Translations under genes and position numbers: made by a program
Notes under the pieces: generated by a model
Database searches by the model: none
Told to the model about the DNA's origin: nothing
Seen by the model: only the letters and a program-made list of their open reading frames with translations
Shown here: one piece after another, positions 1-64,000 of the stretch
Numbering within the stretch: the stretch's first letter is position 1
How the letters are laid out: every line of letters begins with the position of its first letter
DNA from: an uncultured Planctomycetia bacterium
Lineage (GTDB): Bacteria > Omnitrophota > Gorgyraeia > JABMRG01
Length of the DNA: 64,000 nucleotides
Assembly (NCBI GenBank): GCA_964634945.1
Contig: CAZWMG010000002.1
Coordinates: 38,661-102,660, forward strand
Direction: 5' to 3'

Positions 1-13
1 GGGATATTGTATT

Positions 14-262
14 ATGCCAGTTGCAAATACTTCTAATGGGCCATTTGGTAAAAGGTTTTTCAGAAGAGGTTGTGGTGGTCAAGGTTGGGGAAACCGGAAT
101 TGGGCCATTGGTTCGCAAGGCCGGATGCAATTAAATCAGTCACAGACAGAAGAAGAAAACCTGGATATGCTAAAGGCTTACGCAGCTAATATAAAGCAGG
201 AGCTTGCGGTTACACAAGAGCGTATAGAAACTTTAAAAAAAGACGCAGAAAAAAATAAATAA
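14..262 (+). CDS. DUF5320-like small protein: Gly/Arg-rich N-terminus followed by a C-terminal coiled coil. The 5' end may be partial at the window edge.
   Basis: ORF track. The 'MP..NGPFGKR..RRG.GGQGWGNRN' region followed by an E/K-rich helix resembles the DUF5320 proteins that precede NifX-like genes in anaerobes. Confidence 0.45.
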   Translation: MPVANTSNGPFGKRFFRRGCGGQGWGNRNWAIGSQGRMQLNQSQTEEENLDMLKAYAANIKQELAVTQERIETLKKDAEKNK

Positions 263-296
263 CAAAATGCAGACACAAAACAATTAACAGGAGGAG

Positions 297-662
297 TTGA
301 TGAAACTAGGCATAACTTTAGAAGACGAGAAGGGCATGGATGGTAATGTATCACTCCATTTTGGACAATGTAAGTATTTTCTTATTGCTGACATTGAAGG
401 CAATAAGGTCATAAACTCAAAAGTTGTGCCTAACACAGCTGTGCATGGTGGCGGCGGATGTGTTGCAGTGGATGAGATTTTACAATATAACATTTCGCAT
501 GTAATATCAGGTGGCATGGGTATGGGGGCTCAACAGAAGTTTGCTAATGCAGGAGTGAATATCTTTGGCTATGAAGGTACGGTTAAAGATGCTATGGAAG
601 GGCTCCTAAATAATTCATTAGATGGATTAGGGGTATGTCGGGATCATGGAGAGTGTCATTAA
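297..662 (+). CDS. NifX/NifB-like dinitrogenase FeMo-cofactor-biosynthesis-domain protein (PF02579-like)
   Basis: 121 aa with 'GQCKYFLIAD' and 'HGGGG' motifs. Glycine-rich small alpha/beta protein typical of the NifX/NafY/NifB C-terminal family. Confidence 0.6.
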   Translation: MMKLGITLEDEKGMDGNVSLHFGQCKYFLIADIEGNKVINSKVVPNTAVHGGGGCVAVDEILQYNISHVISGGMGMGAQQKFANAGVNIFGYEGTVKDAMEGLLNNSLDGLGVCRDHGECH

Positions 663-677
663 ACAAAAGAGGATATT

Positions 678-1052
678 ATGAAGATCTGTATTACTTCACA
701 GGGGGAAACGATGAACGCGGCGATAGATCCGCGTTTTGGCAGGTGTCAGTATTTTATTATCGCGGATACCGATAACTCGGCTTTTGAAGCGATTAAAAAC
801 CCGAATATCGAATCTATGGGCGGCGCGGGTATTCAATCGGGCCAGTTTGTTGCCATAAAACAGGCAAAGGCGGTTATAACAGGTAATGTCGGGCCCAATG
901 CCTTTCAGGCCTTACAAGCTGCGAATGTAGATGTAATTATCGGTGTTTCAGGTACCGTAGAAGAAGCGATAGAAAAGTACAAAAAAGGCGATCTAAAGCC
1001 TGCAGAGGGCCCTAGTGTAAATTCAAAGTTTGGCGTACCGCCAACAAACTGA
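678..1052 (+). CDS. Second NifX/NifB-like FeMo-cofactor-binding-domain protein, paralogous to 297-662
   Basis: 124 aa with 'DPRFGRCQYFIIAD' and 'GNVGPNAFQAL..NVDVI'. Tandem paralogue of the upstream gene. Confidence 0.6.
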   Translation: MKICITSQGETMNAAIDPRFGRCQYFIIADTDNSAFEAIKNPNIESMGGAGIQSGQFVAIKQAKAVITGNVGPNAFQALQAANVDVIIGVSGTVEEAIEKYKKGDLKPAEGPSVNSKFGVPPTN

Positions 1053-1073
1053 TTAAAATAAGGAGAAACAAAG

Positions 1074-1241
1074 ATGCCGGCAAATATTGATAAAGAAAAA
1101 TGTACAGGATGCGGAGCCTGTGTAGGTGCCTGTCCCGTAAATGTTATAAAGATAGAGAACGATAAGGCAGTAATAAGTGATGATTGTATAGACTGCGGCG
1201 CTTGTGTGAGCCAGTGCCCGGTAGAGGCGATATCACTTTAA
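1074..1241 (+). CDS. 2x[4Fe-4S] ferredoxin, 55 aa, absent from the ORF track because it is under 60 aa
   Basis: Hand translation gives MPANIDKEKCTGCGACVGACPVNVIKIENDKAVISDDCIDCGACVSQCPVEAISL*. It has two CxxCxxCxxxCP motifs and an AGGAG RBS 8 nt upstream. Confidence 0.7.
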   Translation: MPANIDKEKCTGCGACVGACPVNVIKIENDKAVISDDCIDCGACVSQCPVEAISL

Positions 1242-1245
1242 AGAT

Positions 1246-2103
1246 ATGATTATTTCAGTTGCCAGCGGAAAAGGCGGTACAGGCAAGACCACTGTATCTA
1301 CAAGTCTTGCTCTTTCTATCGCAGGAGGCGTGCAATTTCTTGACTGTGATGTTGAAGAGCCTAACGCGCATATTTTTCTAAAACCTGCCGTGAAAAAGAT
1401 TGAAAAAAGTTTTATCCCGGTGCCTGAGATAGATAGAAAAAAATGTAATTATTGCGGAAAGTGCAGAGAAGTGTGCGCCTATAACGCTATGATGGTTATC
1501 CCCGCAACAGAGGAGACAAGGGGCAGCATCTTAGTCTTTTCTCACCTATGCCACGGATGCGGCGCGTGCGCTTATTTCTGCCCGCAAAAAGCCATAAAAG
1601 AAGTAGGTAAAGAGATAGGTACTATCGAGATAGGTGATGTTGGTTCCATGCAATTTATTCATGGACGCCTTAATATAGGCGAAGCCATGGCGCCACCTTT
1701 AATAAGGCACGTTAAAACGTATATTAATTACACTGGAACAGTTATTATCGATGCTCCTCCGGGGGCATCGTGCCCTGTTATCGAGTCCTTAAGAAAAAGC
1801 AATTTCTGTATTTTGGTGACAGAACCCACTCCTTTTGGACTAAACGATCTAATATTGGCGGTCGAAGTTTTGCGAAAGCTTGAGATCCCTTTTGGTGTTG
1901 TGGTTAATAGGTCGGATTTGGGTGATAACAAGACAGATAACTACTGCCGCGAAGAAAAAATACAGGTACTTATGCGCATACCCTTTAAAGAGGAGATAGC
2001 TATAGCCTACTCCAGGGGCATACCGATAGTTTTGGCTTTTCCTGAATACAAAAAGGATTTTGCGAAGCTCTATGACACTATTAGCAGACGGGATAAGACA
2101 TGA
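1246..2103 (+). CDS. MinD/ParA-superfamily P-loop ATPase with an inserted double 4Fe-4S ferredoxin domain (COG1149-like)
   Basis: Deviant Walker A 'SGKGGTGKTT' plus two CxxCxxCxxxCP motifs ('CNYCGKCREVC', 'CHGCGACAYFCP'). Confidence 0.7.
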   Translation: MIISVASGKGGTGKTTVSTSLALSIAGGVQFLDCDVEEPNAHIFLKPAVKKIEKSFIPVPEIDRKKCNYCGKCREVCAYNAMMVIPATEETRGSILVFSHLCHGCGACAYFCPQKAIKEVGKEIGTIEIGDVGSMQFIHGRLNIGEAMAPPLIRHVKTYINYTGTVIIDAPPGASCPVIESLRKSNFCILVTEPTPFGLNDLILAVEVLRKLEIPFGVVVNRSDLGDNKTDNYCREEKIQVLMRIPFKEEIAIAYSRGIPIVLAFPEYKKDFAKLYDTISRRDKT

Positions 2104-2957
2104 AACAGGTAGTTATAATCAGCGGAAAAGGCGGTACCGGCAAGACCGTAATTACGGGCTCATTTGCCGCGTTAGCAAAGAATAAAATAATGGCAGATTG
2201 CGACGTAGATGCCGCGGATCTCCATCTTTTGCTGCAACCGGATATAAAAGAGAGGCATGAATTTAGAAGCGGCAAGACCGCGATTATTAAAAAAGAACTT
2301 TGTAAAAAATGCGGCAAATGTTTAAGCATTTGCCGCATTGAAGCGATAAGCAGTGATTTTATCATAGACCCTGTATCTTGTGAAGGTTGTGGTTTTTGCG
2401 GTTTCGTTTGCCCTGAAGGCGCTATAGAAATGAAGGAGAATATTTCCGGGGAGTGGTTTATATCTGATACACGCTTTGGGCCGATGGTATACGCCAAGCT
2501 CGGAGCAGCACAGGAGAATTCCGGAAAACTTGTTTCACTGGTAAGAAACCAGGCAAAACAGCTTGCGAAAAAAGAAAACCGCGATTGGGTTATTATCGAC
2601 GGGGCGCCGGGTATAGGCTGCCCTGTAATCGCTTCACTTTCAGGTATGGATTGCGCGATAGTTGTTACTGAGCCTACTCTCTCGGGCCTGCATGATGCCA
2701 GCCGTGTTATTGATGTTGCGAAGCATTTTAAGGTTAAGACAACACTTCTTATAAACAAGTATGACCTAAATCTTGACATGACCAAAAAGATAGAGCAATA
2801 TTGCGAAAAAGAAGGCGTTGAAATTATCGGTAAAGTTAGTTTCGATAAGTCAGTAGTAGAGGCCATGGTATCTTCTAAAACAGTGGTTGAATGCGGCGAC
2901 TCAAAAGCTAAGGATGAGATCACCTCTATCTGGGAACGTTTACAAAAAGAGTTTTAA
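2100..2957 (+). CDS. Second MinD/ParA-type ATPase with ferredoxin insert. Its start codon overlaps the upstream stop (ATGA).
   Basis: 'SGKGGTGKT' Walker A. Two Cys-cluster motifs: 'CKKCGKCLSIC' and 'CEGCGFCGFVCP'. Confidence 0.7.
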   Translation: MKQVVIISGKGGTGKTVITGSFAALAKNKIMADCDVDAADLHLLLQPDIKERHEFRSGKTAIIKKELCKKCGKCLSICRIEAISSDFIIDPVSCEGCGFCGFVCPEGAIEMKENISGEWFISDTRFGPMVYAKLGAAQENSGKLVSLVRNQAKQLAKKENRDWVIIDGAPGIGCPVIASLSGMDCAIVVTEPTLSGLHDASRVIDVAKHFKVKTTLLINKYDLNLDMTKKIEQYCEKEGVEIIGKVSFDKSVVEAMVSSKTVVECGDSKAKDEITSIWERLQKEF

Positions 2958-2992
2958 CGGGGTTTAAAATATAAAAAAGGCAGGCCTATTGG

Positions 2993-3889
2993 ATGAGGAC
3001 TTATCTGGATTGCATACCATGTTTTTTTAAGCAGGCGCTTGAAGCCGGAAAAATCGCGGGAGCAAGCCAGGTTACGCAAAAAAGAATACTGGATAAGCTC
3101 GCTAAGGACTTTTCGAAATTCTCCTTAAGTGCTTCTCCGCCCGAGATAGGCAGGACTATCTATGGTATTGTAAAAGAGGTTACCAAAAAGAAGGATCCTT
3201 TTGCGCAAATAAAAGCAAAGAGTAACAGGCTCGCGCTTAAGATGTATAAAAAGCTAAAGAATAAAGTTGCTTATTCAAGTGATAGGCTATTGATGGCCGT
3301 GGAACTCGCGATTGCCGGTAATATAATTGATTATGGTGTTAAAAATTCATTAAATGTTGATGCTGAGCTGGCGAAGATTTTAGCACAAGAGAATAGATCT
3401 ATAAAACAAGAGAGCAAGGCAATATTTGATTATAAGAGTTTTAAACACGCCTTGAAGCGATCGAGTGCGATACTCTATCTTGGCGATAACGCGGGAGAGA
3501 CGGTTTTTGACCGCGTATTGATAGAGGAGATTAAAAGAATTGATAAGGCAAAGAACATTACATATGTTGTAAAGAAGAGCCCCGTTATAAATGACGCGCT
3601 TATCAAGGATGCCATAGATTGCGGCATAGACAAGACAGCTAAGATAATATCATCAGGTTCTGATGCGCCGGGAACGGTTTTGCCCTTATGTAAAAAAAGT
3701 TTTTTGAATTTGTTTAACAAGGCTGACATGGTCATAAGTAAGGGGCAAGGCAACTTTGAGGCATTGTCAGGCGTTAAGAGGCCGGTATTTTTTCTTTTTA
3801 TGGCAAAATGTCCTGTTGTTGCCCAACATGTTGGATGCAAGATAGGGGACATTATATTGTCCTATCACCCAAGTAAAAGGAGAATGTAA
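2993..3889 (+). CDS. DUF89/ARMT1-like protein (metal-dependent phosphatase/damage-control family)
   Basis: N-terminal 'LDCIPCF', 'LGDNAGETVFD' and 'KGQGNFE' motifs recalled as hallmarks of PF01937. No search was run. Confidence 0.5.
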   Translation: MRTYLDCIPCFFKQALEAGKIAGASQVTQKRILDKLAKDFSKFSLSASPPEIGRTIYGIVKEVTKKKDPFAQIKAKSNRLALKMYKKLKNKVAYSSDRLLMAVELAIAGNIIDYGVKNSLNVDAELAKILAQENRSIKQESKAIFDYKSFKHALKRSSAILYLGDNAGETVFDRVLIEEIKRIDKAKNITYVVKKSPVINDALIKDAIDCGIDKTAKIISSGSDAPGTVLPLCKKSFLNLFNKADMVISKGQGNFEALSGVKRPVFFLFMAKCPVVAQHVGCKIGDIILSYHPSKRRM

Positions 3890-3893
3890 GTAT

Positions 3894-4529
3894 ATGCGAT
3901 ATATTCCAAAAGTGACCCATAAAAGTATCGAGGAAAACCACCGGCACTTTATGGAGCGCGTTTCAATCTTTAAAAAGAGAGGGTTTGATTTTTCCAGAAG
4001 CTTGCGGTTTGTCTTAAAAAAAGCAGAGCCGTTACATGGCAGCATTTTGGAGATAGGTACCGGTACAGGGCATACTATGCTTGCCTTGGCAAAAGCAGGG
4101 TATGAGCTTACATCAATAGATAAGGACAAAAATGCTCTAAAGATAGCGGCATTAAACCTCGCCTATGCGAAATTGCTTCCCCTAGTTGAGTTTCACGCAA
4201 TGGATGGCAAGAAGCTAAAATTTAAAAACAATAGTTTTAATAACATAATCGCCGTGAGCGTGTTCCATCACATAAATAGCGTCGAGAAAATGCTTATAGA
4301 AATAGACAGGGTCTTAAGTAAGAACGGGAAGATTGTCTTCGCTGATTTCAATAGCAAAGGTATGGCGATAGTAAACAGTGTGCACAGGCATGAGGGTGGA
4401 GTTCATGAATGTACAGATGCTACAAAAGGGAAGATATTTTCCTATTTTCATGGATTAGGCTATGATATGGATAGTTACAATTCTAAGAGTCACTGGGCTA
4501 TTATCGGGAAAAAGGTAATCAGAAAATAA
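3894..4529 (+). CDS. Class I SAM-dependent methyltransferase
   Basis: Motif I 'ILEIGTGTGHT' and downstream acidic motif 'IVFADF'. Confidence 0.65.
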   Translation: MRYIPKVTHKSIEENHRHFMERVSIFKKRGFDFSRSLRFVLKKAEPLHGSILEIGTGTGHTMLALAKAGYELTSIDKDKNALKIAALNLAYAKLLPLVEFHAMDGKKLKFKNNSFNNIIAVSVFHHINSVEKMLIEIDRVLSKNGKIVFADFNSKGMAIVNSVHRHEGGVHECTDATKGKIFSYFHGLGYDMDSYNSKSHWAIIGKKVIRK

Positions 4530-4532
4530 GAT

Positions 4533-5247
4533 ATGAGGGCTCAGATTCTTTTTAATGACAAGGCTATTAGCTCCGAATTTTTAGAAGGACATGGATTTTC
4601 CTGCCTCATTGATAGTCGCCTTCTTTTCGATACTGGTTCTGGTTTTGAAATATTGCTAAAGAATATAAAAACCGCAGGCGTTGGCATTGATGATATAGGT
4701 TCGATTGTTATCTCTCACGATCATCAGGATCACACAGGAGGCTTATGGGAGATATTAAGAATTAAAAAAGGCCTTGAAGTCTATGCATGTCCTAATTTTA
4801 GCCGGGAATTCAAAGACAAGGCAAAAGCGTTCTGTGGTACTCTTATAGAGCATGAGAAACCATTTGAGATATCAAAGAATATATTTCTTACAGGAGAGAT
4901 ACCGGGAACTTACAAGGGTAAGTCTATGCCTGAGCAGTCACTTGTTGTAAAAACAGAGTTGGGCATAAGTGTAATTACAGGTTGTGCCCACCCCGGTATT
5001 GTTAATATCCTACAGAGAGTTAAATCCTTTTTATCTTTGAGGGAGTTTTTATTCGGTTTTAGGCGGATTGCATTTACATGATAAGAGCAAAAATGAGATA
5101 AATCATGTAACCGAAGAATTTCAGGCCATGAAAGTTAGAAAAGTAGGCCCTGCCCATTGTAGCGGCAAGGCAGCGGAAGGCATATTCAAAAAGAGGTATA
5201 TGGATAATTCCATTACGGTAAGAGCGGGCGGGGAGTTAAGCATATAA
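4533..5247 (+). pseudogene. MBL-fold metallo-hydrolase (COG1237-like) with an interrupted reading frame. The N-terminal part (4533-5081) is in one frame and the conserved C-terminal part (5041-5247) is in the next frame after the TGA at 5038-5040.
   Basis: 'SHDHQDHTGG' (HxHxDH) and 'GCAHPGIVNI' lie in frame 0. 'VLGGLHLHD...VGPAHCSGKAAE..GGELSI*' lies in frame +1. The shift sits in the T-rich run 'cctttttatctttgagggagttttt'. Confidence 0.5.
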
Positions 5248-5460
5248 CCAGCGCGCGCAAATGCCTTGTTGCGCTTAATTTTCTTGACAAAAAATCCGCC
5301 ATGTTATGCGCTCATACCTTATCCATGCCTGATATCTGCATCGGAAAGCCCACATTTTCTTGCACCATTTAATTGCCCGCGTAGTTGACTTTTATTAATA
5401 CTTATGATATACTTTTATTAAACTATCAAAAAGTAATAACGTAAAATTTAGGTTATTATT

Positions 5461-7797
5461 ATGTCAAATATTGCAAAAAAATACACGTATAAATATATAT
5501 GCGTATCACTTATTATATTTCTTATTAGTGTGATCCCCAAATCTCACGTATTTGCCCTCCGCCCAATTGCTTACGATCTTTCTGCGGCAAAGAGTTCGGC
5601 TAGCGGCGCTCTTTTAAATGATAGCAAACGTATATTAGCTGATCCCCTTTCTCTTTCTACTGTCAAAAAACCGGAATGGGCAATGGAAATCGCCGAAAAT
5701 CTTTATGGGAATAAAAGATTCGATTTTGGCGAAACACATTTTGAACACGCAAGCAAAGTAGCAGATGCACTCATAGGGTTAAACCCCAAAATAGATGAGT
5801 TAACAATAGCGGCGGTCTTGTTGCATGTAACAGATATAGAAAACCTAGAAAAATATATAGACATCCTTAAAAAACATATAGAGAATATAAAAAAGAAATC
5901 TAAGAAAAACAAAAATAAGCCGAAAAAATCTGAATCGAAATACAAAAAAGATACTATAAGCAAGATAGCAAGCTTAAGTACAAAAGATATCAATAAGATT
6001 GTAAATTTAGTCAAGAGCATGAACAGGGTAATCCGCTTACCATATCTGCCTCCTGATAAACCAGGGCTAAGATTAAATCAGAACAAGATGAACATGATTA
6101 TACAATTGACAGTGAGCAAGGAGTGCATGTTTTCGGTCTTTGCAGATAAGTTAAAAACTCTTTTGGCCGCTCCAAACCTGGAAAAAACGCAACAGGATTA
6201 TATATACCGCGAGACACTTAATATTTATGCTCCTTTAGCAGAAAGACTTGGCATGGATGGTTTAGCCAGGGACTTTAGAGATACGGTATTAGAGTTTAGC
6301 AATGGTGAGGTGTATGATGCAGTTGTAGAAGCTATGAAAAAAAGGATTGGCATGGATCGCCAAGAGGCATTGGGATACTTGGCGGAGGTAGAAAACAATC
6401 TTAAGCATGACTTAAAAGAGTTAAATATTTCAGCCAGAATTAAGGTGAGACAGAAAAGCATTTATTCCGTTTACGAGAAGATAAAAGCTCTAAGAAGAAA
6501 AAGGCATGGAAAAAATGATGAGGTGTCTATTGAGGAAATTGCCACATACATATACGAAATCGATGATTTACTTGGTGTAAAAATAATTGTTGGCAATAAT
6601 GAGGAAGATTTCTGGCTGGCGTCAGATATATCTACAAAGCATAATATAAACGAACGTGAAATTAAATTTGATAAAAAAAGAGGCAGCCATAAAACCACTG
6701 CATTGCACACAGGCGTAAAGAGTAAAACAGATAACGTGCTTTATGAACTTCAGGTGATAACGGAGAATAATTCTTATGACCTAAAGTATGGTACAAAAGC
6801 ACATTGGGCATATAAGGCAAAAAGAGAGACGGGACAAAACTTTGATATTGACGATATTGAGAAAGCGGAGAATTTTAACGAGCGTTTTTCAAAACTGAAA
6901 GAATATTTGGATAAGTGGGTATTTGTATTGAGAGAGATAGATGATATCGGAGGCAAAACCGCGTTTAAGGTTTTAAGGTTTTTTAAGGGTAGCATTCCTG
7001 CTGATTTTGCAGCCGCAAAAAGCATAAACGCACTTGATAAAGACTATGAAAAAGCAAAGCATCATAGAGCATACTATGATATTACGCAAAACAGAGTCAT
7101 CAGATCGCAAGAAAGAGAACTAAGCCCGGCTGCTAAGCTTAAGTCGGGTATGGTGGTAAGCGTTTTAGTAAGGAATAATTTTTTGAAAAAAAATTCCAAT
7201 ACATATCAGGCGATAAAAAAACACGCGGAAATGCCCCGCACATATTTTTTACTTTATACCATGGGTCTTACTGAAGCGGATATGCATAAATTAGCAGTAC
7301 AAGGAAAGAGTATCTTGGAAGAGGAGGCATCAAGATTTATTAATATTGCGCATTTTGAGCCGAGGGCAAAGAAGTTTAGAAAGGATATGAAAAAAGGATA
7401 TGATAACAGCAATGGTTTTTATGATAAAATGGCAATTGGCCTTGGCTTGAAAGATGAGACAGAATTGTGCATTCTTTTAACTATACCGGATAAGGTTGTT
7501 GTAGATAGAACAAAGCAGCAAATAAAAGAACATGCATTAAATAGAAGAAGAGGCGCCTTAACAAGAGGCAGAGAGCTTCTAAGAGCAGGGGGGAATGGGT
7601 TGGATTTGAACGATGACGAAGTGCTCAAAAAATTAACATCGATATTAGATGACCCGTCTATTCAGAAAGCATCATTGCTGGAGCTGTTTATCGCAATAGG
7701 AGATGGCGAAATAGACGCAGAGTTTGTAAAAGCATCCTCATCAGGAACCAAGCCTTTTAAGGTATCAAGGCCGGATCTCTGTAGTTCAGCAGCCTGA
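5461..7797 (+). CDS. RelA/SpoT-homologue (p)ppGpp synthetase with a degenerate HD hydrolase motif, an N-terminal hydrophobic segment, a lysine-rich insert, and TGS-like and C-terminal regulatory regions
   Basis: Synthetase-domain motifs 'RQKSIYSVYEKI', 'DLLGVKIIV' and 'ELQVIT...KAHWAYKAK'. The HD region reads 'AAVLLHVTDIEN' (HV instead of HD). The insert is 'KKKSKKNKNKPKKSESKYKK'. Confidence 0.6.
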   Translation: MSNIAKKYTYKYICVSLIIFLISVIPKSHVFALRPIAYDLSAAKSSASGALLNDSKRILADPLSLSTVKKPEWAMEIAENLYGNKRFDFGETHFEHASKVADALIGLNPKIDELTIAAVLLHVTDIENLEKYIDILKKHIENIKKKSKKNKNKPKKSESKYKKDTISKIASLSTKDINKIVNLVKSMNRVIRLPYLPPDKPGLRLNQNKMNMIIQLTVSKECMFSVFADKLKTLLAAPNLEKTQQDYIYRETLNIYAPLAERLGMDGLARDFRDTVLEFSNGEVYDAVVEAMKKRIGMDRQEALGYLAEVENNLKHDLKELNISARIKVRQKSIYSVYEKIKALRRKRHGKNDEVSIEEIATYIYEIDDLLGVKIIVGNNEEDFWLASDISTKHNINEREIKFDKKRGSHKTTALHTGVKSKTDNVLYELQVITENNSYDLKYGTKAHWAYKAKRETGQNFDIDDIEKAENFNERFSKLKEYLDKWVFVLREIDDIGGKTAFKVLRFFKGSIPADFAAAKSINALDKDYEKAKHHRAYYDITQNRVIRSQERELSPAAKLKSGMVVSVLVRNNFLKKNSNTYQAIKKHAEMPRTYFLLYTMGLTEADMHKLAVQGKSILEEEASRFINIAHFEPRAKKFRKDMKKGYDNSNGFYDKMAIGLGLKDETELCILLTIPDKVVVDRTKQQIKEHALNRRRGALTRGRELLRAGGNGLDLNDDEVLKKLTSILDDPSIQKASLLELFIAIGDGEIDAEFVKASSSGTKPFKVSRPDLCSSAA

Positions 7798-7825
7798 TGC
7801 TGTAAGCCTCAGGCTGACTTTTTAT
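7791..7825 (+). terminator. Rho-independent terminator after the RelA-like gene
   Basis: Stem 'agcctga'/'tcaggct' with an 11-nt loop, followed by 'gacttttta'. Confidence 0.4.
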
Positions 7826-7950
7826 AGCCCAGCTATATTTCTTGACAAAAAACGAGTGATGTTATACACTCATATCTTATCGTGAGCCGGTTATGCCCTG
7901 CTAAAAAGAAGGCATTGGTCTTATCTTTATTATGATCCTAGGAACAAAAC

Positions 7951-8820
7951 ATGAGAAAAACCCTAAATTTTATTCTAATCTTGTTAATAATGGCGTGTGC
8001 TGTAACATTATTTTTCTATGATATACAGTTTAGCACAGAAAAATGTGACATTTTATTCCACAGTAGAAACAATAACAAGAGTAGTTATGGGTTCAATTGT
8101 GAAAAAGGCTTTAAGATAATGCGTTTTGTAAATGGATTAAACGGGGTATCGGCAGAGCAGATATATTCTTCGAGCAAAGATCCACAGGGTGAGCTACCGT
8201 TTAAAAAGGGAGAAAAGCTAGTCTTCGACCTCTATTCCGCGGGGTTGAAGACAGGCAAGTCGGTTCTGGTCTTTCATGGGGAAGAGGAGCTTGACGGAGC
8301 GCAGGTCTATCACATAAGTTTTTCAACGGAATCACCGCTCTTTAAGGACTATGAGGAGATATACGCTGAAAAGGAGACTTTTTTACCGATAAAGATAAAT
8401 AGGCGCATTAAAAAAATAGTGGGTTTCTCAGAAAACATAGAGGAAAAATATAATCAGTCTGATTTTAGCGTAGATATTACTAAGAAAGGCAGGTTATCTT
8501 CAAAGACTACTACGATAAAGAAGGAATCTCCTATCTATAACTCAATATTATTGACATACTATTGTCGCGCCAATCCCTATAACGCGGAGATGTCCAAATT
8601 AAAGATTGTATTGCCAACATTTGATTTCTATATCAATATGTCAGGGCAAGAGACAATAGAGACCCCATCCGGCACATATGATGTTGATGTTTTTTCAAGC
8701 CAGCCGCCAAAATTCACTTTCTATTTAAGCAAAGATAAGGACAGGGTGCCTGTGAAGATAAAAAGCCACACAGCCCTGAATTACTCTATGGTTCTAAATT
8801 CAAAAGAGAATTCTAATTAA
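7951..8820 (+). CDS. Secreted hypothetical protein, possibly DUF3108-like
   Basis: N-terminal hydrophobic signal or anchor. Periodic Tyr/Gly pattern is shared with the protein at 10665-11495. Confidence 0.35.
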   Translation: MRKTLNFILILLIMACAVTLFFYDIQFSTEKCDILFHSRNNNKSSYGFNCEKGFKIMRFVNGLNGVSAEQIYSSSKDPQGELPFKKGEKLVFDLYSAGLKTGKSVLVFHGEEELDGAQVYHISFSTESPLFKDYEEIYAEKETFLPIKINRRIKKIVGFSENIEEKYNQSDFSVDITKKGRLSSKTTTIKKESPIYNSILLTYYCRANPYNAEMSKLKIVLPTFDFYINMSGQETIETPSGTYDVDVFSSQPPKFTFYLSKDKDRVPVKIKSHTALNYSMVLNSKENSN

Positions 8821-8836
8821 AAGCCGCTTTAGCAAC

Positions 8837-10663
8837 ATGCAAAACATTTCCCTAAACAATCTCTTGTCAAGAGCATCCAAGCAGAAGCATTATATCCTTC
8901 TCGAGACAAGCAGGACCGATAAGAGCAACAAAACCAGTTACCTATTTAAGAACCCACTAAAGATCGTATCATGTGATTCTCCCGGTCAAACAAAGCCCTC
9001 AATAGACAAAATAGAGTCTTTTTTAAAGAAAGGTTATTTCGCGGCGGGCTTTCTCTCCTATGAGGCAGGCTTTGCAATGGAAGACGCGCTTAAAGCAAAA
9101 GTGGGCCGCGGTTTTCCGCTTATCTGGTTTGGAATATTTAAAGATGTGGAAGCCTTTGACCATTCAAGGACTCAATTTAATGACGATATTTCTAAGGGTA
9201 CCTACAGGATAAAAGATGTGAAGCCGGAGGTATCTAAAAAAGAGTACATAAACTCTATAAAAAAGATAAAGGCTTATATAGAAAAAGGGGATACGTATCA
9301 GGTAAACCGCACCTTTAAGCTCGATTTTTCTTTTACCGGGTCCATTCCTGACCTTTATCTGTATCTTAGAAGAAAGCAGAGCGTATCATATTCAGCCCTT
9401 GTTAAGATTGACGAACAATATATACTCTCTTTCTCTCCGGAATTATTCTTTAAAAAAGATAAAGATTTTATACGGGTAAAACCGATGAAGGGGACTATTG
9501 GCAGGGGGCGCCTGTTTAATGAGGATACGCAAAACGCTAAGATGCTGCGCCTCTGCCCAAAGAACAGAAGTGAGAACATCATGATTGTAGATCTCCTGCG
9601 TAATGATCTAAGCAGGATATCCAGGAAAGGCTCAGTAAAGACCAGGAGATTTTTCTCGATAGAAAAATATGAATCACTCTTTCAGATGACCTCCACAGTA
9701 GAGAGCAAGGTGCGCAGAGGAGTCTCTCTGTATGAGCTTTTTAAAGCGACATTTCCCTCAGGTTCGGTAACAGGCGCGCCAAAGATAAGTTCAATGAAGA
9801 TAATAGATAAGCTTGAGAAAAGCCCCAGAAAAATATATACAGGAAGCATAGGCTTCCTGGCCCCTAAAGGAGAAAGCGCTTTTAGTGTCGCTATACGCAC
9901 ATTACTGATAGATAAGAATAAGAAAAAAGGAGAGATGGGTATTGGCAGCGGCATAGTCTATGATTCTGACCCCAAGAACGAGTATGATGAGTGTATATTA
10001 AAGGCGAAATTTTTAACGGAAAGAACAAAGGATTTTTCTCTTATCGAAACCCTGCTGTGGGAACCGAACAAGGGCTACCCTCTTCTCAAGTTCCACTTAG
10101 AAAGGCTCTCCGCGTCAGCGAAATATTTTGATTACTATTGCAGCAAAGCAATGGTGACAGCCTTTCTTAACAAGCTCACCAAGGTTTTTGACAATAGGGC
10201 GTATCGCGTGAGGCTCTTGCTTAGTAAAAACGCAGAAATTAGCGCCACGTATGATGTTATTGAAGAAGATAATAGCCCTAAGATAATTACTTTTTCAGAA
10301 AAAAAGACAGACTTCTCGGACAGATTTTTATTTCATAAGACCACGAACAGAAATATCTATGATAGAGAGCATAAGAAATATAAAAAACAAGGTTTTTTTG
10401 ATGTAATATTTTGCAATAGGAATAATGAGGTTACAGAGGGCGCGATATCTAATATTTTTATTAAAAAGGGCAACAAGTATTATACGCCGCCTAAGATGTG
10501 TGGTTTACTCGATGGCGTATATAAGAAACATCTTATTTCAAAAAAGATACTAAATATTGAAGAGAAGATATTGACGCCTAATGATATAAAAACAGCACAG
10601 AGAATATTTCTTACAAACGCTGTGCGAGGCACGGTTCCTGTAAAATATGTAAAAAAGGGCTAA
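8837..10663 (+). CDS. pabBC: Bifunctional aminodeoxychorismate synthase component I / aminodeoxychorismate lyase (PabB-PabC fusion)
   Basis: Chorismate-binding 'PSGSVTGAPKISSMKII' and 'GIGSGIVYDSDP' (TrpE/PabB family). The C-terminal ~230 aa has a class IV aminotransferase-like fold ('LLWEPNKGYPLLKFHLERL'). Confidence 0.7.
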   Translation: MQNISLNNLLSRASKQKHYILLETSRTDKSNKTSYLFKNPLKIVSCDSPGQTKPSIDKIESFLKKGYFAAGFLSYEAGFAMEDALKAKVGRGFPLIWFGIFKDVEAFDHSRTQFNDDISKGTYRIKDVKPEVSKKEYINSIKKIKAYIEKGDTYQVNRTFKLDFSFTGSIPDLYLYLRRKQSVSYSALVKIDEQYILSFSPELFFKKDKDFIRVKPMKGTIGRGRLFNEDTQNAKMLRLCPKNRSENIMIVDLLRNDLSRISRKGSVKTRRFFSIEKYESLFQMTSTVESKVRRGVSLYELFKATFPSGSVTGAPKISSMKIIDKLEKSPRKIYTGSIGFLAPKGESAFSVAIRTLLIDKNKKKGEMGIGSGIVYDSDPKNEYDECILKAKFLTERTKDFSLIETLLWEPNKGYPLLKFHLERLSASAKYFDYYCSKAMVTAFLNKLTKVFDNRAYRVRLLLSKNAEISATYDVIEEDNSPKIITFSEKKTDFSDRFLFHKTTNRNIYDREHKKYKKQGFFDVIFCNRNNEVTEGAISNIFIKKGNKYYTPPKMCGLLDGVYKKHLISKKILNIEEKILTPNDIKTAQRIFLTNAVRGTVPVKYVKKG

Positions 10664-10664
10664 T

Positions 10665-11495
10665 ATGCTTAAAAAGATTACGTTGCTTATTGCTTGTATT
10701 ATGTTGTCTACTCAGATCCTTTACGCGGGCCAGAACTTCACCACTTCCAACAGAAAGGCCGCGGAGAAGGTCAAAAAAGAAATTGTAATCGAACCTCCCC
10801 AACCGCAATTACCGGAGTATGAGTATCTTAAATATACGGTACGTTGGCTAGGCATACCTGTCGGATATATCACAGCTTCTATTAAAGGGATAAAAACTAT
10901 GCGCAACAGAAGGGCGTACCTGCTTGAGGTAGTCGTAAAAACAAACGCGTTCTGTTCAGCTATATATAAGATAGACGACCGCTTCTTATCTTACATGGAT
11001 GTTGAAGGAAAGTATACGTTACGCCATGAAGTCTACCGCAGGGAGGGTAGGTATAAAAAAGACGCTGTTACGGATTTTGATCAGATAGCGCATAGGGCGC
11101 ATTTTAAAAACTTCCTAGATGGTTCAGAAAAAGACTTTGACATACCCCCTAATGTGCAGGATACTTTAAGCGCATCTTATTATTTTAGATTGCTACCAGT
11201 GGATATAGGGGCAAGAATTGAGTATGCTGTATGCAATAATGAGGCTATTTATAAACTTTTAGGGGTTATCGAATCAAAAGATTTTATAAAGGTGCCGGGG
11301 TTAGGCAAAAGAGCGGCTTTTTTTATGCAGCCATATGCCAAGCTTAAGAAGAAGAGAGTAAAGAAGGGAAGGGCCAGTGGTTATTTTAGCACCGACTCAA
11401 AGAGACTGCCCTTATTGGCTGTTGTTCGAGCGCCTATACTTACAAAGGTTACAGCCTCATTATCAGAAATAGCATATGGACAAGATATAGAATAA
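10665..11495 (+). CDS. Secreted DUF3108-like protein, paralogue of 7951-8820
   Basis: Signal peptide 'MLKKITLLIACIMLSTQILYA'. The 'YLKYTVRWLGIPVGYITASI...YKIDDRFLSYMDVEGK' pattern is recalled from DUF3108. Confidence 0.4.
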   Translation: MLKKITLLIACIMLSTQILYAGQNFTTSNRKAAEKVKKEIVIEPPQPQLPEYEYLKYTVRWLGIPVGYITASIKGIKTMRNRRAYLLEVVVKTNAFCSAIYKIDDRFLSYMDVEGKYTLRHEVYRREGRYKKDAVTDFDQIAHRAHFKNFLDGSEKDFDIPPNVQDTLSASYYFRLLPVDIGARIEYAVCNNEAIYKLLGVIESKDFIKVPGLGKRAAFFMQPYAKLKKKRVKKGRASGYFSTDSKRLPLLAVVRAPILTKVTASLSEIAYGQDIE

Positions 11496-11576
11496 GTGGT
11501 ATATTATTTTTATACGATCCCGTCGTTAACTAAGAGATATAGATATAAAATAAAGCTTTTAAATTTATTACCTTGT

Positions 11577-11665
11577 GGAGAGGTGTCCGAGTTGGTTGAA
11601 GGAGCACGCTTGGAAAGCGTGTATACAGCAATGTATCCAGGGTTCGAATCCCTGCCTCTCCGCCA
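11577..11665 (+). tRNA. tRNA-Ser (anticodon GGA) with a long variable arm and encoded CCA
   Basis: Hand-folded: acceptor GGAGAGG/CCTCTCC, anticodon stem CACGC/GCGTG, loop TTGGAAA, variable arm ATACA/TGTAT, T-arm CAGGG-TTCGAAT-CCCTG, discriminator G, CCA. Confidence 0.85.
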
Positions 11666-11749
11666 CAGTTTTTTTAATCATCATAACTTTAATGTTGACA
11701 AGGAGATAAAAAAGTGATACATTAGTTAAAAAGGTAGCTTGCCCAAACG

Positions 11750-12478
11750 TTGCCCAGAAAAGAAGATGTGATGATAATGTGGCCGAAAAATATAGTAAAG
11801 AAAATTATTTTAGCAATCCAACTAAGGATTGCTTTTTTATTTAAACTAATGCACAGAAAGAGAGACTTAATTGTAAATACTCTTTTTGCTTTTGCGTTAA
11901 TAACTATATTTCTTGGAAAAAATAGAGGCCCACTTGACAGGCTATTAGGATTCATGTTAATTCTTGGTTTGTTAGGAATTTTAAGGGCTGCTTATCAAGC
12001 TTTTTGTGATATTGCTGATGAAAAAAAGAATTATCATCGCGTGATAATTATATGGCTTGCAATAGCAACTATTTTAACTTTTGCATATTCGCTAACAGAG
12101 TTTACTCGCCCAATAATTAACAGCGGTTTGATAGAACTCGATTACACTGTAGATGCTGATTTATTAATTCTCAATCCAGATAAAGGATTTAAGGCAAAGA
12201 AGATGCCGGGCTTAATTAATTGGCAAATATATTTCCCACGCGGAATACATGAAATAAAAAATATTGTGTGCGAATCTAAATCAACAAAAAAAAGAGTATC
12301 TTGGCAAGAATACGTAGACTTTGAAGTCAAAGATAATTATATTGAATCTCGACACGAATTTAATTTGCACCATCCCGATTGGCGCATAGGTAAGCTTATG
12401 ATTGTTTATGAGTATAGATTAAGTCCTATTGAATATTTCAAAACTCCTATAAAGATCTTTGTAGAAAGGTTTAAATAG
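11750..12478 (+). CDS. Hypothetical membrane protein (three predicted TM helices plus a soluble C-terminal domain) between attL and the integrase
   Basis: ORF track. Hydrophobic segments are visible. No recognisable family. Confidence 0.35.
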   Translation: MPRKEDVMIMWPKNIVKKIILAIQLRIAFLFKLMHRKRDLIVNTLFAFALITIFLGKNRGPLDRLLGFMLILGLLGILRAAYQAFCDIADEKKNYHRVIIIWLAIATILTFAYSLTEFTRPIINSGLIELDYTVDADLLILNPDKGFKAKKMPGLINWQIYFPRGIHEIKNIVCESKSTKKRVSWQEYVDFEVKDNYIESRHEFNLHHPDWRIGKLMIVYEYRLSPIEYFKTPIKIFVERFK

Positions 12479-12483
12479 TAAAG

Positions 12484-13515
12484 ATGGCAACCTTACGAAA
12501 ACATCAAAGTGGAACGTATTTTATAGATTATCGCTTAAGTGGTAAGCGATTACGTAAGACTGTGCCCACTAAGTCTAAGAAAATGGCAGATCTTGTTTTG
12601 AAAGAGTTTGAAGTTAATCTTGCCAAAGGAGAGTTAGGTTATGCTGTAAAAGACGAAGTCCTGGAGAAGCTGTTTAGTGACTACCTAAAATATTCCAAAA
12701 CCCACCATTCACAAGGCACCCAAAATAGATATAGAGCTATATTAGATAATTTTAGGCGTTTTCTTAAGAGTTACCCCCATATTTCAAAAATATCTCAAAT
12801 GGATACAAGGCTGTTTGAAGATTATAAAACTTCTCGCTATGAGGAAGAAGTGAGTAATAAAACTATCAACATTGAATTACGAACGATTCGTGCTATGTTT
12901 GCACTTGCTAAGCAATGGGGCTATATCAAAGAAAATCCTACAGATGGTGTGAAATTCTTAAAGGTTAGAAAGGATGATAAGCCACGCTTTCTTTCCAAAG
13001 ATGAGTGTAAGAAGCTATTAGACGCATGTAACAAATGGGAATATCCAGTTTTTTATGCTTTTCTCTATACAGGCATGAGAAAAAGCGAGTTACTTTTTTT
13101 AACATGGAATGATGTTGATTTTGTGAGAGGCAAGATAAAAATAAGGGCCAAAGAAGGTTGGGTACCTAAGACCTCGGAGAGAGAAATACCTGTTAATAAT
13201 GGCCTCAAAGAGCTTCTGCAAGGCCTCAGGGCCACGAAAAAGAGCGAATGGGTGTTCTGTGATGAACGGGGCCAGCAAATCGAAAACAACCGTCTTAGAA
13301 AACGCCTCATGAGCATAGCAAAGCGGTGTGGTTTTGGTGATGTGACAAAACTACATACCCTCCGCCACACTTTTGCAAGCCATCTTGTTATGAGCAGCGT
13401 GGATCTGCCCACAGTAAAGAAACTTATGGGGCACTCAGACATACAAACAACAATGATATATTCTCATTTAGCAGATGAGCATGTAGATAAAGCAGTAGAG
13501 AAACTGGAGTTTTAA
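12484..13515 (+). CDS. int: Tyrosine site-specific recombinase (phage integrase family)
   Basis: C-terminal catalytic motifs 'HTLRHTFASHLV' and 'LMGHSDIQTTMIYSHL' (R..HxxR..Y). N-terminal SAM-like core-binding domain. Confidence 0.85.
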   Translation: MATLRKHQSGTYFIDYRLSGKRLRKTVPTKSKKMADLVLKEFEVNLAKGELGYAVKDEVLEKLFSDYLKYSKTHHSQGTQNRYRAILDNFRRFLKSYPHISKISQMDTRLFEDYKTSRYEEEVSNKTINIELRTIRAMFALAKQWGYIKENPTDGVKFLKVRKDDKPRFLSKDECKKLLDACNKWEYPVFYAFLYTGMRKSELLFLTWNDVDFVRGKIKIRAKEGWVPKTSEREIPVNNGLKELLQGLRATKKSEWVFCDERGQQIENNRLRKRLMSIAKRCGFGDVTKLHTLRHTFASHLVMSSVDLPTVKKLMGHSDIQTTMIYSHLADEHVDKAVEKLEF

Positions 13516-14205
13516 ATGAAGTTCAAAGGAGTGAATTTAAATAAAATAGATAAGATGGGAGCCCTAGCTTTTAAAAATTGCTTAAGGTTACATTTTGATT
13601 CCATAGTGCTATTTAACAGTAAGTCATATCCTTCGGCGTTGTATTTTTCAATACTATCCCTTGAAGAATTTGGCAAAGCTATTTTATTATCTGATTTTGT
13701 GTGGCACTCTAGAGTAGACGGGAGATATAATGCAGTTCAAGATAAAGATCTTAAAAAAGAATTTGGAGAAGACTTAGAACATTATGTTTTAAAGGAAATT
13801 TATTCACATAGTTATAAACAGCGATATTTTGCTTCTGAAATGTTACAATCACGGAAGAAACCATCACGTCTATTTAAAAGTATAGTCAATAATGAGCTTG
13901 AGACAGAGAAGCAAAACTCGATGTATGTAGGATTTACTAGAAAGAAAGGCAAGATAGATTTCAAAAGCAAGATAAAGCACCCATTCAACATAAAAAGAGA
14001 AAAAGTTTTAAAGCAGATAACTAGGCTTAATGATATACTTTTAGAATTAGTGTTACTTGACATAATATACAATGAAGGCTACTTATTTAACTTGGAGTCA
14101 TCGGAGAGCATTGTAACAAAGCAATTGTATCAAAAGTTATTTGACGTATGGAAATTTAAAAGCAAGCCTGTTTTGCGAAGGTTAAAAAAATGTCAAAAAA
14201 TATAG
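13516..14205 (+). CDS. Possible AbiV/HEPN-like abortive-infection protein
   Basis: The N-terminal 'NCLRLHFDSIVLFNSKSYPSALYFSILSLEEFGKA' resembles the AbiV-family HEPN helix pair. This is from memory and no search was run. Confidence 0.3.
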   Translation: MKFKGVNLNKIDKMGALAFKNCLRLHFDSIVLFNSKSYPSALYFSILSLEEFGKAILLSDFVWHSRVDGRYNAVQDKDLKKEFGEDLEHYVLKEIYSHSYKQRYFASEMLQSRKKPSRLFKSIVNNELETEKQNSMYVGFTRKKGKIDFKSKIKHPFNIKREKVLKQITRLNDILLELVLLDIIYNEGYLFNLESSESIVTKQLYQKLFDVWKFKSKPVLRRLKKCQKI

Positions 14206-14387
14206 ATTAGTACTAATGTGTCTCGAATTTACTCTTGCACACTATAGCATGAATGTAACTACATAATATCTATATAGTTAAATAAGAAACATAAAGTATA
14301 ACATATTAATCTTAGCAGATAAGCATATGAATACAGCAGTTAAGAAGTTGAAGTTTTAATTGAAAAAGTGTTAACTGGGGTAGACTA

Positions 14388-15227
14388 ATGAACCAATTTT
14401 TCTATGGGATTATTTTTCTTGTTTATGGTGCCGGATTTTTTAGTATTGTATATGGAATAATAAGACTTGTTTTATCATATGTGAAATTCGCAAAAACTTT
14501 TAATGGTACTGCTAAAGACTCGATTCTTGCCTGGGTCTTTAACGTAACTAAGAAAGTTAAATATTTTGCTTCTAAAAATAAAATAGAGGAACTAACAAGA
14601 ATTAGACCAAATTACGCTCGGTTTTTTAATACCATATGCATGATGGTTGTCTTCTTGATTAATGCCCCAATATTTTTTATACAAATGGGTTTAGTCTTAT
14701 TATGCGGAAATGTAGAATTTCTTTGGTGGTTACCGTTAAGCTTATACGACATTTGGCACATTTTTATCATTATTTTTTCTTTCTACTTAGCTGTAAGTAA
14801 ATTTTACTACTTATCTATTTTTATAGCATTTTTAATGGTCATATTAGGGTTGTCTGAAGTTTTAGACAATTTCAAGCGAGATGAGGAGGGGAAGATGAGA
14901 ATAGAGGTTATGCCAAAACATAAAATTAGAATATTATCTATTCTCATAGATTTCCTTATTATTATTCTGGCATATGGTGCTATTTATTTTTCTATTTTCA
15001 ATATTAATAATAATACATTTGCCAAAAGCTTAACTATATTTGATTCTGTGTACTTTAGCTTTATCACTATTTCCACAGTTGGGTATGGAGACATAGCGCC
15101 TACAAATGTTCTGTCTAAAGCGTTAGTTGTTTCAGAAATTATTGTGGGATACACTTTTCTAGTTATTGTTTTTGCTGTATATATTAATGTATGGATTAGG
15201 CGAACTACGGAAAGCGAAAAAAAATAG
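14388..15227 (+). CDS. Multi-TM membrane protein with a C-terminal K+-channel pore (canonical TVGYGD selectivity filter) and no cytoplasmic gating domain
   Basis: 'FSFITISTVGYGDIAP' followed by an inner helix. Several N-terminal hydrophobic helices. Confidence 0.55.
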   Translation: MNQFFYGIIFLVYGAGFFSIVYGIIRLVLSYVKFAKTFNGTAKDSILAWVFNVTKKVKYFASKNKIEELTRIRPNYARFFNTICMMVVFLINAPIFFIQMGLVLLCGNVEFLWWLPLSLYDIWHIFIIIFSFYLAVSKFYYLSIFIAFLMVILGLSEVLDNFKRDEEGKMRIEVMPKHKIRILSILIDFLIIILAYGAIYFSIFNINNNTFAKSLTIFDSVYFSFITISTVGYGDIAPTNVLSKALVVSEIIVGYTFLVIVFAVYINVWIRRTTESEKK

Positions 15228-15290
15228 TTTGAAATTCAATGAAAAGAATGAGAACAAGGTGTTCTTTAATGATATTTAGGAGGTGAAAAA

Positions 15291-15485
15291 ATGGCTATAT
15301 TTCTTTTTTTATTATGTGCATTAAGTTTTTTCTCTGGGGTTATGGCTACAATAACAGCTACAACAATATTTCAGCAGATTATAGGAGCTATATCTTTATT
15401 ATCAGCAGCTATTTTGTTAATAGGTGCAAGTGCTGTTAATGCGATAGACAAATTAACACTTGAGATAAGAAAAGAAAAAAAGTAA
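15291..15485 (+). CDS. Small 2-TM membrane protein, hypothetical
   Basis: ORF track. 64 aa, almost entirely hydrophobic. Confidence 0.3.
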   Translation: MAIFLFLLCALSFFSGVMATITATTIFQQIIGAISLLSAAILLIGASAVNAIDKLTLEIRKEKK

Positions 15486-15557
15486 AAAAGTATTTAGGTG
15501 GCTGAAAATATAAGCGACGGATAAGGTGTTCTTAAGTAAAGAATAGCGAGGCGTGAG

Positions 15558-15941
15558 ATGAAAAAGAGTATTTTGTTTCAAATTTTACTTGTTATTATTT
15601 TATCAATACCTAACTATGTAAAAGCAGAGGAATGGCAAAATATTTGCCCTGACCCAAATGTTATATATTGTGATAATGTAGGAAAGGACGCCTACAACAA
15701 CAATATAAATCCCCCTTTCTTAAGAGGTATTAAGCTCGGTAAAATAATAGGTGTTACTTGGAGACCAAAAGGTAGTGTAGTGGGTATTTCAGAAGCTATG
15801 CCAGAAGCAGGAATACCAAAAGAGGTAAGAAAATCGCCCAGAGATGCTTATTATTACATAATAGACGATGGAATGGTAGATGCCAAAGGAAAGAAGAAGC
15901 CTCCTTTTCTCAGGCAATGCAGGGAAATAGATGCAAAGTAA
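15558..15941 (+). CDS. Secreted hypothetical protein with a signal peptide
   Basis: 'MKKSILFQILLVIILSIPNYVKA' signal. No family recognised. Confidence 0.35.
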   Translation: MKKSILFQILLVIILSIPNYVKAEEWQNICPDPNVIYCDNVGKDAYNNNINPPFLRGIKLGKIIGVTWRPKGSVVGISEAMPEAGIPKEVRKSPRDAYYYIIDDGMVDAKGKKKPPFLRQCREIDAK

Positions 15942-16224
15942 AAGAGTATGGTTTAGATAGGCAGGCAAAGGGTGAAGAACAGATAGTTCTAGTGCAAAAG
16001 TATTTGTAAAATAAAAATGGGGTGATATAATAAAAATATAAGATTTTAATAGGAACGTAGCTTTTCTTATCGAAAATCAACACGCTAGAAGAAAAGGACT
16101 ATGTCCCAAGCACGAAAGTGCTTTGGGGCAAGCGGTCTTTGCTTTCACTAGCGTGTTGGGCTTAGACTTAAAAATGCTTGCCCTTTTTTATTGAGAAGGC
16201 ATAGCGAAATAGGAGAAGAACACA

Positions 16225-16470
16225 ATGAAAAAAATAATCTTATTATTCACACAAAAAATTGAATGGTGTTTAACGTTAATAGGTTCTTTTATGGTTACTT
16301 CAGGCATAATAAATTTTTCTTCTGGCTGCGAGTTTAAACTTGGGGGGAAAGCGACTTATGCCTATTATTACTATTACAGTACACATGATAAAATTATAAT
16401 TACATTAGGTGTTGTTTTCTTAGCGCTAGGCATATTGATATATAAAGAAAAACGAGCCAAACAACAATAG
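16225..16470 (+). CDS. Small membrane protein, hypothetical
   Basis: ORF track. Two hydrophobic helices. Confidence 0.3.
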   Translation: MKKIILLFTQKIEWCLTLIGSFMVTSGIINFSSGCEFKLGGKATYAYYYYYSTHDKIIITLGVVFLALGILIYKEKRAKQQ

Positions 16471-16614
16471 AAATGGTATTGACAATAATAAACTATAGGC
16501 ATATAATATGTATGAAAATTTGATAAGTCCCGTGTTAGAAGGGGGAAACCCGGACTTTAAAAAAGTAAAACCTTCGCTCAAAAGGCGGAGGCTTTTTATT
16601 TGAAAGGACAATAA

Positions 16615-17367
16615 ATGGGTAAGGAGTTTTCGGCAGGAGCTATTATTTTTCGAAAGCCAGAAAACTGGGCACTTTTTCTACTTGTTTATAGCAAAAGAAA
16701 TAAAATATGGTGTTTTCCAAAAGGACATATAGAGCCCGAAGAAAGTGAAAAAGAAGCAGCGCTGAGGGAGATAAAAGAAGAGACAGGCATATCTGACCTA
16801 AGATTTGTTGATGGTTTTAGGGAAGAGGATATATATAAGACGAAAAGCAATAGAGGCAAGCACGAAGGAGAGATTATAGAGAAGCATTCTATATACTTTT
16901 TATGTGAAACATCATCTGGGTTATCGAGTGAAGATATTGTAGTTGATGGTAGCGAAATAGCAGATTATAAATGGCTTTCTTTATCTGATGCTAAAAAGTT
17001 GCTTACTTTTGACAGCTTAATAGTGTTGGTAAAAAAAGCAGAAGTATTTGCACATTTAGACATTCCTAAAAATACACAATGGAAAAGGATAGCAATCAGT
17101 CATAAGATTGACCGATATGTATTAGATATCTCTAAATATACATTGCCATACTATGAAGTACAACGAATTGACATTGGTGGAGATGATCACAGAGTGTATT
17201 TTGTAGTTCCTGGTAATCACTTTGGTATGCCTTATGGCAAAGACATAAGAGACTTGATTGATGAATGCAGCAAATATTGGAAAGGCCCATACTACGATCA
17301 CATAAAGGCAATTAAGGAAGATTCAAAAAAAAGAGGTTTACCATCCGATATTGAAGCGGATAAATAA
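16615..17367 (+). CDS. Nudix hydrolase with a ~100-aa C-terminal extension
   Basis: Perfect Nudix box 'GHIEPEESEKEAALREIKEETGI' (Gx5Ex7REUxEExGU). Confidence 0.75.
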   Translation: MGKEFSAGAIIFRKPENWALFLLVYSKRNKIWCFPKGHIEPEESEKEAALREIKEETGISDLRFVDGFREEDIYKTKSNRGKHEGEIIEKHSIYFLCETSSGLSSEDIVVDGSEIADYKWLSLSDAKKLLTFDSLIVLVKKAEVFAHLDIPKNTQWKRIAISHKIDRYVLDISKYTLPYYEVQRIDIGGDDHRVYFVVPGNHFGMPYGKDIRDLIDECSKYWKGPYYDHIKAIKEDSKKRGLPSDIEADK

Positions 17368-18070
17368 TATGAAGATTTTATTCAGTTTTTTTGTAATAGT
17401 TTTCTTTGCAGTCCCTATATGTATGGCAGATGAGTTAATTCCTCAACAAATAGAATGGGAAGGTAGAACATATGATCTTGCTCCTTGGGACGATCGTAAC
17501 AAAAGTGTAGTTTATGGTGATTTTGATGGAGATGGTGAAGAGGAAGCCATAGTTAATTTTCGGGTTGTTGAAGAGGGTGATACCGATATTCAGTTTCCGC
17601 ATGTATTCCATATTATATACGATGATGTTGATAGCCATCCCCGTATTGTTAAAACTATTAAATCTATAGATGAGCGCTTAGATAAAGTATTGCTGATAGA
17701 TTTACCGGATAAACAAGGGAAGTCACGCAAGACAATAGCTATTTTTGGTTCAGGTGGTAATCATTATACAGCTCTTGAAATATACCAATATAGAAATGGT
17801 GACTATGGAAGGATATTTGTAAATGGTAGTGCTTGTCCAGTAGAAATTAAAGAGGATGCAGATCCTTTGCAAATATGGGTAGGAAGGGCTAACTGGGAAA
17901 AAGAAGGTTGGTGTTATGCAGACTTGAATTACCTATGGCAAGTATATAATTGGGATGGAGAGCGATTTAATTATAGTGATGAGCTTAGCACTTGTATTGA
18001 AATAACGGAAGAACAAGAGCTCTCGAGATTCATAGCACAATTTAGGGATAAAACGGAAGATTTGAGTTGA
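17351..18070 (+). CDS. Secreted hypothetical protein
   Basis: Signal peptide 'MKILFSFFVIVFFAVPICMA'. Acidic 'FDGDGEEEAIV' motif. No family call. Confidence 0.35.
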   Translation: MKRINNMKILFSFFVIVFFAVPICMADELIPQQIEWEGRTYDLAPWDDRNKSVVYGDFDGDGEEEAIVNFRVVEEGDTDIQFPHVFHIIYDDVDSHPRIVKTIKSIDERLDKVLLIDLPDKQGKSRKTIAIFGSGGNHYTALEIYQYRNGDYGRIFVNGSACPVEIKEDADPLQIWVGRANWEKEGWCYADLNYLWQVYNWDGERFNYSDELSTCIEITEEQELSRFIAQFRDKTEDLS

Positions 18071-18428
18071 TCTAAAAAGTGGTTTCTGGCATTTTTTACT
18101 TGTTTTTTTGAAAATCTATGATACTATATTAAATAGGTAAAGTTCTTTATATAGTTAAAAAGCTAATAAAAATGTTTCGGTACTCGTTTTCGGTAGCGAT
18201 AATTACCGGTTTTATGCTGAAGCAGGAGGCGTGGAACCTCAAAAAAAACCATCTTTGGCAAATGGCGACATAGCACAAAGAAATTAGCGCGTAGAGCTTA
18301 ACTTATAACGCATATAAGCATAGAGTTCAACACAGGGAGATAGTGTACCCTAGTTGGGCTCTTTTCATTGTAGACCCATTAGGATGCATAATCTTAGTGG
18401 GTTTTTTATTTTAATAGGAGACATAGAA

Positions 18429-18746
18429 ATGAAAAGTAAACTCGGTATTGAAGAAGTGCAGATAGTTTTGATCAAGCCTACAAATGGTTTAATTGGTTTT
18501 GCTTCCTGTGTTACTAACGGTCAATTTTACATTGGCAATATAGCGATATATACATCCTTGAGTAAGCCTGGTGAGTACCGCTTGACCTATCCAACAAAAA
18601 AGCTGTCTTCTGGTAAGCAATTGCCATGCATACACCCAATAAATAAAGAAACAGAGGCTGCTATACAAGAAGCGATTATAGCAAAATACAAAAAATTGAT
18701 TGAGGAAGTGATAGAGAATGATGAAAAAGCTCAAGGTGGGGCCTAG
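18429..18746 (+). CDS. spoVG: SpoVG-family protein. The likely true start is the MKSKLG methionine inside track ORF 18354-18746.
   Basis: 'EVQIVLIKPTNGLIGFASCVTNGQFYIGNIAIY...CIHPINKETEAAIQEAI' matches the SpoVG fold pattern. An RBS-like 'aggagacatagaaATG' precedes it. Confidence 0.6.
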   Translation: MKSKLGIEEVQIVLIKPTNGLIGFASCVTNGQFYIGNIAIYTSLSKPGEYRLTYPTKKLSSGKQLPCIHPINKETEAAIQEAIIAKYKKLIEEVIENDEKAQGGA

Positions 18747-19257
18747 AAACTTTTTGTACTATTTATCTAATCAGTATAATTATTTTAAGGAATTATCAAG
18801 ATTAGATGAAGATGGCTCATTTTATAAAAGTGATAAAATTGCTGCAGAATACATAAATGTTTCAAGCAAAACTATTAAGAGATGGCGAGAGATCTTAAAG
18901 AAAGAAGGTTTTATATATTTTATTCCTGGCAGGCATGTAGGAGATGCTACAAGATACTGGATATTAAAAGAGAATGACAAAATGGATGGGAAGGGTGACA
19001 AATTGAACGGAGAGGGTGACAAATTGTCATATAGAGGTAGACAAAATGTCCCCCCATATAAAGAAATAATAAAAGAAAAAAATAAAGAAAAAAGAGAAGA
19101 GAACTATATTTCTCCCTTTTTTTTTAAAACAAAAAAAATCACTGAAAAAACAAAAACCCTTGAAGATGTTTCCGCAGAGACAATAAATGAGCTTCGAGAA
19201 GTATTAGGTGAAGAACAGCTAAACAGATATTTGCTAGATAAAGGATATGTGAAATAA
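18718..19257 (+). CDS. Hypothetical island protein with a possible N-terminal HTH and a K/E-rich C-terminus
   Basis: ORF track. 'SSKTIKRWREILKKEGFIY' is an HTH-like segment. Confidence 0.3.
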   Translation: MMKKLKVGPRNFLYYLSNQYNYFKELSRLDEDGSFYKSDKIAAEYINVSSKTIKRWREILKKEGFIYFIPGRHVGDATRYWILKENDKMDGKGDKLNGEGDKLSYRGRQNVPPYKEIIKEKNKEKREENYISPFFFKTKKITEKTKTLEDVSAETINELREVLGEEQLNRYLLDKGYVK

Positions 19258-19567
19258 AATGACCAGAACCCCTTTAAAGGCTATAAGAGCTAAGCGCCTT
19301 GAGTGCACAGGACGGCCTAAAGATATAAGATTGTGCCCAAGTCTAGAATGCCCCCTGCACTTATATAGGATGGGAAAGAACCCTAATAGGAAAGGCATCG
19401 GTAATTTAAAGCCTAGTTTTTGTGCAAAAAATGCATCTCAGCAAGATGTTTTATAGAGATCAGCCTATTGCAGGGCGTAACCGCCAGAAGAAAATAAGTT
19501 TTTTAAAAAACTAAGCTGAATTGTGGAAAATGACAAAATCAAACATATTCAAACAGGTTAGAGAAAA

Positions 19568-19945
19568 ATGGCTCAGGAGCTTAGTAGTAGACAGATAAAA
19601 GCCGCACTTAATTATTTAAGCGCACCCTCTGTAGATGAGGCATGTAAAAAATCTAATATAGCAAGATCAACCTTCTATAAGTGGATGCAGGATGAGAACT
19701 TTAGCTCATTTTTGGCCCAAAAGCGCGAAGAAATCACTAGAGAGGCCTTAAGCAGACTTAAAGATTCTTTAGTGGGCGCTGTTTCTAAGTTGGTAAGCCT
19801 GGTTAACTCTGATAATGAGCAGATAGCCAGGCTTAGCTCTAAGGACATCATCGATTATGTGTTAAAAACTATAGAACTAGAAAAAATTGAACAGAGAATG
19901 GTCAAGATAGAAGAGGCTTTGCAAACTAAGGGGTGTAGAGTATGA
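19568..19945 (+). CDS. Hypothetical HTH-containing protein (phage small-terminase-like N-terminus)
   Basis: 'ACKKSNIARSTFYKWMQD' is a helix-turn-helix signature. Confidence 0.3.
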   Translation: MAQELSSRQIKAALNYLSAPSVDEACKKSNIARSTFYKWMQDENFSSFLAQKREEITREALSRLKDSLVGAVSKLVSLVNSDNEQIARLSSKDIIDYVLKTIELEKIEQRMVKIEEALQTKGCRV

Positions 19946-20278
19946 GGATTCAGCAGAAACTAGATAAAATCGACTGCATGCTTGGTATCAATTCAATAAC
20001 AGGCAAAGAAGGTAAGATAAAAGGAACATTAGCAACCCTGGTAAAACAAGCCTGCGGAGCAATCCCAGCAGATGTTGAGATTGAATATGATGGGGAGCTT
20101 GGCAGGGTTATCAAAATGCATGCCGAAGGCAAGTGTGACGAAAGTGACATTCAAATCCTATAAAACTGGTGAATTGGGCACCAGGTGGGCAGTAGGGGCA
20201 TATAGGTATCATATAACATATTTATAATAAACAGGTTATGCTAAATCGAGTAAGAATATAAAGTTCTTAACCAGGGAG

Positions 20279-20833
20279 ATGCATATCATGAGAGACATTG
20301 AAGAAATGGAAGATGATGATCCGATGGGGCACGATCCGACAGAGCTGTATATGTATGGCATGAATCCCAAATCTGATAAGGGTAGACATTTTAGGAATAA
20401 CATCTTATGGTGGAGACCATTATGGAATTATTTAATTCATAACTGCAGTGATCTTTTAACAGAAAATCAGTTGAACAGCTCGCATGATTGGGACTTTAAG
20501 GATATTAGTGAAAAACAAGCTCTTTTAATAGCCCAAAGGCTCAATGAACATATAGCATCTGGAAAAGTGGAAACCTATAGCAATATTTTTGAATATATAA
20601 AAGGAACTTCAGGCCCTGTGCCATGTACATACTGCAATGGTGAAGGTGTTATTACCAAAGATTATACAAACTATAAGGAATCAGATTGCGATGTATGCCA
20701 TGGTGATCGCGTAATATCTATTATAAGTGTATTTTATTATTTTAGTGAAAATAATGTAAAAAGATTTGCAGATTTTGCTCAAAACAGTGGTGGCATTAAC
20801 ATTTATAATGAACTTCAGCCTATGTATAGGTAA
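20279..20833 (+). CDS. Hypothetical protein with a CxxC...CxxC zinc-ribbon
   Basis: 'CTYCNGEGVI...CDVCHGDRV'. Confidence 0.3.
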   Translation: MHIMRDIEEMEDDDPMGHDPTELYMYGMNPKSDKGRHFRNNILWWRPLWNYLIHNCSDLLTENQLNSSHDWDFKDISEKQALLIAQRLNEHIASGKVETYSNIFEYIKGTSGPVPCTYCNGEGVITKDYTNYKESDCDVCHGDRVISIISVFYYFSENNVKRFADFAQNSGGINIYNELQPMYR

Positions 20834-20930
20834 AAACCAATAGAGCTAAAAATGAAGAAACAGGTATTCTAAGATATGGTAGCGATCCTTAGTGTTTAAC
20901 ATAAGAACTATAAGTTCTAAGCCAGTATTT

Positions 20931-21128
20931 ATGGAAAAACTATTAACAGTAAAAGATGTAAGTATGGTATTCCAAATGAGTCCAAAAACCATTAGACACT
21001 GGGCTCAGATAGGATATATACCTCATTATAAATACAGAAAAGAAATAAGGTTTAATGGAGTAGAGCTTCAAAGATGGTCGTTAAGGAAAAAAATTAAAGG
21101 ACGTTCAAAATATACTCTAGAGGTATAA
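20931..21128 (+). CDS. Excisionase/AlpA-like HTH DNA-binding protein. Internal start of track ORF 20892-21128.
   Basis: 'LLTVKDVSMVFQMSPKTIRHWAQIGYIPHYK' matches the HTH_17/Xis pattern. Confidence 0.45.
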   Translation: MEKLLTVKDVSMVFQMSPKTIRHWAQIGYIPHYKYRKEIRFNGVELQRWSLRKKIKGRSKYTLEV

Positions 21129-21225
21129 AATGCTTGACTTATCTATATATTGTAGTAAAATATTCCTATATGGAATATTATTATGCCCACAAATTATCGT
21201 ACACGTATAAATATAAGGTATTGTT

Positions 21226-21582
21226 ATGTCTTTTTGGAATATTAAGCTCACTGATAAGTTTGAAATAAGATATGAGGCGTTTGAGGAAAAATACGAAGAG
21301 GAAATAATATCCGCTTGGGATAACTTAGATGCTTATTTAAAAGCGTTGCAAGGCGTTGATAATCCCCTAAAGGTGAATAGCGGATATATTCATATAGAAA
21401 CAAAAGGCATGATCGCGATTGATCAAACAAAGGCAGATAGAAAACTAAGAGAAATTAGGCTGTATATATATCCTGATGTAAAAACTAAAACATTACTGCT
21501 TTTAACAATAGGAGACAAGAGAACTCAAAAGAAAGACATCCAATTTGCAGTGAATTGTATCAAAAAATATAAAGGAAAATAA
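21226..21582 (+). CDS. Type II toxin, RelE/HigB-like (phage-related protein family)
   Basis: The C-terminal 'IRLYIYPDVKTKTLLLLTIGDKRTQKKDI' resembles the HigB/RelE core. It is immediately followed by an XRE-HTH gene 2 nt downstream. Confidence 0.5.
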   Translation: MSFWNIKLTDKFEIRYEAFEEKYEEEIISAWDNLDAYLKALQGVDNPLKVNSGYIHIETKGMIAIDQTKADRKLREIRLYIYPDVKTKTLLLLTIGDKRTQKKDIQFAVNCIKKYKGK

Positions 21583-21583
21583 A

Positions 21584-22162
21584 ATGCAGAAACAATATAA
21601 TAAAGTTTCAGATTTAGTAAAGAGTATATCAAAGAGTAGCAAAGTAAAAGAAAAAACTTTAAAAGAAATTGAGAACAGATCAATTTCTAAGTTTTTGTTT
21701 TTTTTAAGATGTGAACATAATCTAACTCAAAAAATACTCGCAGAAAAAATTGGTTGTACACAAAGCAGAGTTTCCAAAATAGAATCTTCATATGATGCGG
21801 ATTTATCAGTAAAAGATTTATTAGATTACGGCGACGCAATTAATTTAAACCTAGAATTAGGGTATAGACAGAAAAATGCTAAAATTACTGATTTAATTAA
21901 ATATCATGTAATTAGAGCAAAGGAATATCTTTCCATGCTTACGGATATGGTTAAAGGAGATAAAACTATTAAGGGTGGAGTTCTTAATTTTATGGAAGAA
22001 TGTTTATATAATTTTTTAGATGGACTTACAAAAAGTTTGCAAAAACTTAACTTAAGAAAAAATATTTCTGAGCCAAAAGATATTATACATATTTCCCCAC
22101 CTTTGCATGATAGGAAGATAGCAGAGTCCAATGAATCGGAAAAACTTGCAGGAAAAACTTAA
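21584..22162 (+). CDS. XRE-family HTH antitoxin (HigA-like)
   Basis: 'LTQKILAEKIGCTQSRVSKIESS' is a canonical XRE helix-turn-helix. Confidence 0.55.
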   Translation: MQKQYNKVSDLVKSISKSSKVKEKTLKEIENRSISKFLFFLRCEHNLTQKILAEKIGCTQSRVSKIESSYDADLSVKDLLDYGDAINLNLELGYRQKNAKITDLIKYHVIRAKEYLSMLTDMVKGDKTIKGGVLNFMEECLYNFLDGLTKSLQKLNLRKNISEPKDIIHISPPLHDRKIAESNESEKLAGKT

Positions 22163-22232
22163 TTTTTTATTCGAGCATTTCTTATTAATATAGAAATATA
22201 TGTTAATTAAGTAAAATAAAGGTTGAATTATA

Positions 22233-23135
22233 ATGTATTTTGAGCACAAGGAACTTTTAAAACCACCAATTGCAAGAGCAGCGTATAGCGACAGAACAGC
22301 TTGGTTGATGGCAGAGCTTTCTTACCTTGCTTATCTAAAATATGAAGTAGATAAAAAGCAAAAATTAGAATCATGTCTTAAGGAAGCGGAACTTGATCTT
22401 GTGAATATTTACAATCAAGGTGGGACTCAAGCATATTTAGCTAAAAATATCAATAGCAATATGGCGGTTTTAGCTTTTAGGGGGACGGAGATTGAAGGTC
22501 TTACATTAGAAACAATGCTCGATGTATGGACCGATTTATTTTTTAAATATCATAAAGACGATAGAGGCGTATTAACTCATAAGGGATTTCTCAACGCATT
22601 CGAAAATGTAAGAGAGCATATACAATCAGATCTTAGAACAATACCAGAATTTTCTTTGTATATTACGGGTCATTCTTTAGGTGGAGCCTTAGCTCTTATA
22701 GCGACTAAAATATTTAATTCAGATAACATAGCAGCTTGTTACACTTTTGGTAGTCCTAAAGTAGGGAATGAGGATTTTGATGACGAGATAAAACCCCCTA
22801 TTTATAGGGTAGTCAATGATGTTGATTTAGTGCCTTTTTTACCTTTTACGCCAATAATGCATGTTTTATCAATTTTTAACAAAAAATGTAAAAAGCTTAA
22901 AAAACTCCTTACATATATGTCACACTATAAACATACGGGTCACGTGCAATTTTTAGAAAAAACAAAGGGAAGCAAAGCAGAAATAAAGACACGAAAAAAC
23001 TATGGTGAAATAACTCGTTCTATTGATCTCTTAAGAAGAACTATAACTAAAAACAAAAAAGCGGGAGTAGATTGTCATTCAATGGACGAATATTGTAAAA
23101 AATTAGCTAAATACGCACAGCAAAGATTAAAATAA
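22233..23135 (+). CDS. Class 3 lipase (alpha/beta hydrolase)
   Basis: Nucleophile elbow 'ITGHSLGGALA'. Typical lipase_3 context 'FRGTE...'. Confidence 0.7.
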   Translation: MYFEHKELLKPPIARAAYSDRTAWLMAELSYLAYLKYEVDKKQKLESCLKEAELDLVNIYNQGGTQAYLAKNINSNMAVLAFRGTEIEGLTLETMLDVWTDLFFKYHKDDRGVLTHKGFLNAFENVREHIQSDLRTIPEFSLYITGHSLGGALALIATKIFNSDNIAACYTFGSPKVGNEDFDDEIKPPIYRVVNDVDLVPFLPFTPIMHVLSIFNKKCKKLKKLLTYMSHYKHTGHVQFLEKTKGSKAEIKTRKNYGEITRSIDLLRRTITKNKKAGVDCHSMDEYCKKLAKYAQQRLK

Positions 23136-23288
23136 ATCTTGCCCAAATCTTGCCCATTTTAGAGCTCTACAAAGGTTTTTAAGCGGACAAAAACGGACAT
23201 AAATTCTGCGAGTAACTTATAGCAATATCAACAACTTGTGTCATAATTCGTTGAAATGCAAGGAGTTACAAAAGCACCCTTAGAGGTT

Positions 23289-23305
23289 TCCCTGCCTCTC
23301 CGCCA
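23289..23305. repeat. attR-like 17-bp direct repeat of the tRNA-Ser 3' end
   Basis: 'tccctgcctctccgcca' is identical to 11649-11665. The flanking 'ggtt' is also shared. Confidence 0.55.
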
Positions 23306-23390
23306 GTTGTTTTAGCTATTTGGAAAATTTGCTTTTCTATTGCAAATTTTCCTTGACTTTTAAGCGAGGATAATATATACTTTTAATGCC

Positions 23391-24617
23391 ATGAGAAAAA
23401 TATATATACATAGGCAGATAGAAAGCGTCCTTAAGAAAGCCGCAAAACAGTTTTGCGCGGTTGCGGTAACTGGCCCTAGGCAGTCAGGTAAATCTACATT
23501 GCTCAAGGAGTTATTTTCAAAAACACATAATTATGTTACGTTTGATGACCCTATTGTGCGGGAACAGGCCATATCTGACCCGCGTTTATTTTTAGATAAC
23601 GCGGGCGAGAAAGTCATTATTGATGAGATTCAATATGCGCCTCAGATACTATCCTATGTTAAAATGGTGATAGATAATAATAGAGAAAGAAAAGGGCAGT
23701 TTATATTTACCGGTTCCCAGCAATTTGTGATGATTAAAAATTTGGGTGATTCTCTTGCAGGCAGAATCGCGCTTTTGGATCTTTTGCCGTTTAGCATTAA
23801 TGAAAGCCGACGTGTTCCAAGAAAAACCAAGATGCTTGATACTACTGAAAAGTGCCTTGTCGATTCTTGTCTTTTTGGCTCATTTCCAGAACTTGTTACA
23901 GCAAAAAGCATCAATTCTAATGCATGGTATGGCGCGTATTTAAGAACTTATTTGGAAAGGGATATCAGCACAACTTATAATATAGGCCGATTAAGAGAAT
24001 TTCAGCTTTTTGTTCAGTTGTTAGCATCACGATGTTCGCAGGAATTGAATCTTTCCGCACTTTCTAATGATATAGGCGCCAGCGTTAATACGATTAAGAG
24101 ATGGGTATCAATTCTTCAGGCAAGTAGAATCATATATTTGTTGCCGCCGTACTATCAGAATTTTGGAAAAAGAATTACAAAAACACCAAAAGTATATTTT
24201 TTGGATAATGCTTTAGCTTGTTATTTGTTAGGGATAAAGGATAAAGAAACTTTACTGAAAGGCCCTATGGCGGGCGCCTTATGCGAAAATTTTTATATAC
24301 AAGAAACCATCAAGCATTATTTTAATTTTGGACTAAAGCCGCAGCTCTATTATTTTCGCCTGAGGAATAGCTTAGAGGTAGACTTGATAATAGAGCATGC
24401 TGATAGAAAATTGTCACTTATCGAGATAAAACTGTCAAAAACTCCAAATAAAAAGATGACAGCCAATATAGGCGCATTCAAAAAGAATTTTTCAAAATTA
24501 GTGGTTAAAGATAGTAGGGTTCTTTGCTTAAATGATACTGATATGCTATTGGCAAAAGATGTTTATTGCCAGGGGTTAGATAGTTACCTCGAATATCTTA
24601 ATAGCCATGTTCAATAA
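23391..24617 (+). CDS. AAA-family ATPase (AAA_14 + DUF4143 architecture)
   Basis: Walker A 'GPRQSGKST'. Typical length and C-terminal DUF4143-like region. Confidence 0.65.
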   Translation: MRKIYIHRQIESVLKKAAKQFCAVAVTGPRQSGKSTLLKELFSKTHNYVTFDDPIVREQAISDPRLFLDNAGEKVIIDEIQYAPQILSYVKMVIDNNRERKGQFIFTGSQQFVMIKNLGDSLAGRIALLDLLPFSINESRRVPRKTKMLDTTEKCLVDSCLFGSFPELVTAKSINSNAWYGAYLRTYLERDISTTYNIGRLREFQLFVQLLASRCSQELNLSALSNDIGASVNTIKRWVSILQASRIIYLLPPYYQNFGKRITKTPKVYFLDNALACYLLGIKDKETLLKGPMAGALCENFYIQETIKHYFNFGLKPQLYYFRLRNSLEVDLIIEHADRKLSLIEIKLSKTPNKKMTANIGAFKKNFSKLVVKDSRVLCLNDTDMLLAKDVYCQGLDSYLEYLNSHVQ

Positions 24618-24640
24618 TTTTCTGTCACAATTCTAACACG

Positions 24641-24668
24641 TTGACATTTTTCCCACTTGTAATATAAT
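24641..24668 (+). promoter_or_regulatory. Near-consensus sigma70 promoter (TTGACA-16-TATAAT) driving a ~200-nt leader ahead of the GIY-YIG gene
   Basis: 'ttgacatttttcccacttgtaatataat'. Confidence 0.45.
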
Positions 24669-24882
24669 ATAAATCAAGCGGTTACGGAAACAGGGTTCGA
24701 ACAAAGCGGAGAACACACCGCCATGCACCACTCACTTTGCTTATATGGTGCATGCCCTGAACCCGAACTGCGAAGCAGTGAGTGGTTTAGGGCAAAGCTC
24801 GGATGCATGGCACGCCATCTAGCTTGGATATTTAAAGTCTTTCTGGATTTTTTCTCGGGTTCGCTGTACAGCAGGTGGAAAT

Positions 24883-25149
24883 ATGCATTATGTTTATGTA
24901 CTTATAAGCTTAAAAGACCGCAAATTTTATATAGGTTATTCCGAAGATGTTTCTCGTCGGGAAAAAGACCACAATTCAGGTAAGAATCTAAGCACTAAAT
25001 CCCGCCGGCCGCTCAAAATGTTTTATTATGAAGCTCATTTTTCAAAGCAAGATGCTATGAAAAGGGAACGATACTTTAAAACAGCAAGGGGCAAAACTAC
25101 GCTAAAGCAAATAGCAAAACATTCGATTCAAGAGTTGCTAAAAGGTTGA
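24883..25149 (+). CDS. GIY-YIG nuclease-family small protein
   Basis: 'YVYVLISLKDRKFYIGYSEDVSRREKDHNSG' is a GIY...YIG motif. Confidence 0.7.
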   Translation: MHYVYVLISLKDRKFYIGYSEDVSRREKDHNSGKNLSTKSRRPLKMFYYEAHFSKQDAMKRERYFKTARGKTTLKQIAKHSIQELLKG

Positions 25150-25836
25150 GTAGTTTTTTATCCATTTTTACATTTCTTACATATTTTAATTTTTTTGATA
25201 TTTATGATACACTGGATAAAAGCTAATAGTTAAATTTTAGGCAAAGCAGGATAGGGCCCTAATGAGATATAGAGATTTATATCCTGAAGATGGCGTTCCT
25301 CAACGGATGTATTGTAGCGGCTGCAATGGACATTTGGTATTGTTTCTATTCGAACCCTGTTATAATAGGACTGCTCTAAATGGGAATAATCTGTTATAAT
25401 GAAGACCTCAAAGAAAGGAGGCTATTTAGAGTAGCAAAAAGTAGGGGCTTGACCGTTAAAAGGCCTCACTCCAGAAAAACTTACGAATACCTGGAAGAAG
25501 CAAAAACAACAGAAAACACTAGATTCTCAGCTTACAATCTGTACAGTGTAAGGGGTAAGGTCACTACAACAACCGTGGAATTATTTATTTTCAGTAGGAG
25601 AAATATGCAAAGGCCTAGGCAGATGTGCATGAAGCGGAAAGATTAGGATGTACAGTTAATCCTGAGTTCCTTAATGCGCTTAAGAAGGTATCGAGTAGAG
25701 AACAATAGTGGAATGGATAATTTATCGTGATGTCAAAAAAAAGTAGGGGCAGAGCCTGCAGTTGTTGTCAAAAAAAGAAAATAGAAAACAGGCTTGATAC
25801 TATTTTAATAAATTGAAAAGATAGGATATCTTTTAG

Positions 25837-27747
25837 ATGAATAAAGTTTTAAAAGGAAAACATTATATCTTCCCTGCTATTATCGCTGTAGCGATTCTCG
25901 TAGGCCTATACCTAACCAGCCTTTACAACTATCTTCTTTTTCACAGCATTGCGGAGATCTTTAGCATCGTTATTGCCGTTACATGTTTTATCCTTATATG
26001 GAATCTCAGGAAATATTTTGACAATCCTTATTTGACTATTGTGGGTATTGCCTACCTCTGTGTTGGGTGTATCGATTTGCTTCATACTCTTGCGTATAAG
26101 GGAATGGGGATATTCCCGGGGATTGAATCTAATCTGGCTACCCAATTGTGGATCCTTGGAAGGTATGTGGAGAGTTTTTCCATTCTTGTCGCTGCTTTAT
26201 TCATTGGTAGAAAGGTGAAATCAAAGGTTGTATTGGTTATCTATGTCGCGGTAACCGGCGTTCTGTTAAGTTCAATTTTTGTCTGGAAGATATTCCCTGT
26301 CTGTTATAGTGAAGGGGTAGGGCTTACCCCTTTTAAAGTAGTTAGTGAGTACATTATTTCTTGTGTTCTCATTGGAGCGCTTCTTTTGCTAATGAGGAAG
26401 CGCGAAGCATTAGAAAAAAATATTGCCTGGTTTTTTGAAGCAGCAATCGTAACAACAATTTTATCAGAGCTCGCATTTACTTTATATAAAGGCGTCTATG
26501 GGGGTTTCAATTTTTTAGGACATATCTTGAAGATTATCTCATTTTATTTTATTTATAGAGCTATTGTTAAACTCGGAATAAAACAACCATTCGCTTTATT
26601 TCTTAGAAAGCAAAAAGAAGAAGAGGAAAATAAACTGAGTAATGCCGAACAGCGTTACAGGACCGTGGCTGACTTCACCTATGATTGGGAGTGGTGGCAG
26701 GCTCCGGATGGTAAATATATTTATATCTCCCCTTCTTGCAAGAGAATAACCGGTTATACGCAAAATGAGTTTATTGACAATTTGCACCTTTTTAAAGATA
26801 TTATTGTGCCGCAAGATCGGGAAATATGGAATAATCATCATGCAGAATCGAAAGTAAAGTATAAACCGGGAGAAATCCAGTTTCGCATAAGGAAGAAGAA
26901 CGGAAGTGTTGTGTGGCTTGAGCATGTATGCCAATCGGTAACAAATTATAAGGGCGTGTTTTTAGGCTTCCGCGCTTCAAATCGCGATATTACTCAGCGC
27001 AAAAAAGCGGAAGAAGATGCCCTTAGCTTAAAAGCTGAACTGATACATATAACGCGGGCAATTTCCCTGGGAGCGCTTAGTTCATCTCTCGCTCACGAAC
27101 TTAACCAACCGCTTACCGCTATTCTTAGCAATGCCCAGGCAGCGCAACGATTCTTAAACAGAGCAAATCCCGACCTTGACGAAGTAGCCGAAAGCCTTGA
27201 AGACATTGTCAAAGATGATAGGCTGGCCGCTGAAATCATCTGCAAGCTGAGAGACCTTACAAAAAAGAAAAAAATAGAATTATCCAAATGTGATCTAAAA
27301 GGTACTGTTGAAGAAGTCTTGAGACTGGTAAAAGGCGACATGCTCCTTAAGAGCATCCAATTAAAAGTTTTATTTGAGGATAACGCAAAGAACGTATTAT
27401 GTGATACTGTTCAGATTCAGCAGGTAATACTGAATCTGATAACTAATGCATCCGAGGGCCTATTGGCTATGGATCCTCATAAACGTAAGATGGTGATCAA
27501 GATCGCCGAGACGAATGCCGATGAAGTTGTAGTAAGCGTCTCTGACAACGGCCAAGGAATAGATAAGGAAAATTCAGCGAAAATATTTGAAATGTTTTAT
27601 ACAACCAAACCAGGCGGCCTTGGTATGGGGTTGCCAATTTGCAAATCCATTATCGAATCACATGGAGGACGAATTTGGGCTGAACATAATGATGAAACCG
27701 GCGCGACGTTCGCTTTCACCTTACCGTTATGCAAAGAGGGGCCTTGA
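25837..27747 (+). CDS. Sensor histidine kinase with a multi-TM N-terminal domain, a PAS domain, and HisKA and HATPase_c domains
   Basis: H-box 'LAHELNQPLTAI'. G-boxes 'DNGQGI' and 'GGLGMGL'. PAS 'YISPSCKRITGYTQNEF'. Confidence 0.8.
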   Translation: MNKVLKGKHYIFPAIIAVAILVGLYLTSLYNYLLFHSIAEIFSIVIAVTCFILIWNLRKYFDNPYLTIVGIAYLCVGCIDLLHTLAYKGMGIFPGIESNLATQLWILGRYVESFSILVAALFIGRKVKSKVVLVIYVAVTGVLLSSIFVWKIFPVCYSEGVGLTPFKVVSEYIISCVLIGALLLLMRKREALEKNIAWFFEAAIVTTILSELAFTLYKGVYGGFNFLGHILKIISFYFIYRAIVKLGIKQPFALFLRKQKEEEENKLSNAEQRYRTVADFTYDWEWWQAPDGKYIYISPSCKRITGYTQNEFIDNLHLFKDIIVPQDREIWNNHHAESKVKYKPGEIQFRIRKKNGSVVWLEHVCQSVTNYKGVFLGFRASNRDITQRKKAEEDALSLKAELIHITRAISLGALSSSLAHELNQPLTAILSNAQAAQRFLNRANPDLDEVAESLEDIVKDDRLAAEIICKLRDLTKKKKIELSKCDLKGTVEEVLRLVKGDMLLKSIQLKVLFEDNAKNVLCDTVQIQQVILNLITNASEGLLAMDPHKRKMVIKIAETNADEVVVSVSDNGQGIDKENSAKIFEMFYTTKPGGLGMGLPICKSIIESHGGRIWAEHNDETGATFAFTLPLCKEGP

Positions 27748-27753
27748 TTAAAA

Positions 27754-28377
27754 ATGCCTTATCCTATAGTATATATTGTTGACGACGATGAGTCTGTTCG
27801 TAAAAGCCTTAATAGGCTTATAAAGTCTGCAGGATTACAGACAGAAGTTTTTTCCTGTTCCGAAGAATTTCTGAGAGCTAAAAAGCATAGAAGGCCGGCT
27901 TGCCTCATCCTTGATGTGCGCATGCCCGGATTAACAGGTATTGATTTACAGAATGAACTGAAAAAGCGATCTATCATTTTACCCATAGTATTTATTACCG
28001 GTCATGGCAATATTCCGATGAGTGTTGCGGCTATAAAAGAGGGTGCGGTTGATTTCTTGCAGAAACCCTTTGATGATAAGGAATTACTTAACGCAATCGG
28101 TCAAGCCATTGATCGTGACAGCATGGCGCTAAAAGAAGAAATAGAAAAAAGAAGAATAAAACACTTAACCTCCTCACTTACCCCGCGTGAGCATGAGGTA
28201 TTACAATGGGTAATAACCGGAATGCTTAATAAACAAATCGCCGGCAAACTGGGGACCACTGAAAAGACAGTTAAAGTTCATCGTGGCCGTGTTATGCATA
28301 AAATGAAAGTTGTATCCGTAGCCCAACTTGTTCGGCTTACCCAAAAGTGCGGCATCTCACCTGCTAAAAAGACCTGA
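27754..28377 (+). CDS. Response regulator, FixJ/LuxR family (REC + LuxR HTH)
   Basis: 'IVDDDESVR...LDVRMPGLTG' REC domain. 'LTPREHEVLQWVITGMLNKQIAGKLGTTEKTVKVHR' LuxR-type HTH. Confidence 0.8.
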   Translation: MPYPIVYIVDDDESVRKSLNRLIKSAGLQTEVFSCSEEFLRAKKHRRPACLILDVRMPGLTGIDLQNELKKRSIILPIVFITGHGNIPMSVAAIKEGAVDFLQKPFDDKELLNAIGQAIDRDSMALKEEIEKRRIKHLTSSLTPREHEVLQWVITGMLNKQIAGKLGTTEKTVKVHRGRVMHKMKVVSVAQLVRLTQKCGISPAKKT

Positions 28378-28437
28378 TCCCCCGTATTGGACCAAGGTCC
28401 AATTTACATAAATCCCAGTTTTTGATATTGTCCTTCC

Positions 28438-28830
28438 ATGAATCCTATGATTTATCCTACAGTTTATATCGTTGATGACGACAGCTCCGTAAGAAGTTCC
28501 CTTAAGCACCTTATGAAATCGGCAGGGTATTCTGCTTATGCATTTGAATCTGCGCAAAGTTTTTTGGATTCGGTTCCTTCCGATAGCGCAGGATGTCTTA
28601 TTCTGGATATCCGTATGCCGGAAATGAACGGTTTTGAGCTTCAAGAGAAATTGCGCGAGCTACATTATCATTTGCATAGCATCTTTATTACAGCTCATGC
28701 CTGTGAGGGAGATCGAAAATATGCCATGGACCATGGAGCGATCGGTTTTTTACAGAAGCCATTCAATGATTTATCCTTGTTCGAATTGATCAATGCCGGC
28801 GCGGAAAAAGATAAGGAAAATGAAAGATGA
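28438..28830 (+). CDS. Stand-alone receiver-domain response regulator (FixJ-like REC with no output domain)
   Basis: 'IVDDDSSVRSSL...LDIRMPEMNG...GFLQKPF'. It ends 11 aa after the REC fold. Confidence 0.7.
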   Translation: MNPMIYPTVYIVDDDSSVRSSLKHLMKSAGYSAYAFESAQSFLDSVPSDSAGCLILDIRMPEMNGFELQEKLRELHYHLHSIFITAHACEGDRKYAMDHGAIGFLQKPFNDLSLFELINAGAEKDKENER

Positions 28831-29212
28831 AAACAGGAACTCATTCATATGCTCTGCACAGTGAAACACGAGAACGCCGAACGTCCTCTATTATAAATCT
28901 TTTACGGGAGCAACCCAGATGGACATGCAGGAGGATACGGCGGCCTTGGAGATTTATATGTAAGTCCTCTATGGCTTTCCTGGCGAGACCAGTGCTATAT
29001 GATACAGGAATTAACTATAGTTTTTATGCACCGACAGGGTGTAATGGATAATTATTTTATGCGCCTTTAAGCGTGGAGTGGTGTATACAAGGGGGGTGAT
29101 AAATGACAATAGGGTGACTATGAAAAAAGTTGTAGTTTTGACGCATTAATGGTTTTAGTAAAAGGCGTCAGATTTTAAATTATTTTGATTGTTTAACTAG
29201 GAGGTATAGAAA

Positions 29213-29956
29213 ATGAACAGATTTACACAAGTATTTATAGTGTCAGTTGTAGGATTTTTTAGCGTAATCGGTGCCGCTAACGCGGATAACTACGTTTATA
29301 AGCAAACCTTTATGCCGAAAGAAAAGGTAGAGATAAATCTTGCAAAAACAGCTATGTTCGTTACGGATCCTCAAAACGATTTTTTATCAGAAGAAAGTCC
29401 TGCCTGGGGGTTAGTCGGACCGACTGTTATAAGAAATAAAGTAGTCGAAAAAGAAAAGACGTTAAAAGCACTCGCAAAAAAGATAGGAATCCCTGTTTTT
29501 TACTCTACTCATATGTATACACAAAAAGAGCTTAAGCAATGGCCGACTATGCCTCTTAACGGTATCGACAAGGTGATGTTCGAGAACAAGATGTTTGTGC
29601 AAGGAACCTGGGGGCATGATTATCATCCTGAACTAAGACCAGACAGCAATACCGTGGTTATGAATCCGCATAAAGGGCTCAGTAACTTTTGGACCGGAGA
29701 TGCCGCCCTTCAGTTAAGGATGTTCGGAATCGAAACCATCATTCTCTACGGCATGTCAGCGAATATGTGCGTGGAGTCTCACGCTCGGGATGCGATTGAA
29801 AATGGTTTTGAAGTTATTATCGTAGCTGACGCCACTGCAGCAGCAGGAGATGCTGCGTATAAGGCGGCTCTAACCAACTATGAATTTCTGGCTCATGAGG
29901 TAGTGACCACAGATCAAATTATAAAAAGACTAAAAAAAGTAAAATGGGGAAAATAG
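29213..29956 (+). CDS. Isochorismatase-family cysteine hydrolase with an N-terminal signal peptide
   Basis: 'AMFVTDPQNDF' substrate-loop motif. Signal 'FIVSVVGFFSVIGAANA'. Confidence 0.6.
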   Translation: MNRFTQVFIVSVVGFFSVIGAANADNYVYKQTFMPKEKVEINLAKTAMFVTDPQNDFLSEESPAWGLVGPTVIRNKVVEKEKTLKALAKKIGIPVFYSTHMYTQKELKQWPTMPLNGIDKVMFENKMFVQGTWGHDYHPELRPDSNTVVMNPHKGLSNFWTGDAALQLRMFGIETIILYGMSANMCVESHARDAIENGFEVIIVADATAAAGDAAYKAALTNYEFLAHEVVTTDQIIKRLKKVKWGK

Positions 29957-30922
29957 TCTGAAGTGGGCCTCATTCTTAGGTTGCCGAGCACTGTTTCATT
30001 ATTATGCGCAGAGTTTTTGGGAAACCCTCAATGAAGCGGCATAACTATCGGGGGCAGGCCAATTACATGAGGATTTCATATGCGCTAAGAGGCATATATA
30101 GTTATTTGTAGCTATATGAAAGATATAGAGGCGTGAGAGTTGAGGGGAGAATCAAACGTAAGCAGAGAAGCGAAGAAGCCTTTGAAAATTCTTATGGCTA
30201 GACGTATCCTTTGAGTGTGATATGGACTTGCCGCGGTTTCAGGCAAAGCGTAAAAATGAAGAGTAGCAGCTATGAGAATAGCGCTCCTTGTAGGCTCAAA
30301 AATCGACCTTAATCTTATCAGTAGGGGGAGTTTTTTATTTTTAATATTGCGTAATCACTTTGATGCAGGAGGAAACAGCGTCTTGGTTAAAACTAATTAC
30401 TTGGTAATACAGCCGGCCATTAATATAAGCTTGCCCAAAGACTGGTTTATGGCCATTGCTCCGGAGATGAAGGTTAAGTAGGAGGATCACAATCGTTGGT
30501 TTTTTTTCATTTGATATAATGGCAGGAAAGATGTTTAACAGGACAACGATTATTTTAGCCGAGTGCAAGACGCCGCTGCTGATAAAAACTACAAATTCTA
30601 CGACCATGAAAACGAAGTACGCATAGGATTTTTCTTTTAGATTAAATTTATAGTTACATGGTATTTAAAAAATGAAGACAAGATGAGGATGGCAGCAAAA
30701 AAATGTTTGCTTTACCTGTCATTATTATATTCTGCATGAATATCGGATTTATATGCCTTGCCCAGGTAGAAAAATGCTCCAGAATCACGTTATATGGGTG
30801 TTTTGGTGAAACTTTGGCCAAACTGGTTCTTAGCTAGGCCACAGCTTAGGAGATTGTAAAAAGATCGGTATGAAAAGGGCATAGCCAAGGAGGCTGATTA
30901 CCTGATAGAAAGGAGATATAAA

Positions 30923-32431
30923 ATGAAACGAATAGAGAAAAAAATATTGAGCATCATAGCTGTAGTGATATTCCTTGAGGTATCAATATGTGCTGCGTTA
31001 CCGAAGATGAAAATGACTACGCTATTGCCGGAATCGATTCTTACGCCAGACAAGGTTGAGACCAGCATTGGAACGCTGGAATATTTTGACGGATTCCCAA
31101 CGGAAGCAACCACGCAGAAGTGCTATGACTATCTTGATACGATGCGTGCGGTGGATGTATTTTTGAACACTATTCCGGTTGCCTCAATGATAGGGCTGCA
31201 CGAGGGCTTTAAGTCAGTTGGCGTTACCGGTAATACCATCGGGATTTTTGAGGATTTAATGGATTCAAAATCTCTGTTTCTTACTCCAAACACAGAAAGC
31301 ATTTATTCCGGTGGATGGCTCGATTTGTCCAAAGGCCCTGTCGTCGTTGAGAGCCCGCCAAACACGCTGGGCATTGTTGATGATATGTGGTTTCGCTATG
31401 TTGCTGATATGGGTAATGCCGGACCGGATCAAGGCAGGGGCGGAAAGTTTCTATTTATTGGCCCTGATTATGACGGACCGATTCCTTCTATGGGTTTTCA
31501 TGTTTTTCGGTCACAGACGAATAACAATATTCTCCTGTGGAGAGGATTTTTGGTAGACGGTGACCCGAGACCCGGCGTAGAAAACATCAAAAAAAATGCG
31601 AGAATTTATCCGCTAGCAGAAATACAGAACCCGCCGAAACAAAAATTCATTAATCTATCAGGCAAGTATTTTAACACGATACATGCCAACGATTATACAT
31701 TTTTTGAGGAAGTAAATACCGCAATTCAGGAAGAGCCGGCTGATTCAGGCGACCCAGAGCTGCTGGGACAGTTGGCCTCGATAGGGATTAAAAAAGGGGT
31801 GGAATTCAAACCGGATAATCGGATGAAGAAAATCCTGTCTGATGCGGCTGCGATTGGAAACAGTATAGCCCGGACTATTATATTTGATACCCGTAACAAG
31901 GAATTCTATCTCTACAAGAACAGCGCATGGAAGACTCCATTTGGAGGAGGCAGCCACCTTTTTTTAGATAACCATGCGCGATCATTGGATGCACGCACCT
32001 TGTTTTTTTATTATGCTACGATGATTACCCCGGCTATGACGGTAAAGATGGTGGGAAACGGCTCCGCGTATGCTGGTGCAACGGTTGACTTTGAAGGCAA
32101 TCACCTGGATGGCAGTAAAAACTACAAACTTACATTGCCGAAAAACGTACCCTCAAAAGATTTTTGGTCGATCGTGGTTTATGATAACCAGACGCGCTCG
32201 ATGTTGCAGACAGACTATCAGTTCCCCAGTGTGAACAGCCAGCGTGGTCTGCAGGTCAATAAAGATGGCACGATTGATATTTATTTTGGTCCCAAGGCAC
32301 CTAAAGGCAAGGCAAGTAACTGGATTCAAACAGTTCCGGGCAAAGGATGGAGTCTGATTTTTCGTCTCTATGGCCCCTTAGAACCTTGGTTTGATAAAAC
32401 GTGGCGGCCGGGAGAGATCGAACTCAATTAA
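30923..32431 (+). CDS. Secreted DUF1254/DUF1214 two-domain protein
   Basis: 'IYSGGWLDLSKGPVVVESPP...RYVADMGN...GGKFLFIGPDYDGP' (DUF1254-like). 'FGGGSHLFLDN...FFYYATMITPAM' (DUF1214-like). Confidence 0.6.
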   Translation: MKRIEKKILSIIAVVIFLEVSICAALPKMKMTTLLPESILTPDKVETSIGTLEYFDGFPTEATTQKCYDYLDTMRAVDVFLNTIPVASMIGLHEGFKSVGVTGNTIGIFEDLMDSKSLFLTPNTESIYSGGWLDLSKGPVVVESPPNTLGIVDDMWFRYVADMGNAGPDQGRGGKFLFIGPDYDGPIPSMGFHVFRSQTNNNILLWRGFLVDGDPRPGVENIKKNARIYPLAEIQNPPKQKFINLSGKYFNTIHANDYTFFEEVNTAIQEEPADSGDPELLGQLASIGIKKGVEFKPDNRMKKILSDAAAIGNSIARTIIFDTRNKEFYLYKNSAWKTPFGGGSHLFLDNHARSLDARTLFFYYATMITPAMTVKMVGNGSAYAGATVDFEGNHLDGSKNYKLTLPKNVPSKDFWSIVVYDNQTRSMLQTDYQFPSVNSQRGLQVNKDGTIDIYFGPKAPKGKASNWIQTVPGKGWSLIFRLYGPLEPWFDKTWRPGEIELN

Positions 32432-32550
32432 TATAAACTATATGTTATTAAATCATTTACGAGGATTCTTTTTAAGAGTATGTATGTGCATAATAAGGAA
32501 ATTGTGAAAGTGGAGATAAGCCAGCCTTGAAAAACGTGTTATGAGGAATA

Positions 32551-33795
32551 ATGGAAATTGTGGGAAACGAATTTCGCGGGAAATTACTTCATATTTTATC
32601 GGGCGCTATCATTATGTTTTTCTGCTCCGGGTGCGCTACGATAAGGCATCCGGTCCCGCCTGAAATGATAGGCATGGTTCGGGTTAATGATATGTCAGAT
32701 ATACGCATAATGAGGGGTATGGTGGATCCGGAGCTCAGAAAGAGCGCTATACGGTCTCTTGAAGAAGAGGACAAAGATGACTACCCGGTCGATTCTGAAG
32801 GCAGGCGGGTCTATCCTATGCTCTCTATCTCCGGAGGCGCGGCTAACGGCGCTTATGGCGCGGGACTCTTAAAAGGCTGGTCGGAAGAAGGCACCCGTCC
32901 AAAATTCAAGGCCGTTACAGGCGTTTCAACAGGCGCAATTATTGCGCCGCTCGTATTTCTAGGCAAAGAGTACGATGACATGATAGAAGAATTATATACG
33001 ACCATGTCGACAAAAAATGTCATGAAGATGAAGGGGGTGTTCGATATTTTGTTTGGGAATTCCTTTGCCAGCAGCAGGCCCCTTAAGAAACTGCTTGAGA
33101 AGTATATTACGCCCGATATATTGGAAAAAATAGCTTATGAGCATAAGCACGGACGCAGGCTATATGCAGGCACGACGTATCTGGATGCCCAGAGATTTGT
33201 CGTATGGGATATGGGGGCAATTGCATCAAGAGGCGACGCGAAACTTTTTAGCAGTGTCATCCTGGCATCCGCCTCAATCCCGATGGTGTTCCCGCCGGTT
33301 TTTATTGACGTGGAAAAAGGCGGTATAGAGTACGATGAGATGCACGTCGACGGAGGCACGATAACGCAGGTATTTACGCTTTACGGGATACTTGAAGGCA
33401 GCGAAGATTATGCCAAAGAGATCGGGGTCGACATATCAAAGATAAAAGGCAAGTATTACATAATACGTAACGGCTATGTTAATCCCGGCTACAAAGTAGT
33501 CAAGGATGATCTGGCGTCGATAACCGGCCAGATGTTCGATACTATGATTAATGCCCAGGGGGTTGGAGATACGTACAGGATATATACCCACATGAAAGAA
33601 AGAGGCAATGATTATAATCTCGCTTTTATACCGAAAGAGTTCAGGCCGGAAAAAAAAGAAGAATTTGATCCCCGGCAGATGAGAAAACTGTTTGACAGAG
33701 GTTATCAAGACGCTGTTAACGGTTATAAATGGTTGAAGATGCCTCCCGGACTGCGGGACAGTGTCGAGGAAAGGCCAAATAGTAATAGTATCTGA
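32551..33795 (+). CDS. Patatin-like phospholipase, lipoprotein
   Basis: 'SISGGAANGAYGAGLL' (GGxxxG oxyanion hole), 'GVSTGAII' (GxSxG) and 'MHVDGG' (DGG). Lipobox-like 'FFCSGC'. Confidence 0.75.
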   Translation: MEIVGNEFRGKLLHILSGAIIMFFCSGCATIRHPVPPEMIGMVRVNDMSDIRIMRGMVDPELRKSAIRSLEEEDKDDYPVDSEGRRVYPMLSISGGAANGAYGAGLLKGWSEEGTRPKFKAVTGVSTGAIIAPLVFLGKEYDDMIEELYTTMSTKNVMKMKGVFDILFGNSFASSRPLKKLLEKYITPDILEKIAYEHKHGRRLYAGTTYLDAQRFVVWDMGAIASRGDAKLFSSVILASASIPMVFPPVFIDVEKGGIEYDEMHVDGGTITQVFTLYGILEGSEDYAKEIGVDISKIKGKYYIIRNGYVNPGYKVVKDDLASITGQMFDTMINAQGVGDTYRIYTHMKERGNDYNLAFIPKEFRPEKKEEFDPRQMRKLFDRGYQDAVNGYKWLKMPPGLRDSVEERPNSNSI

Positions 33796-34114
33796 ATTTT
33801 CTTTTAGTATTTATAGAATCAAAGGAGGGTAGTTATAAAAACCAAAACAATCCAAGTTTTCGTTCCCACACTGATATTGATTCAGGTTTTAGTGTTTGTC
33901 TGTACGGCTGGTGCTGAAACATCTTCCAAATCCGCTGCTGCCTGCTTTGCCTCTGTCAGCCAAGGAGGCGAAGAAGATTAAGATTCCGAAATCAGCCGCT
34001 TACTAAAGGTAGGGAGTCGTTATCCTGAGAGAGTTTGGTTGAGTTGGAGAAAAGAAGTTGTCGATAAGTGGTTTTATTGAAAAAGAAGTAACTGAAAAAA
34101 ATGGAAAGGAGGTC

Positions 34115-34495
34115 ATGATGAATATTTTTAGGGTTCGAAATTCACAAAAAACGTGTCTTCTTGTGTGTTTTGCGCTTGCGCTTGTTTTTGCATTTAATGG
34201 AAACGCAGAAGCGCGGAGGGGTGAACAGCACACTGTTTTGAGAGGGGCAGCCGGAGGAGCTCTTAGCGGCGCTGTTATGGGTAAGCTGAGTGGTGGTAAG
34301 GCTGGCAAGGGAGCCGCTTGGGGAGCCGGACTGGGAGCCGTAAGAGGTGTTGTAGAGAGAGACAGAATCCAGCAGGAAGAGCGCCTACGTGAATTAGAGC
34401 TCAAGGAAGCATACGAGAAAGGAAGACAGCAGGGGAAAAGAGTTGATTATAGAAATGAAAGTGATAGAAGATATATGGACGAAGGTTCATATTGA
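34115..34495 (+). CDS. Small secreted glycine-zipper protein with a charged C-terminal coiled coil. Internal start of track ORF 34058-34495.
   Basis: Signal 'LLVCFALALVFAFNGNAEA'. Gly-zipper 'GAAGGALSGAVMGKLSGGKAGKGAAWGAGLGAV'. An AGGAGG RBS precedes the internal ATG. Confidence 0.4.
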   Translation: MMNIFRVRNSQKTCLLVCFALALVFAFNGNAEARRGEQHTVLRGAAGGALSGAVMGKLSGGKAGKGAAWGAGLGAVRGVVERDRIQQEERLRELELKEAYEKGRQQGKRVDYRNESDRRYMDEGSY

Positions 34496-34525
34496 TTTGA
34501 AATAGATCAAAAACGGAGGAGTGTT

Positions 34526-35035
34526 ATGAAAAAAATATTACTTTTAATCGCTGTAATGTCAATGGTCCTTTTCTCGTCTTTTTCTTTTGCTTTCGATCAA
34601 GCGGCATACTGGATTACCTATATGCCGGATGGAAACAGCATTTTTTCGATTATGCTTACCGATGAATGGGAAATAACCCTTGACGGAGAAAAAATGACGG
34701 GGATTTCACAGGATGGCCTTGTGTGGTTCACTATGGGGTATCTTGAGAATTATAATAATCTGGAAGAAGCTGTCAGTTATGCCTCGGAGAAACTGAGCAG
34801 CCGTCTCACGGACCTTAAGTTGATCAGTGCGAGTAAAACCGAAATTAACGACATGCCCGCAATAGTGTTTGAAGGTACCGGAAAAGAAGAAGGGAAAGAT
34901 GTGATTTACCTTGCAGCCTTGTTTAAGACGTATGAAAATAAAATAGGCGGCATAGCTTTTGTTGGCGATCCTATCGCGAAGCAATTACACAATCAAGATG
35001 TTGTGGAGATGCTGGATTCCCTGATTTCTGCGTAA
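34526..35035 (+). CDS. Secreted hypothetical protein
   Basis: Signal peptide 'MKKILLLIAVMSMVLFSSFSFA'. No family recognised. Confidence 0.35.
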   Translation: MKKILLLIAVMSMVLFSSFSFAFDQAAYWITYMPDGNSIFSIMLTDEWEITLDGEKMTGISQDGLVWFTMGYLENYNNLEEAVSYASEKLSSRLTDLKLISASKTEINDMPAIVFEGTGKEEGKDVIYLAALFKTYENKIGGIAFVGDPIAKQLHNQDVVEMLDSLISA

Positions 35036-35097
35036 ATTGCGGAGTAGAATAAATATATTATAATGGTATTTTTTATTTCAACAAAAAAAAGGAGGTA

Positions 35098-35661
35098 ATG
35101 GTGAAGAATTTTTTTAGCGTTAAAGGGGCTATTATAGTTATGGCTATAGCGGTTGTATTTTTGGTGGGAACGGCCGATGCTTTTGCTGACAGGGCATCGA
35201 GGATTGAGAGAGAGGCAATATCGGCACTTAAAGAGCTCTATAAAACTTCACCTAAAGCAAAAGAGCTCGGCGAAGAGGCCAATGGAATTCTAGTTTTCCC
35301 AAAAATGATGAAGGGTGGTTTCATCTTTGGCTTACAGTCCGGACAGGGCGCTTTGATTAAAGGTGGAGTAGTGGATAGCTTCTATAAAAGTACCGCAGTG
35401 TCTTTTGGTTTGCAGGCCGGAATAAAACAGTTTGGTTACGTTATTTTCTTTATGAGCGAAAAAAGTCTGGACTATCTTGACCGTACAGATGGATTCGAGC
35501 TGGGCACCGCACCAAGCCTTGTTGTAGTTGATGCCGGAATTGCAAGAACATTGAGCACAACATCAATACAAAAAGGTATTTATGCCTTTTTCTTCAGCAA
35601 AAAAGGATTGATGGCAGGACTTGGAGTCCAGGGAACAAAGGTAACAAAGCTTAATCTGTAA
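35098..35661 (+). CDS. SYLF (Ysc84/DUF500) lipid-binding-domain protein, secreted
   Basis: 'GILVFPKMMKGGFIFGLQSGQGALI...FGLQAGIKQFGYVIFFMSEKSLDYL...GTAPSLVVVDAG...GLMAGLGVQGTKV' matches the SYLF repeat pattern. Confidence 0.6.
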   Translation: MVKNFFSVKGAIIVMAIAVVFLVGTADAFADRASRIEREAISALKELYKTSPKAKELGEEANGILVFPKMMKGGFIFGLQSGQGALIKGGVVDSFYKSTAVSFGLQAGIKQFGYVIFFMSEKSLDYLDRTDGFELGTAPSLVVVDAGIARTLSTTSIQKGIYAFFFSKKGLMAGLGVQGTKVTKLNL

Positions 35662-35680
35662 TACTCTAGAAAAAGAAAAC

Positions 35681-35733
35681 CAATGTAAAGCTATGCTTTA
35701 AAATTATCATTTTTTAGAGCATAGCTTTACATT
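35681..35733. repeat. Perfect 17-bp inverted repeat hairpin (terminator-like)
   Basis: 'caatgtaaagctatgct' and its exact reverse complement 19 nt downstream. Confidence 0.4.
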
Positions 35734-35998
35734 GCATAGGCTATAAAAAATCGAAGCAGGGCCTCTTCGAAATGAACCCAGACGATTTACGTTATTTACC
35801 AAGAAGGAGCGGACGCAGTCTAAGCAAGAGTATTTCTTACATAACGTGTTGATTTTAATAAAATAACATAAAGCGTCTAGTTGTGTTCGCCACTTAATTG
35901 TCCCGTGTATCAGTAAAATTTTATGTTTAGAAACTTACACAATCTATGGTATAATCGGTTTTTAAAAATCTGACTATTAAAAAGAGAGGAGTTACAAT

Positions 35999-36499
35999 AT
36001 GTCAACGGTTGATAATCTCCAAGAGGCTTTCGCGGGAGAGAGCCAAGCTAATCGTAAGTATTTAGCGTTCGCAAAACAAGCAGAGGTCGATGGAAAACCA
36101 CAGGTAGCAAAACTCTTTCGTGCAGCAGCGGAAGCAGAGGCCGTTCACGCACATGCTCACCTTCGCGCAATGGGTGGCGTTGCAACTACGCAAGATAATG
36201 TGAAAGCTGCTATTGAAGGTGAAGGACATGAGTTTAATATAATGTACCCAGATTTTATAGAGGAAGCGAAGAAGGAGAATAATCAGGCAGCACTAAGGTC
36301 GTTTGAGTTCGCGATAGCGGTAGAAAAAATACATTATGACCTATATAGCAAAGCAGCAGAGGCGCTTAACTCAGGCAAGGACCTAGAAGCCGTTAAGATA
36401 TTCGTATGCCCTGTCTGTGGTAATACGGTCTTAGAGGCAGCCCCGGATAAATGCCCTATTTGCGGTGTCCCAGGCACAAAATTCAGTGAAATAAATTAG
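35999..36499 (+). CDS. rbr: Rubrerythrin (ferritin-like diiron domain plus C-terminal rubredoxin-like CxxC..CxxC)
   Basis: 'LQEAFAGESQANRKYLAFA', 'EAVHAHAH' and the C-terminal 'CPVCG...CPICG'. Confidence 0.8.
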   Translation: MSTVDNLQEAFAGESQANRKYLAFAKQAEVDGKPQVAKLFRAAAEAEAVHAHAHLRAMGGVATTQDNVKAAIEGEGHEFNIMYPDFIEEAKKENNQAALRSFEFAIAVEKIHYDLYSKAAEALNSGKDLEAVKIFVCPVCGNTVLEAAPDKCPICGVPGTKFSEIN

Positions 36500-36684
36500 C
36501 AATAAACATAAAACCTAAAATCATTATTCTGCACAAAAGAGTTCGGAAGAGACACCTAATCTATCGGTGTTACTTTGACCGACTTTCCTTATTAGGGTTT
36601 TTTATCTGCCCAGATCGATTAAATATCCTATAAATCAGAGCAAGCGGCATTTAGAGTAAAAAGAAGATTATTTTTACTTACCCC

Positions 36685-36716
36685 TTGACATACCATAGGG
36701 GGGTATGGTATACTTT
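36685..36716 (+). promoter_or_regulatory. csoR promoter (TTGACA ... TATACT) overlapped by a palindromic CsoR-type operator, 'ATACCATA-GGGGGG-TATGGTAT'
   Basis: Perfect 8-bp inverted arms around a G6 tract at 36690-36711. This is the known architecture of CsoR operators (G/C tract flanked by an AT-rich inverted repeat). Confidence 0.5.
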
Positions 36717-36735
36717 AGACAAAAGGGAGGAAAAG

Positions 36736-37008
36736 ATGAAAAAATATCCTGAGCATAAAGATAATATCGTCTCATTAAGGCGTGTCGAAGGACAGATTAG
36801 AGGCATTCAGAAGATGGTAGAGGAAGATAAGTATTGTGTTGATATACTGACGCAGATCCAATCAGTAGAAGCAGCGTTAAAAAGAGTAGAAAGGCATATT
36901 TTGCAAAGACATATAGAAAACTGCGTTGTTAACGCGGTTAAGGGGAAATCAGCGATAGAAAAAGATAAAAAACTAAAAGAGGTTTTCCAGTTGCTGAAAA
37001 AAATGTAA
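36736..37008 (+). CDS. csoR: CsoR-family copper-sensing transcriptional repressor. Internal start of track ORF 36685-37008.
   Basis: 'LRRVEGQIRGIQKMVEEDKYCVDILTQIQSVEAAL' plus 'RHIENC' gives the C-H-C metal-ligand fingerprint. RBS 'agggagg'. Confidence 0.75.
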   Translation: MKKYPEHKDNIVSLRRVEGQIRGIQKMVEEDKYCVDILTQIQSVEAALKRVERHILQRHIENCVVNAVKGKSAIEKDKKLKEVFQLLKKM

Positions 37009-37025
37009 AAAAAGGAGGTATTGTA

Positions 37026-37154
37026 ATGAAATATCTTGTTATAAGCTTAGTCATAGTGGTTGTAGCATGGCTTGGCACACACGCGGCCAACGCATTCGGC
37101 ATAGATGATTGCAAGTGCTCACCATGCGCATGCTCACCGTGCGAATGTAACTGA
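37026..37154 (+). CDS. Unannotated 42-aa secreted cysteine-rich peptide immediately downstream of csoR, a candidate Cu-binding peptide
   Basis: Hand translation gives MKYLVISLVIVVVAWLGTHAANAFGIDDCKCSPCACSPCECN*. It has a signal peptide with an AxA site, then six Cys in 13 residues. 'aaggaggt' RBS 6 nt upstream. Confidence 0.45.
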   Translation: MKYLVISLVIVVVAWLGTHAANAFGIDDCKCSPCACSPCECN

Positions 37155-37455
37155 TAATTTTTATAAGGCAGCGACAAAAAAAGGCGTTTTTAGCATCCCC
37201 CTTTTTTTTCATGCCCAAAACCTACTCACAAAATACAATAAGACAGAAAAAAATATAACAGAACGGCAGGCTCCTTAAACAAAAAAATTATTTTAAAATA
37301 TACCAAAGAGACAGCAGTAGCAATATTTGTGCTTGATTCCCCCTTTCTGACTTTTAAGAGTCCAATATATGACGCACTTTACAGCATGCTAGTTGACAAT
37401 AGATTATAAATAGCGTAGAATCATATATATTCATGGGTTTCAAGAAAGGTAAAAA

Positions 37456-37590
37456 ATGAAAAATTTCCTTGTAGCGGTTGTTCTAATATCATCTCTTTTT
37501 TTAAGCGGGTGTACTACATTAAGCGGATTAACTACGATAGCGGGCCTGGTCGCGGCAGGATACGGAATCTACAAGGCGAGTGAAAAATAG
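37456..37590 (+). CDS. Unannotated 44-aa small lipoprotein (entericidin-like architecture)
   Basis: MKNFLVAVVLISSLFLSGCTT... contains a lipobox LSGC, then the Gly-rich amphipathic segment 'IAGLVAAGYGIYKASEK'. TTGACA-17-TAGAAT promoter at 37393-37421. Confidence 0.4.
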   Translation: MKNFLVAVVLISSLFLSGCTTLSGLTTIAGLVAAGYGIYKASEK

Positions 37591-37686
37591 ATACAGCTAG
37601 CAATAACAGTGGCTCGGTTGCTCTTTGTTTGCCTATAACGAAAAAATAAAAGTATTACTCTTCCGCAATAAATCTCAAACTAACTT

Positions 37687-38439
37687 TCAATTCTTATCTG
37701 TTTTTCGTGCCTGATTAAGGTATGAAGATATCAACTTGGCAACAAAAACAGCCATATAGAATTGGCCTATGATCACTTCTCCTGTAGCAAGCATGCGCCC
37801 AGCCGATTTTATGGGTATAATTTCACCATAACCTAACGAGCATAATGTTACAAAACTATAGTACATAAAAAGTGGGTAATTCTGGGTGTGAATAATATTG
37901 CCGATTTCCTGCCCCTGTTTAAGCGCTGTAAAGTGAAAAGAGCCAGGTATAAAAGTTTCTGTCAATAAATACAAAAAAGCCCAAGTAGCGCCGATTAGAA
38001 GATAGGCGCATAGTGACCCGACTATTGTGTCAGAAGTTACTCCTTGGGTTGTCCATATATCAAATAAAATCATAGATGCTGTAAAAGCGAAGAAAAAAGC
38101 CATACATATATCACCGGCGATATTCAATGCTCCATGATTAAAAAAGGTAGCGCTCCATATTATGGCTAATGTAAGCACTGCCAGACAGGAACCGACAAGT
38201 ACTACTCTTTTTTTCTTGCTAACCGCCAGTATGCCCGCGAGCAGGGTAAGCACGATTATCAAACAGTTCCAGCTAATGTTTTTACCTGAATTATTTCCAT
38301 AAAAGGCGGGAGTCCACGTTAAGGTAAGTAAAGATATAAGCAGGACCGTATATTTCGCAGTACTGTTTAAAGACGCAAACCATTGGCAAAGTTTTTTGGT
38401 TAGTTCTCCAAAATTTATGTTTATTGAATTATTTGTCAT
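37687..38439 (-). CDS. Ion-channel family membrane protein (Ion_trans_2-like pore with variant filter S-L-G-Y-G-E). The only confident minus-strand gene.
   Basis: 'YSFVTLCSLGYGEIIP...GEVIIGQFYMAVFVAKLI' pore-helix/filter/inner-helix pattern. Four to five TM helices. Confidence 0.5.
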   Translation of the reverse strand: MTNNSININFGELTKKLCQWFASLNSTAKYTVLLISLLTLTWTPAFYGNNSGKNISWNCLIIVLTLLAGILAVSKKKRVVLVGSCLAVLTLAIIWSATFFNHGALNIAGDICMAFFFAFTASMILFDIWTTQGVTSDTIVGSLCAYLLIGATWAFLYLLTETFIPGSFHFTALKQGQEIGNIIHTQNYPLFMYYSFVTLCSLGYGEIIPIKSAGRMLATGEVIIGQFYMAVFVAKLISSYLNQARKTDKN

Positions 38440-38595
38440 ATTAACCCCCTGTACGATCTTATTCTATTATAGATACGCAAATATGGCAAGAATTTTTACT
38501 TGGCCCCATACAACTTAAAACTTTCGATTAAAACCTTTCTTCTTGTTCCTTACTAGGCAGGGGTGTAAAATAGATCCAATAGGGCCAAAATTACG

Positions 38596-39006
38596 ATGAA
38601 GAACATATTGTTTTTGTGTACAGAAAATTCCTGTAGAAGCAAGATTGCAGAAGCCTTTTTAAGGCACATAGCCGGTGATAAATTTAATGCCTATAGTGCT
38701 GGGGTAGGCCCAACTAGCTTAAATCAATTTGCTATCAAGGCAATGCAAGAGATAGGTATCGATATAACCAATCAGAGATCAAAGTCGATCCAAGAGTTAT
38801 CTAACTAGCAATTCCATCGTGTAGTGACTGTATGTGACAATGTAAAACAAAGATGTCCCACCTTCCCGGGTAAGTTTGAAGAGATGTATTGGGGCCTTGA
38901 TAACCCGACAGAGGTAGAGGGCACTGATGAAGAGATTATGAGGGCCTTTAGAAAGACCAGGGATATGATAAAGCAAAATATCAGAGATTTTATCGTGTCA
39001 AGATAG
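38596..39006 (+). pseudogene. arsC: Arsenate reductase / LMW phosphatase family (thioredoxin-type ArsC) interrupted by an in-frame TAG at 38806-38808. The two track ORFs 38596-38808 and 38824-39006 share one frame.
   Basis: P-loop 'LCTENSCRS' (CX5R) in the first part. 'VVTVCDNVKQRCP' (Cys82/Cys89 equivalents) follows directly after the TAG in the same frame. Confidence 0.6.
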
Positions 39007-39043
39007 GCGCTGTTTTAATAGTATTTAAAAAGGAGATGTAAAA

Positions 39044-39487
39044 ATGCGTGTATTATCAATAGGTTTGATAGCCACTTTATTTTTTATTGGTTTTATATTG
39101 CCGGTATCCTGGGCAGGCCAAAATCCCATGTTTGACTTCTATAATGGATTGACAGAGATCATAGAGAAGAACATGAATAATCCAAAAGTCTGCGTATCTC
39201 AGTCAGAGAGCTATATAAAAAATAACATTAAAACATTGCAAAAAGCTACCGCGGCAGGAAGAAAGATGGTTCAGGATAACTCGCAGAAATATGAAAATAT
39301 GGGTAACAAGGAGCTTGAACTTACAATGAAACAGGCTCAGGAAGCTATGTCAGATCCTAAAATAGCTGAGTCTATGAACGCGTCTATGACGGTCATGAAC
39401 AATTTTATGCAGGTCCTGAATAAGTTTATGATGAAGCATCCCGTTGAAGGTGGGGAAATTATGGACGCCCTAAGTGAGTATTCCTAG
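39044..39487 (+). CDS. Secreted hypothetical protein
   Basis: Signal 'MRVLSIGLIATLFFIGFILPVSWA'. Confidence 0.35.
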   Translation: MRVLSIGLIATLFFIGFILPVSWAGQNPMFDFYNGLTEIIEKNMNNPKVCVSQSESYIKNNIKTLQKATAAGRKMVQDNSQKYENMGNKELELTMKQAQEAMSDPKIAESMNASMTVMNNFMQVLNKFMMKHPVEGGEIMDALSEYS

Positions 39488-39737
39488 TAATATAGGACAG
39501 ATTCAAGGCAAAAGGCATAAGGACGCAATATGCGCATACGAATTGGATATTTTATATCAACAGAAAACAACGATATAATTTTTGAGGGAAAATGTATATT
39601 ATGTGTAAAATGCTATAACCTATGTCCGGTCAACGCGATACTAATCAGTAAAAAAGCGTAGACGATAAGAAATACAGAAGATACAAGGGCCCTGGTTCTG
39701 AGATAAGACCCGTTGAATGTAGAAAATAGGAGAAGAT

Positions 39738-40190
39738 ATGGATATAAAAAGCGAGAAAGTATTGAACGAGGCTATACAGATAGAAAAGAATCTATCAGTA
39801 TTGTATTTTTTTTATAGCGAAAATTTTGTTGATGATTCCGAATTTTGGCAGCAGATGTCAAAAGAAGAGGCAGAACACGCGGCCCTACTAGGGCTTGGTA
39901 AAGATTTTCCGGATAAGTTTCCCGAGTTTATTACATATGATGAATACAATGAATTGGTAAAGGTTAGACAGGAGATAGAAGATACTATCAAAAGATATGA
40001 AAGGCAATTGCCATCAAAAAAAGAAGCGTATAGCTACGCGCTGGGCCTTGAAACCAGCGCTTATGAATTGCATTATCAGAAATTGTCATCAAGTAAAGAA
40101 AATTCAGAAATGATGAAAACATTTCAAAAGTTAAACGCGTTTGACAAAGACCACGCTAAAAGAATAGAAGAACTGTTAACCTCAATATAA
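39738..40190 (+). CDS. Ferritin-like/rubrerythrin-like helical protein
   Basis: 'EAIQIEKNLSVLY' and 'EEAEHAALL' show helical-bundle E..H motif spacing. Weak. Confidence 0.35.
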   Translation: MDIKSEKVLNEAIQIEKNLSVLYFFYSENFVDDSEFWQQMSKEEAEHAALLGLGKDFPDKFPEFITYDEYNELVKVRQEIEDTIKRYERQLPSKKEAYSYALGLETSAYELHYQKLSSSKENSEMMKTFQKLNAFDKDHAKRIEELLTSI

Positions 40191-40435
40191 GTTCTTTTAT
40201 GTGAAATCGTATTATTGATCAAGACAATAAGATTAATCCGGATTGGCTTGAACTTTTTAATGAATTTCAGGGTTGCTTGTTGCTTTCAGCTGACCAGCTT
40301 GCCAGTATTAAGGCAAAGACTGAACTCCCGCTACAATGCATAGAGTAGACTTATAGCGTTGTCGAGCAGTTGCCATACCCCCAAAGAGATAATAGTTGTA
40401 TACAATACGACACAATAGTGGTATTATGAGCCATA

Positions 40436-41698
40436 ATGACACAGACGCCACGACAGACAAACACTTCCTTTTATGGCCTTGGGATCGCGCCGAGAATACT
40501 CGATATTCTGGACAAAATAAAATTTACTATCCCTACGCCCATCCAGCACAAGACCATACCTATAGCTATTGAAGGCAAAGATGTAATCGGTGTCGCGCAA
40601 ACAGGTACCGGTAAGACACTCGCCTTTACAGTCCCTATTATGCAGCGCCTTTCCCTTAGAAGAGGACGCGCGCTCATTCTTGTTCCGACCAGGGAGCTTG
40701 CTATACAGGTTGATGAGACGTTCCAGAAGATCGCGCCATCACTTGGCATAAAGACCGCTGTTATTATAGGTGGCGCGTCTATGCAGCTGCAACTAAAAGC
40801 ACTAAGGACGAATCCGCGTGTTTTGGTAGCTACTCCTGGCCGACTTGTTGACCACATGGAGCGGCGCACAGTGCTTTTGGCTGATATAAATGTCCTGGTT
40901 CTTGACGAGGCGGATCGCATGCTTGATATGGGTTTCCTGCCGCAGATACAGAAAATTATCAAATTTATCCCACGAAATAAGCAGACCATGTTTTTTTCAG
41001 CTACTATACCGACAGAGATAGTCAAAATGGCGGCAGAGCATATGAAACTTCCTGTGCATGTTGAAGTCGCGCCATCAGGAACTACCGCGGAGCGTATTAT
41101 ACAGGAAGTCTTTATAATTAAGAAAAGCTCAAAACAGCGGCTCATGATAAAATTACTCGATCAGTATCATGGACCGGTGCTGATATTCTCCAGAACAAAG
41201 ATAGGCGCCAGGTATATCGCGCGTGGTTTACAACGCGCAAACTACAAAGCCGCGGAGATCCATTCCGACAGGTCACTACCCCAAAGAAAAGAGGCTCTTG
41301 AGGGTTTTAAGGCAGGAAAGTACAAGATACTTGTCGCTACTGATATCGCTGCTAGAGGTATTGATGTTACGGGTATAGAACTTGTTATAAACTATGATCT
41401 TCCGGATGACACTGAGAATTATGTGCATCGTATCGGCCGTACAGCCCGGGCCGGGCATGAGGGGCGTGCTGTATCTTTCGCCACGCCTGAGCAGGGTGAT
41501 GATGTGAAAAACATTGAAAAACTCATTAAGGCCCCATTGCCGATAGTTGAGCACCCCGGATTTCCAAAAGAAAAATTTGTCAAAGAGATATCACCACGAC
41601 AGGGCTCAAAGCCGTATCAGTCCAGACGATCAGCGCCCAAGAAGCCTTATCCCCGCGCAAACCGAAACAATTCCCACTATAAAAGTCGAAAACGTTAG
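40436..41698 (+). CDS. DEAD-box ATP-dependent RNA helicase
   Basis: Q-motif 'TPIQ'. Walker A 'AQTGTGKT'. 'PTRELA', 'VLDEADRM', 'SAT', 'ARGID' and 'HRIGRTARAG' motifs. Basic C-terminal tail. Confidence 0.85.
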   Translation: MTQTPRQTNTSFYGLGIAPRILDILDKIKFTIPTPIQHKTIPIAIEGKDVIGVAQTGTGKTLAFTVPIMQRLSLRRGRALILVPTRELAIQVDETFQKIAPSLGIKTAVIIGGASMQLQLKALRTNPRVLVATPGRLVDHMERRTVLLADINVLVLDEADRMLDMGFLPQIQKIIKFIPRNKQTMFFSATIPTEIVKMAAEHMKLPVHVEVAPSGTTAERIIQEVFIIKKSSKQRLMIKLLDQYHGPVLIFSRTKIGARYIARGLQRANYKAAEIHSDRSLPQRKEALEGFKAGKYKILVATDIAARGIDVTGIELVINYDLPDDTENYVHRIGRTARAGHEGRAVSFATPEQGDDVKNIEKLIKAPLPIVEHPGFPKEKFVKEISPRQGSKPYQSRRSAPKKPYPRANRNNSHYKSRKR

Positions 41699-41773
41699 TT
41701 TTCCAACAGCCATCTTGAATAAAGACGCGCTATTTTACTGGTATTTAATATTCCGATGTGATACAATGCACAA

Positions 41774-43201
41774 ATGAAATACAAACACGCCTTATTTTTA
41801 AACCCATATGCTATTCGTAAGACCAAATCCGCGTCTATTACGAGGCTATTTCCGCCAACAGGACTAGAGTTTGTCGCTACAAGCGCCAAGGATTATGTTG
41901 AAGATCTCACCCTTCTTGACTTGCGCTATGAAGAAGAGCTCTCGGATATTGACAAGCTGCTGGAGTTTATAGATAATAAGGGCATAGATATAATATGTGT
42001 TGGCATAGGATGGGACAGAGAATTTAAAGATGTTTGCGCCCTCTTAAACGCTATGCCCGCTAATATTCCGTTAGTAGTTGGTGGACACAAGGCTACGGAA
42101 GAGGCAGGTGACCTTTTTGAGCTATGCCCTAATATAGATATCCTTGTAAGAGGAGAAGGCGAGGAGACGATAAGAGATATTATGCGGGATATCCCGCTTA
42201 AAGATATACTGGGCATCTCTTACAGGCAAGGCGATAAAGTGTTACATAATGACACCAGGCCACTTCCGGAGATTGATATAATAAGTTCACCTGATCGCAG
42301 TTTAAGGAGAAATCAGTACCGATTAACAGTGCAGGGAAATAATATTACGAACCTGACATACGATACTATCCTTAGCGCGCGAGGCTGCCCGTTTAATTGC
42401 AAATTCTGCACCTTTACCCTAAATCCACTCGGCCAGAAAAGGCCATACGCGGAAAGGAGTGTGGCCTCCGTTCTGAAAGAAATAGAGAGTATAGAGGCGG
42501 ATATAATCCTTTTTAGTGATGAGAATTTTGCGACAAATGCCAAGAGAGCGGAAAAGATCTGCGATCTGATAATAGAGAAAAAGATTAAGAAGCGTTTTCT
42601 GGCGCAGGTACGCATAGAGATTGCTAATCATCCTCAATTATTGAATAAGATGGTCAAGGCTGGATTTAAGATGCTATCATTAGGCATAGAGAGTCCGCAT
42701 GATCATATATTAAAGGAACTTAACAAGGGCTTTGATTCAAAGAAGATAAGAGAGGCCTTTGCTGTTTTTAGAAAGTATCCTATATTTTACCACGGCTACT
42801 TTATTTATGGTAATATAGGTGAGACGGAAGAAGAGATGCTCTATATCGGCAAATTCGCGAGAGAGATAGGGGTCGATACCATAGCATGCAGCAAGCTTAG
42901 GGTTAGCAAGTTTTCGCCTTTAAAGAAGTTCGTGGATGAATCGCCGAGCCACTACGTTACGGAAAAAGGAGAGATCTATTCTGATGCTTGCAGCCATTCT
43001 GACCTCAAGAGAATAAATAAAGAAACAAAGAGAATGTTCTACACGCCCTACAAGGTGCTTCAAATAACAAAAAAATTTATCAGTACACGCTGGCTTACAT
43101 CAAAAGATATTATTCCGTTGCTATTAGTGGTGCCCGCGTTATTAAAAAGCACCATCGCCAGTGAGAGGCAGAAGGCGAGATCAAAGAACAGACAAAAATA
43201 A
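41774..43201 (+). CDS. B12-binding-domain radical SAM enzyme
   Basis: 'RGCPFNCKFCTF' is the CxxxCxxC radical SAM motif. N-terminal Rossmann-like B12-binding region. Confidence 0.75.
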   Translation: MKYKHALFLNPYAIRKTKSASITRLFPPTGLEFVATSAKDYVEDLTLLDLRYEEELSDIDKLLEFIDNKGIDIICVGIGWDREFKDVCALLNAMPANIPLVVGGHKATEEAGDLFELCPNIDILVRGEGEETIRDIMRDIPLKDILGISYRQGDKVLHNDTRPLPEIDIISSPDRSLRRNQYRLTVQGNNITNLTYDTILSARGCPFNCKFCTFTLNPLGQKRPYAERSVASVLKEIESIEADIILFSDENFATNAKRAEKICDLIIEKKIKKRFLAQVRIEIANHPQLLNKMVKAGFKMLSLGIESPHDHILKELNKGFDSKKIREAFAVFRKYPIFYHGYFIYGNIGETEEEMLYIGKFAREIGVDTIACSKLRVSKFSPLKKFVDESPSHYVTEKGEIYSDACSHSDLKRINKETKRMFYTPYKVLQITKKFISTRWLTSKDIIPLLLVVPALLKSTIASERQKARSKNRQK

Positions 43202-43349
43202 CACATTGTAATTAGTATAAGTGCTTAAGATAGCATGATGTCGGATTTTTGATGAGGCTGCAACTCTTCAGATGGCATATTAAGCATGGTAAGTTTAGCA
43301 TAGATAACAGCTTCTTAAATATCCGCATTATAGAGTCCTTAAAAGGCCC

Positions 43350-44291
43350 ATGAATAAAGAGCAAAAATCCGTGAAAGATATTTTAATCGAGCCTCATTAT
43401 AATAGTGAAGGCTTTGTCGATTATACCCATAGAGGCCAAACCTATAAACTGTGGTATGCTATTATAGGTTCCGGCTGTAAGCCGCCTGTATTAGTTTTGC
43501 ATGGTGGCCCGGGAGGCAATCACCACAACCTAGTGGCATTTCAGGCGTTAGCTGACGAGCGGGATGTAATTTTTTATGACCAACTTGGCTGTGGAATGTC
43601 AGATCGACCGGACAATCGATCACTGTGGACTGCTAATCGATATTTTGATGAGGTGTTGGCGATACAGGACGGCCTGAGGTTGAAGAGATACCATCTGATA
43701 GGTCATTCATGGGGCACCATGCTGGCTGTTGGTTTTGCAGCTAAATATACAGAGAAGATATTGTCTGTTTCTCTTCATAGCCCCATTTTGAGTTTTCCAT
43801 ATTATATCGAGCATGTAGCCAAAAAGCTCAAAGAGGAGTTGAACCGCCACCATAAAAAATTCGCGCGGATAATAGACGATTATGAGCTAAGCGGGATTGG
43901 GAAAAAGAGCGGCTATGACAAGGCTTGCATGGAATTTATTAAAAAACATGTTACGCATACCTGGCCGCTACCAGAGGCTATGAAGAGGTTAATTGCCGGT
44001 CGAAATACTACAATTCATGATGTTATGGTTGGAAGCGGTTCCGAATTGAACGTATTGGGAAATCTAAAAACAGTGGATGTTATATTACAGTTATCTCAGA
44101 TAGGCGTGCCCGTTCTTATGACCTGCGGAGATGATGATCTATGTACGCCTGCTTTTACTAAATGGCAAGCTGAATTTGGCAAGGGCATTAGCCGTCATAT
44201 TATACATGGAAGCGGCCATATGACCCCGGTGGATAAGCCTTTAGAACTTATCAGCTTGCAAAGGGATTTCTTAAGAGACGTTGAAAGATAA
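43350..44291 (+). CDS. Proline iminopeptidase-family alpha/beta hydrolase
   Basis: 'LVLHGGPGG' and nucleophile elbow 'GHSWGTMLA'. Confidence 0.7.
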   Translation: MNKEQKSVKDILIEPHYNSEGFVDYTHRGQTYKLWYAIIGSGCKPPVLVLHGGPGGNHHNLVAFQALADERDVIFYDQLGCGMSDRPDNRSLWTANRYFDEVLAIQDGLRLKRYHLIGHSWGTMLAVGFAAKYTEKILSVSLHSPILSFPYYIEHVAKKLKEELNRHHKKFARIIDDYELSGIGKKSGYDKACMEFIKKHVTHTWPLPEAMKRLIAGRNTTIHDVMVGSGSELNVLGNLKTVDVILQLSQIGVPVLMTCGDDDLCTPAFTKWQAEFGKGISRHIIHGSGHMTPVDKPLELISLQRDFLRDVER

Positions 44292-44474
44292 CATAACAAA
44301 CAGAGATCGCTTGCTAAATGGGTAAAGCAACCTATAGTGTATTATATATTAGTATTTTCATTATAATGTGCCGCCTATACGGGCAAGGCGCTTGCAAAGG
44401 CAAGCCCCATTATTACTTTAAAACCCCGTTTTTTCCCTACTATAATAGCAAATTCACCCCAAACACCTAAAACA

Positions 44475-44528
44475 TTTCAAGACCGGTTCTTGAGCACAAC
44501 CGATCGTGCTCAAGAACCGGTCTTGAAA
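44475..44528. repeat. Perfect palindromic hairpin (22-23-bp stem, 8-nt loop) upstream of the giant gene. Copy 1 of 2.
   Basis: 'ttcaagaccggttcttgagcac' | aaccgatc | 'gtgctcaagaaccggtcttgaa'. Confidence 0.6.
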
Positions 44529-44554
44529 CAATTTTCCTAAATTTAGAATTTTTC

Positions 44555-44583
44555 TTGACACATTAGCGATTTTGTTGTATTAT
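44555..44583 (+). promoter_or_regulatory. Consensus-like sigma70 promoter (TTGACA-17-TATTAT) for the giant gene. AGGAGG RBS at 44672-44679.
   Basis: 'ttgacacattagcgattttgttgtattat'. Confidence 0.5.
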
Positions 44584-44684
44584 TTAAAACAATTGTAAAT
44601 AATATTAATTACTTTTTAAAACAATATTAAACATCTTGATTATTGTTGATTTCCAAATCAATATAAAAAACAAGGAGGTCCTAA

Positions 44685-47600
44685 ATGGCCAGAAACATTA
44701 ACAGATTCCTATCATATCTAATTATCATAGCGTTCTTATCAACATCTACTAATCTATCCTATCTATCACAACAAGAATTCCAAAGCCAGACAGATACATT
44801 GAGATCCCAGGCAGCGGTCCTTGGATTAGATATCTCTGCAATTCAGGCAAGGCTTGAGTCGCCGGCTCCAGATGTAGCAAGGTCAAGCTCTGCTGGTGAT
44901 GACTCAGATGAAGTCAGCGATATTATGGTTCAGAGCTTCATGCAGAACAATACCGTTGTATTTATTAATAAGGCATTGGAGACAGTAGAGCTTACAGATC
45001 TACCGGCAAGCTACAAAGAGCTTTCAGACAAGTATAAGGGCATACTTTTACAGGAGATAGGAAAGAAAGGTATAGTGGCGTTATTCCAGAGGCTTGAGGA
45101 AGATGCTAATGACTTGTTTAAAGAAGGCAAGGAGAAAGAGGCAACAAATCTTTATAAGTCAGTAATATTCTTTGCTAAGGTTACGGACGCGCTTATAGTG
45201 CATGATAATGAGTTTGACTGGATAGGCAATATTAGCCTTTTAGGAGGAAAGATCGACAACTCTCTTATGCTTTCAAAGGGAAAATTAGAAGTTCCCCCGT
45301 TTTTTGGTATTACATCCATGTTCCAGAAGTATGTATGGTTATATAATGATCTGCTGCCAAAGATGAGAGATATCGCCTTTACAGTCGATCCACAGAATAA
45401 TACAGCGACATCCTCCGCACAGGCAAGATTTGAGCAATTGATAAAAGATACTCATGTGCCTGAAGATTTAAAGTTAATGCTTGAGATTGAGGCAAGAAAG
45501 ATAGCGGATCGCGAGGGTTACGCGTTAACAAAAGAGGAAGCAGACAAGCTTGAGACAGAAGCGATAGAGATTATACTCAGAAGCTCCCAAGGTTTAGAGG
45601 ACAGGCCGGGGATACCTTCTGCTGGTATCGGTTCAAGTGTGCCGACAATGGGCACTGATGGCATGCTGGATGTATTCAAGGATGTCGCCGCATCTGCGTA
45701 TCTTAGAAGGGCGTTAGAATATAGGGATAAGATAGCTATAAGCACATGGTTGCTTTCAAGGATGAACATAGATGAGCTTAAACATATAGTTAATAAGCTT
45801 AAAGGCTTGTCTGAGGTTACGTCTAAGGTCGAGGTTGGCGGGATATTTTATGATACCAGCACAATCGTAGAGGACATAGAGGCCAATCTTTCAGAGGATT
45901 TGCGTTCAAGGAAAGAGTTTGTTAATGTTTCAACATTGAGAGTACTTACATTACTGGAGTTATTGCAGCAGCAGAGCGCTAAGGACGATATTATTGATAA
46001 AGCATTAGTAGAGATAAGAGATGTCCGCATAGATTGCCTTGACGCGGCAAGGATAGGCGGCGGTATACAGACACAGACCATGCGTTCGAGTGAATATTCT
46101 ATTGTCGGCTTCGCGTTAAACAAAGCGACAGGTTGGACAGGTGACGCGAATGATATGGTTGTTATAGATTATGACATCTCCTATGGCAGGGGGGAGCTTA
46201 TTGTGCAAGGCTCTATAATCAGTGATCATTACAAGATATTGCTTAATCTAAAGACCGGTAAGGCCATTATATTATCGAAAGAATGTGGTTCAAAACTCGC
46301 TACATTAAAACGTGCCAAGGCAGGTGAAGAGATAGAGGTCTGGGCAGATTCTAAGCATGAGACAATAGAGACAGTTATTGCGGAAGAAGGAAAGGAATAT
46401 CTAGTAGTAACTCCTGTAGAACAGCGTCAAAGATTTGTTGTTTCAGATAAGAAAGCTATAGAGATAGCGCACAAGATATTAGAGGCTAACACTGTTCATA
46501 ACTCCGGAAGAACCCAGGTTGTGCCGGTAGATATGGAGGCTTGTTATTACCATGACACAAAAGGGAAGTTGCAATATTCCATAGTCCAGAAGAGAGACTC
46601 CGCTATAAAATCAGGTTTCGATTTTGAGGACCCTGATTTTGTTATTCATGCCGGTAAAGAGCCGATAGCCGGGTTAGCAGACGCTGCACAGGAACAGGGT
46701 CATATGAAGGCAAAAGGTTTTGAGACTCAGAACGCCGCAAGTGGTGTAACAGTGTGGGTTGAGGAGCCATCTGCTGACAGAGTTAAAAAGGCGGTAGAGA
46801 ATATATGGGAAGGCGCCAGAGAAGCCGCTTTAAATGAATTTTTACCGCAGGCGCATCCCGATCTCTATACACCAAATGATAAATCAGCGATAATAGAGAA
46901 GATATTAAGAGATAAAAAGATAGTGGATACCGGAATACAGGATGATTTTGATGTAGAAGGTTTTGATTTTGATAAGGCCCGTATCTTAGAAAGAATAATC
47001 AGCAAAGATTCTACACAAGAGGAGGCCATAAAAGAGATTGAAAGTGCTTTTTCAGGTAAATTGGAAAAGGAAGCTATCGTCTCTATCGCTGTGGGAGCAT
47101 TAAAACTCTTTAAAAATACAGCTAATTTAGAAGATAGAATGAGAATATTATCTTCTATAATCAGAGTAAATATATTTTCCTCGCCAAAAGCTGATTTAAA
47201 AAGAGCCTTTATTGAAGAGCACGCGGGAGTACTGGAAAGAGATGTCTTAAATAGGCAGTTTGACAAGATAAAGGCAATGATCAAAGACGGGATAACTGTG
47301 GTAATGGTGACGCCTGAAACAAATCCGAATTTTAATGATATTATGAAGTTTGTAGACGAAAATGGCGGCGCGACAATTACACGGCAAGGAGGTAGGTCTG
47401 CCCACGCTATTATTATATCTATACAATTCGGTTATTGCGTAGTAGGCGGAGCGGAATTCAATGATTCAGATCTTCTGGAAAGAATTAAAAATGGTGACCA
47501 GATACTTTTGACGGTAGATGGTAACAAGGGACAGGTATACGATTTAGAGATACCTATAACGAGTTTCTTTAGCGCGTTTCAACCAAAGCGTTGGGGTAAT

Positions 47601-50600
47601 TATGGGGGAGATATTGGGCTCATAACAAATGCTCCTAATGAAGTTGAAAAGGCATCCAAAAACCATCATTGGCAGGTACCTGTGGATCATGATATGTATC
47701 CTTATATGGAAGGAAAGAAAAGCGTAGGTTATTATTCTGTAAGCTTGGATAGGATAGAGGAGATACTAATAGAATTAGGCCTTGATTTTCGCGGTGCATA
47801 TGCGTATGACAGGATGAACGCGATAAGGGCCAAGGAACTTGATGAATCCACGTTATCAGAGCGCCAGAGAAGCGATGTTGGTAAGTTAAGAGGCAGGCGC
47901 GATCTAGTAACTAAGGTGGCTAAAAAGGTTAATGAGAGGGGCTTTACATCAGCGGTTGAATACCTGCGTCATGAACTGGCTAGCCACTTTAAGCAGATGC
48001 TTGCTACTACAAAACCGGGGCAGGTTGTGCAAGTCAGATTAAGAGATTTAAAGAAGAGAGAGATACTAAAGACTCAGGATACTGCCGAACTTTTTTATAA
48101 TGACGAAGAGGCCTCAATGATAGGTGACAGAGGAACAGGCCTTGAGGTTCATGATGAAAATATAGAGGCGATAGATCTACAGGTTCTTGCTCTGGAAGAT
48201 GCTAGAGCAGAGGCAGAAGAATTAGGTGGGTTAGGTGATTTAGGATTTATGTTTGTTTTTATAAGACGAGTATTAGATGATTCTGAATTAGGCATAGAAT
48301 CAGATCTTAAGAAGGGCCTTAACAGGCTGCTTAAGCTAAGAAGAGAGGGCAAGATTAAACGCATACCAGCGCATGTTGGGGTAATGTTTGAATTGGTAAT
48401 AAACGCTCTTTTGGCTGAGGAGCTCGCTGCGATATTAGCTGATTTTAGAGAGACTGTTAAAAAAGAATTCAATGAGGATATATCAACTTATTTTTCAAAT
48501 GGAACAAATGACCTTACACAGTCTGTCAAGGGAAGCAGGGATGAGACCAGGTATGTAAGTATGGATATAATGATGCCAAATGGTGACATTGTCAAAGGTA
48601 TAAGAGTATTTTATGAGGGCGATCCAGCTGTTGGCGATACGATAGCGCACGGCGCTTTTGTAGCCAAGAAATATGGCCATAAAAGAGGTAGCTGTGGCGA
48701 ATACTTTAATAATCTTTTAAATGCCGGCGATCCTGAATCGATTGACAGTGCAAGAGAGGGTTTTGGAAGGCTCGATTCCGGTGGAACGAGTATCAAGGTT
48801 TTTCCAAGGGCCGTAAAGCTTCTTGCGGATTCACAATTGGCAAAACAGCGCATACCTACTAATGTCGCGGTAAAGGCAGAGGTTGTTGCGGAAGGCAAAT
48901 CTTTGCATGAAAAAGGCGCTGTACACAGGAGGGCGGTCTTTATAAGATCAGAAGAAGATTTTATTACAGAGCGCGTTATTTATAGAGACGGTGGTAAGAA
49001 TAGCGAAGTAAGGTATGCGCCTAAGGCGGTAGAGGGGGATATTTTGATATTGTCAACGGATATTGCCCCTGATAATAAAAAATTACTGGAGGCTCTTGAT
49101 TCTCAGGCAAGCGGTGTAGTGCTTGCAGGCAAGAACGGGGTAAACATAAAAGTGTTACAAGCCTTGCTTGTAGAACGTAATGTTCCAACTATTGTGATAA
49201 AGAAAGAGATATTTACGAGATTGACTGATCTTAAGCAATATGTCTTTGATTTTGAGCGAGGCGCGATATATACAGAGAGCAAGATATCTTTTGATATAGA
49301 AACTGCGGAAAATAAAACAGCGTATGCGCATATAGATTATGACGCAAAACCTAAACAGACATCTGTTGAGACAGTAGATATGGATCATATCTATAATACG
49401 ATCGGTGTCCACCCGCTTGCCCTAACCCTATATGCGTTACATACGGGAGAGATAGAAAACTCTGTTATAGAGACAATAGATGGCGGACAGGTTGTGCGAA
49501 AATTGGAGAAGATACTTTCGCAACAGAGGATACCTCTGCCTAATAATAAATTTCCGGATATGTATAGGGACGTCAAGGAGCTCCTTGATTCGCACAATGT
49601 TGATAGTGTGCGGGCCTTAATAAATAAGGTTACTAAGCAAGCTGTAGAAAGGCACAGAAAAATTTTGCCGAAAGGTACTACGCTTGCCTTTGGTACGTCG
49701 CAACAGGATGCCTGGGCATTTGAGGAGCTAAAATGGGGCAAGCGTGAGACAGAGCTTGAGCTCAATGTATTCAATGTGCCTATAGATTTAAGGGGCCTTG
49801 CCAAGACCATATCCCCTGGATATGGCGATATATTCGAGATGTTTCTTGAGGTAGTAAAGGAAGAAGGGCTGGATATCCAGTTTAATTATGTGCAGGATTT
49901 AAATATCCTTGATGCAGCGATAGAGTTTCTTAATCAGAAAGGGTTAGTGCCTGGAGAGGATGGCTTTAATCTCGGTATGAGCGCGTCTACATCTCACAAC
50001 TTTATAGTAGCATATCGTTATTTCAGTAAAAGAGATATATCTTTTGTTAAGTTTGATGACGAGCTTCTACTAATGAACTTCGCGCTAGCTAATCTTGATC
50101 ATCATACAGATGTAAGGCGCTGGGATGGCAGCTTTGAGTCTTTGATCAATATTAATGAGAGAAGTTACCAAGAGGCATTAAAAAGAGCAAAGGCCATGCT
50201 AAGGACCGCTATGGTTAATCACGATGTAACAGAGGTAACAACTCCCAAAAGCTCCTCAAGCGGCAATAGCGTGCTTAATGAGGCTATGAAATTAGGTGTT
50301 CAGATAGAGCTTGATAAATTATATCTTGCAAGAAAGGCTGATGAATCAGAGAGTACAACTCGTGCGTTTAGTACGAGATTTGTAATAGCAGGAGATGAAT
50401 TCTTTGATAATGAGATCACTACTATGCTGGAGAATTTTAGAACCAAGATTCAAAAAGAGTTTGGTGAGGATGCGACAATTTCTATTTCAGCAGATCCAAA
50501 CGGACCACAAACAGACCTTTCTGTATCTGTATTATTAATACCTAAGTTCACTCCGGTTGCCCAATCAGCTATTCAGGCACAGTTCGATGGGTTGCTCCAG

Positions 50601-52517
50601 TCAATAAAAGATAGCGAGATAGCAGGTTCAAAAGAACAGCTTGGCATAAGGCTTACATTATCAGGAAATGATTTTTTATCTGATGAGTTTGAAGCCATGT
50701 TTGAAGCTTTCAATAGCCAGGTTAGAGATAATTTTGGCAAGAATGTATTCCTAAGTGTTTCAGGTATCGCAGATGGAAGAGAAGGCTTATTTGATTTAGG
50801 GGTCTTAGTAGAGAATGTTAGTACCACGCTGAAATCCAAAGGTTCTTTAAACGTAGTAGGCGACTTTACCCAGTCTGTCAGGGGCAGCAGAGATGAGGAT
50901 GGTTTCGCAACAGTATCTAAGAGCTCTTCAAGCGGTACCATGCTTGAGTCAGGATCAGACAAAAGATTGGCTGTTCAAAGAATGGTTATTCAAGCAAAGC
51001 TCGATTGGCTATATAACAAAAGGGAAGCCATTAGAACAGCACGCTTTAAAGAGCAGCTTAAAGTAAGGTTTACTTTACCATCAGATGTGTTTACCTCGAT
51101 TGGCGTGAAGGATATCCTAGAGGCTTTTCGCGGCAGGATTCAAAAAGATTTTGAAGAAGATGTGAAAATCACTTCTACAGGATATGCGGATGAAGGGGGT
51201 GGAACTATTGATGTGCTTGTATCAATACAGCCTAACAGCGAATCAACAACACCTAGAAGCCATTCAGGCGACACGAACTATGCCGGTATCAGCGAGCATC
51301 ATGCATTAAACGCAGAAGGCGTAAAATATTTTAAGGAACGGATTGAATCAATGGATCCAAGCAATGCAACAGAGGTAGCAGTTGCTCTTTTGTATCCAAT
51401 AAATGGTACGCTGCTTACTTCAGCTACTGCCGCAATGAATAAATTCAGAATTTCTGCCAGAAAAGAACAGGGCATAGAAATAGAGACTTCAATGCTAACT
51501 GATAAAACCGGTATTACCTTATCTATCGGTGGCAACGGAAGTAAAAAAGAGCAAGAATCTAGTGTTAATATATGGAAGACCTCTTCAGGTGGCACTATCC
51601 TTGTGTCAAATACAGAAAAGATATCTACCTTGGTTAGAAATCTTAAAGCAAGTGTTAATGCTCAAGAGAGATTTTCTATCGCCCTTGAGAAGCTTAATGA
51701 AATAGGTCCGGCTGCGGCATCTGAGGCAAAAGAGATCTTTGAAGGCATACAAAAAGAGTTGTTTCATAAGCTTGATGAAGATACTATTGATGTGCTAAGG
51801 ACCTCTGGTTTAACTCTATCCTCATCTGATAAAGAGGCATTGAGGGATATGGTAAGTATCCAGTATCAAGCAGAACAGTATATAAGCAATATCGAAACCA
51901 TAATATATGCGGATAAAGGCAGATTATCGGAGGATACTGCGCCTCGTGTAATGATATTACCAGCGACAACAGCTGTATCAAGCCAAGTTGTGCTTGCCGC
52001 AGAAGAGCTCCAAGCGATAAAGGATAATCTTGGGGTTATAACAGTAGTTAGCAATGACCCTATCGGAACAATTAATAGTATCAAGAAAGGCAAGATACTC
52101 TTTGATGTAAAAGGATCCAATGTCAAGGTCCCTGCTAATAATATTGCGGTAATGCTATCTGAAGATCAGAGAAGTATCGCAGGCGATGTGAGCAAGGCGC
52201 TAGGCACAAACAATACACTCGTAATGAGCAATATATCTACTTCTCAATATGTGCCATTTTCACAACTTGCGATGCTTGCAAAGGTTCAGCTTATACTCAA
52301 CAAAATAGGCGTAACATCAAGCGAAGCAGGGCCATATAGAAGCGCGTTTCTTGCTATATGGAAGGGTGTAACAGGTGCTCCATTTGTTGGTAGTATTGAA
52401 AAGTTTATGGCTAACCCTGTGGCTTACGTTATCAGCATATTGTCTGCACCGGTATCAACACTTAGCGATATAGAAATAAAGATATTACATGACAAGGCTG
52501 CCAGAATCTGGGCGTAA
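44685..52517 (+). CDS. Giant 2610-aa protein with an N-terminal hydrophobic leader, a ~460-aa N-terminal extension, a complete PEP-synthase-like phosphotransferase core (nucleotide-binding N-domain, phosphohistidine swivel domain, PEP-binding TIM-barrel) and a ~1200-aa C-terminal region of degenerate repeats
   Basis: Swivel 'TRQGGRSAHAIIISIQFGYCVVG'. Barrel 'MIGDRGTGLEV', 'ELVINALLAEEL' and 'YFSNGTNDLTQSVKGSRDE', colinear with E. coli PpsA. A degenerate second copy reads 'VGDFTQSVRGSRDE'. Four '..F(R/N)..(I/V)(Q/K/R)K(E/D/N)F.ED' repeat modules. Confidence 0.7.
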   Translation: MARNINRFLSYLIIIAFLSTSTNLSYLSQQEFQSQTDTLRSQAAVLGLDISAIQARLESPAPDVARSSSAGDDSDEVSDIMVQSFMQNNTVVFINKALETVELTDLPASYKELSDKYKGILLQEIGKKGIVALFQRLEEDANDLFKEGKEKEATNLYKSVIFFAKVTDALIVHDNEFDWIGNISLLGGKIDNSLMLSKGKLEVPPFFGITSMFQKYVWLYNDLLPKMRDIAFTVDPQNNTATSSAQARFEQLIKDTHVPEDLKLMLEIEARKIADREGYALTKEEADKLETEAIEIILRSSQGLEDRPGIPSAGIGSSVPTMGTDGMLDVFKDVAASAYLRRALEYRDKIAISTWLLSRMNIDELKHIVNKLKGLSEVTSKVEVGGIFYDTSTIVEDIEANLSEDLRSRKEFVNVSTLRVLTLLELLQQQSAKDDIIDKALVEIRDVRIDCLDAARIGGGIQTQTMRSSEYSIVGFALNKATGWTGDANDMVVIDYDISYGRGELIVQGSIISDHYKILLNLKTGKAIILSKECGSKLATLKRAKAGEEIEVWADSKHETIETVIAEEGKEYLVVTPVEQRQRFVVSDKKAIEIAHKILEANTVHNSGRTQVVPVDMEACYYHDTKGKLQYSIVQKRDSAIKSGFDFEDPDFVIHAGKEPIAGLADAAQEQGHMKAKGFETQNAASGVTVWVEEPSADRVKKAVENIWEGAREAALNEFLPQAHPDLYTPNDKSAIIEKILRDKKIVDTGIQDDFDVEGFDFDKARILERIISKDSTQEEAIKEIESAFSGKLEKEAIVSIAVGALKLFKNTANLEDRMRILSSIIRVNIFSSPKADLKRAFIEEHAGVLERDVLNRQFDKIKAMIKDGITVVMVTPETNPNFNDIMKFVDENGGATITRQGGRSAHAIIISIQFGYCVVGGAEFNDSDLLERIKNGDQILLTVDGNKGQVYDLEIPITSFFSAFQPKRWGNYGGDIGLITNAPNEVEKASKNHHWQVPVDHDMYPYMEGKKSVGYYSVSLDRIEEILIELGLDFRGAYAYDRMNAIRAKELDESTLSERQRSDVGKLRGRRDLVTKVAKKVNERGFTSAVEYLRHELASHFKQMLATTKPGQVVQVRLRDLKKREILKTQDTAELFYNDEEASMIGDRGTGLEVHDENIEAIDLQVLALEDARAEAEELGGLGDLGFMFVFIRRVLDDSELGIESDLKKGLNRLLKLRREGKIKRIPAHVGVMFELVINALLAEELAAILADFRETVKKEFNEDISTYFSNGTNDLTQSVKGSRDETRYVSMDIMMPNGDIVKGIRVFYEGDPAVGDTIAHGAFVAKKYGHKRGSCGEYFNNLLNAGDPESIDSAREGFGRLDSGGTSIKVFPRAVKLLADSQLAKQRIPTNVAVKAEVVAEGKSLHEKGAVHRRAVFIRSEEDFITERVIYRDGGKNSEVRYAPKAVEGDILILSTDIAPDNKKLLEALDSQASGVVLAGKNGVNIKVLQALLVERNVPTIVIKKEIFTRLTDLKQYVFDFERGAIYTESKISFDIETAENKTAYAHIDYDAKPKQTSVETVDMDHIYNTIGVHPLALTLYALHTGEIENSVIETIDGGQVVRKLEKILSQQRIPLPNNKFPDMYRDVKELLDSHNVDSVRALINKVTKQAVERHRKILPKGTTLAFGTSQQDAWAFEELKWGKRETELELNVFNVPIDLRGLAKTISPGYGDIFEMFLEVVKEEGLDIQFNYVQDLNILDAAIEFLNQKGLVPGEDGFNLGMSASTSHNFIVAYRYFSKRDISFVKFDDELLLMNFALANLDHHTDVRRWDGSFESLININERSYQEALKRAKAMLRTAMVNHDVTEVTTPKSSSSGNSVLNEAMKLGVQIELDKLYLARKADESESTTRAFSTRFVIAGDEFFDNEITTMLENFRTKIQKEFGEDATISISADPNGPQTDLSVSVLLIPKFTPVAQSAIQAQFDGLLQSIKDSEIAGSKEQLGIRLTLSGNDFLSDEFEAMFEAFNSQVRDNFGKNVFLSVSGIADGREGLFDLGVLVENVSTTLKSKGSLNVVGDFTQSVRGSRDEDGFATVSKSSSSGTMLESGSDKRLAVQRMVIQAKLDWLYNKREAIRTARFKEQLKVRFTLPSDVFTSIGVKDILEAFRGRIQKDFEEDVKITSTGYADEGGGTIDVLVSIQPNSESTTPRSHSGDTNYAGISEHHALNAEGVKYFKERIESMDPSNATEVAVALLYPINGTLLTSATAAMNKFRISARKEQGIEIETSMLTDKTGITLSIGGNGSKKEQESSVNIWKTSSGGTILVSNTEKISTLVRNLKASVNAQERFSIALEKLNEIGPAAASEAKEIFEGIQKELFHKLDEDTIDVLRTSGLTLSSSDKEALRDMVSIQYQAEQYISNIETIIYADKGRLSEDTAPRVMILPATTAVSSQVVLAAEELQAIKDNLGVITVVSNDPIGTINSIKKGKILFDVKGSNVKVPANNIAVMLSEDQRSIAGDVSKALGTNNTLVMSNISTSQYVPFSQLAMLAKVQLILNKIGVTSSEAGPYRSAFLAIWKGVTGAPFVGSIEKFMANPVAYVISILSAPVSTLSDIEIKILHDKAARIWA

Positions 52518-52601
52518 TACTAGATGCAAAATTAGGAACAGGAACAAGGAACAACTTTACAAAATAGTGCAATACTTAAAATGTAAAGTTAGCGAATATC
52601 T

Positions 52602-52651
52602 TCAAGACCGGTTCTTAAGCACGATTGATCGTGCTTAAGAACCGGTCTTGA
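52602..52651. repeat. Second copy of the palindromic hairpin, 84 nt downstream of the giant gene stop
   Basis: 'tcaagaccggttcttaagcacgat' | tg | 'atcgtgcttaagaaccggtcttga'. It differs from copy 1 by a compensatory G:C to A:T change in the stem. Confidence 0.6.
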
Positions 52652-52715
52652 TTTATATTAAAAAAAGATTGCTATTTTTCTGACTTTTAGTTAAAATATA
52701 TCACAATTCTTTTTT

Positions 52716-52791
52716 GGCCCCATCGTCTAGTGGCCTAGGACGCAAGATTCTCATTCTTGTAACACGGGTTCGACTCCCGTTGGGGTCACCA
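52716..52791 (+). tRNA. tRNA-Glu (anticodon CTC) with encoded CCA
   Basis: Hand-folded: acceptor GGCCCCA/TGGGGTC, D-arm GTC-TAGTGGCCTAG-GAC, anticodon stem CAAGA/TCTTG, loop TTCTCAT, T-arm ACGGG-TTCGACT-CCCGT. Confidence 0.8.
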
Positions 52792-52954
52792 TGTACCACT
52801 CGCGGAGTTTATCCTGAACGCTTTGTGGTTCAGGGCTCGGGTACATGGCACAGCCATCCGTCTTCACCGTTGAATATTAATACTCCGGTGCGGCTACGTT
52901 GGATAGGCTGGCGTAGCTTGGACACGATTTAACGCTTGTAAAAAGCGAAGCCTG

Positions 52955-52970
52955 CCCGTTGGGGTCACCA
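52955..52970. repeat. 16-bp direct repeat of the tRNA-Glu 3' end ('cccgttggggtcacca'), 164 bp downstream of the tRNA. An att-like remnant.
   Basis: Identical to 52776-52791. Confidence 0.45.
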
Positions 52971-53107
52971 GAAATGAGTATTATTATGATTCTGTAATTG
53001 ACGAATTATTTATCATATGATATAATATATATACTAAAAAAATTAACGTGAGACCCCTGGCACCTGTCCGCCTTTGGCGGGAAAAGTTAGGGGTTTATTT
53101 TTTTGCC

Positions 53108-54190
53108 ATGAGAAGATTAATAATCTGTATAATATTTATTGCTTTTGTTGTTAATAGCGCAGGGCAGGGTTATGCCTTGAGGTCAGAGTCTACAGCTTTG
53201 TCTTTTCAGACAGATATATCAGATTCACTTAAGGGCCCGGATAAGCCTGGTTTAAATCAGGATAAGACATCATCATGTATTAGCAGTGAAGATGTCCCCT
53301 ATTCCAGATTAGGCGAATCCAATTGGTATAATGAGCTCAATGCTTATCTTGCGGGCATGACTGGTGTGCATCCAGGAGAACAAATCATTGAGATAGGCGC
53401 GGGCACAGGTGCATCTACAGCAGTTTTGTTGGATAAGATGGAGCATCGGGGAAAGATCATCGCGTTAGAGCCAAATCCAGAATATTTAGATATAGCAGTA
53501 AGAGTATTCAAGGATGAACCTGTGAAATTCATCTTGGCAAATGCGCAAGAAACAAATAGCATGATGAGGGGTAGGCTTCCGGCGGATAAGGCTTTCCTGT
53601 TTAATGCCATGCATCTTATTGATGGCCACGAAACTCTTCTTGACGATATTTCCGAGATTATTAAGCCAGATGGGACGCTAGCGTTTAACACAGCTTATTT
53701 CAAGGAGAATAACAGCGAATTCAAAAAGGTGCAAAGGCGTATTTTTGTTAAACTGTTGCGTAACGCCAAGGTAGTGGGGAAGAACATTATGACAAACAAT
53801 CGTACTAGATTTAAGGTTAGATCTATCGAACATTATGAAGAAGCTCTCAAGAAGGCTGGTTTTGAAATCGTTGGACTCAAACGCAGAGCTGTCAAGATAC
53901 CATTTCTAGATATAAAGGATTTCTACAGCGATAAGTCTGTTACAGATTATATCGCACCATCACTTACCCTAGAAGAGCGCGAGGAATTTATTATGAGATT
54001 GGTTATGGATGAAATCAATTTAGCGCGTGATAAGGGTAGAGATCATATCGAGGGGGAGTGGCTATATATTGTTGCGAAGAATTTAAATGGTAAAAATGAA
54101 CCTGCTCTATTTGCAGAATCTAGGATGTTATCACCTAAAGCTTTATTTGCAGAACAAAGGCGCATCAGCGCTATTTCACACTCCGCATAA
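53108..54190 (+). CDS. Class I SAM-dependent methyltransferase with an N-terminal signal/anchor. Internal start of track ORF 53048-54190.
   Basis: 'MRRLIICIIFIAFVVNSAGQGYA' signal. Motif I 'IIEIGAGTGAST'. Confidence 0.55.
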   Translation: MRRLIICIIFIAFVVNSAGQGYALRSESTALSFQTDISDSLKGPDKPGLNQDKTSSCISSEDVPYSRLGESNWYNELNAYLAGMTGVHPGEQIIEIGAGTGASTAVLLDKMEHRGKIIALEPNPEYLDIAVRVFKDEPVKFILANAQETNSMMRGRLPADKAFLFNAMHLIDGHETLLDDISEIIKPDGTLAFNTAYFKENNSEFKKVQRRIFVKLLRNAKVVGKNIMTNNRTRFKVRSIEHYEEALKKAGFEIVGLKRRAVKIPFLDIKDFYSDKSVTDYIAPSLTLEEREEFIMRLVMDEINLARDKGRDHIEGEWLYIVAKNLNGKNEPALFAESRMLSPKALFAEQRRISAISHSA

Positions 54191-54531
54191 ATAAAAAAAG
54201 AGAATGTCCAGAGGGTGGGTCTAATCGTCCTTCTTTTGATTTCGGAGATGCCCTACCACATCCAAACATCCTCATAAGAAATATACCCTATTGTATGAAA
54301 AAGTCAATAGCCGGCCTCAAAAACTTAGCACTTACCCTGATACCAGAATTTGCTTCCCGCCATAGCGGTCAGGCGCAAATACGGTACAGGGTTAATTCGC
54401 ACAGATGAGTTATGTTGTTTTGCTCCATAACTCATGTGCTCATTAAAATAATCCTTGACATTAAATAGGTATTTTTGTTATACTTTTTAAAAAGAGTTTT
54501 TAAACCATGGAATAAAAAGGGGGTTACTATT

Positions 54532-55755
54532 ATGGCAATCAGGCAGACATTATTTAGAGATCAGGTCTTATCTGATCGCGAAAGAAAGAACCTGGCTATT
54601 CTGGATGTTATTAGAAAGAGTGGCCCGGTTACAAGAACCGAGATATCAAAGGTTACAAAGCTTAATATAGTCACGGTATCGAATTATGTTAATAACTATA
54701 TAGACAAAAACTTAATCATTGAGAGAGGTTTTGATGTTTCTACAGGTGGAAGAAAGCCCACTCTCGTTGAGTTAAACGCTAAGATGGGTAATGTTATAGG
54801 CATTGATGTGGGCCCTGTTAATATGGTTGCGGTTATTACTGACCTGACAAATACAGTTGTAGGAAAGACAAAACGCCCGCGCCCTAACGGGCCTATGAGT
54901 GAAGTCATAACTAGTTCTATAGAAATGGTTTATGAGATAATGGAGAAATCAAAGGTCGACAAAAATAAGATAAAAGGTGTTGGCCTTGGTGTCTCCGGAG
55001 TAATCGATTCTATAGCAGGGACAATAAGGGATACCGATCCTACACGCGGAAGGACTACAGGGAGTTATTCCTCAGTTAAATCTCTTGTGCAAAAAGAATT
55101 CAATATACCCACGTTTGTGGGCAATGACGCTACTGTAGCGGCATTTGGAGAAAAGAGGCTTGGCCTGGAGCAAGAGATCGATGATATGCTCTATGTTTAC
55201 TCAGATGTAGGCTGTGGTATTATAATAAAAGGAGAGATATATTGTGGAGCAGGTGGAAGTGCGGGTGAAATGCAGCTTACAGCAGACAACCCAGAACTGC
55301 CTTTGCAGGATAAGGATCCATCATATCTAAGGCCATGGGGAGTTGACCTAGGTATAACAGAGGAAGCGCGTAAGATACTCACCAAAGAAAAGACAGATTC
55401 TAAGATAATGGACCTTGCAGGTGATGACCTTGATAATATTACACCCGATATTATCATCGAAGCTGCTAAGGGCAAGGATAAGATAGCAACAGAGATTATA
55501 GAGAGCGCCGGTGCAAACCTAGGTATTAGGATAGCTTATCTGGTAAATCTATTTAATCCTGAAGTAGTAGTAATCGGAGGAGGCATAGAGCAGGCAGGAG
55601 AGCTCCTTCTTGGGCCTGTAAGAAAGTCAGTAAGGAGCCTTGCTTTTGAGGAGCCGGCAAACACAGTAAAGATAGTGCCTTCAAGGCTTGGTGACAGCGC
55701 AGTAGCATTAGGTGCCGCAGCTCTTGTGTTAAGAGAGATATTTGCTCAAATTTAA
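54532..55755 (+). CDS. ROK-family transcriptional regulator/sugar kinase (NagC/XylR-like). Internal start of track ORF 54475-55755.
   Basis: N-terminal wHTH 'ILDVIRKSGPVTRTEISKVTKLNIVTVSNYV'. ROK glycine-rich 'GLGVSGVID' and 'CGCGIIIKGEIYCG'. GGGGG RBS before MAIRQ. Confidence 0.7.
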   Translation: MAIRQTLFRDQVLSDRERKNLAILDVIRKSGPVTRTEISKVTKLNIVTVSNYVNNYIDKNLIIERGFDVSTGGRKPTLVELNAKMGNVIGIDVGPVNMVAVITDLTNTVVGKTKRPRPNGPMSEVITSSIEMVYEIMEKSKVDKNKIKGVGLGVSGVIDSIAGTIRDTDPTRGRTTGSYSSVKSLVQKEFNIPTFVGNDATVAAFGEKRLGLEQEIDDMLYVYSDVGCGIIIKGEIYCGAGGSAGEMQLTADNPELPLQDKDPSYLRPWGVDLGITEEARKILTKEKTDSKIMDLAGDDLDNITPDIIIEAAKGKDKIATEIIESAGANLGIRIAYLVNLFNPEVVVIGGGIEQAGELLLGPVRKSVRSLAFEEPANTVKIVPSRLGDSAVALGAAALVLREIFAQI

Positions 55756-55950
55756 TGAGGGGTATCAGGATTAATACCAAGCGTTAATATAACCGTATCA
55801 AATAGGACTAACCGTATCATCAGTGTTAGTCCTATTTTTTTTGTATTTATTCAAATATAGATTGACTTCAACCGTATCATATGCTAAAGTTGAATCAAGT
55901 TCAATGATATGGTTGTTTAATTACGAAGCAGTGTCAACAGATAAGGGAAA

Positions 55951-58536
55951 ATGAAAATGATACGGTGGGCGTTTTTATTTATTTTTTTCTTTGTAGCTGT
56001 GCCTTTTACTGGTAGCTATGATACGGTTCTAGCAGAACCGACTGAGACCGTATCATCCTATATACTAGCTGATCTGCAGCACGAGCAGTACTCAGATTTT
56101 TCCCGCATCATATTTGCTTCTAATCAGAAAATAGCTTTTATATCTTATGAACTCGAAAACCCCTATAGGATTGTTATTGACCTTATAGGGGTCTCTTTTT
56201 GCGAGTTGCAGGAATATATTGAATATGAAGAAGGCCTGGTAGAATCTGTTGAGATAATAGAGACACCCTATGTAAAGCATCCGCAGGGACTCGATGAATA
56301 CTTTTATGCGGTAGATTATGTTATTATAACCCCACGCTCTAAGTCCCCCTTTACCGTATCATCATCTGAGGATGAGAAGGTACTCGCAGTTGATATAGGC
56401 AAAAAAACAAAGCCCGCGTTAAGGGTCTCTGAGGTAACCGTATCAGATCTTGAAAAGCCGGAAATTGTCGCAAAACCAGAGAGTAAAGAGAGCCCTCTCC
56501 TTGTTGAGAGGCAGCCGATACCTCAAGAACTTATTACTGAAAAACAACCTGTTGTTAATCAACCTTCTGTTGCTCAAGAGCCGGCACCATTGGCCATAAA
56601 AGAGAAGCTTATAGACTATATCAATGTTGAGATCGTAAATGATGCTTCTTTTGTCATTATTATGTCTAATAGGGATGTTATCTATAAGGTAAAGAGAAAC
56701 CAATATCCTGAGTTTAATATAGTGCTAACGCCTCAGAGTAGAGTCTTTACAGATTTGGAAGAATATGTAGAATTTGATGCAGGATATATGAGATCAATAC
56801 AGATTACTAAGGATTCTGCCATAAGTAAGCCAGAGGCCCTTGACAGCTATTATTATCCTGTAAAAAGTATAATAATAGAGCCAACTGTTGATCTTCCTTT
56901 TGATTTTTATGCTAACGATAACGGAACAATATCTATATTGGAGATATATTATCCTGACATAGAGAAGGAAAAAAAGGATGTCCTGGCTGAGCTGAAGATG
57001 CAAGAGGAATTGATCGCGCAGGACGCGAGAAGAGGGTTACTCATACAGCTTAAAGAAGAGATTAAAAAAGAAGGACTATTGAGACAAGAAAAGGTCACGG
57101 AGTTCAGGCAAGAAGAGATTGAAAAGAGAAAGAAAGAGGCGAGCCAGCAGATTGAGACCATCGGTAGAGAGGTCATAAAGGACCTTCTTGTAAGAGGCAA
57201 AGGCATGTTAAGCCTAAAAGAGTCACAGGCCATTGCTATTGAGAACGACCTACAGGCCAAGACATCTAAAAAGGAGCTAAAGCTCGCGAAACTTAAACAG
57301 AGAGATGCCTTTAGGGCGCTATTTCCTAATGTAAAGCTTAAGGCATCACATACTGCCGGAGATGTTGTTGATGATGTTGCTTTTACAGAAGAGTTATATG
57401 GTGTAGAAGGAGAGCAGGCTATTTATCAGGGCGGCAGGCTTGTGAATGCCTATAATCAGAGCAAGGTTAATGTCTCCCTCTCAGAAGCCAGATATAAGAA
57501 GATAGCCAATGACCTAGATTTTAAGGTTGCCCAGGCTTATTATAATATCGTGACAGCGGTAATGAATATAAGGTTGCAGAAAGAGCTTCTAAGAGAAGCA
57601 GAGGTTATTATCCAGATAGCTGAAAAAAGGCACAAATCAGGCCTAAGCACTAATCTTGAGATATACAATGTTCGATCGCGTTATAATCAGATACAATTTC
57701 AACTCGCTACTACAGAGAGGGATCTGGCATTGGCGCGCTTTAAGCTCAAGCAGGCACTGGGCCTTGATATTAGTGAACAGGTTATAGACCTTTCCGAGGT
57801 TGATACAGAGCTCCCATTTAATATTATAGAGATTAACCTGAATGAGTGCCTCAAGGCAGCGTCAAATAACCAGCCTGACATAATGGTTAATAAGCTTCTT
57901 GTAGAGTCTAATGAGTATGGAGAAAAGATCGCGCAAGGCAAAGAGAGTTTTAGAATAGATTTGACAGGTTTTTACGGCAGAGGAGATTCCTATTACGATA
58001 CAGAACCAAAGAATTTGGATGATAACTGGAATGTAGGCGTAAAGGTTAGCAAGCCTTTCTGGTTTGCTACACCGTCATACTCATTTACAAAGGATAAGAC
58101 CAGTCTGAAGGTTGGAGATACAGATAGGGTAGGCTCAACTGTGAACTCAGGCGAGATAGCAATACTTGATAAAAACTCACTCTCTATAGGCTCAGAGATA
58201 GAGGAAGCAAAGGTTAATAAGCAGAAGGCAGAAAATGAATTGATCGAAACCAGGCGCCAGTTAGCGCTGGAGATAAAAGAGGCATATTATAATTATCAGG
58301 AGTCTATCTTACAGGTTAAAAACGCGTTGGAAAAGGTCCGTTTTCATACTGAGGCTGTAAAGGTTGCCAGGGCGCAGGCCGGTTTAAATGAAGCTCTCCA
58401 GTCACAACTTTTGGAATCTGTAATACAGCTTGCCGATGAAAAATCAGTTTATATAAAAGCGCTATCAGATTATAGTCTGGCGATAGTAAAGATAAATAAA
58501 GTAATAGGTATAAAAGATTATTTTAATGTTAATTAA
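55951..58536 (+). CDS. Outer-membrane efflux factor (TolC family) with a ~400-aa N-terminal extension containing two AMIN-like domains and a P/Q-rich linker
   Basis: Signal peptide. 'RIIFASNQKIAFISYELENPYRIVIDLIGV' (AMIN-like). The C-terminal half has the duplicated OEP repeat pattern. Confidence 0.6.
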   Translation: MKMIRWAFLFIFFFVAVPFTGSYDTVLAEPTETVSSYILADLQHEQYSDFSRIIFASNQKIAFISYELENPYRIVIDLIGVSFCELQEYIEYEEGLVESVEIIETPYVKHPQGLDEYFYAVDYVIITPRSKSPFTVSSSEDEKVLAVDIGKKTKPALRVSEVTVSDLEKPEIVAKPESKESPLLVERQPIPQELITEKQPVVNQPSVAQEPAPLAIKEKLIDYINVEIVNDASFVIIMSNRDVIYKVKRNQYPEFNIVLTPQSRVFTDLEEYVEFDAGYMRSIQITKDSAISKPEALDSYYYPVKSIIIEPTVDLPFDFYANDNGTISILEIYYPDIEKEKKDVLAELKMQEELIAQDARRGLLIQLKEEIKKEGLLRQEKVTEFRQEEIEKRKKEASQQIETIGREVIKDLLVRGKGMLSLKESQAIAIENDLQAKTSKKELKLAKLKQRDAFRALFPNVKLKASHTAGDVVDDVAFTEELYGVEGEQAIYQGGRLVNAYNQSKVNVSLSEARYKKIANDLDFKVAQAYYNIVTAVMNIRLQKELLREAEVIIQIAEKRHKSGLSTNLEIYNVRSRYNQIQFQLATTERDLALARFKLKQALGLDISEQVIDLSEVDTELPFNIIEINLNECLKAASNNQPDIMVNKLLVESNEYGEKIAQGKESFRIDLTGFYGRGDSYYDTEPKNLDDNWNVGVKVSKPFWFATPSYSFTKDKTSLKVGDTDRVGSTVNSGEIAILDKNSLSIGSEIEEAKVNKQKAENELIETRRQLALEIKEAYYNYQESILQVKNALEKVRFHTEAVKVARAQAGLNEALQSQLLESVIQLADEKSVYIKALSDYSLAIVKINKVIGIKDYFNVN

Positions 58537-58562
58537 ATGATTCAAGGAGAAGGAGTAAAATA

Positions 58563-59984
58563 ATGAGTATCTTTAAATTCAGGTTTGGAAAGAACAAGCC
58601 CGAGGACTCCCCTGGTGCGGGCAAGGACCCTGTATCTGAAAATAGTAAAGATGAAAAACCAAAGGAACCTGCAAAGGGCATGTTTAAGAAACCTGAGAAA
58701 AAGAACAACATGGCTGATCAGATGAAAAATATTATAAAGAAAAAACCAACGGCCTTTACCACTGCCAAAGAAAGATCATTACTGCGGCCTGTTATGCTTA
58801 TGCTGACAGTTCTTATATGTCTTGCCGCTCTTGGCCTTATGTTAGGCCCGAAATACGCCCCTGAACTTATGGACAGAATAGGCGCTACAAAGATTATTGA
58901 AAAGATACCTTTTTTAAGGCAAGAACCTGAGGAAGAGCTTCTGATGCCTGAGGAAGAGGTTGTAGAGGAACTTGTAACGGTTAGAACATATCGTGCTATA
59001 AGAGGGGATTTTGTAGATATTTTACCCGGCATGGGTACTATAAAAGGCGATAGAGAAGTGAATCTAAGATTCTCTGTTAATGGGATAATTGATTCTATCA
59101 ATTTCTTTGAAGGCGATCTATTAAGAAGAGGCGATATTGTAGCGACACTTGATCAGAAGGACGCGTTATTGAAGCTCGAATATTCAAAGAGCAAACATAA
59201 GACACAGCAGATATCCGAAGAGGCGTCAAAAAAGAGGCTCGAGATGAATCAGGCACTTTTCGCGGACGGCATAATAATAAAACCAAAATTGGATGAGGTG
59301 CAGTTTGAGTACGAAAGCGTTAAGTCCCAGACCAAGTCCGCGCAAAAGGAGGTAGAATTTGCCTTAGCGGAGCTGGATAAGACCTATCTCTACTCACCCA
59401 TAGACAGTGTAATGGGTACTCGAGATGTGGAGGTCGGCGAGTTTGTAACATCTAATGTTAAGGTAGCTTCTCTTTACGATACATCTACAGTAATAGCGGA
59501 GATGGGCGTTATAGAGAAAGATATAAACAGGATCGCGCTTGGACAGAAGGCCAAGGTAACTGTTGATACGTATCCTGGTGTGGAATTTGAAGGAGAGATC
59601 GAAAATATAGCGCCTATAATAGAGGGAAAATCAAGGACCTTAACTGTTCAGATAAGGCTGAAGAATAATAATACAAGAGGAACGCTTCTACCCGGGATGT
59701 TCGCCCGGATATGGATATCAGTCTATGAAAAGAAGAATACTATCAAATTACCCACGTCATGTTTTTATGATATTGATAATAATGGTGAGTTCGATTCTAT
59801 ATATGTAGTTGGGGATGAGAATATCGCCAAGGAGACGCAGGTTAAGATAGGATATGTTTCCACGGATTACATGGAAGTAACAGATGGTATGCGGGAGGGC
59901 GAGCAGGCAGTTTCAGAATCTATGGCAGAACTTAGAGACGGTGTTAAAGTCGATGTAATAGAGGTTCAGGAGGCCGCGTTTTAA
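58563..59984 (+). CDS. Efflux RND periplasmic adaptor (membrane fusion protein, HlyD family)
   Basis: Single TM 'LMLTVLICLAALGLML'. Lipoyl/beta-barrel motifs 'GDIVATLD' and 'GQKAKVTVDTYPGVEFEGEI'. Confidence 0.7.
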   Translation: MSIFKFRFGKNKPEDSPGAGKDPVSENSKDEKPKEPAKGMFKKPEKKNNMADQMKNIIKKKPTAFTTAKERSLLRPVMLMLTVLICLAALGLMLGPKYAPELMDRIGATKIIEKIPFLRQEPEEELLMPEEEVVEELVTVRTYRAIRGDFVDILPGMGTIKGDREVNLRFSVNGIIDSINFFEGDLLRRGDIVATLDQKDALLKLEYSKSKHKTQQISEEASKKRLEMNQALFADGIIIKPKLDEVQFEYESVKSQTKSAQKEVEFALAELDKTYLYSPIDSVMGTRDVEVGEFVTSNVKVASLYDTSTVIAEMGVIEKDINRIALGQKAKVTVDTYPGVEFEGEIENIAPIIEGKSRTLTVQIRLKNNNTRGTLLPGMFARIWISVYEKKNTIKLPTSCFYDIDNNGEFDSIYVVGDENIAKETQVKIGYVSTDYMEVTDGMREGEQAVSESMAELRDGVKVDVIEVQEAAF

Positions 59985-60093
59985 TTCGTAGATCGGTTAT
60001 AGGTGTTTGGTTATCGATATATGAAAAAAGGAATAAGGAGCTTTAGCGTATCCGTTGCGCGTTATAGCGTAATCGCGTTTTGAAAATTACTAA

Positions 60094-60127
60094 ATACCTA
60101 AACGCCATAACGCCATAACGCTATAAC
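60094..60127. repeat. Tandem 8-mer repeat (cgccataa x2, cgctataa x2) just upstream of the RND gene start
   Basis: Read directly from the sequence. Confidence 0.5.
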
Positions 60128-60132
60128 GCTAT

Positions 60133-63100
60133 AACGAAATTATGGGATTACCAAGTTTTTCTATAAGAAGGCCGGTTACGGTTGTAATGTTTTTCCTAGG
60201 TATTGTGCTTTTTGGCCTGATATCATGGACAAGACTTCAGCAGGAACTATACCCACCCATTACATACCCCCAGCTTAGCGTAGTTACATATTATAAAGAT
60301 GCCGCCCCTGAAGAGATGGAGATACTGATTACCAAGCCTGTTGAAGAGGCGGTTGGTACCGTCAGCGGCGTCAGGCGCATAAGTTCCATATCAAAAGAGG
60401 AGACATCCCTCGTTATCGCTGAGTTTAGTTGGGGTACGAATATGGATTTTGCGGCATTGGGCGTACGTGAGAAGATAGATCTTATAAAAGAGAGCCTGCC
60501 CCGTGGATCAGAAGACCCTATTGTAATTAAATTCAATCCTTTTGAACTTCCCCTTATGGTCTTAAATATTACCGCTGATAAGATAAGTGCCGCGGAATTA
60601 CGAAGAACCGTTAATAAGATAATAAAGAATGAGATAGAAAAGGCAAATGGCGTAGCTGCCGCTAATATAACAGGTGGTCGCATACCTGAGGTACTTATTG
60701 AGATAGACCAGGATAAGCTTATGTCCAAACAACTGGTGCTTAATAAGGTAGTGGAATTGATAAGTAAGTCCAATCTTAATTATCCCGCCGGTACCATAGA
60801 GGAGAGTTTTTACGAATATCTTATAAGGACCATAGGTGAGTTCAAGGTTACAGGAGAGATAGATGATATTGTCGTAGGCCTTGATGACAGAAATAAAAAG
60901 AGTGAATATACTGAATTTGGGCTTGAAGACCAGATGGAGAAAGAGGCAAGGGCAACGCCTGATACCAGGCTTATCTTTCTTAAAGAGGTAGCAAGCGTAA
61001 AAGAGGCGTTTAAGGACAAGACATCGGTATCCCGTTTTAATAATCAGGACAATATATCAGTAGCTGTCCAAAAACAGGCCGATGCCAATACCCTTGAAGT
61101 CGCAAACCACGTAAAAGATATACTCAAGCGCCTAAAAAAGGTCTTGCCTAAGGACATCAATATAAATATAGTCGCTGATCAGTCAACAGCGATAAAGGCC
61201 AATATACAAGGCGTTCGTGACGCTGCGCTCCAAGGGGGGCTTCTCGCTTTTCTAGTACTTTTATTTTTTCTGGGCAATGTAAGAAGCGCGGCGATAGTGG
61301 CGCTTAATATACCGATATCTATGATGGTTGTATTTGCCCTTATGTACTTAAGCGGCATAACAATAAACATGATATCTTTAGGCGGCCTGGCACTTGGCGT
61401 AGGCATGCTGGTGGATAATGGTATAGTTGTAATAGAAAATATATATAGGCACCGCCAGGAAGAGAAGATGGGCCTTAAAAAGGCTAGCATATGCGGCGCG
61501 ACAGAGGTAAGTGGCGCTATTACGGGTTCAACCCTTACAACTATAGCTGTCTTTCTTCCTATGATATTTGTAGTAGGTATAGCGGGCCAGATATGTAAAG
61601 ACTTGGCTTTTACAGTAACATTCTCTCTATTGGGTTCATTGATAGCGGCATTGACATTGATACCTATATTGAGCTCTAAGGTGCGCAACATACCGACAGT
61701 AGTTGTTGAGGATGAAAAGGGCCTGGCAGGTATGTTGTTAGGCCCCCTGCAGGCCTTTACGCAGAACACACTTACCTTTTTCATCAATCATAAATCCGCC
61801 TGTCTGGGCATAGTGCTTCTTGTCTTTCTAGGCACCTGTTTATTATTTCCTGTACTTGATACAGAGCTTCTGCCAAGGGTCGATCAGGGTGAGTTTACAA
61901 TAAAATTGGAATTACCACCGGGAACAAAACTTGATTTTACAGATAGTATAGCAAAAAGGATAGAATCGTATCTTTTTGAGCTTAAGGATATAAAAAGCGT
62001 AACAGTAAATATAGGTTCAACAAAAGAAAAGAAGGGGACAGCGCTTCTTGAGACCATGGGCCCTAATCAAGCTCAAATAATAGTTAACTTAAAGCCCAAG
62101 GCGAGATTAGGGAGATTGGGCGAAGGTTATCGCATAGCCTCTGCTTCAGATGTCTTGCAAAAGATAAAGAAACAGCTAGGCCCTGAAGATCTCGGGGGCG
62201 CTAGTGTAGAATATATACTTCAGGAATCTGTATTCAAGTCCGCTTTTCAAGCAGATGCCGCGGTTGTTATAGATGTAAAGGGACAGGAGATTAGGAAATT
62301 GCGCAGCATCACAAAGGATGTAGAAGCGCGTCTGAGTAAGATACCCGGAATATATAGCATAAGAGATACTATGGTAGCGCCTTCTCCGGAAGTAAAGGTA
62401 AATGTATTTAAGGATAAGGCAGCGACATTTAATCTTGCGGTAAGTGACATAGCCCTTATTGCCCAAACCGCTGTAAAAGGCTTTGTAACAACAAAATTCA
62501 AAAGAGAAGGTGAGGAGATAGATGTAAGGGTGCGCCTGCAGAAGTCCGATCGTGATAATAAGGCGAGGGTCAGAAGGTTGCAGATACACTCGCCTCTAGG
62601 TATAGATGTGCCACTCGCGGAACTTGCCTATTTTAGTACCGGAACAGGACCGAGTGAGATAAAACGGCAGGATCAGGAGAGGGTTGTTGTGGTCACGGCC
62701 TCTATTTTAGATAGGTCATTTAAGGATGTGTCAATTGAGATCATTTCCATGCTTAAGACGTTGAAACTCGAGCGTGGTTATTCAGCGGAACTTACAGGAG
62801 AGAGGGAGCAGATACAGGAGTCTTTCACAAGTCTGCAAATGGCGCTTATCTTGTCAATACTGCTCGTCTTTATGATAATGGCGTCCCAGTTTGAATCTTT
62901 GTGGCAGCCGTTTGTCATACTCTTTACTATCCCGCTTTCGATTATCGGTGTTGTATTGATCCTTTTATTGACGAATACGCCACTTAGTGTAATGGTAATC
63001 TTAGGGGTGATAGTGTTAGGAGGTATAGTTGTAAATAATGGTATCGTTCTTATTGATTATACTAATATATTAAGAAAGCAGGGCCTAAGCGCGTCTGATG

Positions 63101-64000
63101 CGGTCCTTACAGCGAGCCGTAGGCGCTTAAGGCCTATAGTCATGACAGCTCTTACCACTATATTAGGCCTAGTGCCTTTGGCATTGGCATTGAATGAAGG
63201 CGCGCAGTTGCAACAGCCTATGGCAATAGCTGTTATCGGTGGGTTAGCGGTCTCTACCTTTCTCTCACTTATTATAATACCGACTATATACCTAGGGCTT
63301 GAAGATATAATTCAGTTTCTTAAGAATAAAATGCATTCTGATAAACCGGAAAAACAGGACAATGAACAGAGGGTTGAGTCTTTGACGCGAGAGCGCAAAG
63401 ATATATTAAGCAACAAGCCTGAGCCGGAAAAATCCGCAGCAGCCCTGGGAAAAACAGAGGAACCTGTTGCTGACAATGAAAAAGAGATGAAAATAGAATA
63501 CGAAGATGATTTAGGAAAACCTAAAAAAACACAAGAGACAAGAGACAAGGCACGGGTCAAAGAAGAGCATACGCAGAAGGATATTCCACCAAGCCTTAAA
63601 AAGCCAGAGAGATCCACAAATGAGGGAAGATATATAGATCTGCCTAAATCGGATGAGGCAGAAGAGGCAGGGCGTAAGAGAGAAGAGACTATTGAGTTAC
63701 CTCAACTTCCCGAAGAGACAAAGCCCGATACTGGTCCAGATAATGATTCTGTTAAATCGGATAAGCCAAAGGATGATAAAGGCAAGCCAGCAGATAGCAA
63801 AAAAGAAGTAAAACCTTTAAAGGACCCATTGATAATATCACCTGATGACACACACAGAGGCCATATATCACTTACTATATGGAATAAATTATCAGATAGG
63901 CATAAGGGCCTTATAAGTTATCTAAGAGAAAACAATAGGATTACAAGAAAAGAGTATTCTGAAAAGTTTAGTGTTTCTGTTCCCACAGCATCGCGTGACC
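60133..64000 (+). CDS. RND efflux permease (AcrB/HAE1 family). The canonical 12-TM core ends near 63300, but the ORF stays open to the window end through a charged tail and an HTH-like segment. 3'-partial.
   Basis: N-terminus 'MGLPSFSIRRPVTVVMFFLGIVLFGLISWTRLQQELYPPITYPQLSVVTYYKDAAPEEME'. No + strand stop up to 64000, consistent with the absence of any listed + ORF after 59984. Confidence 0.8.

Follow-up and report, generated by a model that had tools for sequence, protein, structure and literature searches.

An ~11.66-kb (11.7-kb) island, spanning positions 11649 to 23305, is integrated site specifically in the 3' end of a tRNA-Ser(GGA) gene in the window, the whole 64-kb stretch of DNA analyzed here. 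The locus as a whole is best explained as a site-specific integrative element with a modular, apparently phage-derived backbone and swappable cargo, and we put the probability of this reading at roughly 80%. A first-pass annotation of the DNA had proposed a compact integrative element of ~11.7 kb here, and our analysis supports it as a bounded unit. The type of element is ordinary, while its host, an uncultured bacterium of the PVC group and most probably a member of Candidatus Omnitrophota, is little studied. All of the island genes lie on the + strand (Table 1).

Table 1. Coordinates of the island, its target tRNA, and the features within it
Positions	Strand	Feature	Basis or remark
11577-11665	+	tRNA-Ser(GGA), integration target	ARAGORN; Rfam tRNA, 56 bits
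11649-11665	+	attL copy of 17-nt core	tRNA-Ser 3' end
11695-11723	+	Sigma-70-type promoter just inside attL	TTGACA, 17 nt, TACATT; extended -10 TG; conserved
11738-11756	+	Left tandem arm-type repeat, CTTGCCCAAACGTTGCCCA	Candidate arm sites for the integrase; 74-91 nt to core
11812-11843	+	Intrinsic terminator	Hairpin and T-run; terminator scan
11849-12478	+	Slot-1 cargo, 209 aa (235 aa if start is 11771)	Membrane-spanning appearance by eye
12484-13515	+	Tyrosine integrase, 343 aa	Pfam Phage_integrase, E = 1e-36; SAM-like N-terminal domains
13516-14205	+	Slot-2 cargo, AbiV-family (HEPN) abortive-infection protein	Pfam HEPN_AbiV 2.7e-18, 67 bits; NCBIfam TIGR04498 57.6 bits (cutoff 27)
14312-14364	+	Leftover of second integrase 3' end, 53 nt	Direct repeat; LADKHMNTAVKKLKF, then stop
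14388-15227	+	K+ channel-like membrane protein, 279 aa	Pfam Ion_trans_2 7e-16; TVGYGD selectivity filter
15291-15485	+	Small ORF	Membrane/secreted appearance; called in all assemblies
15558-15941	+	Small ORF	As above
16225-16470	+	Small ORF	As above
16479-16507	+	Perfect consensus promoter 5' of Nudix gene	12/12 in promoter scan
16615-17367	+	Nudix hydrolase with C-terminal extension	Pfam NUDIX 2.5e-18
17369-18070	+	Cargo protein, 233 aa	N-terminal hydrophobic stretch resembling signal peptide
18429-18746	+	SpoVG-like nucleic-acid-binding protein	Pfam SpoVG 1.9e-9
18718-19257	+	Small winged-helix protein, backbone slot	Weak replication-initiator or DnaD-like signal
19259-19456	+	Cys-rich protein, 65 aa	Typical of phage replication/packaging regions
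19568-19945	+	Terminase-small-subunit (TerS)-like protein, 125 aa	HTH followed by long helix
19942-20163	+	ORF, 73 aa	Unrelated ORF of similar size at same position in L027
20279-20833	+	Protein with CxxCxGxG zinc motifs, 184 aa	Accessory; absent from L027
20892-21128	+	Xis/AlpA-type excisionase-regulator, backbone	Pfam HTH_17 6.9e-9; PHROG excisionase 8e-7
21226-21582	+	Slot-3 RelE/ParE-like protein, 118 aa, putative toxin	Subthreshold profile: TIGR02683 24 bits (cutoff 62.85); PHROG toxin 1.3e-4
21584-22162	+	Slot-3 HTH_3 protein, 192 aa, antitoxin-like	HTH_3 1.1e-7
22233-23135	+	Slot-3 class-3 lipase	Pfam Lipase_3 1.6e-26; GHSLGG motif
23138-23156	+	Right tandem arm-type repeat, CTTGCCCAAATCTTGCCCA	Core lies 133-151 nt further on
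23289-23305	+	attR copy of 17-nt core, island right end	Exact core match

Boundaries and attachment sites

The 17-nt core (TCCCTGCCTCTCCGCCA) occurs in the 64-kb window as two exact copies, the attL and attR copies of Table 1, and no third copy was present there at up to four mismatches. None of 100 shuffled sequences gave a match even with as many as two mismatches permitted; the repeat noted in the first-pass annotation is exact, and its chance expectation is zero. The further partial identity that had been described in its flanks proved not to be meaningful in an ungapped comparison; the genuine feature common to both ends is a tandem motif (CTTGCCCAAAnnTTGCCCA) found once inside each. The G+C content within the interval is 0.29 to 0.37, against 0.40 to 0.45 for most of the remaining window, and is intermediate (0.36 to 0.41) in the 5 kb on either side.

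The tandem motif has the form TTGCCCA-N4-TTGCCCA. Its left copy sits at the same offset in sister islands L024, L025, and L026, and variants of it appear as two copies of GGTGCCCA at both ends of L027, of TGTGCCTA in L033, and of TTGTGCCCA in L031. Within an element, a change in the motif at one end is matched at the other, and we infer that these motifs are the arm sites of the integrase. The integrase itself shows its catalytic motifs HTLRH and IYSH directly in the translation, and orthologues of the excisionase are present in L027 and L030; both the tyrosine integrase and the Xis/AlpA-like HTH protein of the first-pass annotation were matched by profiles. In the mechanism that we propose, the integrase would recombine chromosome and element at the 17-bp core, whose sequence is that of the tRNA 3' end. 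The arm sites, ~80 bp in from the left end of the island and ~140 bp in from its right end, would belong to an attP of ~265 bp. By analogy with its family, the HTH_17 Xis would set the direction toward excision. The outcome of integration is directly visible: the tRNA-Ser gene is kept intact and the core is duplicated.

The promoter just inside attL agreed with the consensus at 10 of 12 positions in our scan, and across L025, L026, L027, and L033 its -35 element is invariant and its -10 element nearly so. According to the promoter and terminator scans, the terminator downstream ends a transcript or leader of ~110 nt that begins at this promoter. Its 8-bp stem is 100% paired in four islands with compensatory changes in five of the eight pairs, giving a covariation score of 0.77, compared with 0.26 for shuffles.

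Occupied and unoccupied sites in related genomes

Comparison with related genomes, which the first-pass annotation had suggested as a check, found the tRNA-Ser site unoccupied in the two closest species compared: L118 and L166/L167 (the latter being MAG L011) have the same tRNA-Ser gene and one copy of the core, and the island is absent. Homology between L166 and the window ends exactly at position 11665. In L027, a sister island (9155-18326) terminates with this 17-nt core; the DNA flanking it on the outside matches what follows the tRNA of L166, where the site is unoccupied. L116, L119, and L164 have unrelated islands bounded by copies of this core, and relatives of the integrase that are 63 to 93% identical are located at tRNA-Ser genes.

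Within the species, neither an empty site nor an excised circle was seen; every contig of the strain, with at least 10 sequencing runs represented, is in the integrated state and 100% identical, and the attP junction was absent from IMG/VR. The divergence of the backbone between the window and L027 (37 to 68%) is about as large as in the host genes on either side (44 to 60%), and therefore the island may have resided here vertically for a long time. Elsewhere at this site there are signs of decay, as L164 has the repeats without an integrase and L165 only a left arm, and positions 24614-24701 of the window resemble a degenerate right end.

Conserved backbone and variable cargo

The backbone consists of the integrase, the SpoVG-like, small winged-helix, Cys-rich, and TerS-like proteins, and Xis, and judging from its sequence affinities it is phage derived. 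It is kept across L025, L026, L027, L030, and L031, in which the cargo is replaced. L025, L026, and L027 have SpoVG-like orthologues (39 to 52% identical) at the corresponding position, and the Cys-rich protein is 59 to 62% identical in these three islands. The latter also has 42 relatives on viral contigs; in L127 it is flanked by Erf and SSB, and in phage L158 it precedes the TerS/TerL position. The winged-helix gene, which contains a tandem repeat of 2.3 units of 21 nt (18975-19023), gave no match in Pfam, PDB, or phage BLAST; RepA_N-like proteins fill its slot in L025 and L030. The SpoVG assignment of the first-pass inventory was borne out by its profile match; that inventory overlooked the TerS-like gene and the phage-derived backbone.

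There are three variable cargo slots: from attL to the integrase gene, after the integrase gene, and after xis. In our reading, their contents are exchanged through recombination among related elements, and sister islands have RES, DUF3800, Fic, or NYN genes instead. The slot-1 protein matched nothing in Pfam, PADLOC, or NCBIfam, and its position in sister islands is taken by unrelated genes, including a RES-domain gene in L031 (57.5 bits). Among the other cargo, the AbiV/HEPN protein, K+-channel-pore protein, Nudix hydrolase, and class-3 lipase suspected earlier all received profile matches. The channel-like protein has a weak Kch-like match in NCBIfam; among 5.8 billion proteins its homologues are limited to the pore, outside of which it is an orphan. 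None of the three small ORFs matched a Pfam family, although the third has a relative (32%) in the cargo of island L030, and the 233-aa protein matched no family in Pfam, PADLOC, PHROG, or NCBIfam. As for the proposed HigB/HigA-like pair, whose genes are separated by a single base, the antitoxin-like half stands, whereas the toxin half is only subthreshold. PADLOC, a defense-system search of the kind suggested for the island, recognized AbiV through a partial match (5e-6) and otherwise returned weak candidates only, such as PDC-S07 for the Nudix protein (3e-7 across 34 residues).

The integrase leftover downstream of AbiV is 79% identical to positions 13468-13520 (direct repeat family D1, also read in translation), which points to the island being a chimera of two related elements. 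Because this remnant stands between them, AbiV and the K+ channel-like protein are not one linked unit. In addition, SpoVG identity is 39% where the integrases of the same genomes reach 93%, indicating recent exchange of modules.

Possible route of transfer

The island encodes no transfer machinery. Our favored guess for its movement between cells, and it is a guess, is packaging by a helper phage via the TerS-like protein, since a TerS-like gene without any structural genes suggests a phage satellite resembling the PICIs. In such a satellite, a helper would induce excision through Xis/AlpA, the TerS-like protein would divert the large terminase of the helper to packaging of the 11.7-kb island, and the cargo would guard the host against other phages. 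We consider this tentative, as the signals for TerS are all modest: Pfam HTH_Tnp_1_2 at 34.3 bits (cutoff 27.9), PHROG terS at 7.8e-9, and a best fold match to 2AO9, a structure labeled as a putative nonameric TerS (Foldseek E of 0.016). Its only BLAST matches among 50,697 phage records were six Streptococcus satellites (streptococcal PICIs) at E of about 1e-4, one of whose proteins passes Pfam Terminase_2; the orthologue in L027 is 38% identical. The winged-helix, Cys-rich, and TerS genes follow the order seen immediately before TerL in L158, a genuine phage; the island has no TerL.

Other features also fit descriptions of PICI/SaPI-type satellites (PMC10085698), namely, a size of ~10 to 15 kb, an integrase at one end, an AlpA/MerR-type HTH protein, a terS homologue without structural or lysis genes, and accessory defense genes adjoining int and after terS. 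Unlike PICIs, the island has neither a primase-replicase nor a capsid-morphogenesis gene, its genes are all co-oriented with no divergent master repressor of the Stl type, and its conserved backbone includes a SpoVG-like protein. The replication-initiator signal of the winged-helix protein is weak (PHROG replication-initiation families, 4e-7 to 6e-4). Three of the five PICI core components make it a "Type C" element, a class that the SatelliteFinder authors regard as ambiguous (PMC10085698). IMG/VR yielded no helper phage and no related TerS, and no satellite is reported from the host's phylum in the satellite literature compared.

Alternatively, the island might be an immobile, decayed prophage or fossil island whose phage-like genes are left over and vertically inherited in an additive genomic island beside the tRNA. 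Its fixed and identical state in all samples of the strain, the host-like divergence of the backbone, and the decay seen elsewhere at the site are consistent with this. We nevertheless find it unlikely. The full-length integrase retains its catalytic motifs, and the cores are identical at 17 of 17 positions; Xis and both arm sites are likewise intact. Moreover, L027 keeps the same compact att-bounded backbone despite ~40 to 60% divergence, which random decay would not reproduce, and the contrast between SpoVG and integrase identities argues for recent exchange. Many mobilizable islands encode int and xis without transfer genes, as this one does, but conjugative transfer with the machinery of a co-resident element is highly improbable here, as profile searches of the island proteins found no relaxase, oriT-like, or coupling-protein domains and the affinities of the backbone are to phages rather than plasmids.

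Comparison with other integrative elements

The tycheposons of Prochlorococcus (bioRxiv 10.1101/2020.12.28.424599) are likewise tyrosine-recombinase elements that target tRNA genes and have partial tRNA copies on their flanks. One tRNA site hosts several types of them, an additive island grows beside the tRNA from tandem integrations and degenerate remnants, and some members are PICI-like with terS. The island differs in missing their hallmark replication genes (primase and helicase). It also has terS and cargo together, whereas no PICI-like tycheposons with extra cargo were seen (bioRxiv 10.1101/2020.12.28.424599). The minimalist PICMI satellites of Vibrionaceae (PMC10803314) share a small element with int and AlpA (PF12728), a gene abutting int, and a defense gene; unlike the island, they need a DUF3987/DUF5906 primase, integrate beside fis, and have no terS (PMC10803314). 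The P4 genes psu, delta, sid, and alpha are absent from the island, and integrase lineage and host differ as well. Nonetheless, core recombination in a tRNA 3' end, arm-type sites, and Xis are shared with tRNA islands of the lambda/P4 type, and a conserved backbone with variable defense cargo at fixed hotspots is shared with P4-like satellites.

Island boundaries and gene content

The island is an element of a known kind, a tRNA-integrating island with defense and addiction cargo, found here in an understudied phylum. Its boundaries are direct repeats of the tRNA 3' end, as in tRNA-targeting tyrosine-integrase elements: the last 17 nt of tRNA-Ser(GGA), TCCCTGCCTCTCCGCCA, recur exactly at the right end of the island and occur nowhere else in the window. 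Shuffled sequence gave no 17-mer match (0/100 shuffles; none expected by chance), and no further copy of the core with up to 4 mismatches was found in the window. The first-pass annotation was right about this repeat; the partial flank identity that it had also read as a sign of attL and attR was set aside, because ungapped identity beyond the 17-mer is not meaningful. G+C content is 0.29 to 0.37 inside the island versus 0.40 to 0.45 for most of the remaining window, with intermediate values (0.36 to 0.41) in the 5-kb flanks on both sides, and all island genes lie on the plus strand. Extending the island to take in the adjacent DUF4143 ATPase gene was ruled out, as the core and arm sites put its end at 23305.

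Profile searches agree with the earlier calls of integrase, Xis, SpoVG, AbiV, potassium-channel pore, Nudix hydrolase, and class-3 lipase. The integrase is a tyrosine recombinase whose catalytic R...HxxR...Y motifs are readable in the translation, and family matches mark Xis as a putative recombination directionality factor.

Features of the island and of the sequence to its right (window coordinates)
Feature	Position	Strand	Evidence or remark
tRNA-Ser(GGA)	11577-11665		ARAGORN and Rfam
Second core copy	23289-23305		exact
Conserved promoter	11695-11723		between core and left arm sites
Hairpin plus T-run	11812-11843		~90 nt 3' of the attL promoter
Tyrosine integrase	12484-13515	+	Pfam PF00589, 1e-36 over full domain
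AbiV	13516-14205	+	HEPN_AbiV PF18728, 67.1 bits (cut-off 27.1); TIGR04498, 57.6 bits (cut-off 27)
Integrase 3' leftover	14312-14364		53 nt, 79% identical to 13468-13520
K+ channel pore protein	14388-15227	+	Ion_trans_2 PF07885, 58.3 bits (cut-off 22.5); TVGYGD filter
Promoter and hairpin before Nudix gene	16479-16600		TTGACA, 17 nt, TATAAT; hairpin 16571-16591
Nudix hydrolase	16615-17367	+	Pfam NUDIX
SpoVG-like protein	18429-18746	+	Pfam SpoVG
wHTH protein (179 aa)	18718-19257	+	weak PHROG initiator matches
Repeat in wHTH gene	18975-19023		21-nt unit, 2.3 times
TerS-like protein	19568-19945	+	PF13022 (HTH_Tnp_1_2), 34.3 bits (cut-off 27.9); PHROG terS, 7.8e-9
Xis	20892-21128	+	HTH_17, 6.9e-9; PHROG excisionase, 8e-7
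Putative toxin	21226-21582	+	TIGR02683, 24.1 bits (below cut-off 62.85)
HTH_3 protein	21584-22162	+	Pfam HTH_3, 1.1e-7
Class-3 lipase	22233-23135	+	Lipase_3
DUF4143 ATPase	23391-24617
88-nt block	24614-24701		83% identical to L119 17235-17322
GIY-YIG protein (88 aa)	24883-25149
DEAD-helicase and radical-SAM orthologues	40430-43198

Occupied and empty sites in related genomes

The island sequence and its context were 100% identical in Logan contigs from at least 10 sequencing runs. By the names of flank-protein homologues, the host belongs to Candidatus Omnitrophota. Insertion is backed by the repeat, the integrase, and unoccupied relatives, and the mobile-island reading of the first-pass annotation was essentially right. 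The nearest representative MAG (L011, ~81% nucleotide identity to the window) has a contig that ends before the tRNA. In a longer ENA contig (L166/L167), 99.97% identical to it, the tRNA is present with the core only once and the island is absent, and homology to the window ends exactly at 11665. A second unoccupied species (L118) likewise lacks the island and has the core once; there, a hairpin follows the tRNA, with radical-SAM and DEAD-helicase genes within 1.2 to 2.7 kb. The empty tRNA-Ser site that had been proposed as a check is therefore present in two relatives, which are other species at about 77 to 81% nucleotide identity to the window.

Sister islands occupy the same tRNA, with integrases 93% (L024/L025), 82% (L026), and 68% (L027) identical to that of the window. 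The L027 island (9155-18326 of its contig) terminates in the same core, and its outer flank matches the post-tRNA sequence of L166. The same core also bounds unrelated islands, of 8.2 kb in L116, of 6.4 kb in L119 (including a type IIG restriction gene), and in L164; in L165 only a left arm remains, with a GmrSD gene. In L031, a more distant relative, the insertion is tandem, with a window-type island lying on the right side of an L119-type right end. On this evidence, the tRNA-Ser site is a shared integration hotspot.

What emerges is a mobile element with sharp boundaries and comparative support, from a candidate phylum without cultured genetics. The comparison takes in occupied, empty, and decayed sites as well as tandem insertions, and reveals a single tRNA-Ser gene as a landing pad common to at least three element types.

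Two of these contigs deserve separate mention. In L164, the tRNA's own core at 9950 reads TCCCAGCC..., and the distal repeat at 17015 reads TCCCTGCC..., like the window. Sulfotransferase, glycosyltransferase, and Fic genes, without an integrase, occupy the intervening 7 kb, and this island is either stranded or was moved in trans. In L030, another distant relative, the integrase (9781-11026, 67% identical to that of the window) adjoins tRNA-Ser(CGA) rather than tRNA-Ser(GGA), with ankyrin and NYN cargo, from which it follows that this integrase family has switched between serine tRNA targets.

Attachment sites and predicted excision products

A tandem motif lies inside attL, 74 to 91 nt from the core (CTTGCCCAAACGTTGCCCA), and inside attR, 133 to 151 nt from the core (CTTGCCCAAATCTTGCCCA). 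The same motif is found at identical offset in L024 to L026, and other motifs, each in two copies, are found in L027 (GGTGCCCA, at both ends), L033 (TGTGCCTA, a distant relative), and L031 (TTGTGCCCA). The motif thus differs between elements and is shared by both ends of any one element, the behavior expected for integrase arm sites, and we regard these as putative arm sites.

The hairpin downstream of the conserved attL promoter keeps 8/8 pairs in four islands, 5 of them via compensatory changes. Together, promoter and hairpin (11695-11843) are predicted to yield a transcript or leader of ~110 nt that would span the left arm sites and lie ahead of the first cargo gene and int. Such an RNA might act as a small RNA or attenuate int expression. 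Apart from the tRNA, Rfam matched no known RNA in 11400-26000.

The predicted attP junction is ...CCTTAGAGGTT + TCCCTGCCTCTCCGCCA + CAGTTTTTTTAATC..., and the predicted attB junction is ...GGGTTCGAA + TCCCTGCCTCTCCGCCA + GTTGTTTTAGCTATT.... The exact attP junction was absent from IMG/VR and from contigs carrying the last island gene. The starts of two contigs, 30 nt short of the tRNA end (11636/11637), suggest an assembly-graph branch at that point. They are not counted here as a sign of a co-existing empty site, since there is no matching break at attR.

A phage-derived backbone

The sister islands have in common int, the SpoVG-like gene, a 65-aa Cys-rich protein, the TerS-like protein, and Xis, and all genes outside the backbone differ between islands. 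The small wHTH gene after SpoVG is conserved in position and is RepA_N-like in L025 and L030. The first-pass annotation had missed both the TerS-like protein and the weak replication-initiator likeness of the wHTH protein.

Several lines of evidence, all of them modest, point to a small terminase. The L027 orthologue of the TerS-like protein also passes HTH_Tnp_1_2. By tblastn against 50,697 phage records, the only matches were six Streptococcus satellite phages, in which the matching sequences sit downstream of the primase and one ORF passes Pfam Terminase_2. A single-sequence AlphaFold model (pLDDT 80) had as its best match 2AO9 (E 0.016, probability 1.0), taken as a putative nonameric TerS in PMC7672466, and several annotated small terminases were among its viral-structure matches. 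A word-indexed homologue search returned the protein itself alone, and no relatives of the TerS-like or SpoVG-like proteins were found in IMG/VR.

The Cys-rich protein has 42 relatives in viral contigs. One lies within a replication/recombination module (viral contig L127), and another, in a genuine phage (L158), is immediately followed by an HTH-helical ORF and TerL. The wHTH protein gave no PDB or phage BLAST match, and pairwise comparison with a phage DnaD-like organizer showed no similarity. Taken together, the backbone has the look of a phage early region that continues through terS and breaks off ahead of terL.

Within the wHTH gene, the 21-nt unit TGACAAAATGAACGGAAAGGG is repeated in tandem. 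The repeat resembles iterons embedded in phage initiator genes, and it also encodes a repeated peptide.

Cargo slots, defense candidates, and a probable chimeric build

Variable cargo occupies three positions. Between attL and int (slot 1), the window has an orphan protein that looks membrane-spanning, L031 has a RES domain, and L027 has a protein with an RNQLAH motif (by eye only). After int (slot 2), the window has AbiV, the potassium channel, small proteins, and Nudix, and the sister islands have DUF3800 (L027), DUF5677 (L025), or ankyrin (L030). After xis (slot 3) come the RelE/ParE-like and HTH_3 genes and the lipase in the window, Fic in L027, and NYN in L030. A conserved backbone with three cargo slots could be mined for defense genes.

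PADLOC, a defense finder of the kind proposed earlier, recognized only AbiV, with weak candidate matches for Nudix and the HTH protein. Family matches above both cut-offs make AbiV a putative abortive-infection protein; the PADLOC model covers its residues 23 to 76 only. Of the proposed HigB/HigA-like pair, the adjacent order and the HTH_3 partner stand: the two small genes are one base apart, in toxin-then-antitoxin order. The putative toxin falls short of the RelE/ParE family threshold, has no Pfam match, and gave an unusable AlphaFold model (pLDDT 40). PDB sequence searches with the TerS-like, Rep-like (wHTH), and toxin-like proteins returned nothing significant.

A search of 5.8 billion clustered proteins found no full-length homologue of the channel-like protein; matches were confined to the pore, with coverage of at most 33%, and the one homologue context inspected was chromosomal. 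Between the AbiV and channel genes, just after AbiV, sits a leftover of the integrase 3' end that comprises the final 15 codons and the stop codon. Separate acquisition of AbiV and the channel follows from this, and their reading as a two-gene system is ruled out. The simplest explanation would be a deletion across two tandem related elements that fused "int-AbiV" of one to the cargo of the other. The leftover suggests that two related elements were joined in this island and that cargo recombines preferentially at the position directly after int.

Upstream of the Nudix gene is a perfect consensus promoter, followed ~60 nt downstream, just before the gene, by a terminator-like hairpin; the pair may specify a second short transcript or leader.

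Relation to phage satellites

The core of phage-inducible chromosomal islands (PICI) comprises five components in the SatelliteFinder definition (PMC10085698). The island has three of them: the integrase, a regulator (an alpA/merR/stl homologue, by Pfam matches HTH_17 [PF12728] and MerR), and the TerS-like protein as small-terminase homologue. No island protein has a primase or helicase domain, which leaves it without a primase-replicase, and a capsid-morphogenesis gene is also lacking, with no Pfam head or capsid match in the 19 island proteins and no PHROG match in the 10 scanned. This combination corresponds to "Type C," which the authors of that study regard as ambiguous. The island also fails the PICMI definition (PMC10803314): it has int and an AlpA-type HTH, but no DUF3987/DUF5906 primase, and it uses a tRNA, not fis. 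No helper phage for the island was identified.

That the island is a phage satellite is plausible as a lifestyle but unproven, and we judge it less likely than not. The fuller reading is less likely still, at roughly one chance in four: that the window island and its sisters (L024 to L027 and, more distantly, L030, L031, and L033) form an undescribed family of Omnitrophota phage satellites, primase-less, SpoVG-regulated, and TerS-bearing, residing in tRNA-Ser genes with exchangeable defense or toxin cassettes in three fixed slots, and that the orphan 6TM-like potassium channel with the small membrane proteins could be a new membrane-depolarizing anti-phage effector. If the satellite reading is true, satellite biology reaches Omnitrophota and a primase-less design joins the known types; if not, this is a standard genomic island and current concepts are unchanged.

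Sequence to the right of the island

In L118, L119, and L165, the DEAD-helicase and radical-SAM genes are near neighbors of the tRNA or attR. Their window orthologues lie far to the right, so that 23306-40400 represents ~17 kb of extra material that these relatives lack. It encodes the DUF4143 ATPase, a GIY-YIG protein, two-component systems (a MASE3 histidine kinase and two response regulators), an isochorismatase, DUF1254/DUF1214, a patatin, and glycine-zipper proteins. No third core repeat was found in it. It may be old island material, and the window matches the additive model of tRNA-proximal islands described for tycheposons (bioRxiv 10.1101/2020.12.28.424599).

An 88-nt block occurs three times: in the window 1.3 kb to the right of attR, in L119 just left of the attR core, and in L031 (155-231) to the left of the island. 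Its parts, in order, are a TTGACA...TATAAT promoter, AAATCAAGCGGTTA, and the tRNA T-arm-like CAGGGTTCGAA; the core that follows is degenerate in the window. The block probably represents an older island's right end, and the DUF4143 ATPase gene would then be a leftover of that island.

Logan contigs from several runs that reach this region all stop exactly at 24750, in GC-rich sequence (24700-24860) that contains inverted repeats and lies shortly before the GIY-YIG gene. No second copy of the region was found within the window, and the common stop implies either a repeat at another place in the genome or heterogeneity among strains.

Follow-up and report, generated by a model that had tools for sequence, protein, structure and literature searches.

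The window, by which we mean the whole 64,000-nt stretch of DNA that was analysed, carries a compact two-gene locus. The gene csoR, encoding a repressor of the CsoR/RcnR family, is followed by a 42-codon open reading frame (ORF), and the pair lies between a σ70-type promoter overlapped by a predicted operator and a probable terminator (Table 1). A 107-residue version of csoR, started from TTG at 36685, was rejected; because this TTG is part of the -35 hexamer, we take csoR to encode 90 residues from the ATG at 36736. The csoR stop codon occupies 37006–37008, which leaves 17 nt before the ATG of the small ORF. An earlier note on this DNA had drawn attention to a short ORF soon after the csoR stop, correctly in all but the distance, which it gave as 18 nt; the ribosome-binding site AAGGAGGT (37012–37019) and the translation are exactly as it quoted them. 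Its further claim that the ORF is absent from annotation does not strictly hold, since gene-calling programs have already picked it out in public assemblies, where it figures as a nameless 42-aa product (P0001). An antisense ORF on the same DNA (36938–37177, 79 aa) was discarded, its length not being kept in two related loci (L008 and L009), and a search of the csoR–peptide region against Rfam identified no RNA family. The terminator hairpin of the window is weak (-12.1 kcal/mol, z -1.4); at this place the loci of relatives show clear GC-stem hairpins and a T-rich stretch.

Table 1. Features of the csoR–peptide locus, in window coordinates
Feature	Position	Strand	Remarks
-35 hexamer TTGACA of the csoR–peptide promoter	36685..36690	+	11/12 consensus match together with the -10; 18-nt spacer
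Predicted CsoR operator, palindrome ATACCATA-GGGGGG-TATGGTAT	36690..36711	+	core TAC-N9-GTA at 36691-36705
Extended -10, TGgTATACT	36706..36714	+	TG precedes the second hexamer; overlaps the operator's 3' arm with its first bases
csoR ribosome-binding site GGGAGG	36725..36730	+	read from the sequence; 5 nt 5' of ATG 36736
csoR, 90-aa CsoR/RcnR-family repressor	36736..37008	+	PF02583; C34, H59, C63, Y33, Q40, R16
Ribosome-binding site of the peptide gene, AAGGAGGT	37012..37019	+	read from the sequence
42-aa ORF	37026-37154	+	starts at ATG 37026; ends with TGA, then TAA
Predicted Sec signal peptide MKYLVISLVIVVVAWLGTHAANA	37026..37094	+	rule-based; predicted cut after A-N-A
Predicted mature 19-aa peptide FGIDDCKCSPCACSPCECN and TGA stop	37095..37154	+	6 Cys; monoisotopic mass 1993.7 Da
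Probable terminator of the two-gene transcript	37173..37210	+	weak A/U-rich hairpin, then T-run

The spacer of the promoter is occupied by the palindrome ATACCATAGGGGGGTATGGTAT (36690–36711), whose arms ATACCATA and TATGGTAT are 100% complementary and enclose six G residues. This agrees with the perfect 8-bp arms around a G6 tract, placed over the -35 and -10 elements, that the earlier note had described: the element is situated between TTGACA and TATACT (36709–36714), fills the 18-nt spacer and is accompanied by a TG extension of the -10 hexamer. CsoR operators follow the published motif 5'-TAC-X9-GTA-3' with a G-tract (PMC3902906). TAC-CATAGGGGG-GTA, at 36691–36705 within the spacer, fits both the TAC-N9-GTA pattern and the G-tract, and its motif marks the predicted operator as one of the copper-CsoR type. 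Within the 64 kb the pattern ATACCNNNGGGGGGTAT is found at a single site; at zero mismatches it appeared in none of 100 shuffles, and no second copy was found in the window even when two mismatches were allowed. Across nine loci that encode homologues of the 42-residue peptide, a 28-nt promoter/operator island is near-invariant and the surrounding upstream DNA is unconserved; the -35 hexamer TTGACA is identical in eight aligned loci and in L102, and the -10 hexamer is TATACT or TATAAT in every peptide locus.

The csoR product matched PF02583 with 95.3 bits (cut-off 22.8, E 3e-27), and the solved structures closest to it are those of copper CsoRs, 4M1P (1e-19) and 4ADZ. It presents the x-C-H-C fingerprint, with a Cys, a His 25 residues on and a second Cys 4 residues further, and a Tyr stands before the first Cys. 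Y33-C34, H59 and C63 (Y-C and H-x3-C motifs) align with their equivalents in 4M1P and 4ADZ, the two Cys and the His falling on the copper ligands, in keeping with the Cu(I)-type C-H-C ligand set first noted from the sequence. The ligand and DNA-contact residues hardly vary across 86 aligned CsoRs, 64 of which precede a copA-type ATPase: Y33, C34, H59, C63 and Q40 are the same in every one, and R16 is kept in 85.

The 42-codon ORF is a genuine gene under purifying selection and is strictly linked to csoR. The earlier note had named a lack of similar tiny ORFs beside csoR homologues as grounds for refuting its reading, a test that the locus passed strongly: nine distinct peptide homologues are now known, every one immediately 3' of csoR and behind a matching 28-nt promoter/operator. 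The spacer between the two genes measures 14–21 nt, an AAGGAGG-type site is present in each locus, and a hairpin follows the peptide gene. All nine homologues share the core CxCxPCxCxxCxC, in which six Cys and one Pro are invariant and the TGC/TGT, Ser and Pro codons vary freely. Pooled pS was 0.83, with synonymous sites saturated, as against a pN of 0.13, and pN/pS within the core was 0.16. The CsoR proteins of these loci are as little as about 50% identical, and the flanking genes are unlike from one locus to the next. This two-gene unit was seen only in a few uncultured bacteria.

Homologues of the peptide were scarce in protein collections. With the window peptide alone, a word-indexed search of 5.8 billion proteins returned only the peptide itself; a three-sequence profile gained two members, and a nine-sequence profile gained none beyond six catalogued clusters. 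Exhaustive phmmer against 1.84 billion representatives gave six matches, one of which (P0005, 160 aa) was dismissed as a spurious repeat protein, and four candidates from a metagenome DNA scan (L094–L097) were likewise dismissed as CSPC-type repeats within large unrelated ORFs. Plasmid tblastn and a sequence search of solved structures gave nothing, and no relevant paper on a small ORF following csoR came up in the literature. The window peptide belongs to no Pfam or NCBIfam family, and its relatives have only sub-threshold matches to PF12669. When 80 related genome loci were inspected for other small Cys-rich ORFs after csoR, only L008 and L009 were positive. The position of the peptide is instead taken by a copA-type ATPase in 64 of the 80 closest csoR loci of a species-representative genome collection, and neither copA nor copZ was found among the scanned ORFs of the window; the partner of this csoR thus differs from the usual CopA or CopZ, as had been suggested.

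The window peptide begins with Met-Lys, followed by 16 uncharged residues. An uncharged stretch of this length is found in five of the eight members measured, and the stretch reaches 19–24 residues in three. Residues at -3 and -1 are small in all nine members, a Gly lies 5–7 positions before the predicted cut (mostly at -7), and similar N-termini occur on clearly secreted proteins of the same window. The N-termini fit a cleavable Sec signal peptide, as predicted by rules, and the predicted mature forms have 17–20 residues, a mass of about 2 kDa and 30–35% Cys. AlphaFold2 modelled the window peptide at low confidence (overall pLDDT 65) as a helix over residues 2–24 with an unstructured Cys tail (pLDDT about 52). 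The predicted mature form is small, has roughly 30% Cys in CxC and CxxC spacing and, in the AlphaFold2 model, takes no fixed fold without metal, which is the profile by which metallothioneins are recognized.

We interpret the locus as a self-contained two-gene unit, repressed by CsoR and induced by copper, whose exported peptide serves as an extracytoplasmic Cu(I)-thiolate sponge, an interpretation to which we give a slightly better than even chance. At low cytoplasmic Cu(I), CsoR tetramers would sit on the TAC-N9-GTA/G6 operator, and we propose that RNA polymerase would be excluded because the operator fills the 18-nt spacer between the -35 and -10 hexamers. Binding of Cu(I) to C34, H59 and C63 would cause CsoR to let go of the operator, and one short transcript would then be made, carrying csoR (under negative autoregulation) and the 42-codon gene and ending at the hairpin. 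Translation of the peptide would be driven by its own strong ribosome-binding site, and the product would be exported via the Sec pathway and cut after Ala-x-Ala. The resulting 17–20-residue, ~2-kDa product with its six invariant Cys would stay in the cell envelope, probably in the periplasm; the window contains a gene for a TolC-like outer-membrane protein (OEP), which suggests a two-membrane cell. In an anaerobic host, the envelope thiolates of the peptide would bind Cu(I), and the peptide would act as a copper sponge, its gene standing where related CsoR loci have that of the CopA efflux pump.

We infer export, cleavage, induction by copper and Cu(I)-thiolate binding, with the peptide probably soaking up copper outside the cytoplasm. 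Its six Cys are the number of thiolates required for a Cu4(S-Cys)6 cluster, and in dMTF-1 a stretch with six Cys builds a cluster of four Cu(I) (PMC2396432). An anaerobic host is probable, because rubrerythrin genes are present in the window and the closest loci are affiliated with Omnitrophota/PVC. Two considerations count against the sponge: thiols exposed beyond the cytoplasm would become oxidised in any host but an anaerobe, and a sponge that takes up copper stoichiometrically, with no efflux pump to assist it, offers limited protection. The weak terminator of the window and the longer uncharged stretches of three members also weigh on that side.

These longer stretches, together with the single continuous helix predicted by AlphaFold2, would suit an N-terminal segment that is not cleaved, in which case the product would be a single-span mini membrane protein with its Cys-rich tail at the membrane surface. 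We consider this unlikely. Such a protein would act at the membrane, for instance by capturing metal beside a transporter or by modulating one, and could perhaps be distantly related, or else analogous, to the Cys-rich membrane proteins associated with FeoB (PF12669). PF12669 is the only curated family that gives a signal across the members: seven of the nine match nearly the whole 44-position model, with scores of 14.1–26.7 bits that all fall below the curated cut-off of 27 and that may stem from nothing more than the shared composition, in which a hydrophobic helix is combined with cysteines. These full-length, sub-threshold matches lead us to keep the uncleaved anchor under consideration. 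The two sets of proteins resemble each other in size (about 40–60 residues in PF12669), in the N-terminal hydrophobic helix, in the Cys-rich C-terminus and in a gene position beside a metal-homeostasis gene, the PF12669 proteins likewise accompanying a metal system, Feo (PMC8749426). They are themselves uncharacterised, and even their translation is not established (PMC8749426). However, the window peptide has no PF12669 match even at E 10, the Cys spacing differs (Cx3-5Cx2-3Cx6-8C in PF12669 (PMC8749426) versus CxCxxCxCxxCxC here), and the partner gene is feoB there and csoR here; feoB was not found beside the peptide gene in loci with examined flanks. The short uncharged stretch of five of the eight measured members, and the small -3 and -1 residues of all, are also more like those of cleaved signal peptides.

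The inducer could be something other than copper. Another thiophilic metal (Ag, Cd, Zn or Ni) or reactive sulfur species might be the signal, and the peptide a thiol or persulfide buffer; this we judge improbable. The C-H-C fingerprint with a Tyr before the first Cys is that of copper CsoRs, the 64 relatives encoded ahead of copA-type ATPases show no change in the ligand residues, and the predicted operator is of the copper-CsoR type. Persulfide sensors of the CsoR/RcnR family (CstR) are not known to have the His. On the other side, members of this family sense Ni/Co, formaldehyde or persulfide besides copper (PMC5016687, PMC3320959), and in Thermus sulfur oxidation is regulated by a protein of the CsoR family (PMC10318464). 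InrS is a nickel sensor in spite of its CsoR-like ligands (PMC3320959), so the ligands alone cannot reveal the metal specificity of such regulators. Three of the nine peptide loci adjoin thiazole or sulfur-assimilation genes. Adjacency to Thi4 (thiazole synthase) was also considered as a general theme and dropped, there being too few cases (two independent loci, and one more with a thi operon).

The peptide might also be the precursor of a ribosomally synthesized and modified peptide (RiPP), carrying bufferin-like thiooxazoles or radical-SAM thioethers installed by enzymes encoded elsewhere in the genome. The earlier note had offered a Cys-rich, RiPP-like precursor as its alternative, and our results disfavour it to the point where we find it distinctly improbable. 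Copper-binding modified peptides typically have short Cys-rich cores, to which bufferins add a Sec signal peptide; bufferins, which have conserved Cys (6 or 12 in one subfamily), are inducible by metal stress and act as periplasmic copper buffers (PMC11626156). The product described here resembles them in its small size and its conserved cysteines, and would do so in its Sec signal if the rule-based prediction is right. Bufferin clusters, however, always hold an MNIO (DUF692) and a DUF2063 partner, and their Cys are converted to thiooxazoles (PMC11626156); Pfam tables and scans of the flanks place neither family near any of the nine peptide loci. Nor do the flanks of these loci have a radical-SAM maturase or a peptidase/exporter in common. 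A gene for a B12-binding radical SAM protein does lie in the window, 4.6 kb downstream of the peptide (41774–43201), but it is missing from the other loci, and a terminator closes the module directly after the peptide gene. The peptides matched neither DUF2282 (Pfam, E 10) nor any bufferin-type NCBIfam model, and BufA1-type (DUF2282) precursors differ from the 42-aa product in having 80–120 residues and being partly folded. Control differs too, resting with SigF/NrsF in the Caulobacter bufferin model and with CsoR here. For precursors of the SCIFF/ranthipeptide kind, with six Cys in about 45 residues, we found no match to SCIFF or to another NCBIfam peptide-precursor model and no conserved radical SAM neighbour.

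Chance can hardly explain the small ORF, as a frame that happens to be open in the 3' untranslated region of csoR while only the repressor and terminator are functional. The ORF has just 42 codons and matches no curated family, but nine loci retain its reading frame, its start codon, its ribosome-binding site and all six Cys codons, the antisense ORF on the same DNA is not kept in length, and the pS of 0.83 (saturated) against a pN of 0.13 contradicts such a reading.

We compared the favoured CsoR-controlled, exported Cu(I)-thiolate peptide with known copper systems. In loci of the csoR-copA/copZ type, the repressor family, the ligand set, the operator type and the position of the operator over the promoter are alike, and the difference lies in what follows csoR, a P1B-type ATPase in 64 of 80 relatives and a 42-aa peptide here. 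Another related system is the regulon of RicR, a CsoR paralogue of Mycobacterium tuberculosis, which has the Cu(I) metallothionein MymT and the small ORFs socAB under its control (PMC3944814). In both systems a self-regulating CsoR-type repressor with a palindromic operator governs a tiny Cys-rich protein that binds copper, as predicted here and as known there (PMC3944814, PMC7558416), and the targets of RicR likewise include other small ORFs and not just an efflux pump (PMC3944814). MymT, however, is a cytoplasmic protein of 4.9 kDa encoded at a separate locus, whereas the peptide has an export-type N-terminus, would measure ~2 kDa after the predicted cleavage and would share one transcript with its repressor.

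The window peptide matched no metallothionein family in Pfam, and none appeared among the matches from the 1.84 billion representatives; the sole metallothionein signal was a weak one, of P0008 to Metallothio_11 (E 0.021, 15.4 bits, cut-off 27). Plain thiolate-cluster metallothioneins are regarded as cytoplasmic, and most of the known bacterial proteins that handle periplasmic copper do so with Met/His sites, with folded bundles lined by Cys (Csp1) or with enzymatically modified cysteines (bufferins). Csp1 is exported and uses its cysteine thiolates for extracytoplasmic storage of Cu(I) (PMC7558416), a property that the peptide would share if it is exported and binds Cu(I) as we propose. The two differ in build: Csp1 is exported by Tat as a pre-folded four-helix bundle that forms tetramers and holds 13 Cu(I) per monomer, whereas the peptide is short, unstructured alone according to AlphaFold2, and has a predicted Sec-type signal.

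On our best reading, the peptide adds a variant to metallothionein- or bufferin-like copper buffering. We advance more tentatively, at somewhat short of an even chance, the stronger claim that it is the first natural, unmodified, Sec-exported peptide of metallothionein type: a ~2-kDa hexacysteine 17–20-mer that, in anaerobic Omnitrophota/PVC bacteria, would form an extracytoplasmic cluster of the Cu4(S-Cys)6 type, as the effector of a CsoR switch and in a portable two-gene cassette that replaces an efflux pump.

Small ORFs beside regulators are easily overlooked, and two of the nine homologues are missing from a catalogue of 15 billion proteins as the 40–41-aa products read here. The small size of the switch makes it testable even though its hosts are uncultured. 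If the kinship with PF12669 is real, it would link two orphan sets of Cys-rich mini-proteins, those that accompany Feo and those that accompany CsoR. If our interpretation is true, a repressor, an operator and a gene of 42 codons would together rank among the smallest known units of metal defence that are complete in themselves, and anaerobes would be able to run metallothionein chemistry in their envelope by means of a copper-switched, exported and unmodified hexacysteine peptide.

The small open reading frame that follows csoR is, on comparative grounds, almost certainly a real gene. Homologues occur in an Omnitrophota MAG (L008), a PVC-group MAG (L009), JGI metagenomes (L088-L093) and protein catalogues (P0002, P0003, P0004, P0006, P0007 and P0008), giving a total of nine distinct peptide sequences of 40-43 aa, among which M1, K2, six cysteines and one proline are invariant (motif CxCxPCxCxxCxC). 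In the pooled 13-codon core the synonymous difference is 0.83 per site versus 0.13 per non-synonymous site, and Cys, Ser and Pro codons interchange freely, the signature of a translated and selected peptide. The family is very small: exhaustive searching of 1.84 billion representative proteins brought no further credible members, and the window peptide is not claimed by any entry in Pfam, NCBIfam or PDB. Two metagenome-scan matches on GC-rich contigs (L094 2894-2980 and L095 4001-4066), consisting of (CxCSP)n-like ACACSPCACSPCECSPCECSPC in a long open frame that lacks a signal peptide and is not accompanied by csoR, were rejected as chance or low complexity. The peptides of L008 (4288-4413) and L009 (4290-4412) are missing as 40-41-aa products from a 15-billion-protein catalogue, and the ORF listing gives longer GTG- or TTG-started versions instead; gene calling can thus miss or mis-start such ORFs.

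Features of the csoR-peptide cassette and of a TolC-like gene in the window
Feature	Position	Strand	Remarks
Promoter	TTGACA 36685-36690; TATACT 36709-36714	+	18-nt spacer; 11/12 consensus match, TG extension
Operator palindrome ATACCATA-GGGGGG-TATGGTAT	36690-36711	+	perfect 8-nt inverted arms; fills promoter spacer
Operator core TAC-CATAGGGGG-GTA	36691-36705	+	fits published CsoR motif
csoR	36736-37008		ATG start; product 90 aa
csoR-to-peptide spacer, containing the RBS AAGGAGGT	between 37008 and 37026	+	17 nt
Peptide ORF, product MKYLVISLVIVVVAWLGTHAANAFGIDDCKCSPCACSPCECN	37026-37154	+	42 codons; 17 nt after csoR stop
TolC-like OEP gene	55951-58536	+	

Homologous tiny ORFs beside csoR, which the earlier note had suggested seeking in related genomes, are indeed present: all nine distinct sequences are csoR-linked, and every locus has the order promoter/operator, csoR (90-93 aa), 14-21 nt with AAGGAGG, peptide and hairpin. 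That note had placed the ORF correctly downstream of csoR, but its 18-nt gap is one nucleotide too long. The terminator is weak in the window and clear in its relatives. Flanking genes are unlike from locus to locus (rubrerythrin and a potassium channel in the window; rubrerythrin and a glycosyltransferase in L088; a 1269-aa surface protein and a cupin in L008; an unknown protein and adenylate cyclase in L009; thiE-S-G-H in L098; AbiEii and a nucleotidyltransferase in L100; a divergent Rrf2/sulfur-assimilation cluster and a convergent Thi4 in L102), and the conserved unit is therefore exactly two genes.

Several csoR genes have thiazole or sulfur genes beside them, which could reflect coincidence or a sulfur-copper link: a Thi4-type thiazole synthase adjoins csoR in L010 (2254-3039) and in L093/L102 (364-1173 / 5230-5799), thiE-thiS-thiG-thiH directly follows the csoR-peptide pair in L098 (1004-3730), and L102 carries a divergent Rrf2-PAPS reductase-PHO4-PALP cluster (1245-4534).

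The palindrome lies over the promoter just as first described from the sequence. Within the 64 kb its pattern, ATACCNNNGGGGGGTAT, is found a single time, and 100 shuffles gave no occurrence; the window holds no second copy, even allowing two mismatches. Published CsoR operators have 5'-TAC-X9-GTA-3' around G-tracts in common (PMC3902906). In an alignment of the DNA upstream of csoR from the window, from six further loci with the peptide and from L010, a Planctomycetia csoR locus, a 28-nt island, TTGACATACC-nTn-GGGGGGTATGGTATA, was the sole common stretch in otherwise unrelated DNA; L102 also carries it. Given that the operator fills the -35/-10 spacer, we infer that bound CsoR must exclude RNA polymerase, the classical mechanism. 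In L010 this promoter/operator, together with a csoR showing 49% identity, precedes a different gene set (3919-7516), encoding a 338-aa outer-membrane beta-barrel-like protein, a 231-aa secreted protein and a 136-aa lipoprotein, none of the three with a Pfam match, and an FtsX-type permease-like protein seen in ORF translation only. Controlled by CsoR, this set could represent an envelope system that replaces copA.

The regulator matches PF02583 (E 3e-27); a TTG start was rejected because this triplet is part of the -35 hexamer. Among solved structures, the closest are two copper CsoRs, 4M1P (Geobacillus thermodenitrificans, 1e-19) and 4ADZ (Streptomyces lividans), with whose copper-site residues Y33-C34, H59 and C63 align. 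These residues and Q40 are without variation among 86 aligned CsoR relatives, and R16 is present in 85; the S. lividans counterparts of Q40 and R16 are the DNA-contact residues Q81 and R57 (PMC3902906). Among the 80 closest csoR loci found in a species-representative genome collection, 64 have a CopA-type P1B ATPase ORF (MxCxxC and DKTGT) within 200 nt after csoR, where the peptide sits here. The copper-site alignment, invariant residues and copA-type neighbours of relatives together mark the window protein, at the sequence level, as an unexceptional CsoR of the copper-sensing branch. Metal specificity cannot be proven from sequence in this family, since InrS has the same ligands and senses nickel (PMC3320959).

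All members begin with Met-Lys followed by an uncharged stretch, which has 16 residues in five of the eight members and 19-24 residues in the other three. Ahead of the predicted cleavage point, by 5-7 residues, there is a Gly (usually at -7), and small residues occupy -3/-1 (such as A-N-A, S-N-A, V-Q-A, V-S-A, V-T-A, A-Y-A, A-S-A and A-K-G). By rule, this n-h-c layout would be that of a signal peptide processed by signal peptidase I, and comparable N-termini occur on proteins of the window that are plainly secreted. After cleavage the products would be 17-20 aa long and 1.8-2.0 kDa in mass, with 30-35% Cys, and most would be acidic. The positive N-terminus and neutral to acidic C-flank favour a tail outside, and the TolC-like OEP gene suggests a two-membrane cell. 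Export is thus likely. An uncleaved membrane anchor, a less probable reading, draws some support from PF12669, the FeoB-associated Cys-rich mini membrane proteins: this family matches seven of nine members over the full model, which may reflect distant kinship or shared composition, but every score is below the cut-off (best 26.7 bits versus 27), the window peptide gives no hit, the published Cys spacing differs, and feoB was not found in the flanks examined. The AlphaFold2 model has a helix at residues 2-24 and leaves the Cys tail disordered, which is compatible with a signal peptide as well as with an anchor; the tail may fold only on metal. A SCIFF-type radical-SAM precursor was rejected, with no NCBIfam match.

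Further genes were noted in the window. The 861-aa OEP and a CusB/HlyD-type barrel-sandwich membrane-fusion protein (55951-59984, +) lie 19 kb downstream of csoR with no CsoR operator copy nearby. A 44-aa lipoprotein-like ORF (37393-37590, +; MKNFLVAVVLISSLFLSGC..., LSGC lipobox) has a near-consensus promoter (TTGACA-17-TAGAAT) and is conserved in L088 within 5460-5663. An LMW phosphatase/ArsC-type gene (PF01451; 38596-39006, +) is split by an in-frame TAG (38806-38808; ...QELSN*QFHRVVTVCDN...), after which the frame resumes; the same 70-aa call in independent assemblies shows that this is no sequencing error, and the gene could be a pseudogene or subject to stop-codon read-through. A tRNA (11577-11662), phage-type integrase (12484-13515) and AbiV/HEPN gene (13516-14205), all +, suggest the border of an integrated island. 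A 2610-aa ORF (44685-52517, +) has PPDK_N, PEP-utilizers and PEP-utilizers_C in its first 1340 residues and no Pfam match in the last ~1270. Elsewhere, two Bacillaceae csoR loci contain 73-76-aa ORFs with repeated CxxxC (L057 2126-2347, L070 1287-1517 (-); e.g. ...CAEICAQ...CANVCEQCAAECEKF...), with an apparent resemblance to cytoplasmic four-helix Cys-rich copper-binding proteins.

In the proposed mechanism, cytoplasmic copper would load CsoR and open the promoter, yielding more CsoR and exported peptide. The host is probably anaerobic, judging by rubrerythrin genes at 35999 and 39738 and by its Omnitrophota/PVC relatives, and in its envelope six thiolates would capture Cu(I), so that less free copper would arrive in the cytoplasm or at the enzymes of the envelope. 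The peptide's six cysteines match the need of a Cu4S6 cluster, an example being the six-Cys copper-sensor stretch of dMTF-1 (PMC2396432). The regulatory logic appears very probable and copper binding by the peptide reasonably so; towards the whole model, a CsoR-switched exported Cu(I)-thiolate peptide, we lean slightly.

Functionally, the closest parallel is the RicR regulon: RicR, itself a CsoR paralogue, represses MymT, a Cu(I) metallothionein, along with the small ORFs socAB (PMC3944814). MymT, however, stays in the cytoplasm and its gene is not linked to that of the regulator, whereas this peptide is csoR-linked with an export-type N-terminus. Csp1 demonstrates that copper storage on Cys thiolates can be exported, but Tat exports it as a folded protein (PMC7558416). 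The bufferins, copper-binding peptides exported through Sec, are defined by MNIO and DUF2063 enzymes, which convert their cysteines to thiooxazoles (PMC11626156); neither gene lies beside any of the nine loci. No earlier description of the csoR-peptide cassette turned up in the searchable literature. The cassette is real, conserved and lineage-restricted, and more solid than the earlier note could have known; it would represent copper-inducible Cys-based buffering, of a known kind, with a putative biochemical role.

Follow-up and report, generated by a model that had tools for sequence, protein, structure and literature searches.

The two near-identical hairpins that bracket a giant gene in the window (the whole 64-kb stretch of DNA analysed here) are in all likelihood long-resident copies of a compact REPIN-type element of the Candidatus Orphnella clade, mobilised by a RAYT, with their placement on either side of the gene being incidental. 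This is a known kind of element, REP/REPIN with a dedicated transposase encoded elsewhere, found here in a little-studied phylum, the Omnitrophota.

The two palindromes in the window

Both copies are perfect palindromes, with the coordinates and sequences that had been given for them in a preliminary description (Table 1). They are 90% identical over 51 nt and their stems differ by only one base pair (cttGagcac/gtgctCaag in copy 1 and cttAagcac/gtgctTaag in copy 2), the remainder of the differences being in the loop; the mirrored G/A change that had been noted on both arms, with pairing kept, is this same single pair. Folding is predicted at -41.8 and -42.2 kcal/mol for the two RNA hairpins (z ~ -12) and at -28 kcal/mol for the palindromes as ssDNA. 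The A-type arm also holds a small palindrome of its own, TCAAGA-N5-TCTTGA, as read from the sequence.

Exact matches to a 13-mer core, AAGACCGGTTCTT, are confined in the 64-kb window to the four arms of copies 1 and 2. A covariance model of the family, run on the window with its filters off, likewise returns these two copies only, at 76-79 bits, with the next best match at 18 bits. Elsewhere in the window there is just one palindrome of comparable size (35681-35734). A chance origin of the two matching palindromes is excluded.

Table 1. Coordinates of the palindromes and of the neighbouring features in the window.
Feature	Position	Strand	Remarks
Sigma-70-like promoter of giant gene	44555..44583	+	TTGACA-17-TATTAT; kept in all relatives, including the hairpin-less one; context, outside the element
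Giant ORF, 2610 aa	44685..52517	+	Signal-like N-terminus, PPDK-like core (PPDK_N, PEP-utilizers, PEP-utilizers_C); outside the element
REPIN-type palindrome copy 1	44475..44528	.	Arm type A, TCTTGAGCAC, on both arms; arms 23 nt, 100% complementary; 8-nt loop, AACCGATC; 185 nt past hydrolase gene stop, 27 nt upstream of giant gene promoter-like -35
REPIN-type palindrome copy 2	52602..52651	.	Arm type C, TCTTAAGCAC, on both arms; arms 24 nt, 100% complementary; 2 nt between arms (effectively a 4-nt loop); 84 nt past giant gene stop, 18 nt upstream of tRNA-Glu promoter-like -35
Promoter-like site before tRNA-Glu	52669..52697	+	TTGCTA-17-TAAAAT; near-invariant in relatives with or without hairpin; context
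tRNA-Glu (CTC)	52716..52791	+	Context only

A dispersed family in related Omnitrophota

The 20-21-nt arm pattern is matched in 4 contigs of one MAG and in 33 metagenome contigs, and these matches include 40 copies of the full palindrome, 23 of them distinct. In contigs of related Omnitrophota (Candidatus Orphnella) the ~50-nt palindrome is present at 16 or more distinct intergenic sites, and nearly all copies sit between co-directional genes, mostly 9-130 nt past a stop codon; the viral contigs that were searched gave zero matches. The related contigs hence display the short palindromic unit, repeated at many extragenic sites, that defines REP/REPIN sequences, and the inverted REP doublet that makes one long hairpin, here with arms of 21-24 bp, is characteristic of a REPIN. 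Across the family 12-14 of the 21-23 stem pairs are invariant. The option of a repeated palindromic element family, one of several raised at the outset, is in this way given substance as REP/REPIN-like elements with a cognate RAYT in relatives. Given the many intergenic sites found in the relatives, the palindromes are not specific to the giant gene.

The copy number of the family is apparently low: the 64-kb window has 2 copies, the 4 contigs of the one MAG have 6 exact arms and each metagenome has ~5 sites, although exact-match scans and fragmented assemblies undercount. Classical REPIN populations comprise tens to hundreds of copies.

The GTAG tetranucleotide found 5' of REP hairpins is absent beside the hairpins described here, and the equivalent position is held by an invariant GTGC, found ahead of every inner REP unit throughout the five RAYT lineages. 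GTAG is crucial in the REPs of E. coli and Stenotrophomonas (PMC8266576), and because it is missing the system is not classed as a group 2/3 REPtron subtype.

The associated RAYT

In L004 and L022 two direct copies of the palindrome flank a 193-aa ORF encoding a Y1/HUH transposase, which scores 53.5 bits against Pfam Y1_Tnp (cutoff 23) and 72.2 bits against NCBIfam REP_Tyr_transpos (cutoff 80). The orthologues of this protein range from 68 to 84 bits with REP_Tyr_transpos, two of them reaching the cutoff (P0016 and P0028, with 84.3 and 80.1 bits) and three lying just under it, and score at most 17.9 bits with the IS200 model (cutoff 55). The sole PDB sequence match is E. coli TnpA_REP (4er8), with which the HUH (NHLHL) and Tyr (YIxxNxV) motifs align. 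The protein therefore has what is expected of a RAYT, namely a Y1/HUH transposase with HUH motif and catalytic Tyr that is matched better by the RAYT model than by the IS200 model. The conserved chromosomal position and vertical inheritance of RAYTs are also seen, as cinA-RAYT-recA synteny extends over five lineages in which the RAYT is 58-92% identical.

Each RAYT orthologue is flanked on both sides by its own ~50-nt palindrome. The palindrome is the same in L004, L022 and L046-48, and L049-51 have versions of their own; the lineages differ in the outer arms and keep the inner GAGCAC-N8-GTGCTC. On this sequence comparison the palindrome versions have co-diverged with the RAYT, which is the signature of a REP/REPIN-RAYT system. 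As there is no RAYT gene within the 64-kb window and the analysis covers the window and its relatives, the link between the window copies and the RAYT is drawn through the relatives. Most RAYT-flanking copies carry a bulge of 1-2 mismatches; both window copies are perfect and, being bulge-less, may no longer be RAYT substrates.

Each element consists of two inverted 21-nt REP units (GTGC + TCAAGAACCGGTCTTGA), ~8 nt apart. The elements are taken to be non-autonomous and, by analogy with E. coli REP/TnpA_REP and Pseudomonas REPINs, would be recognised as folded ssDNA hairpins. Cutting and joining would be carried out on this single-stranded DNA by a single-copy, vertically inherited HUH/Y1 transposase, as in E. 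coli and Pseudomonas; in the relatives this RAYT lies between cinA and recA, itself flanked by two copies of the same palindrome.

Retention of the elements at orthologous sites

Both window sites already carry the element in relatives that are ~80-87% identical, which bears out the earlier view that the hairpins are not recent copies of each other. Copy 1 has orthologues in L026, L035 and L038-40, with two stem pairs swapped, and copy 2 in L009, L027, L037, L038-40 and L041-43, with other mirrored variants. A more distant relative (L044, 67% identity) retains the giant gene, both promoter regions and the tRNA-Glu, with a hairpin on neither side. Both window copies would have inserted into intergenic DNA before the clade diversified and would since have been kept or overwritten in place. 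L038 also has a third copy, past the ROK gene, which is absent from L039 and the window and lies in a segment that is itself a diverged haplotype; because L038 and L039 are identical over 12 kb and then diverge, recombination could account for the presence or absence of this copy.

It had also been suggested that the palindromes could be recombination sites delimiting a cassette. On such a reading the giant gene would be a mobile cassette or island beside the tRNA-Glu, with the palindromes as its recombination or attachment sites. One gene is indeed bracketed and copy 2 abuts the tRNA gene; the relatives differ in the upstream neighbourhood of the giant gene, and only there, from a break at or close to copy 1, and L041 and L009 keep only a degenerate right half of the upstream palindrome. 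Nevertheless, the gene stays in the same place beside the tRNA-Glu, the methyltransferase gene and the downstream ROK gene in every relative checked, an L041-type relative having a different ORF at the methyltransferase position. The relatives checked yielded no empty site, and the repeats are individual palindromes upstream of the tRNA rather than direct repeats of its end. The element is also found at numerous unrelated sites, and a scan of the neighbouring genes (40436-58536) identified neither an integrase nor a recombinase. The bracketed segment is not present or absent as a unit, for all relatives checked have the gene, and the idea fails because L044 keeps the gene, the promoters and the tRNA-Glu without the hairpins. 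Sites of this nature are thus highly improbable. An integrative island with att sites at a tRNA was rejected on the repeat type, on the lack of an integrase in the scanned interval and on the occurrence of the gene in all relatives. From these comparisons the bracketing of the giant gene looks incidental.

Possible host functions

An unlikely reading, though one that deserves consideration, is that the palindromes are kept as terminators, insulators or 3'-end mRNA stabilisers for the hydrolase and giant genes, shielding the downstream promoters, with the likeness of the copies reflecting a common functional design or the co-option of REPINs. Each copy closes a transcription unit and stands 18-27 nt before a strong promoter-like -35, and the switch from unalignable 3' sequence to highly conserved promoter sequence falls exactly at the palindromes. 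The predicted hairpins are highly stable, and E. coli REPs stabilise upstream mRNA. Canonical terminator-like sites are few in the region (23, against 15.3 +/- 3.7 in shuffles), and 5 of the 23 are the palindromes themselves. However, the same sequence is present at 14 or more other unrelated sites and around the transposase gene, L044 retains both promoters and the gene order without a hairpin, and a terminator requires structure and not an exact 20-nt sequence, yet more than half of the stem pairs never vary. Moreover, no bias towards the sense strand is seen among the G.T wobbles and A.C mismatches (~5 sites versus 3-4).

In common with intrinsic (Rho-independent) terminators, the palindromes are GC-containing stem-loops placed soon after stop codons. 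Their stems of 21-24 bp are far longer, however, a proper U-tract is absent and unrelated loci share a conserved sequence as well as the structure. On the + strand copy 1 lacks a T-tract, and it passes a terminator scan on the - strand only, whilst copy 2 is followed by ATTTATATTA, a weak T-rich tail with which its + strand passes only a lenient scan; that neither hairpin has a clean U-tract had been recognised from the start. Assignment as an intrinsic terminator, with a short GC-rich stem directly followed by a U-tract, was rejected for these reasons. On the REPIN reading the palindromes, as strong hairpins at the 3' ends of two transcription units, probably also end or stabilise upstream transcripts as a by-product, which would not be the cause of their likeness.

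As perfect dyads just upstream of two promoters, the palindromes could in principle be operators through which a dimeric DNA-binding regulator acts on the giant gene and the tRNA-Glu. Dyads of 46-48 bp far exceed the length of an operator, though, copies of the sequence follow many unrelated genes and also flank the transposase, and the promoters are conserved in the palindrome-less L044, all of which makes an operator role barely credible.

Mirrored changes in the stems

Of the 9 stem differences that separate the window from L038, 8 fall into 4 compensated pairs (simulated P ~ 5e-7). Double-sided changes are seen at six stem pairs (18 cells), with a covariation score greater than in all 500 shuffles, and between close relatives the elements diverge faster than their flanks. 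Compensatory changes across REPIN hairpins are common (Bertels & Rainey 2011, PMC3116915). The preliminary description had taken such change as a sign of selection on the hairpin. Its first half holds, in that pairing is actively preserved by mirrored changes beyond chance; selection as the cause does not follow, because arm-templated regeneration or replacement by a family member gives the same pattern. The palindrome structure is maintained, and the data fit selection or arm-templated regeneration alike and do not separate the two.

There is some prospect, albeit short of an even one, that the mirrored changes arose not as two selected mutations but by one arm being rebuilt from the other, through quasi-palindrome template switching or arm-copying during RAYT-mediated excision and re-insertion, or by gene-conversion replacement with a family member. 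The arm types A (TCTTGAGCAC), C (TCTTAAGCAC) and B (TCTCAAGCAC) are single steps apart, and several dispersed copies are symmetric into the loop (GAGTACTC, GGGTACCC and AGGTACCT). Although the 990 nt beside the element are 91.8% identical between L038 and L037, the copy-2 elements themselves are unlike at 3 mirrored pairs and at most loop positions (6/8 nt, read by eye), a contrast that resembles replacement rather than point mutation. Against this, stepwise intermediates are found at orthologous sites (G.T in L008 and A-T in L030; A.C in L011 and G-C in L010) and mismatches have been left unrepaired in some old copies (L038 and L041 copy 2), so that rebuilding is not obligatory.

A bolder suggestion, which is rather doubtful, is that the transposition mechanism itself produces the perfect symmetry of dispersed copies, each as if rebuilt from a single arm. 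Most dispersed copies carry one arm type twice (AA, BB or CC), in contrast to the 'master' copies next to the RAYT, which are A/B hybrids, asymmetric and with a bulge of 2 nt. Bertels & Rainey 2011 (PMC3116915) left open how REPINs regain their symmetry once an asymmetric intermediate has formed. If the suggestion were true, the compact Omnitrophota system would be a natural record of the restoration of REPIN symmetry after an asymmetric single-stranded intermediate, and 'compensatory' changes in such palindromes would be no evidence of selection on structure.

Relationship to known systems

The closest parallels are with the REPINs and RAYTs of Pseudomonas fluorescens SBW25 (PMC3116915, PMC5581495), in which two inverted REP units also form one long hairpin, copies are scattered over extragenic regions, a single-copy, vertically inherited RAYT is bordered by the same repeat, and compensatory hairpin changes are common. 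REP singlets or half copies arise there as decay products, comparable to the half copy that L009 and L041 carry ahead of the gene. The SBW25 GI REPIN has a 71-bp spacing between REP 16-mers (PMC3116915), in comparison to the more compact ~50 nt with an 8-nt spacer seen here. The present system further differs in its phylum, its apparently low copy number, the lack of a GTAG-type head and a RAYT that scores around, and not well above, the curated RAYT threshold.

The REP/BIME and TnpA_REP 'REPtron' of E. coli (PDB 4er8; Corneloup et al. 2021, PMC8266576), whose transposase is the only solved structure matched by sequence, similarly has an HUH/Y1 transposase gene flanked by cognate palindromes. 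The RAYT-flanking palindromes share with E. coli REPs a 2-nt mid-stem mismatch bulge, which in E. coli is required for activity (Corneloup et al. 2021, PMC8266576). In E. coli each REP is an imperfect single hairpin of 29-37 nt after an essential GTAG (PMC8266576), in contrast to the unit with GTGC and the mostly perfect dispersed doublets described here from sequence.

IS200/IS605 elements and palindrome-associated derivatives (PATEs) share the Y1 HUH fold family (Pfam Y1_Tnp), subterminal hairpins recognised as ssDNA and non-autonomous hairpin-bearing derivatives. However, IS200/IS605 elements move with their own transposase gene and have unlike left and right ends, whereas here the gene is fixed between cinA and recA down to 58% identity and is flanked by two identical palindromes, with the IS200 model far below its cutoff.

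Implications

For annotation, REP/REPIN-type repeat is the appropriate label for the hairpins, which should not be presented as a regulatory frame or a cassette boundary for the giant gene; nor should mirrored base changes in palindromes of this sort be taken to prove that an RNA structure is under selection. REPIN-RAYT systems are extended to the Omnitrophota, no paper naming both having been found in the literature searched, and the Omnitrophota system is unusually compact, with few copies. Because the RAYT is fixed between cinA and recA and the flanking palindromes have co-diverged with it over 58-92% identity, these lineages form a clean comparative series. The series can serve the question of which parts of a REP the transposase reads, with the invariant GAGCAC-N8-GTGCTC and the bulge on one side and the free outer arms on the other.

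The palindromes of the window

The two hairpins of the preliminary description lie where it placed them, and in both the arms are 100% complementary, with 23-nt arms around an 8-nt loop in copy 1 and 24-nt arms with 2 nt in between in copy 2. Over 51 nt the copies share 90% identity and, as had been claimed, differ in the stem by one base pair altered on both arms, where copy 1 has G-C and copy 2 has A-T; all other differences are loop positions. Within the 64-kb window the exact 13-mer core occurs in the four palindrome arms only, and an unfiltered covariance model of the family recovers copies 1 and 2 alone (76-79 bits), the next match reaching 18 bits. Both copies have a predicted RNA stability of about -42 kcal/mol (z about -12), with -28 kcal/mol predicted for single-stranded DNA. 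A chance origin is ruled out by the confinement of the core to four arms, the z of the fold and the covariance-model scores. A scan of the window at the Rfam gathering threshold returned two tRNAs only, and the palindromes match no Rfam family.

Positions of features in the window and in contigs of related Omnitrophota (handles beginning with L)
Contig	Position	Feature	Details
Window	35098-35661	Gene	
Window	35681-35734	AT-rich palindrome	23-nt arms, 8-nt loop
Window	43350-44291	Alpha/beta-hydrolase gene	Upstream of copy 1
Window	44292-44474	Hydrolase-copy 1 interval	Compared with L038 973-2790
Window	44475-44528	Palindrome, copy 1	
Window	44555-44583	Sigma-70-like promoter match	TTGACA-17-TATTAT, 3' of copy 1
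Window	44685-52517	Giant ORF	2610 aa, PPDK-like core, between copies 1 and 2
Window	52602-52651	Palindrome, copy 2	
Window	52669-52697	Sigma-70-like promoter match	TTGCTA-17-TAAAAT, 3' of copy 2
Window	52716-52791	tRNA-Glu(CTC)	3' of copy 2
Window	55791-55879	AACCGTATCA sites	Region
Window	56019-56028	AACCGTATCA site	- strand
Window	56436-56445	AACCGTATCA site	
L002	214	Single palindrome	CAAGAACGGTTCTTG
L004	3979-4560	RAYT ORF	193 aa
L009	2778	Single palindrome	AGCCCGAGAACCGGTCTCGGGCT
L009	2953-5985	Short version of giant gene	1010 aa
L017	2162, 2437, 2671	Single palindromes	CAAGAACGGTTCTTG
L027	4223	Single palindrome	AGCCCGAGAACCGGTCTCGGGCT
L046-L051	around 5000-5720	RAYT gene	3' end encoded by downstream palindrome

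A dispersed family in Orphnella relatives

Homologues of the giant protein carry the label Candidatus Orphnella occulta, of the phylum Omnitrophota; at about 80-87% identity to those contigs, the window comes from a related but different organism. A scan for the shared arm in one genome per species matched four contigs, all from one MAG, and metagenomes added 33 further contigs. From these, 40 full copies were extracted, 23 of them distinct when flanks are counted, and with loci added later the distinct genomic sites number at least 16. The family consensus is CAAGACCGGTTCTTGAGCAC-(GAGTACYC)-GTGCTCAAGAACCGGTCTTG. Almost every copy falls in an intergenic region, as a rule 9-130 nt past a stop codon and with co-directional genes on both sides. 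The earlier suggestion of a repeat family is confirmed. The element was found in no viral contig, and a phage origin was set aside. Short single palindromes resembling one arm also occur, CAAGAACGGTTCTTG in L017 and L002 and AGCCCGAGAACCGGTCTCGGGCT in L009 and L027, the latter upstream of a short version of the giant gene; these may be singlet REPs, or half copies that have decayed.

The window holds a further palindrome of REPIN-like architecture, with arms 96% complementary, which starts 20 nt past the stop of the preceding gene. It was rejected as a second family, since none of the loci retrieved contains a copy and the REPIN model gives it only 18 bits.

A cognate transposase

In L004, and in the identical L022, a 193-aa ORF lies between two palindromes in direct orientation, and its stop codon is within the downstream one. 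The same encoding of the 3' end by the downstream palindrome is seen in L046-L051. The protein matches Pfam Y1_Tnp (53.5 bits), and its sole NCBIfam match is the model for the REP-associated tyrosine transposase (RAYT), at 72.2 bits against a cutoff of 80. Orthologues score 68-84 bits on the RAYT model, two of them above the cutoff, and fall far below the cutoff of the IS200 model. The only solved structure retrieved by sequence search is E. coli TnpA_REP (4er8), with which the HUH and tyrosine motifs align.

Homologues with 58-92% identity are present in other Omnitrophota contigs, and in every case examined the gene lies between cinA and recA. Such vertical inheritance at a fixed locus has been described for domesticated RAYTs (PMC5581495), and the conserved gene order indicates that this RAYT is inherited in the same manner. 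Each orthologue is framed by its own palindrome of about 50 nt, which stands on both sides and is built on one plan throughout. The inner GAGCAC-N8-GTGCTC is kept in these RAYT-flanking palindromes, with the loop AAGTACCC in three lineages, and the outer arms differ by lineage (AAGACCGGTTCT, AGAAACGCTYC, TAGGGACGGTACT and GGGGTCAGGCCCT). A transposase that diverges together with its flanking palindrome, and further copies dispersed through extragenic space, are the hallmark of REP/REPIN-RAYT systems (PMC3116915, PMC8266576), in which a REPIN consists of two inverted REP units forming one hairpin. The palindrome family and the RAYT of the relatives present the defining picture of such a system. 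Both the RAYT link and the copy census are drawn from relatives, the organism itself being represented by 64 kb; a tblastn search of that window for RAYT gave a trivial match only, between the palindrome-encoded RAYT C-terminus and the hairpins.

Judged from sequence, the elements would work like known REPIN-RAYT systems, with which they agree in most of the features by which membership is recognised. In most RAYT-flanking copies the stem bulges immediately outside GAGCAC through a mismatch of 1-2 nt, which recalls the mid-hairpin bulge that E. coli TnpA_REP needs (PMC8266576), whereas most dispersed copies, with copies 1 and 2 of the window among them, are perfect palindromes. Unlike the characterised group 2/3 REPtrons, which have a GTAG head, the Orphnella elements have an invariant GTGC in its place; they also differ from these in being very compact, with a spacer of 8 nt, in their apparently low copy number and in their host phylum. 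A flanking ATAGC beside several copies was considered as a GTAG equivalent and rejected, its sides and distances being inconsistent. No paper in the literature searched names both RAYTs and Omnitrophota.

Mirrored changes in the stem

Among 27 aligned copies, 12 of the 23 stem pairs are invariant. Two-sided changes are found at six stem pairs (18 cells), a level reached by 2 of 500 shuffles, and the covariation score exceeds that of all 500. At the copy 1 site two pairs are swapped, with CTTGAG/CTCAAG in the window and CTCAAG/CTTGAG in L035 and L038, and in copy 2 of L038 and L041 a core pair has gone from C-G to A-T on both arms. Eight of the nine stem differences that separate the window from L038 form four compensated pairs; in simulations of nine random substitutions, at least four such pairs arise at P = 5e-7. 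Intermediates exist at orthologous sites (G.T in L008 against A-T in L030, and A.C in L011 against G-C in L010). Compensatory changes are common across REPIN hairpins (Bertels & Rainey, PMC3116915).

The preliminary description had taken the mirrored change as a sign of selection on structure. The mirrored changes are real and recurrent, and selection for foldability is a plausible cause, but it is unproven, as other causes fit equally well, namely regeneration of one arm templated by the other or replacement by another family member. Loops evolve quickly, those of the two copies differing between the window and L038 at 7/8 and 3/8 positions. Between L038 and L037, copy 2 differs at three mirrored pairs and, read by eye from the aligned copies, at most loop positions, yet the neighbouring 990 nt are 91.8% identical, so turnover is faster in the element than in the flanking sequence. 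The arm types TCTTGAGCAC, TCTTAAGCAC and TCTCAAGCAC are one step apart; the RAYT-flanking copies are TCTTGAGCAC/TCTCAAGCAC hybrids, and the dispersed copies carry one arm type on both arms, with symmetry extending into the loop in some.

The giant gene locus

Gene order at the giant gene locus in four lineages
Locus	Protein identity to window	Gene order
Window		hydrolase, REPIN, giant gene, REPIN, tRNA-Glu, methyltransferase, ROK
L038-40	87%	hydrolase, GGDEF, small ORF, REPIN, giant gene, REPIN variant, tRNA-Glu, methyltransferase, ROK
L041-43	79%	MMPL, LolA-like, 430-aa ORF, YgaP-like, degenerate right half-copy only, giant gene, decayed REPIN, tRNA-Glu, other ORFs, ROK (L041, L043)
L044-45	67%	MFS, MscS-like, giant gene, tRNA-Glu, methyltransferase, ROK; palindrome on neither side

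It had been proposed that the hairpins delimit a cassette as recombination sites. Synteny across the four lineages contradicts this, the giant gene being present independently of the palindromes, and a reading as att sites was dismissed on the same ground. In L044 both promoter regions, the tRNA and the gene are conserved without palindromes; the latter are therefore lineage-specific insertions into intergenic regions that already existed. As a rough estimate, a density of 2 copies per 64 kb places another copy within 8 kb of a given one about 20% of the time; at the window's density such bracketing is not unlikely, and it is less expected if copies in the genome are far fewer.

L038 has a third copy directly past the ROK stop codon that is missing from L039 and the window, which shows gain or loss. 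Its reading as a clean recent insertion is weakened by the alignment with L039 (1-13563), in which 12 kb, including the giant gene, are 100% identical, followed by 38 differences per 1,000 at 12001-13000 and further differences past 13000. The divergence begins inside the ROK gene, before the insertion point, and points to a haplotype difference; the break is either an assembly chimera or the breakpoint of a recombination between strains that occur together.

Upstream of the giant gene no two of the four lineages have the same neighbourhood, and synteny breaks at copy 1 or close to it. In L038 the hydrolase gene is separated from copy 1 by a GGDEF diguanylate cyclase gene and a small YgaP-like/119-aa ORF, both missing from the window, and this indel ends about 15 nt or less from the left edge of copy 1.

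Position and possible local role

Nearly all genes of the window are on the + strand. A strong sigma-70-like promoter match follows the end of each palindrome at 18-27 nt, and the palindromes stand exactly where unalignable 3' sequence meets conserved promoter sequence. The + strand T-rich tail is weak after copy 2 and absent after copy 1. In E. coli, REPs at transcript 3' ends terminate or stabilise the upstream RNA, and by analogy the stable hairpins described here may do likewise. It speaks against such a role as the reason why the palindromes exist that their exact sequence is kept at loci otherwise unrelated, that L044 does without them, and that the pattern of wobbles and mismatches has no sense-strand bias. 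Relative to transcription, wobble (G.T against A.C) falls on the sense strand at about 5 sites and on the antisense strand at 3-4, and this asymmetry was discarded as uninformative for assigning the structure to RNA or to DNA.

Other features

The giant ORF has a signal-like N-terminus, a core resembling PPDK/PEP synthase (PPDK_N, mobile domain and PEP-binding domain) and a C-terminal region of about 800 aa made of repeats. Its orthologues in Candidatus Orphnella relatives (loci compared: L038, L041 and L044) have 2520-2637 aa. In the short version at the same locus in L009 the whole enzyme core is missing, and the promoter, signal peptide, repeats and C-terminus are retained.

The 10-mer AACCGTATCA occurs five times in the window against 0.02 expected. 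Three copies are located between the ROK-family gene and an OEP/AMIN outer-membrane gene, the first two being kept in L039, and the cluster could be an operator array.
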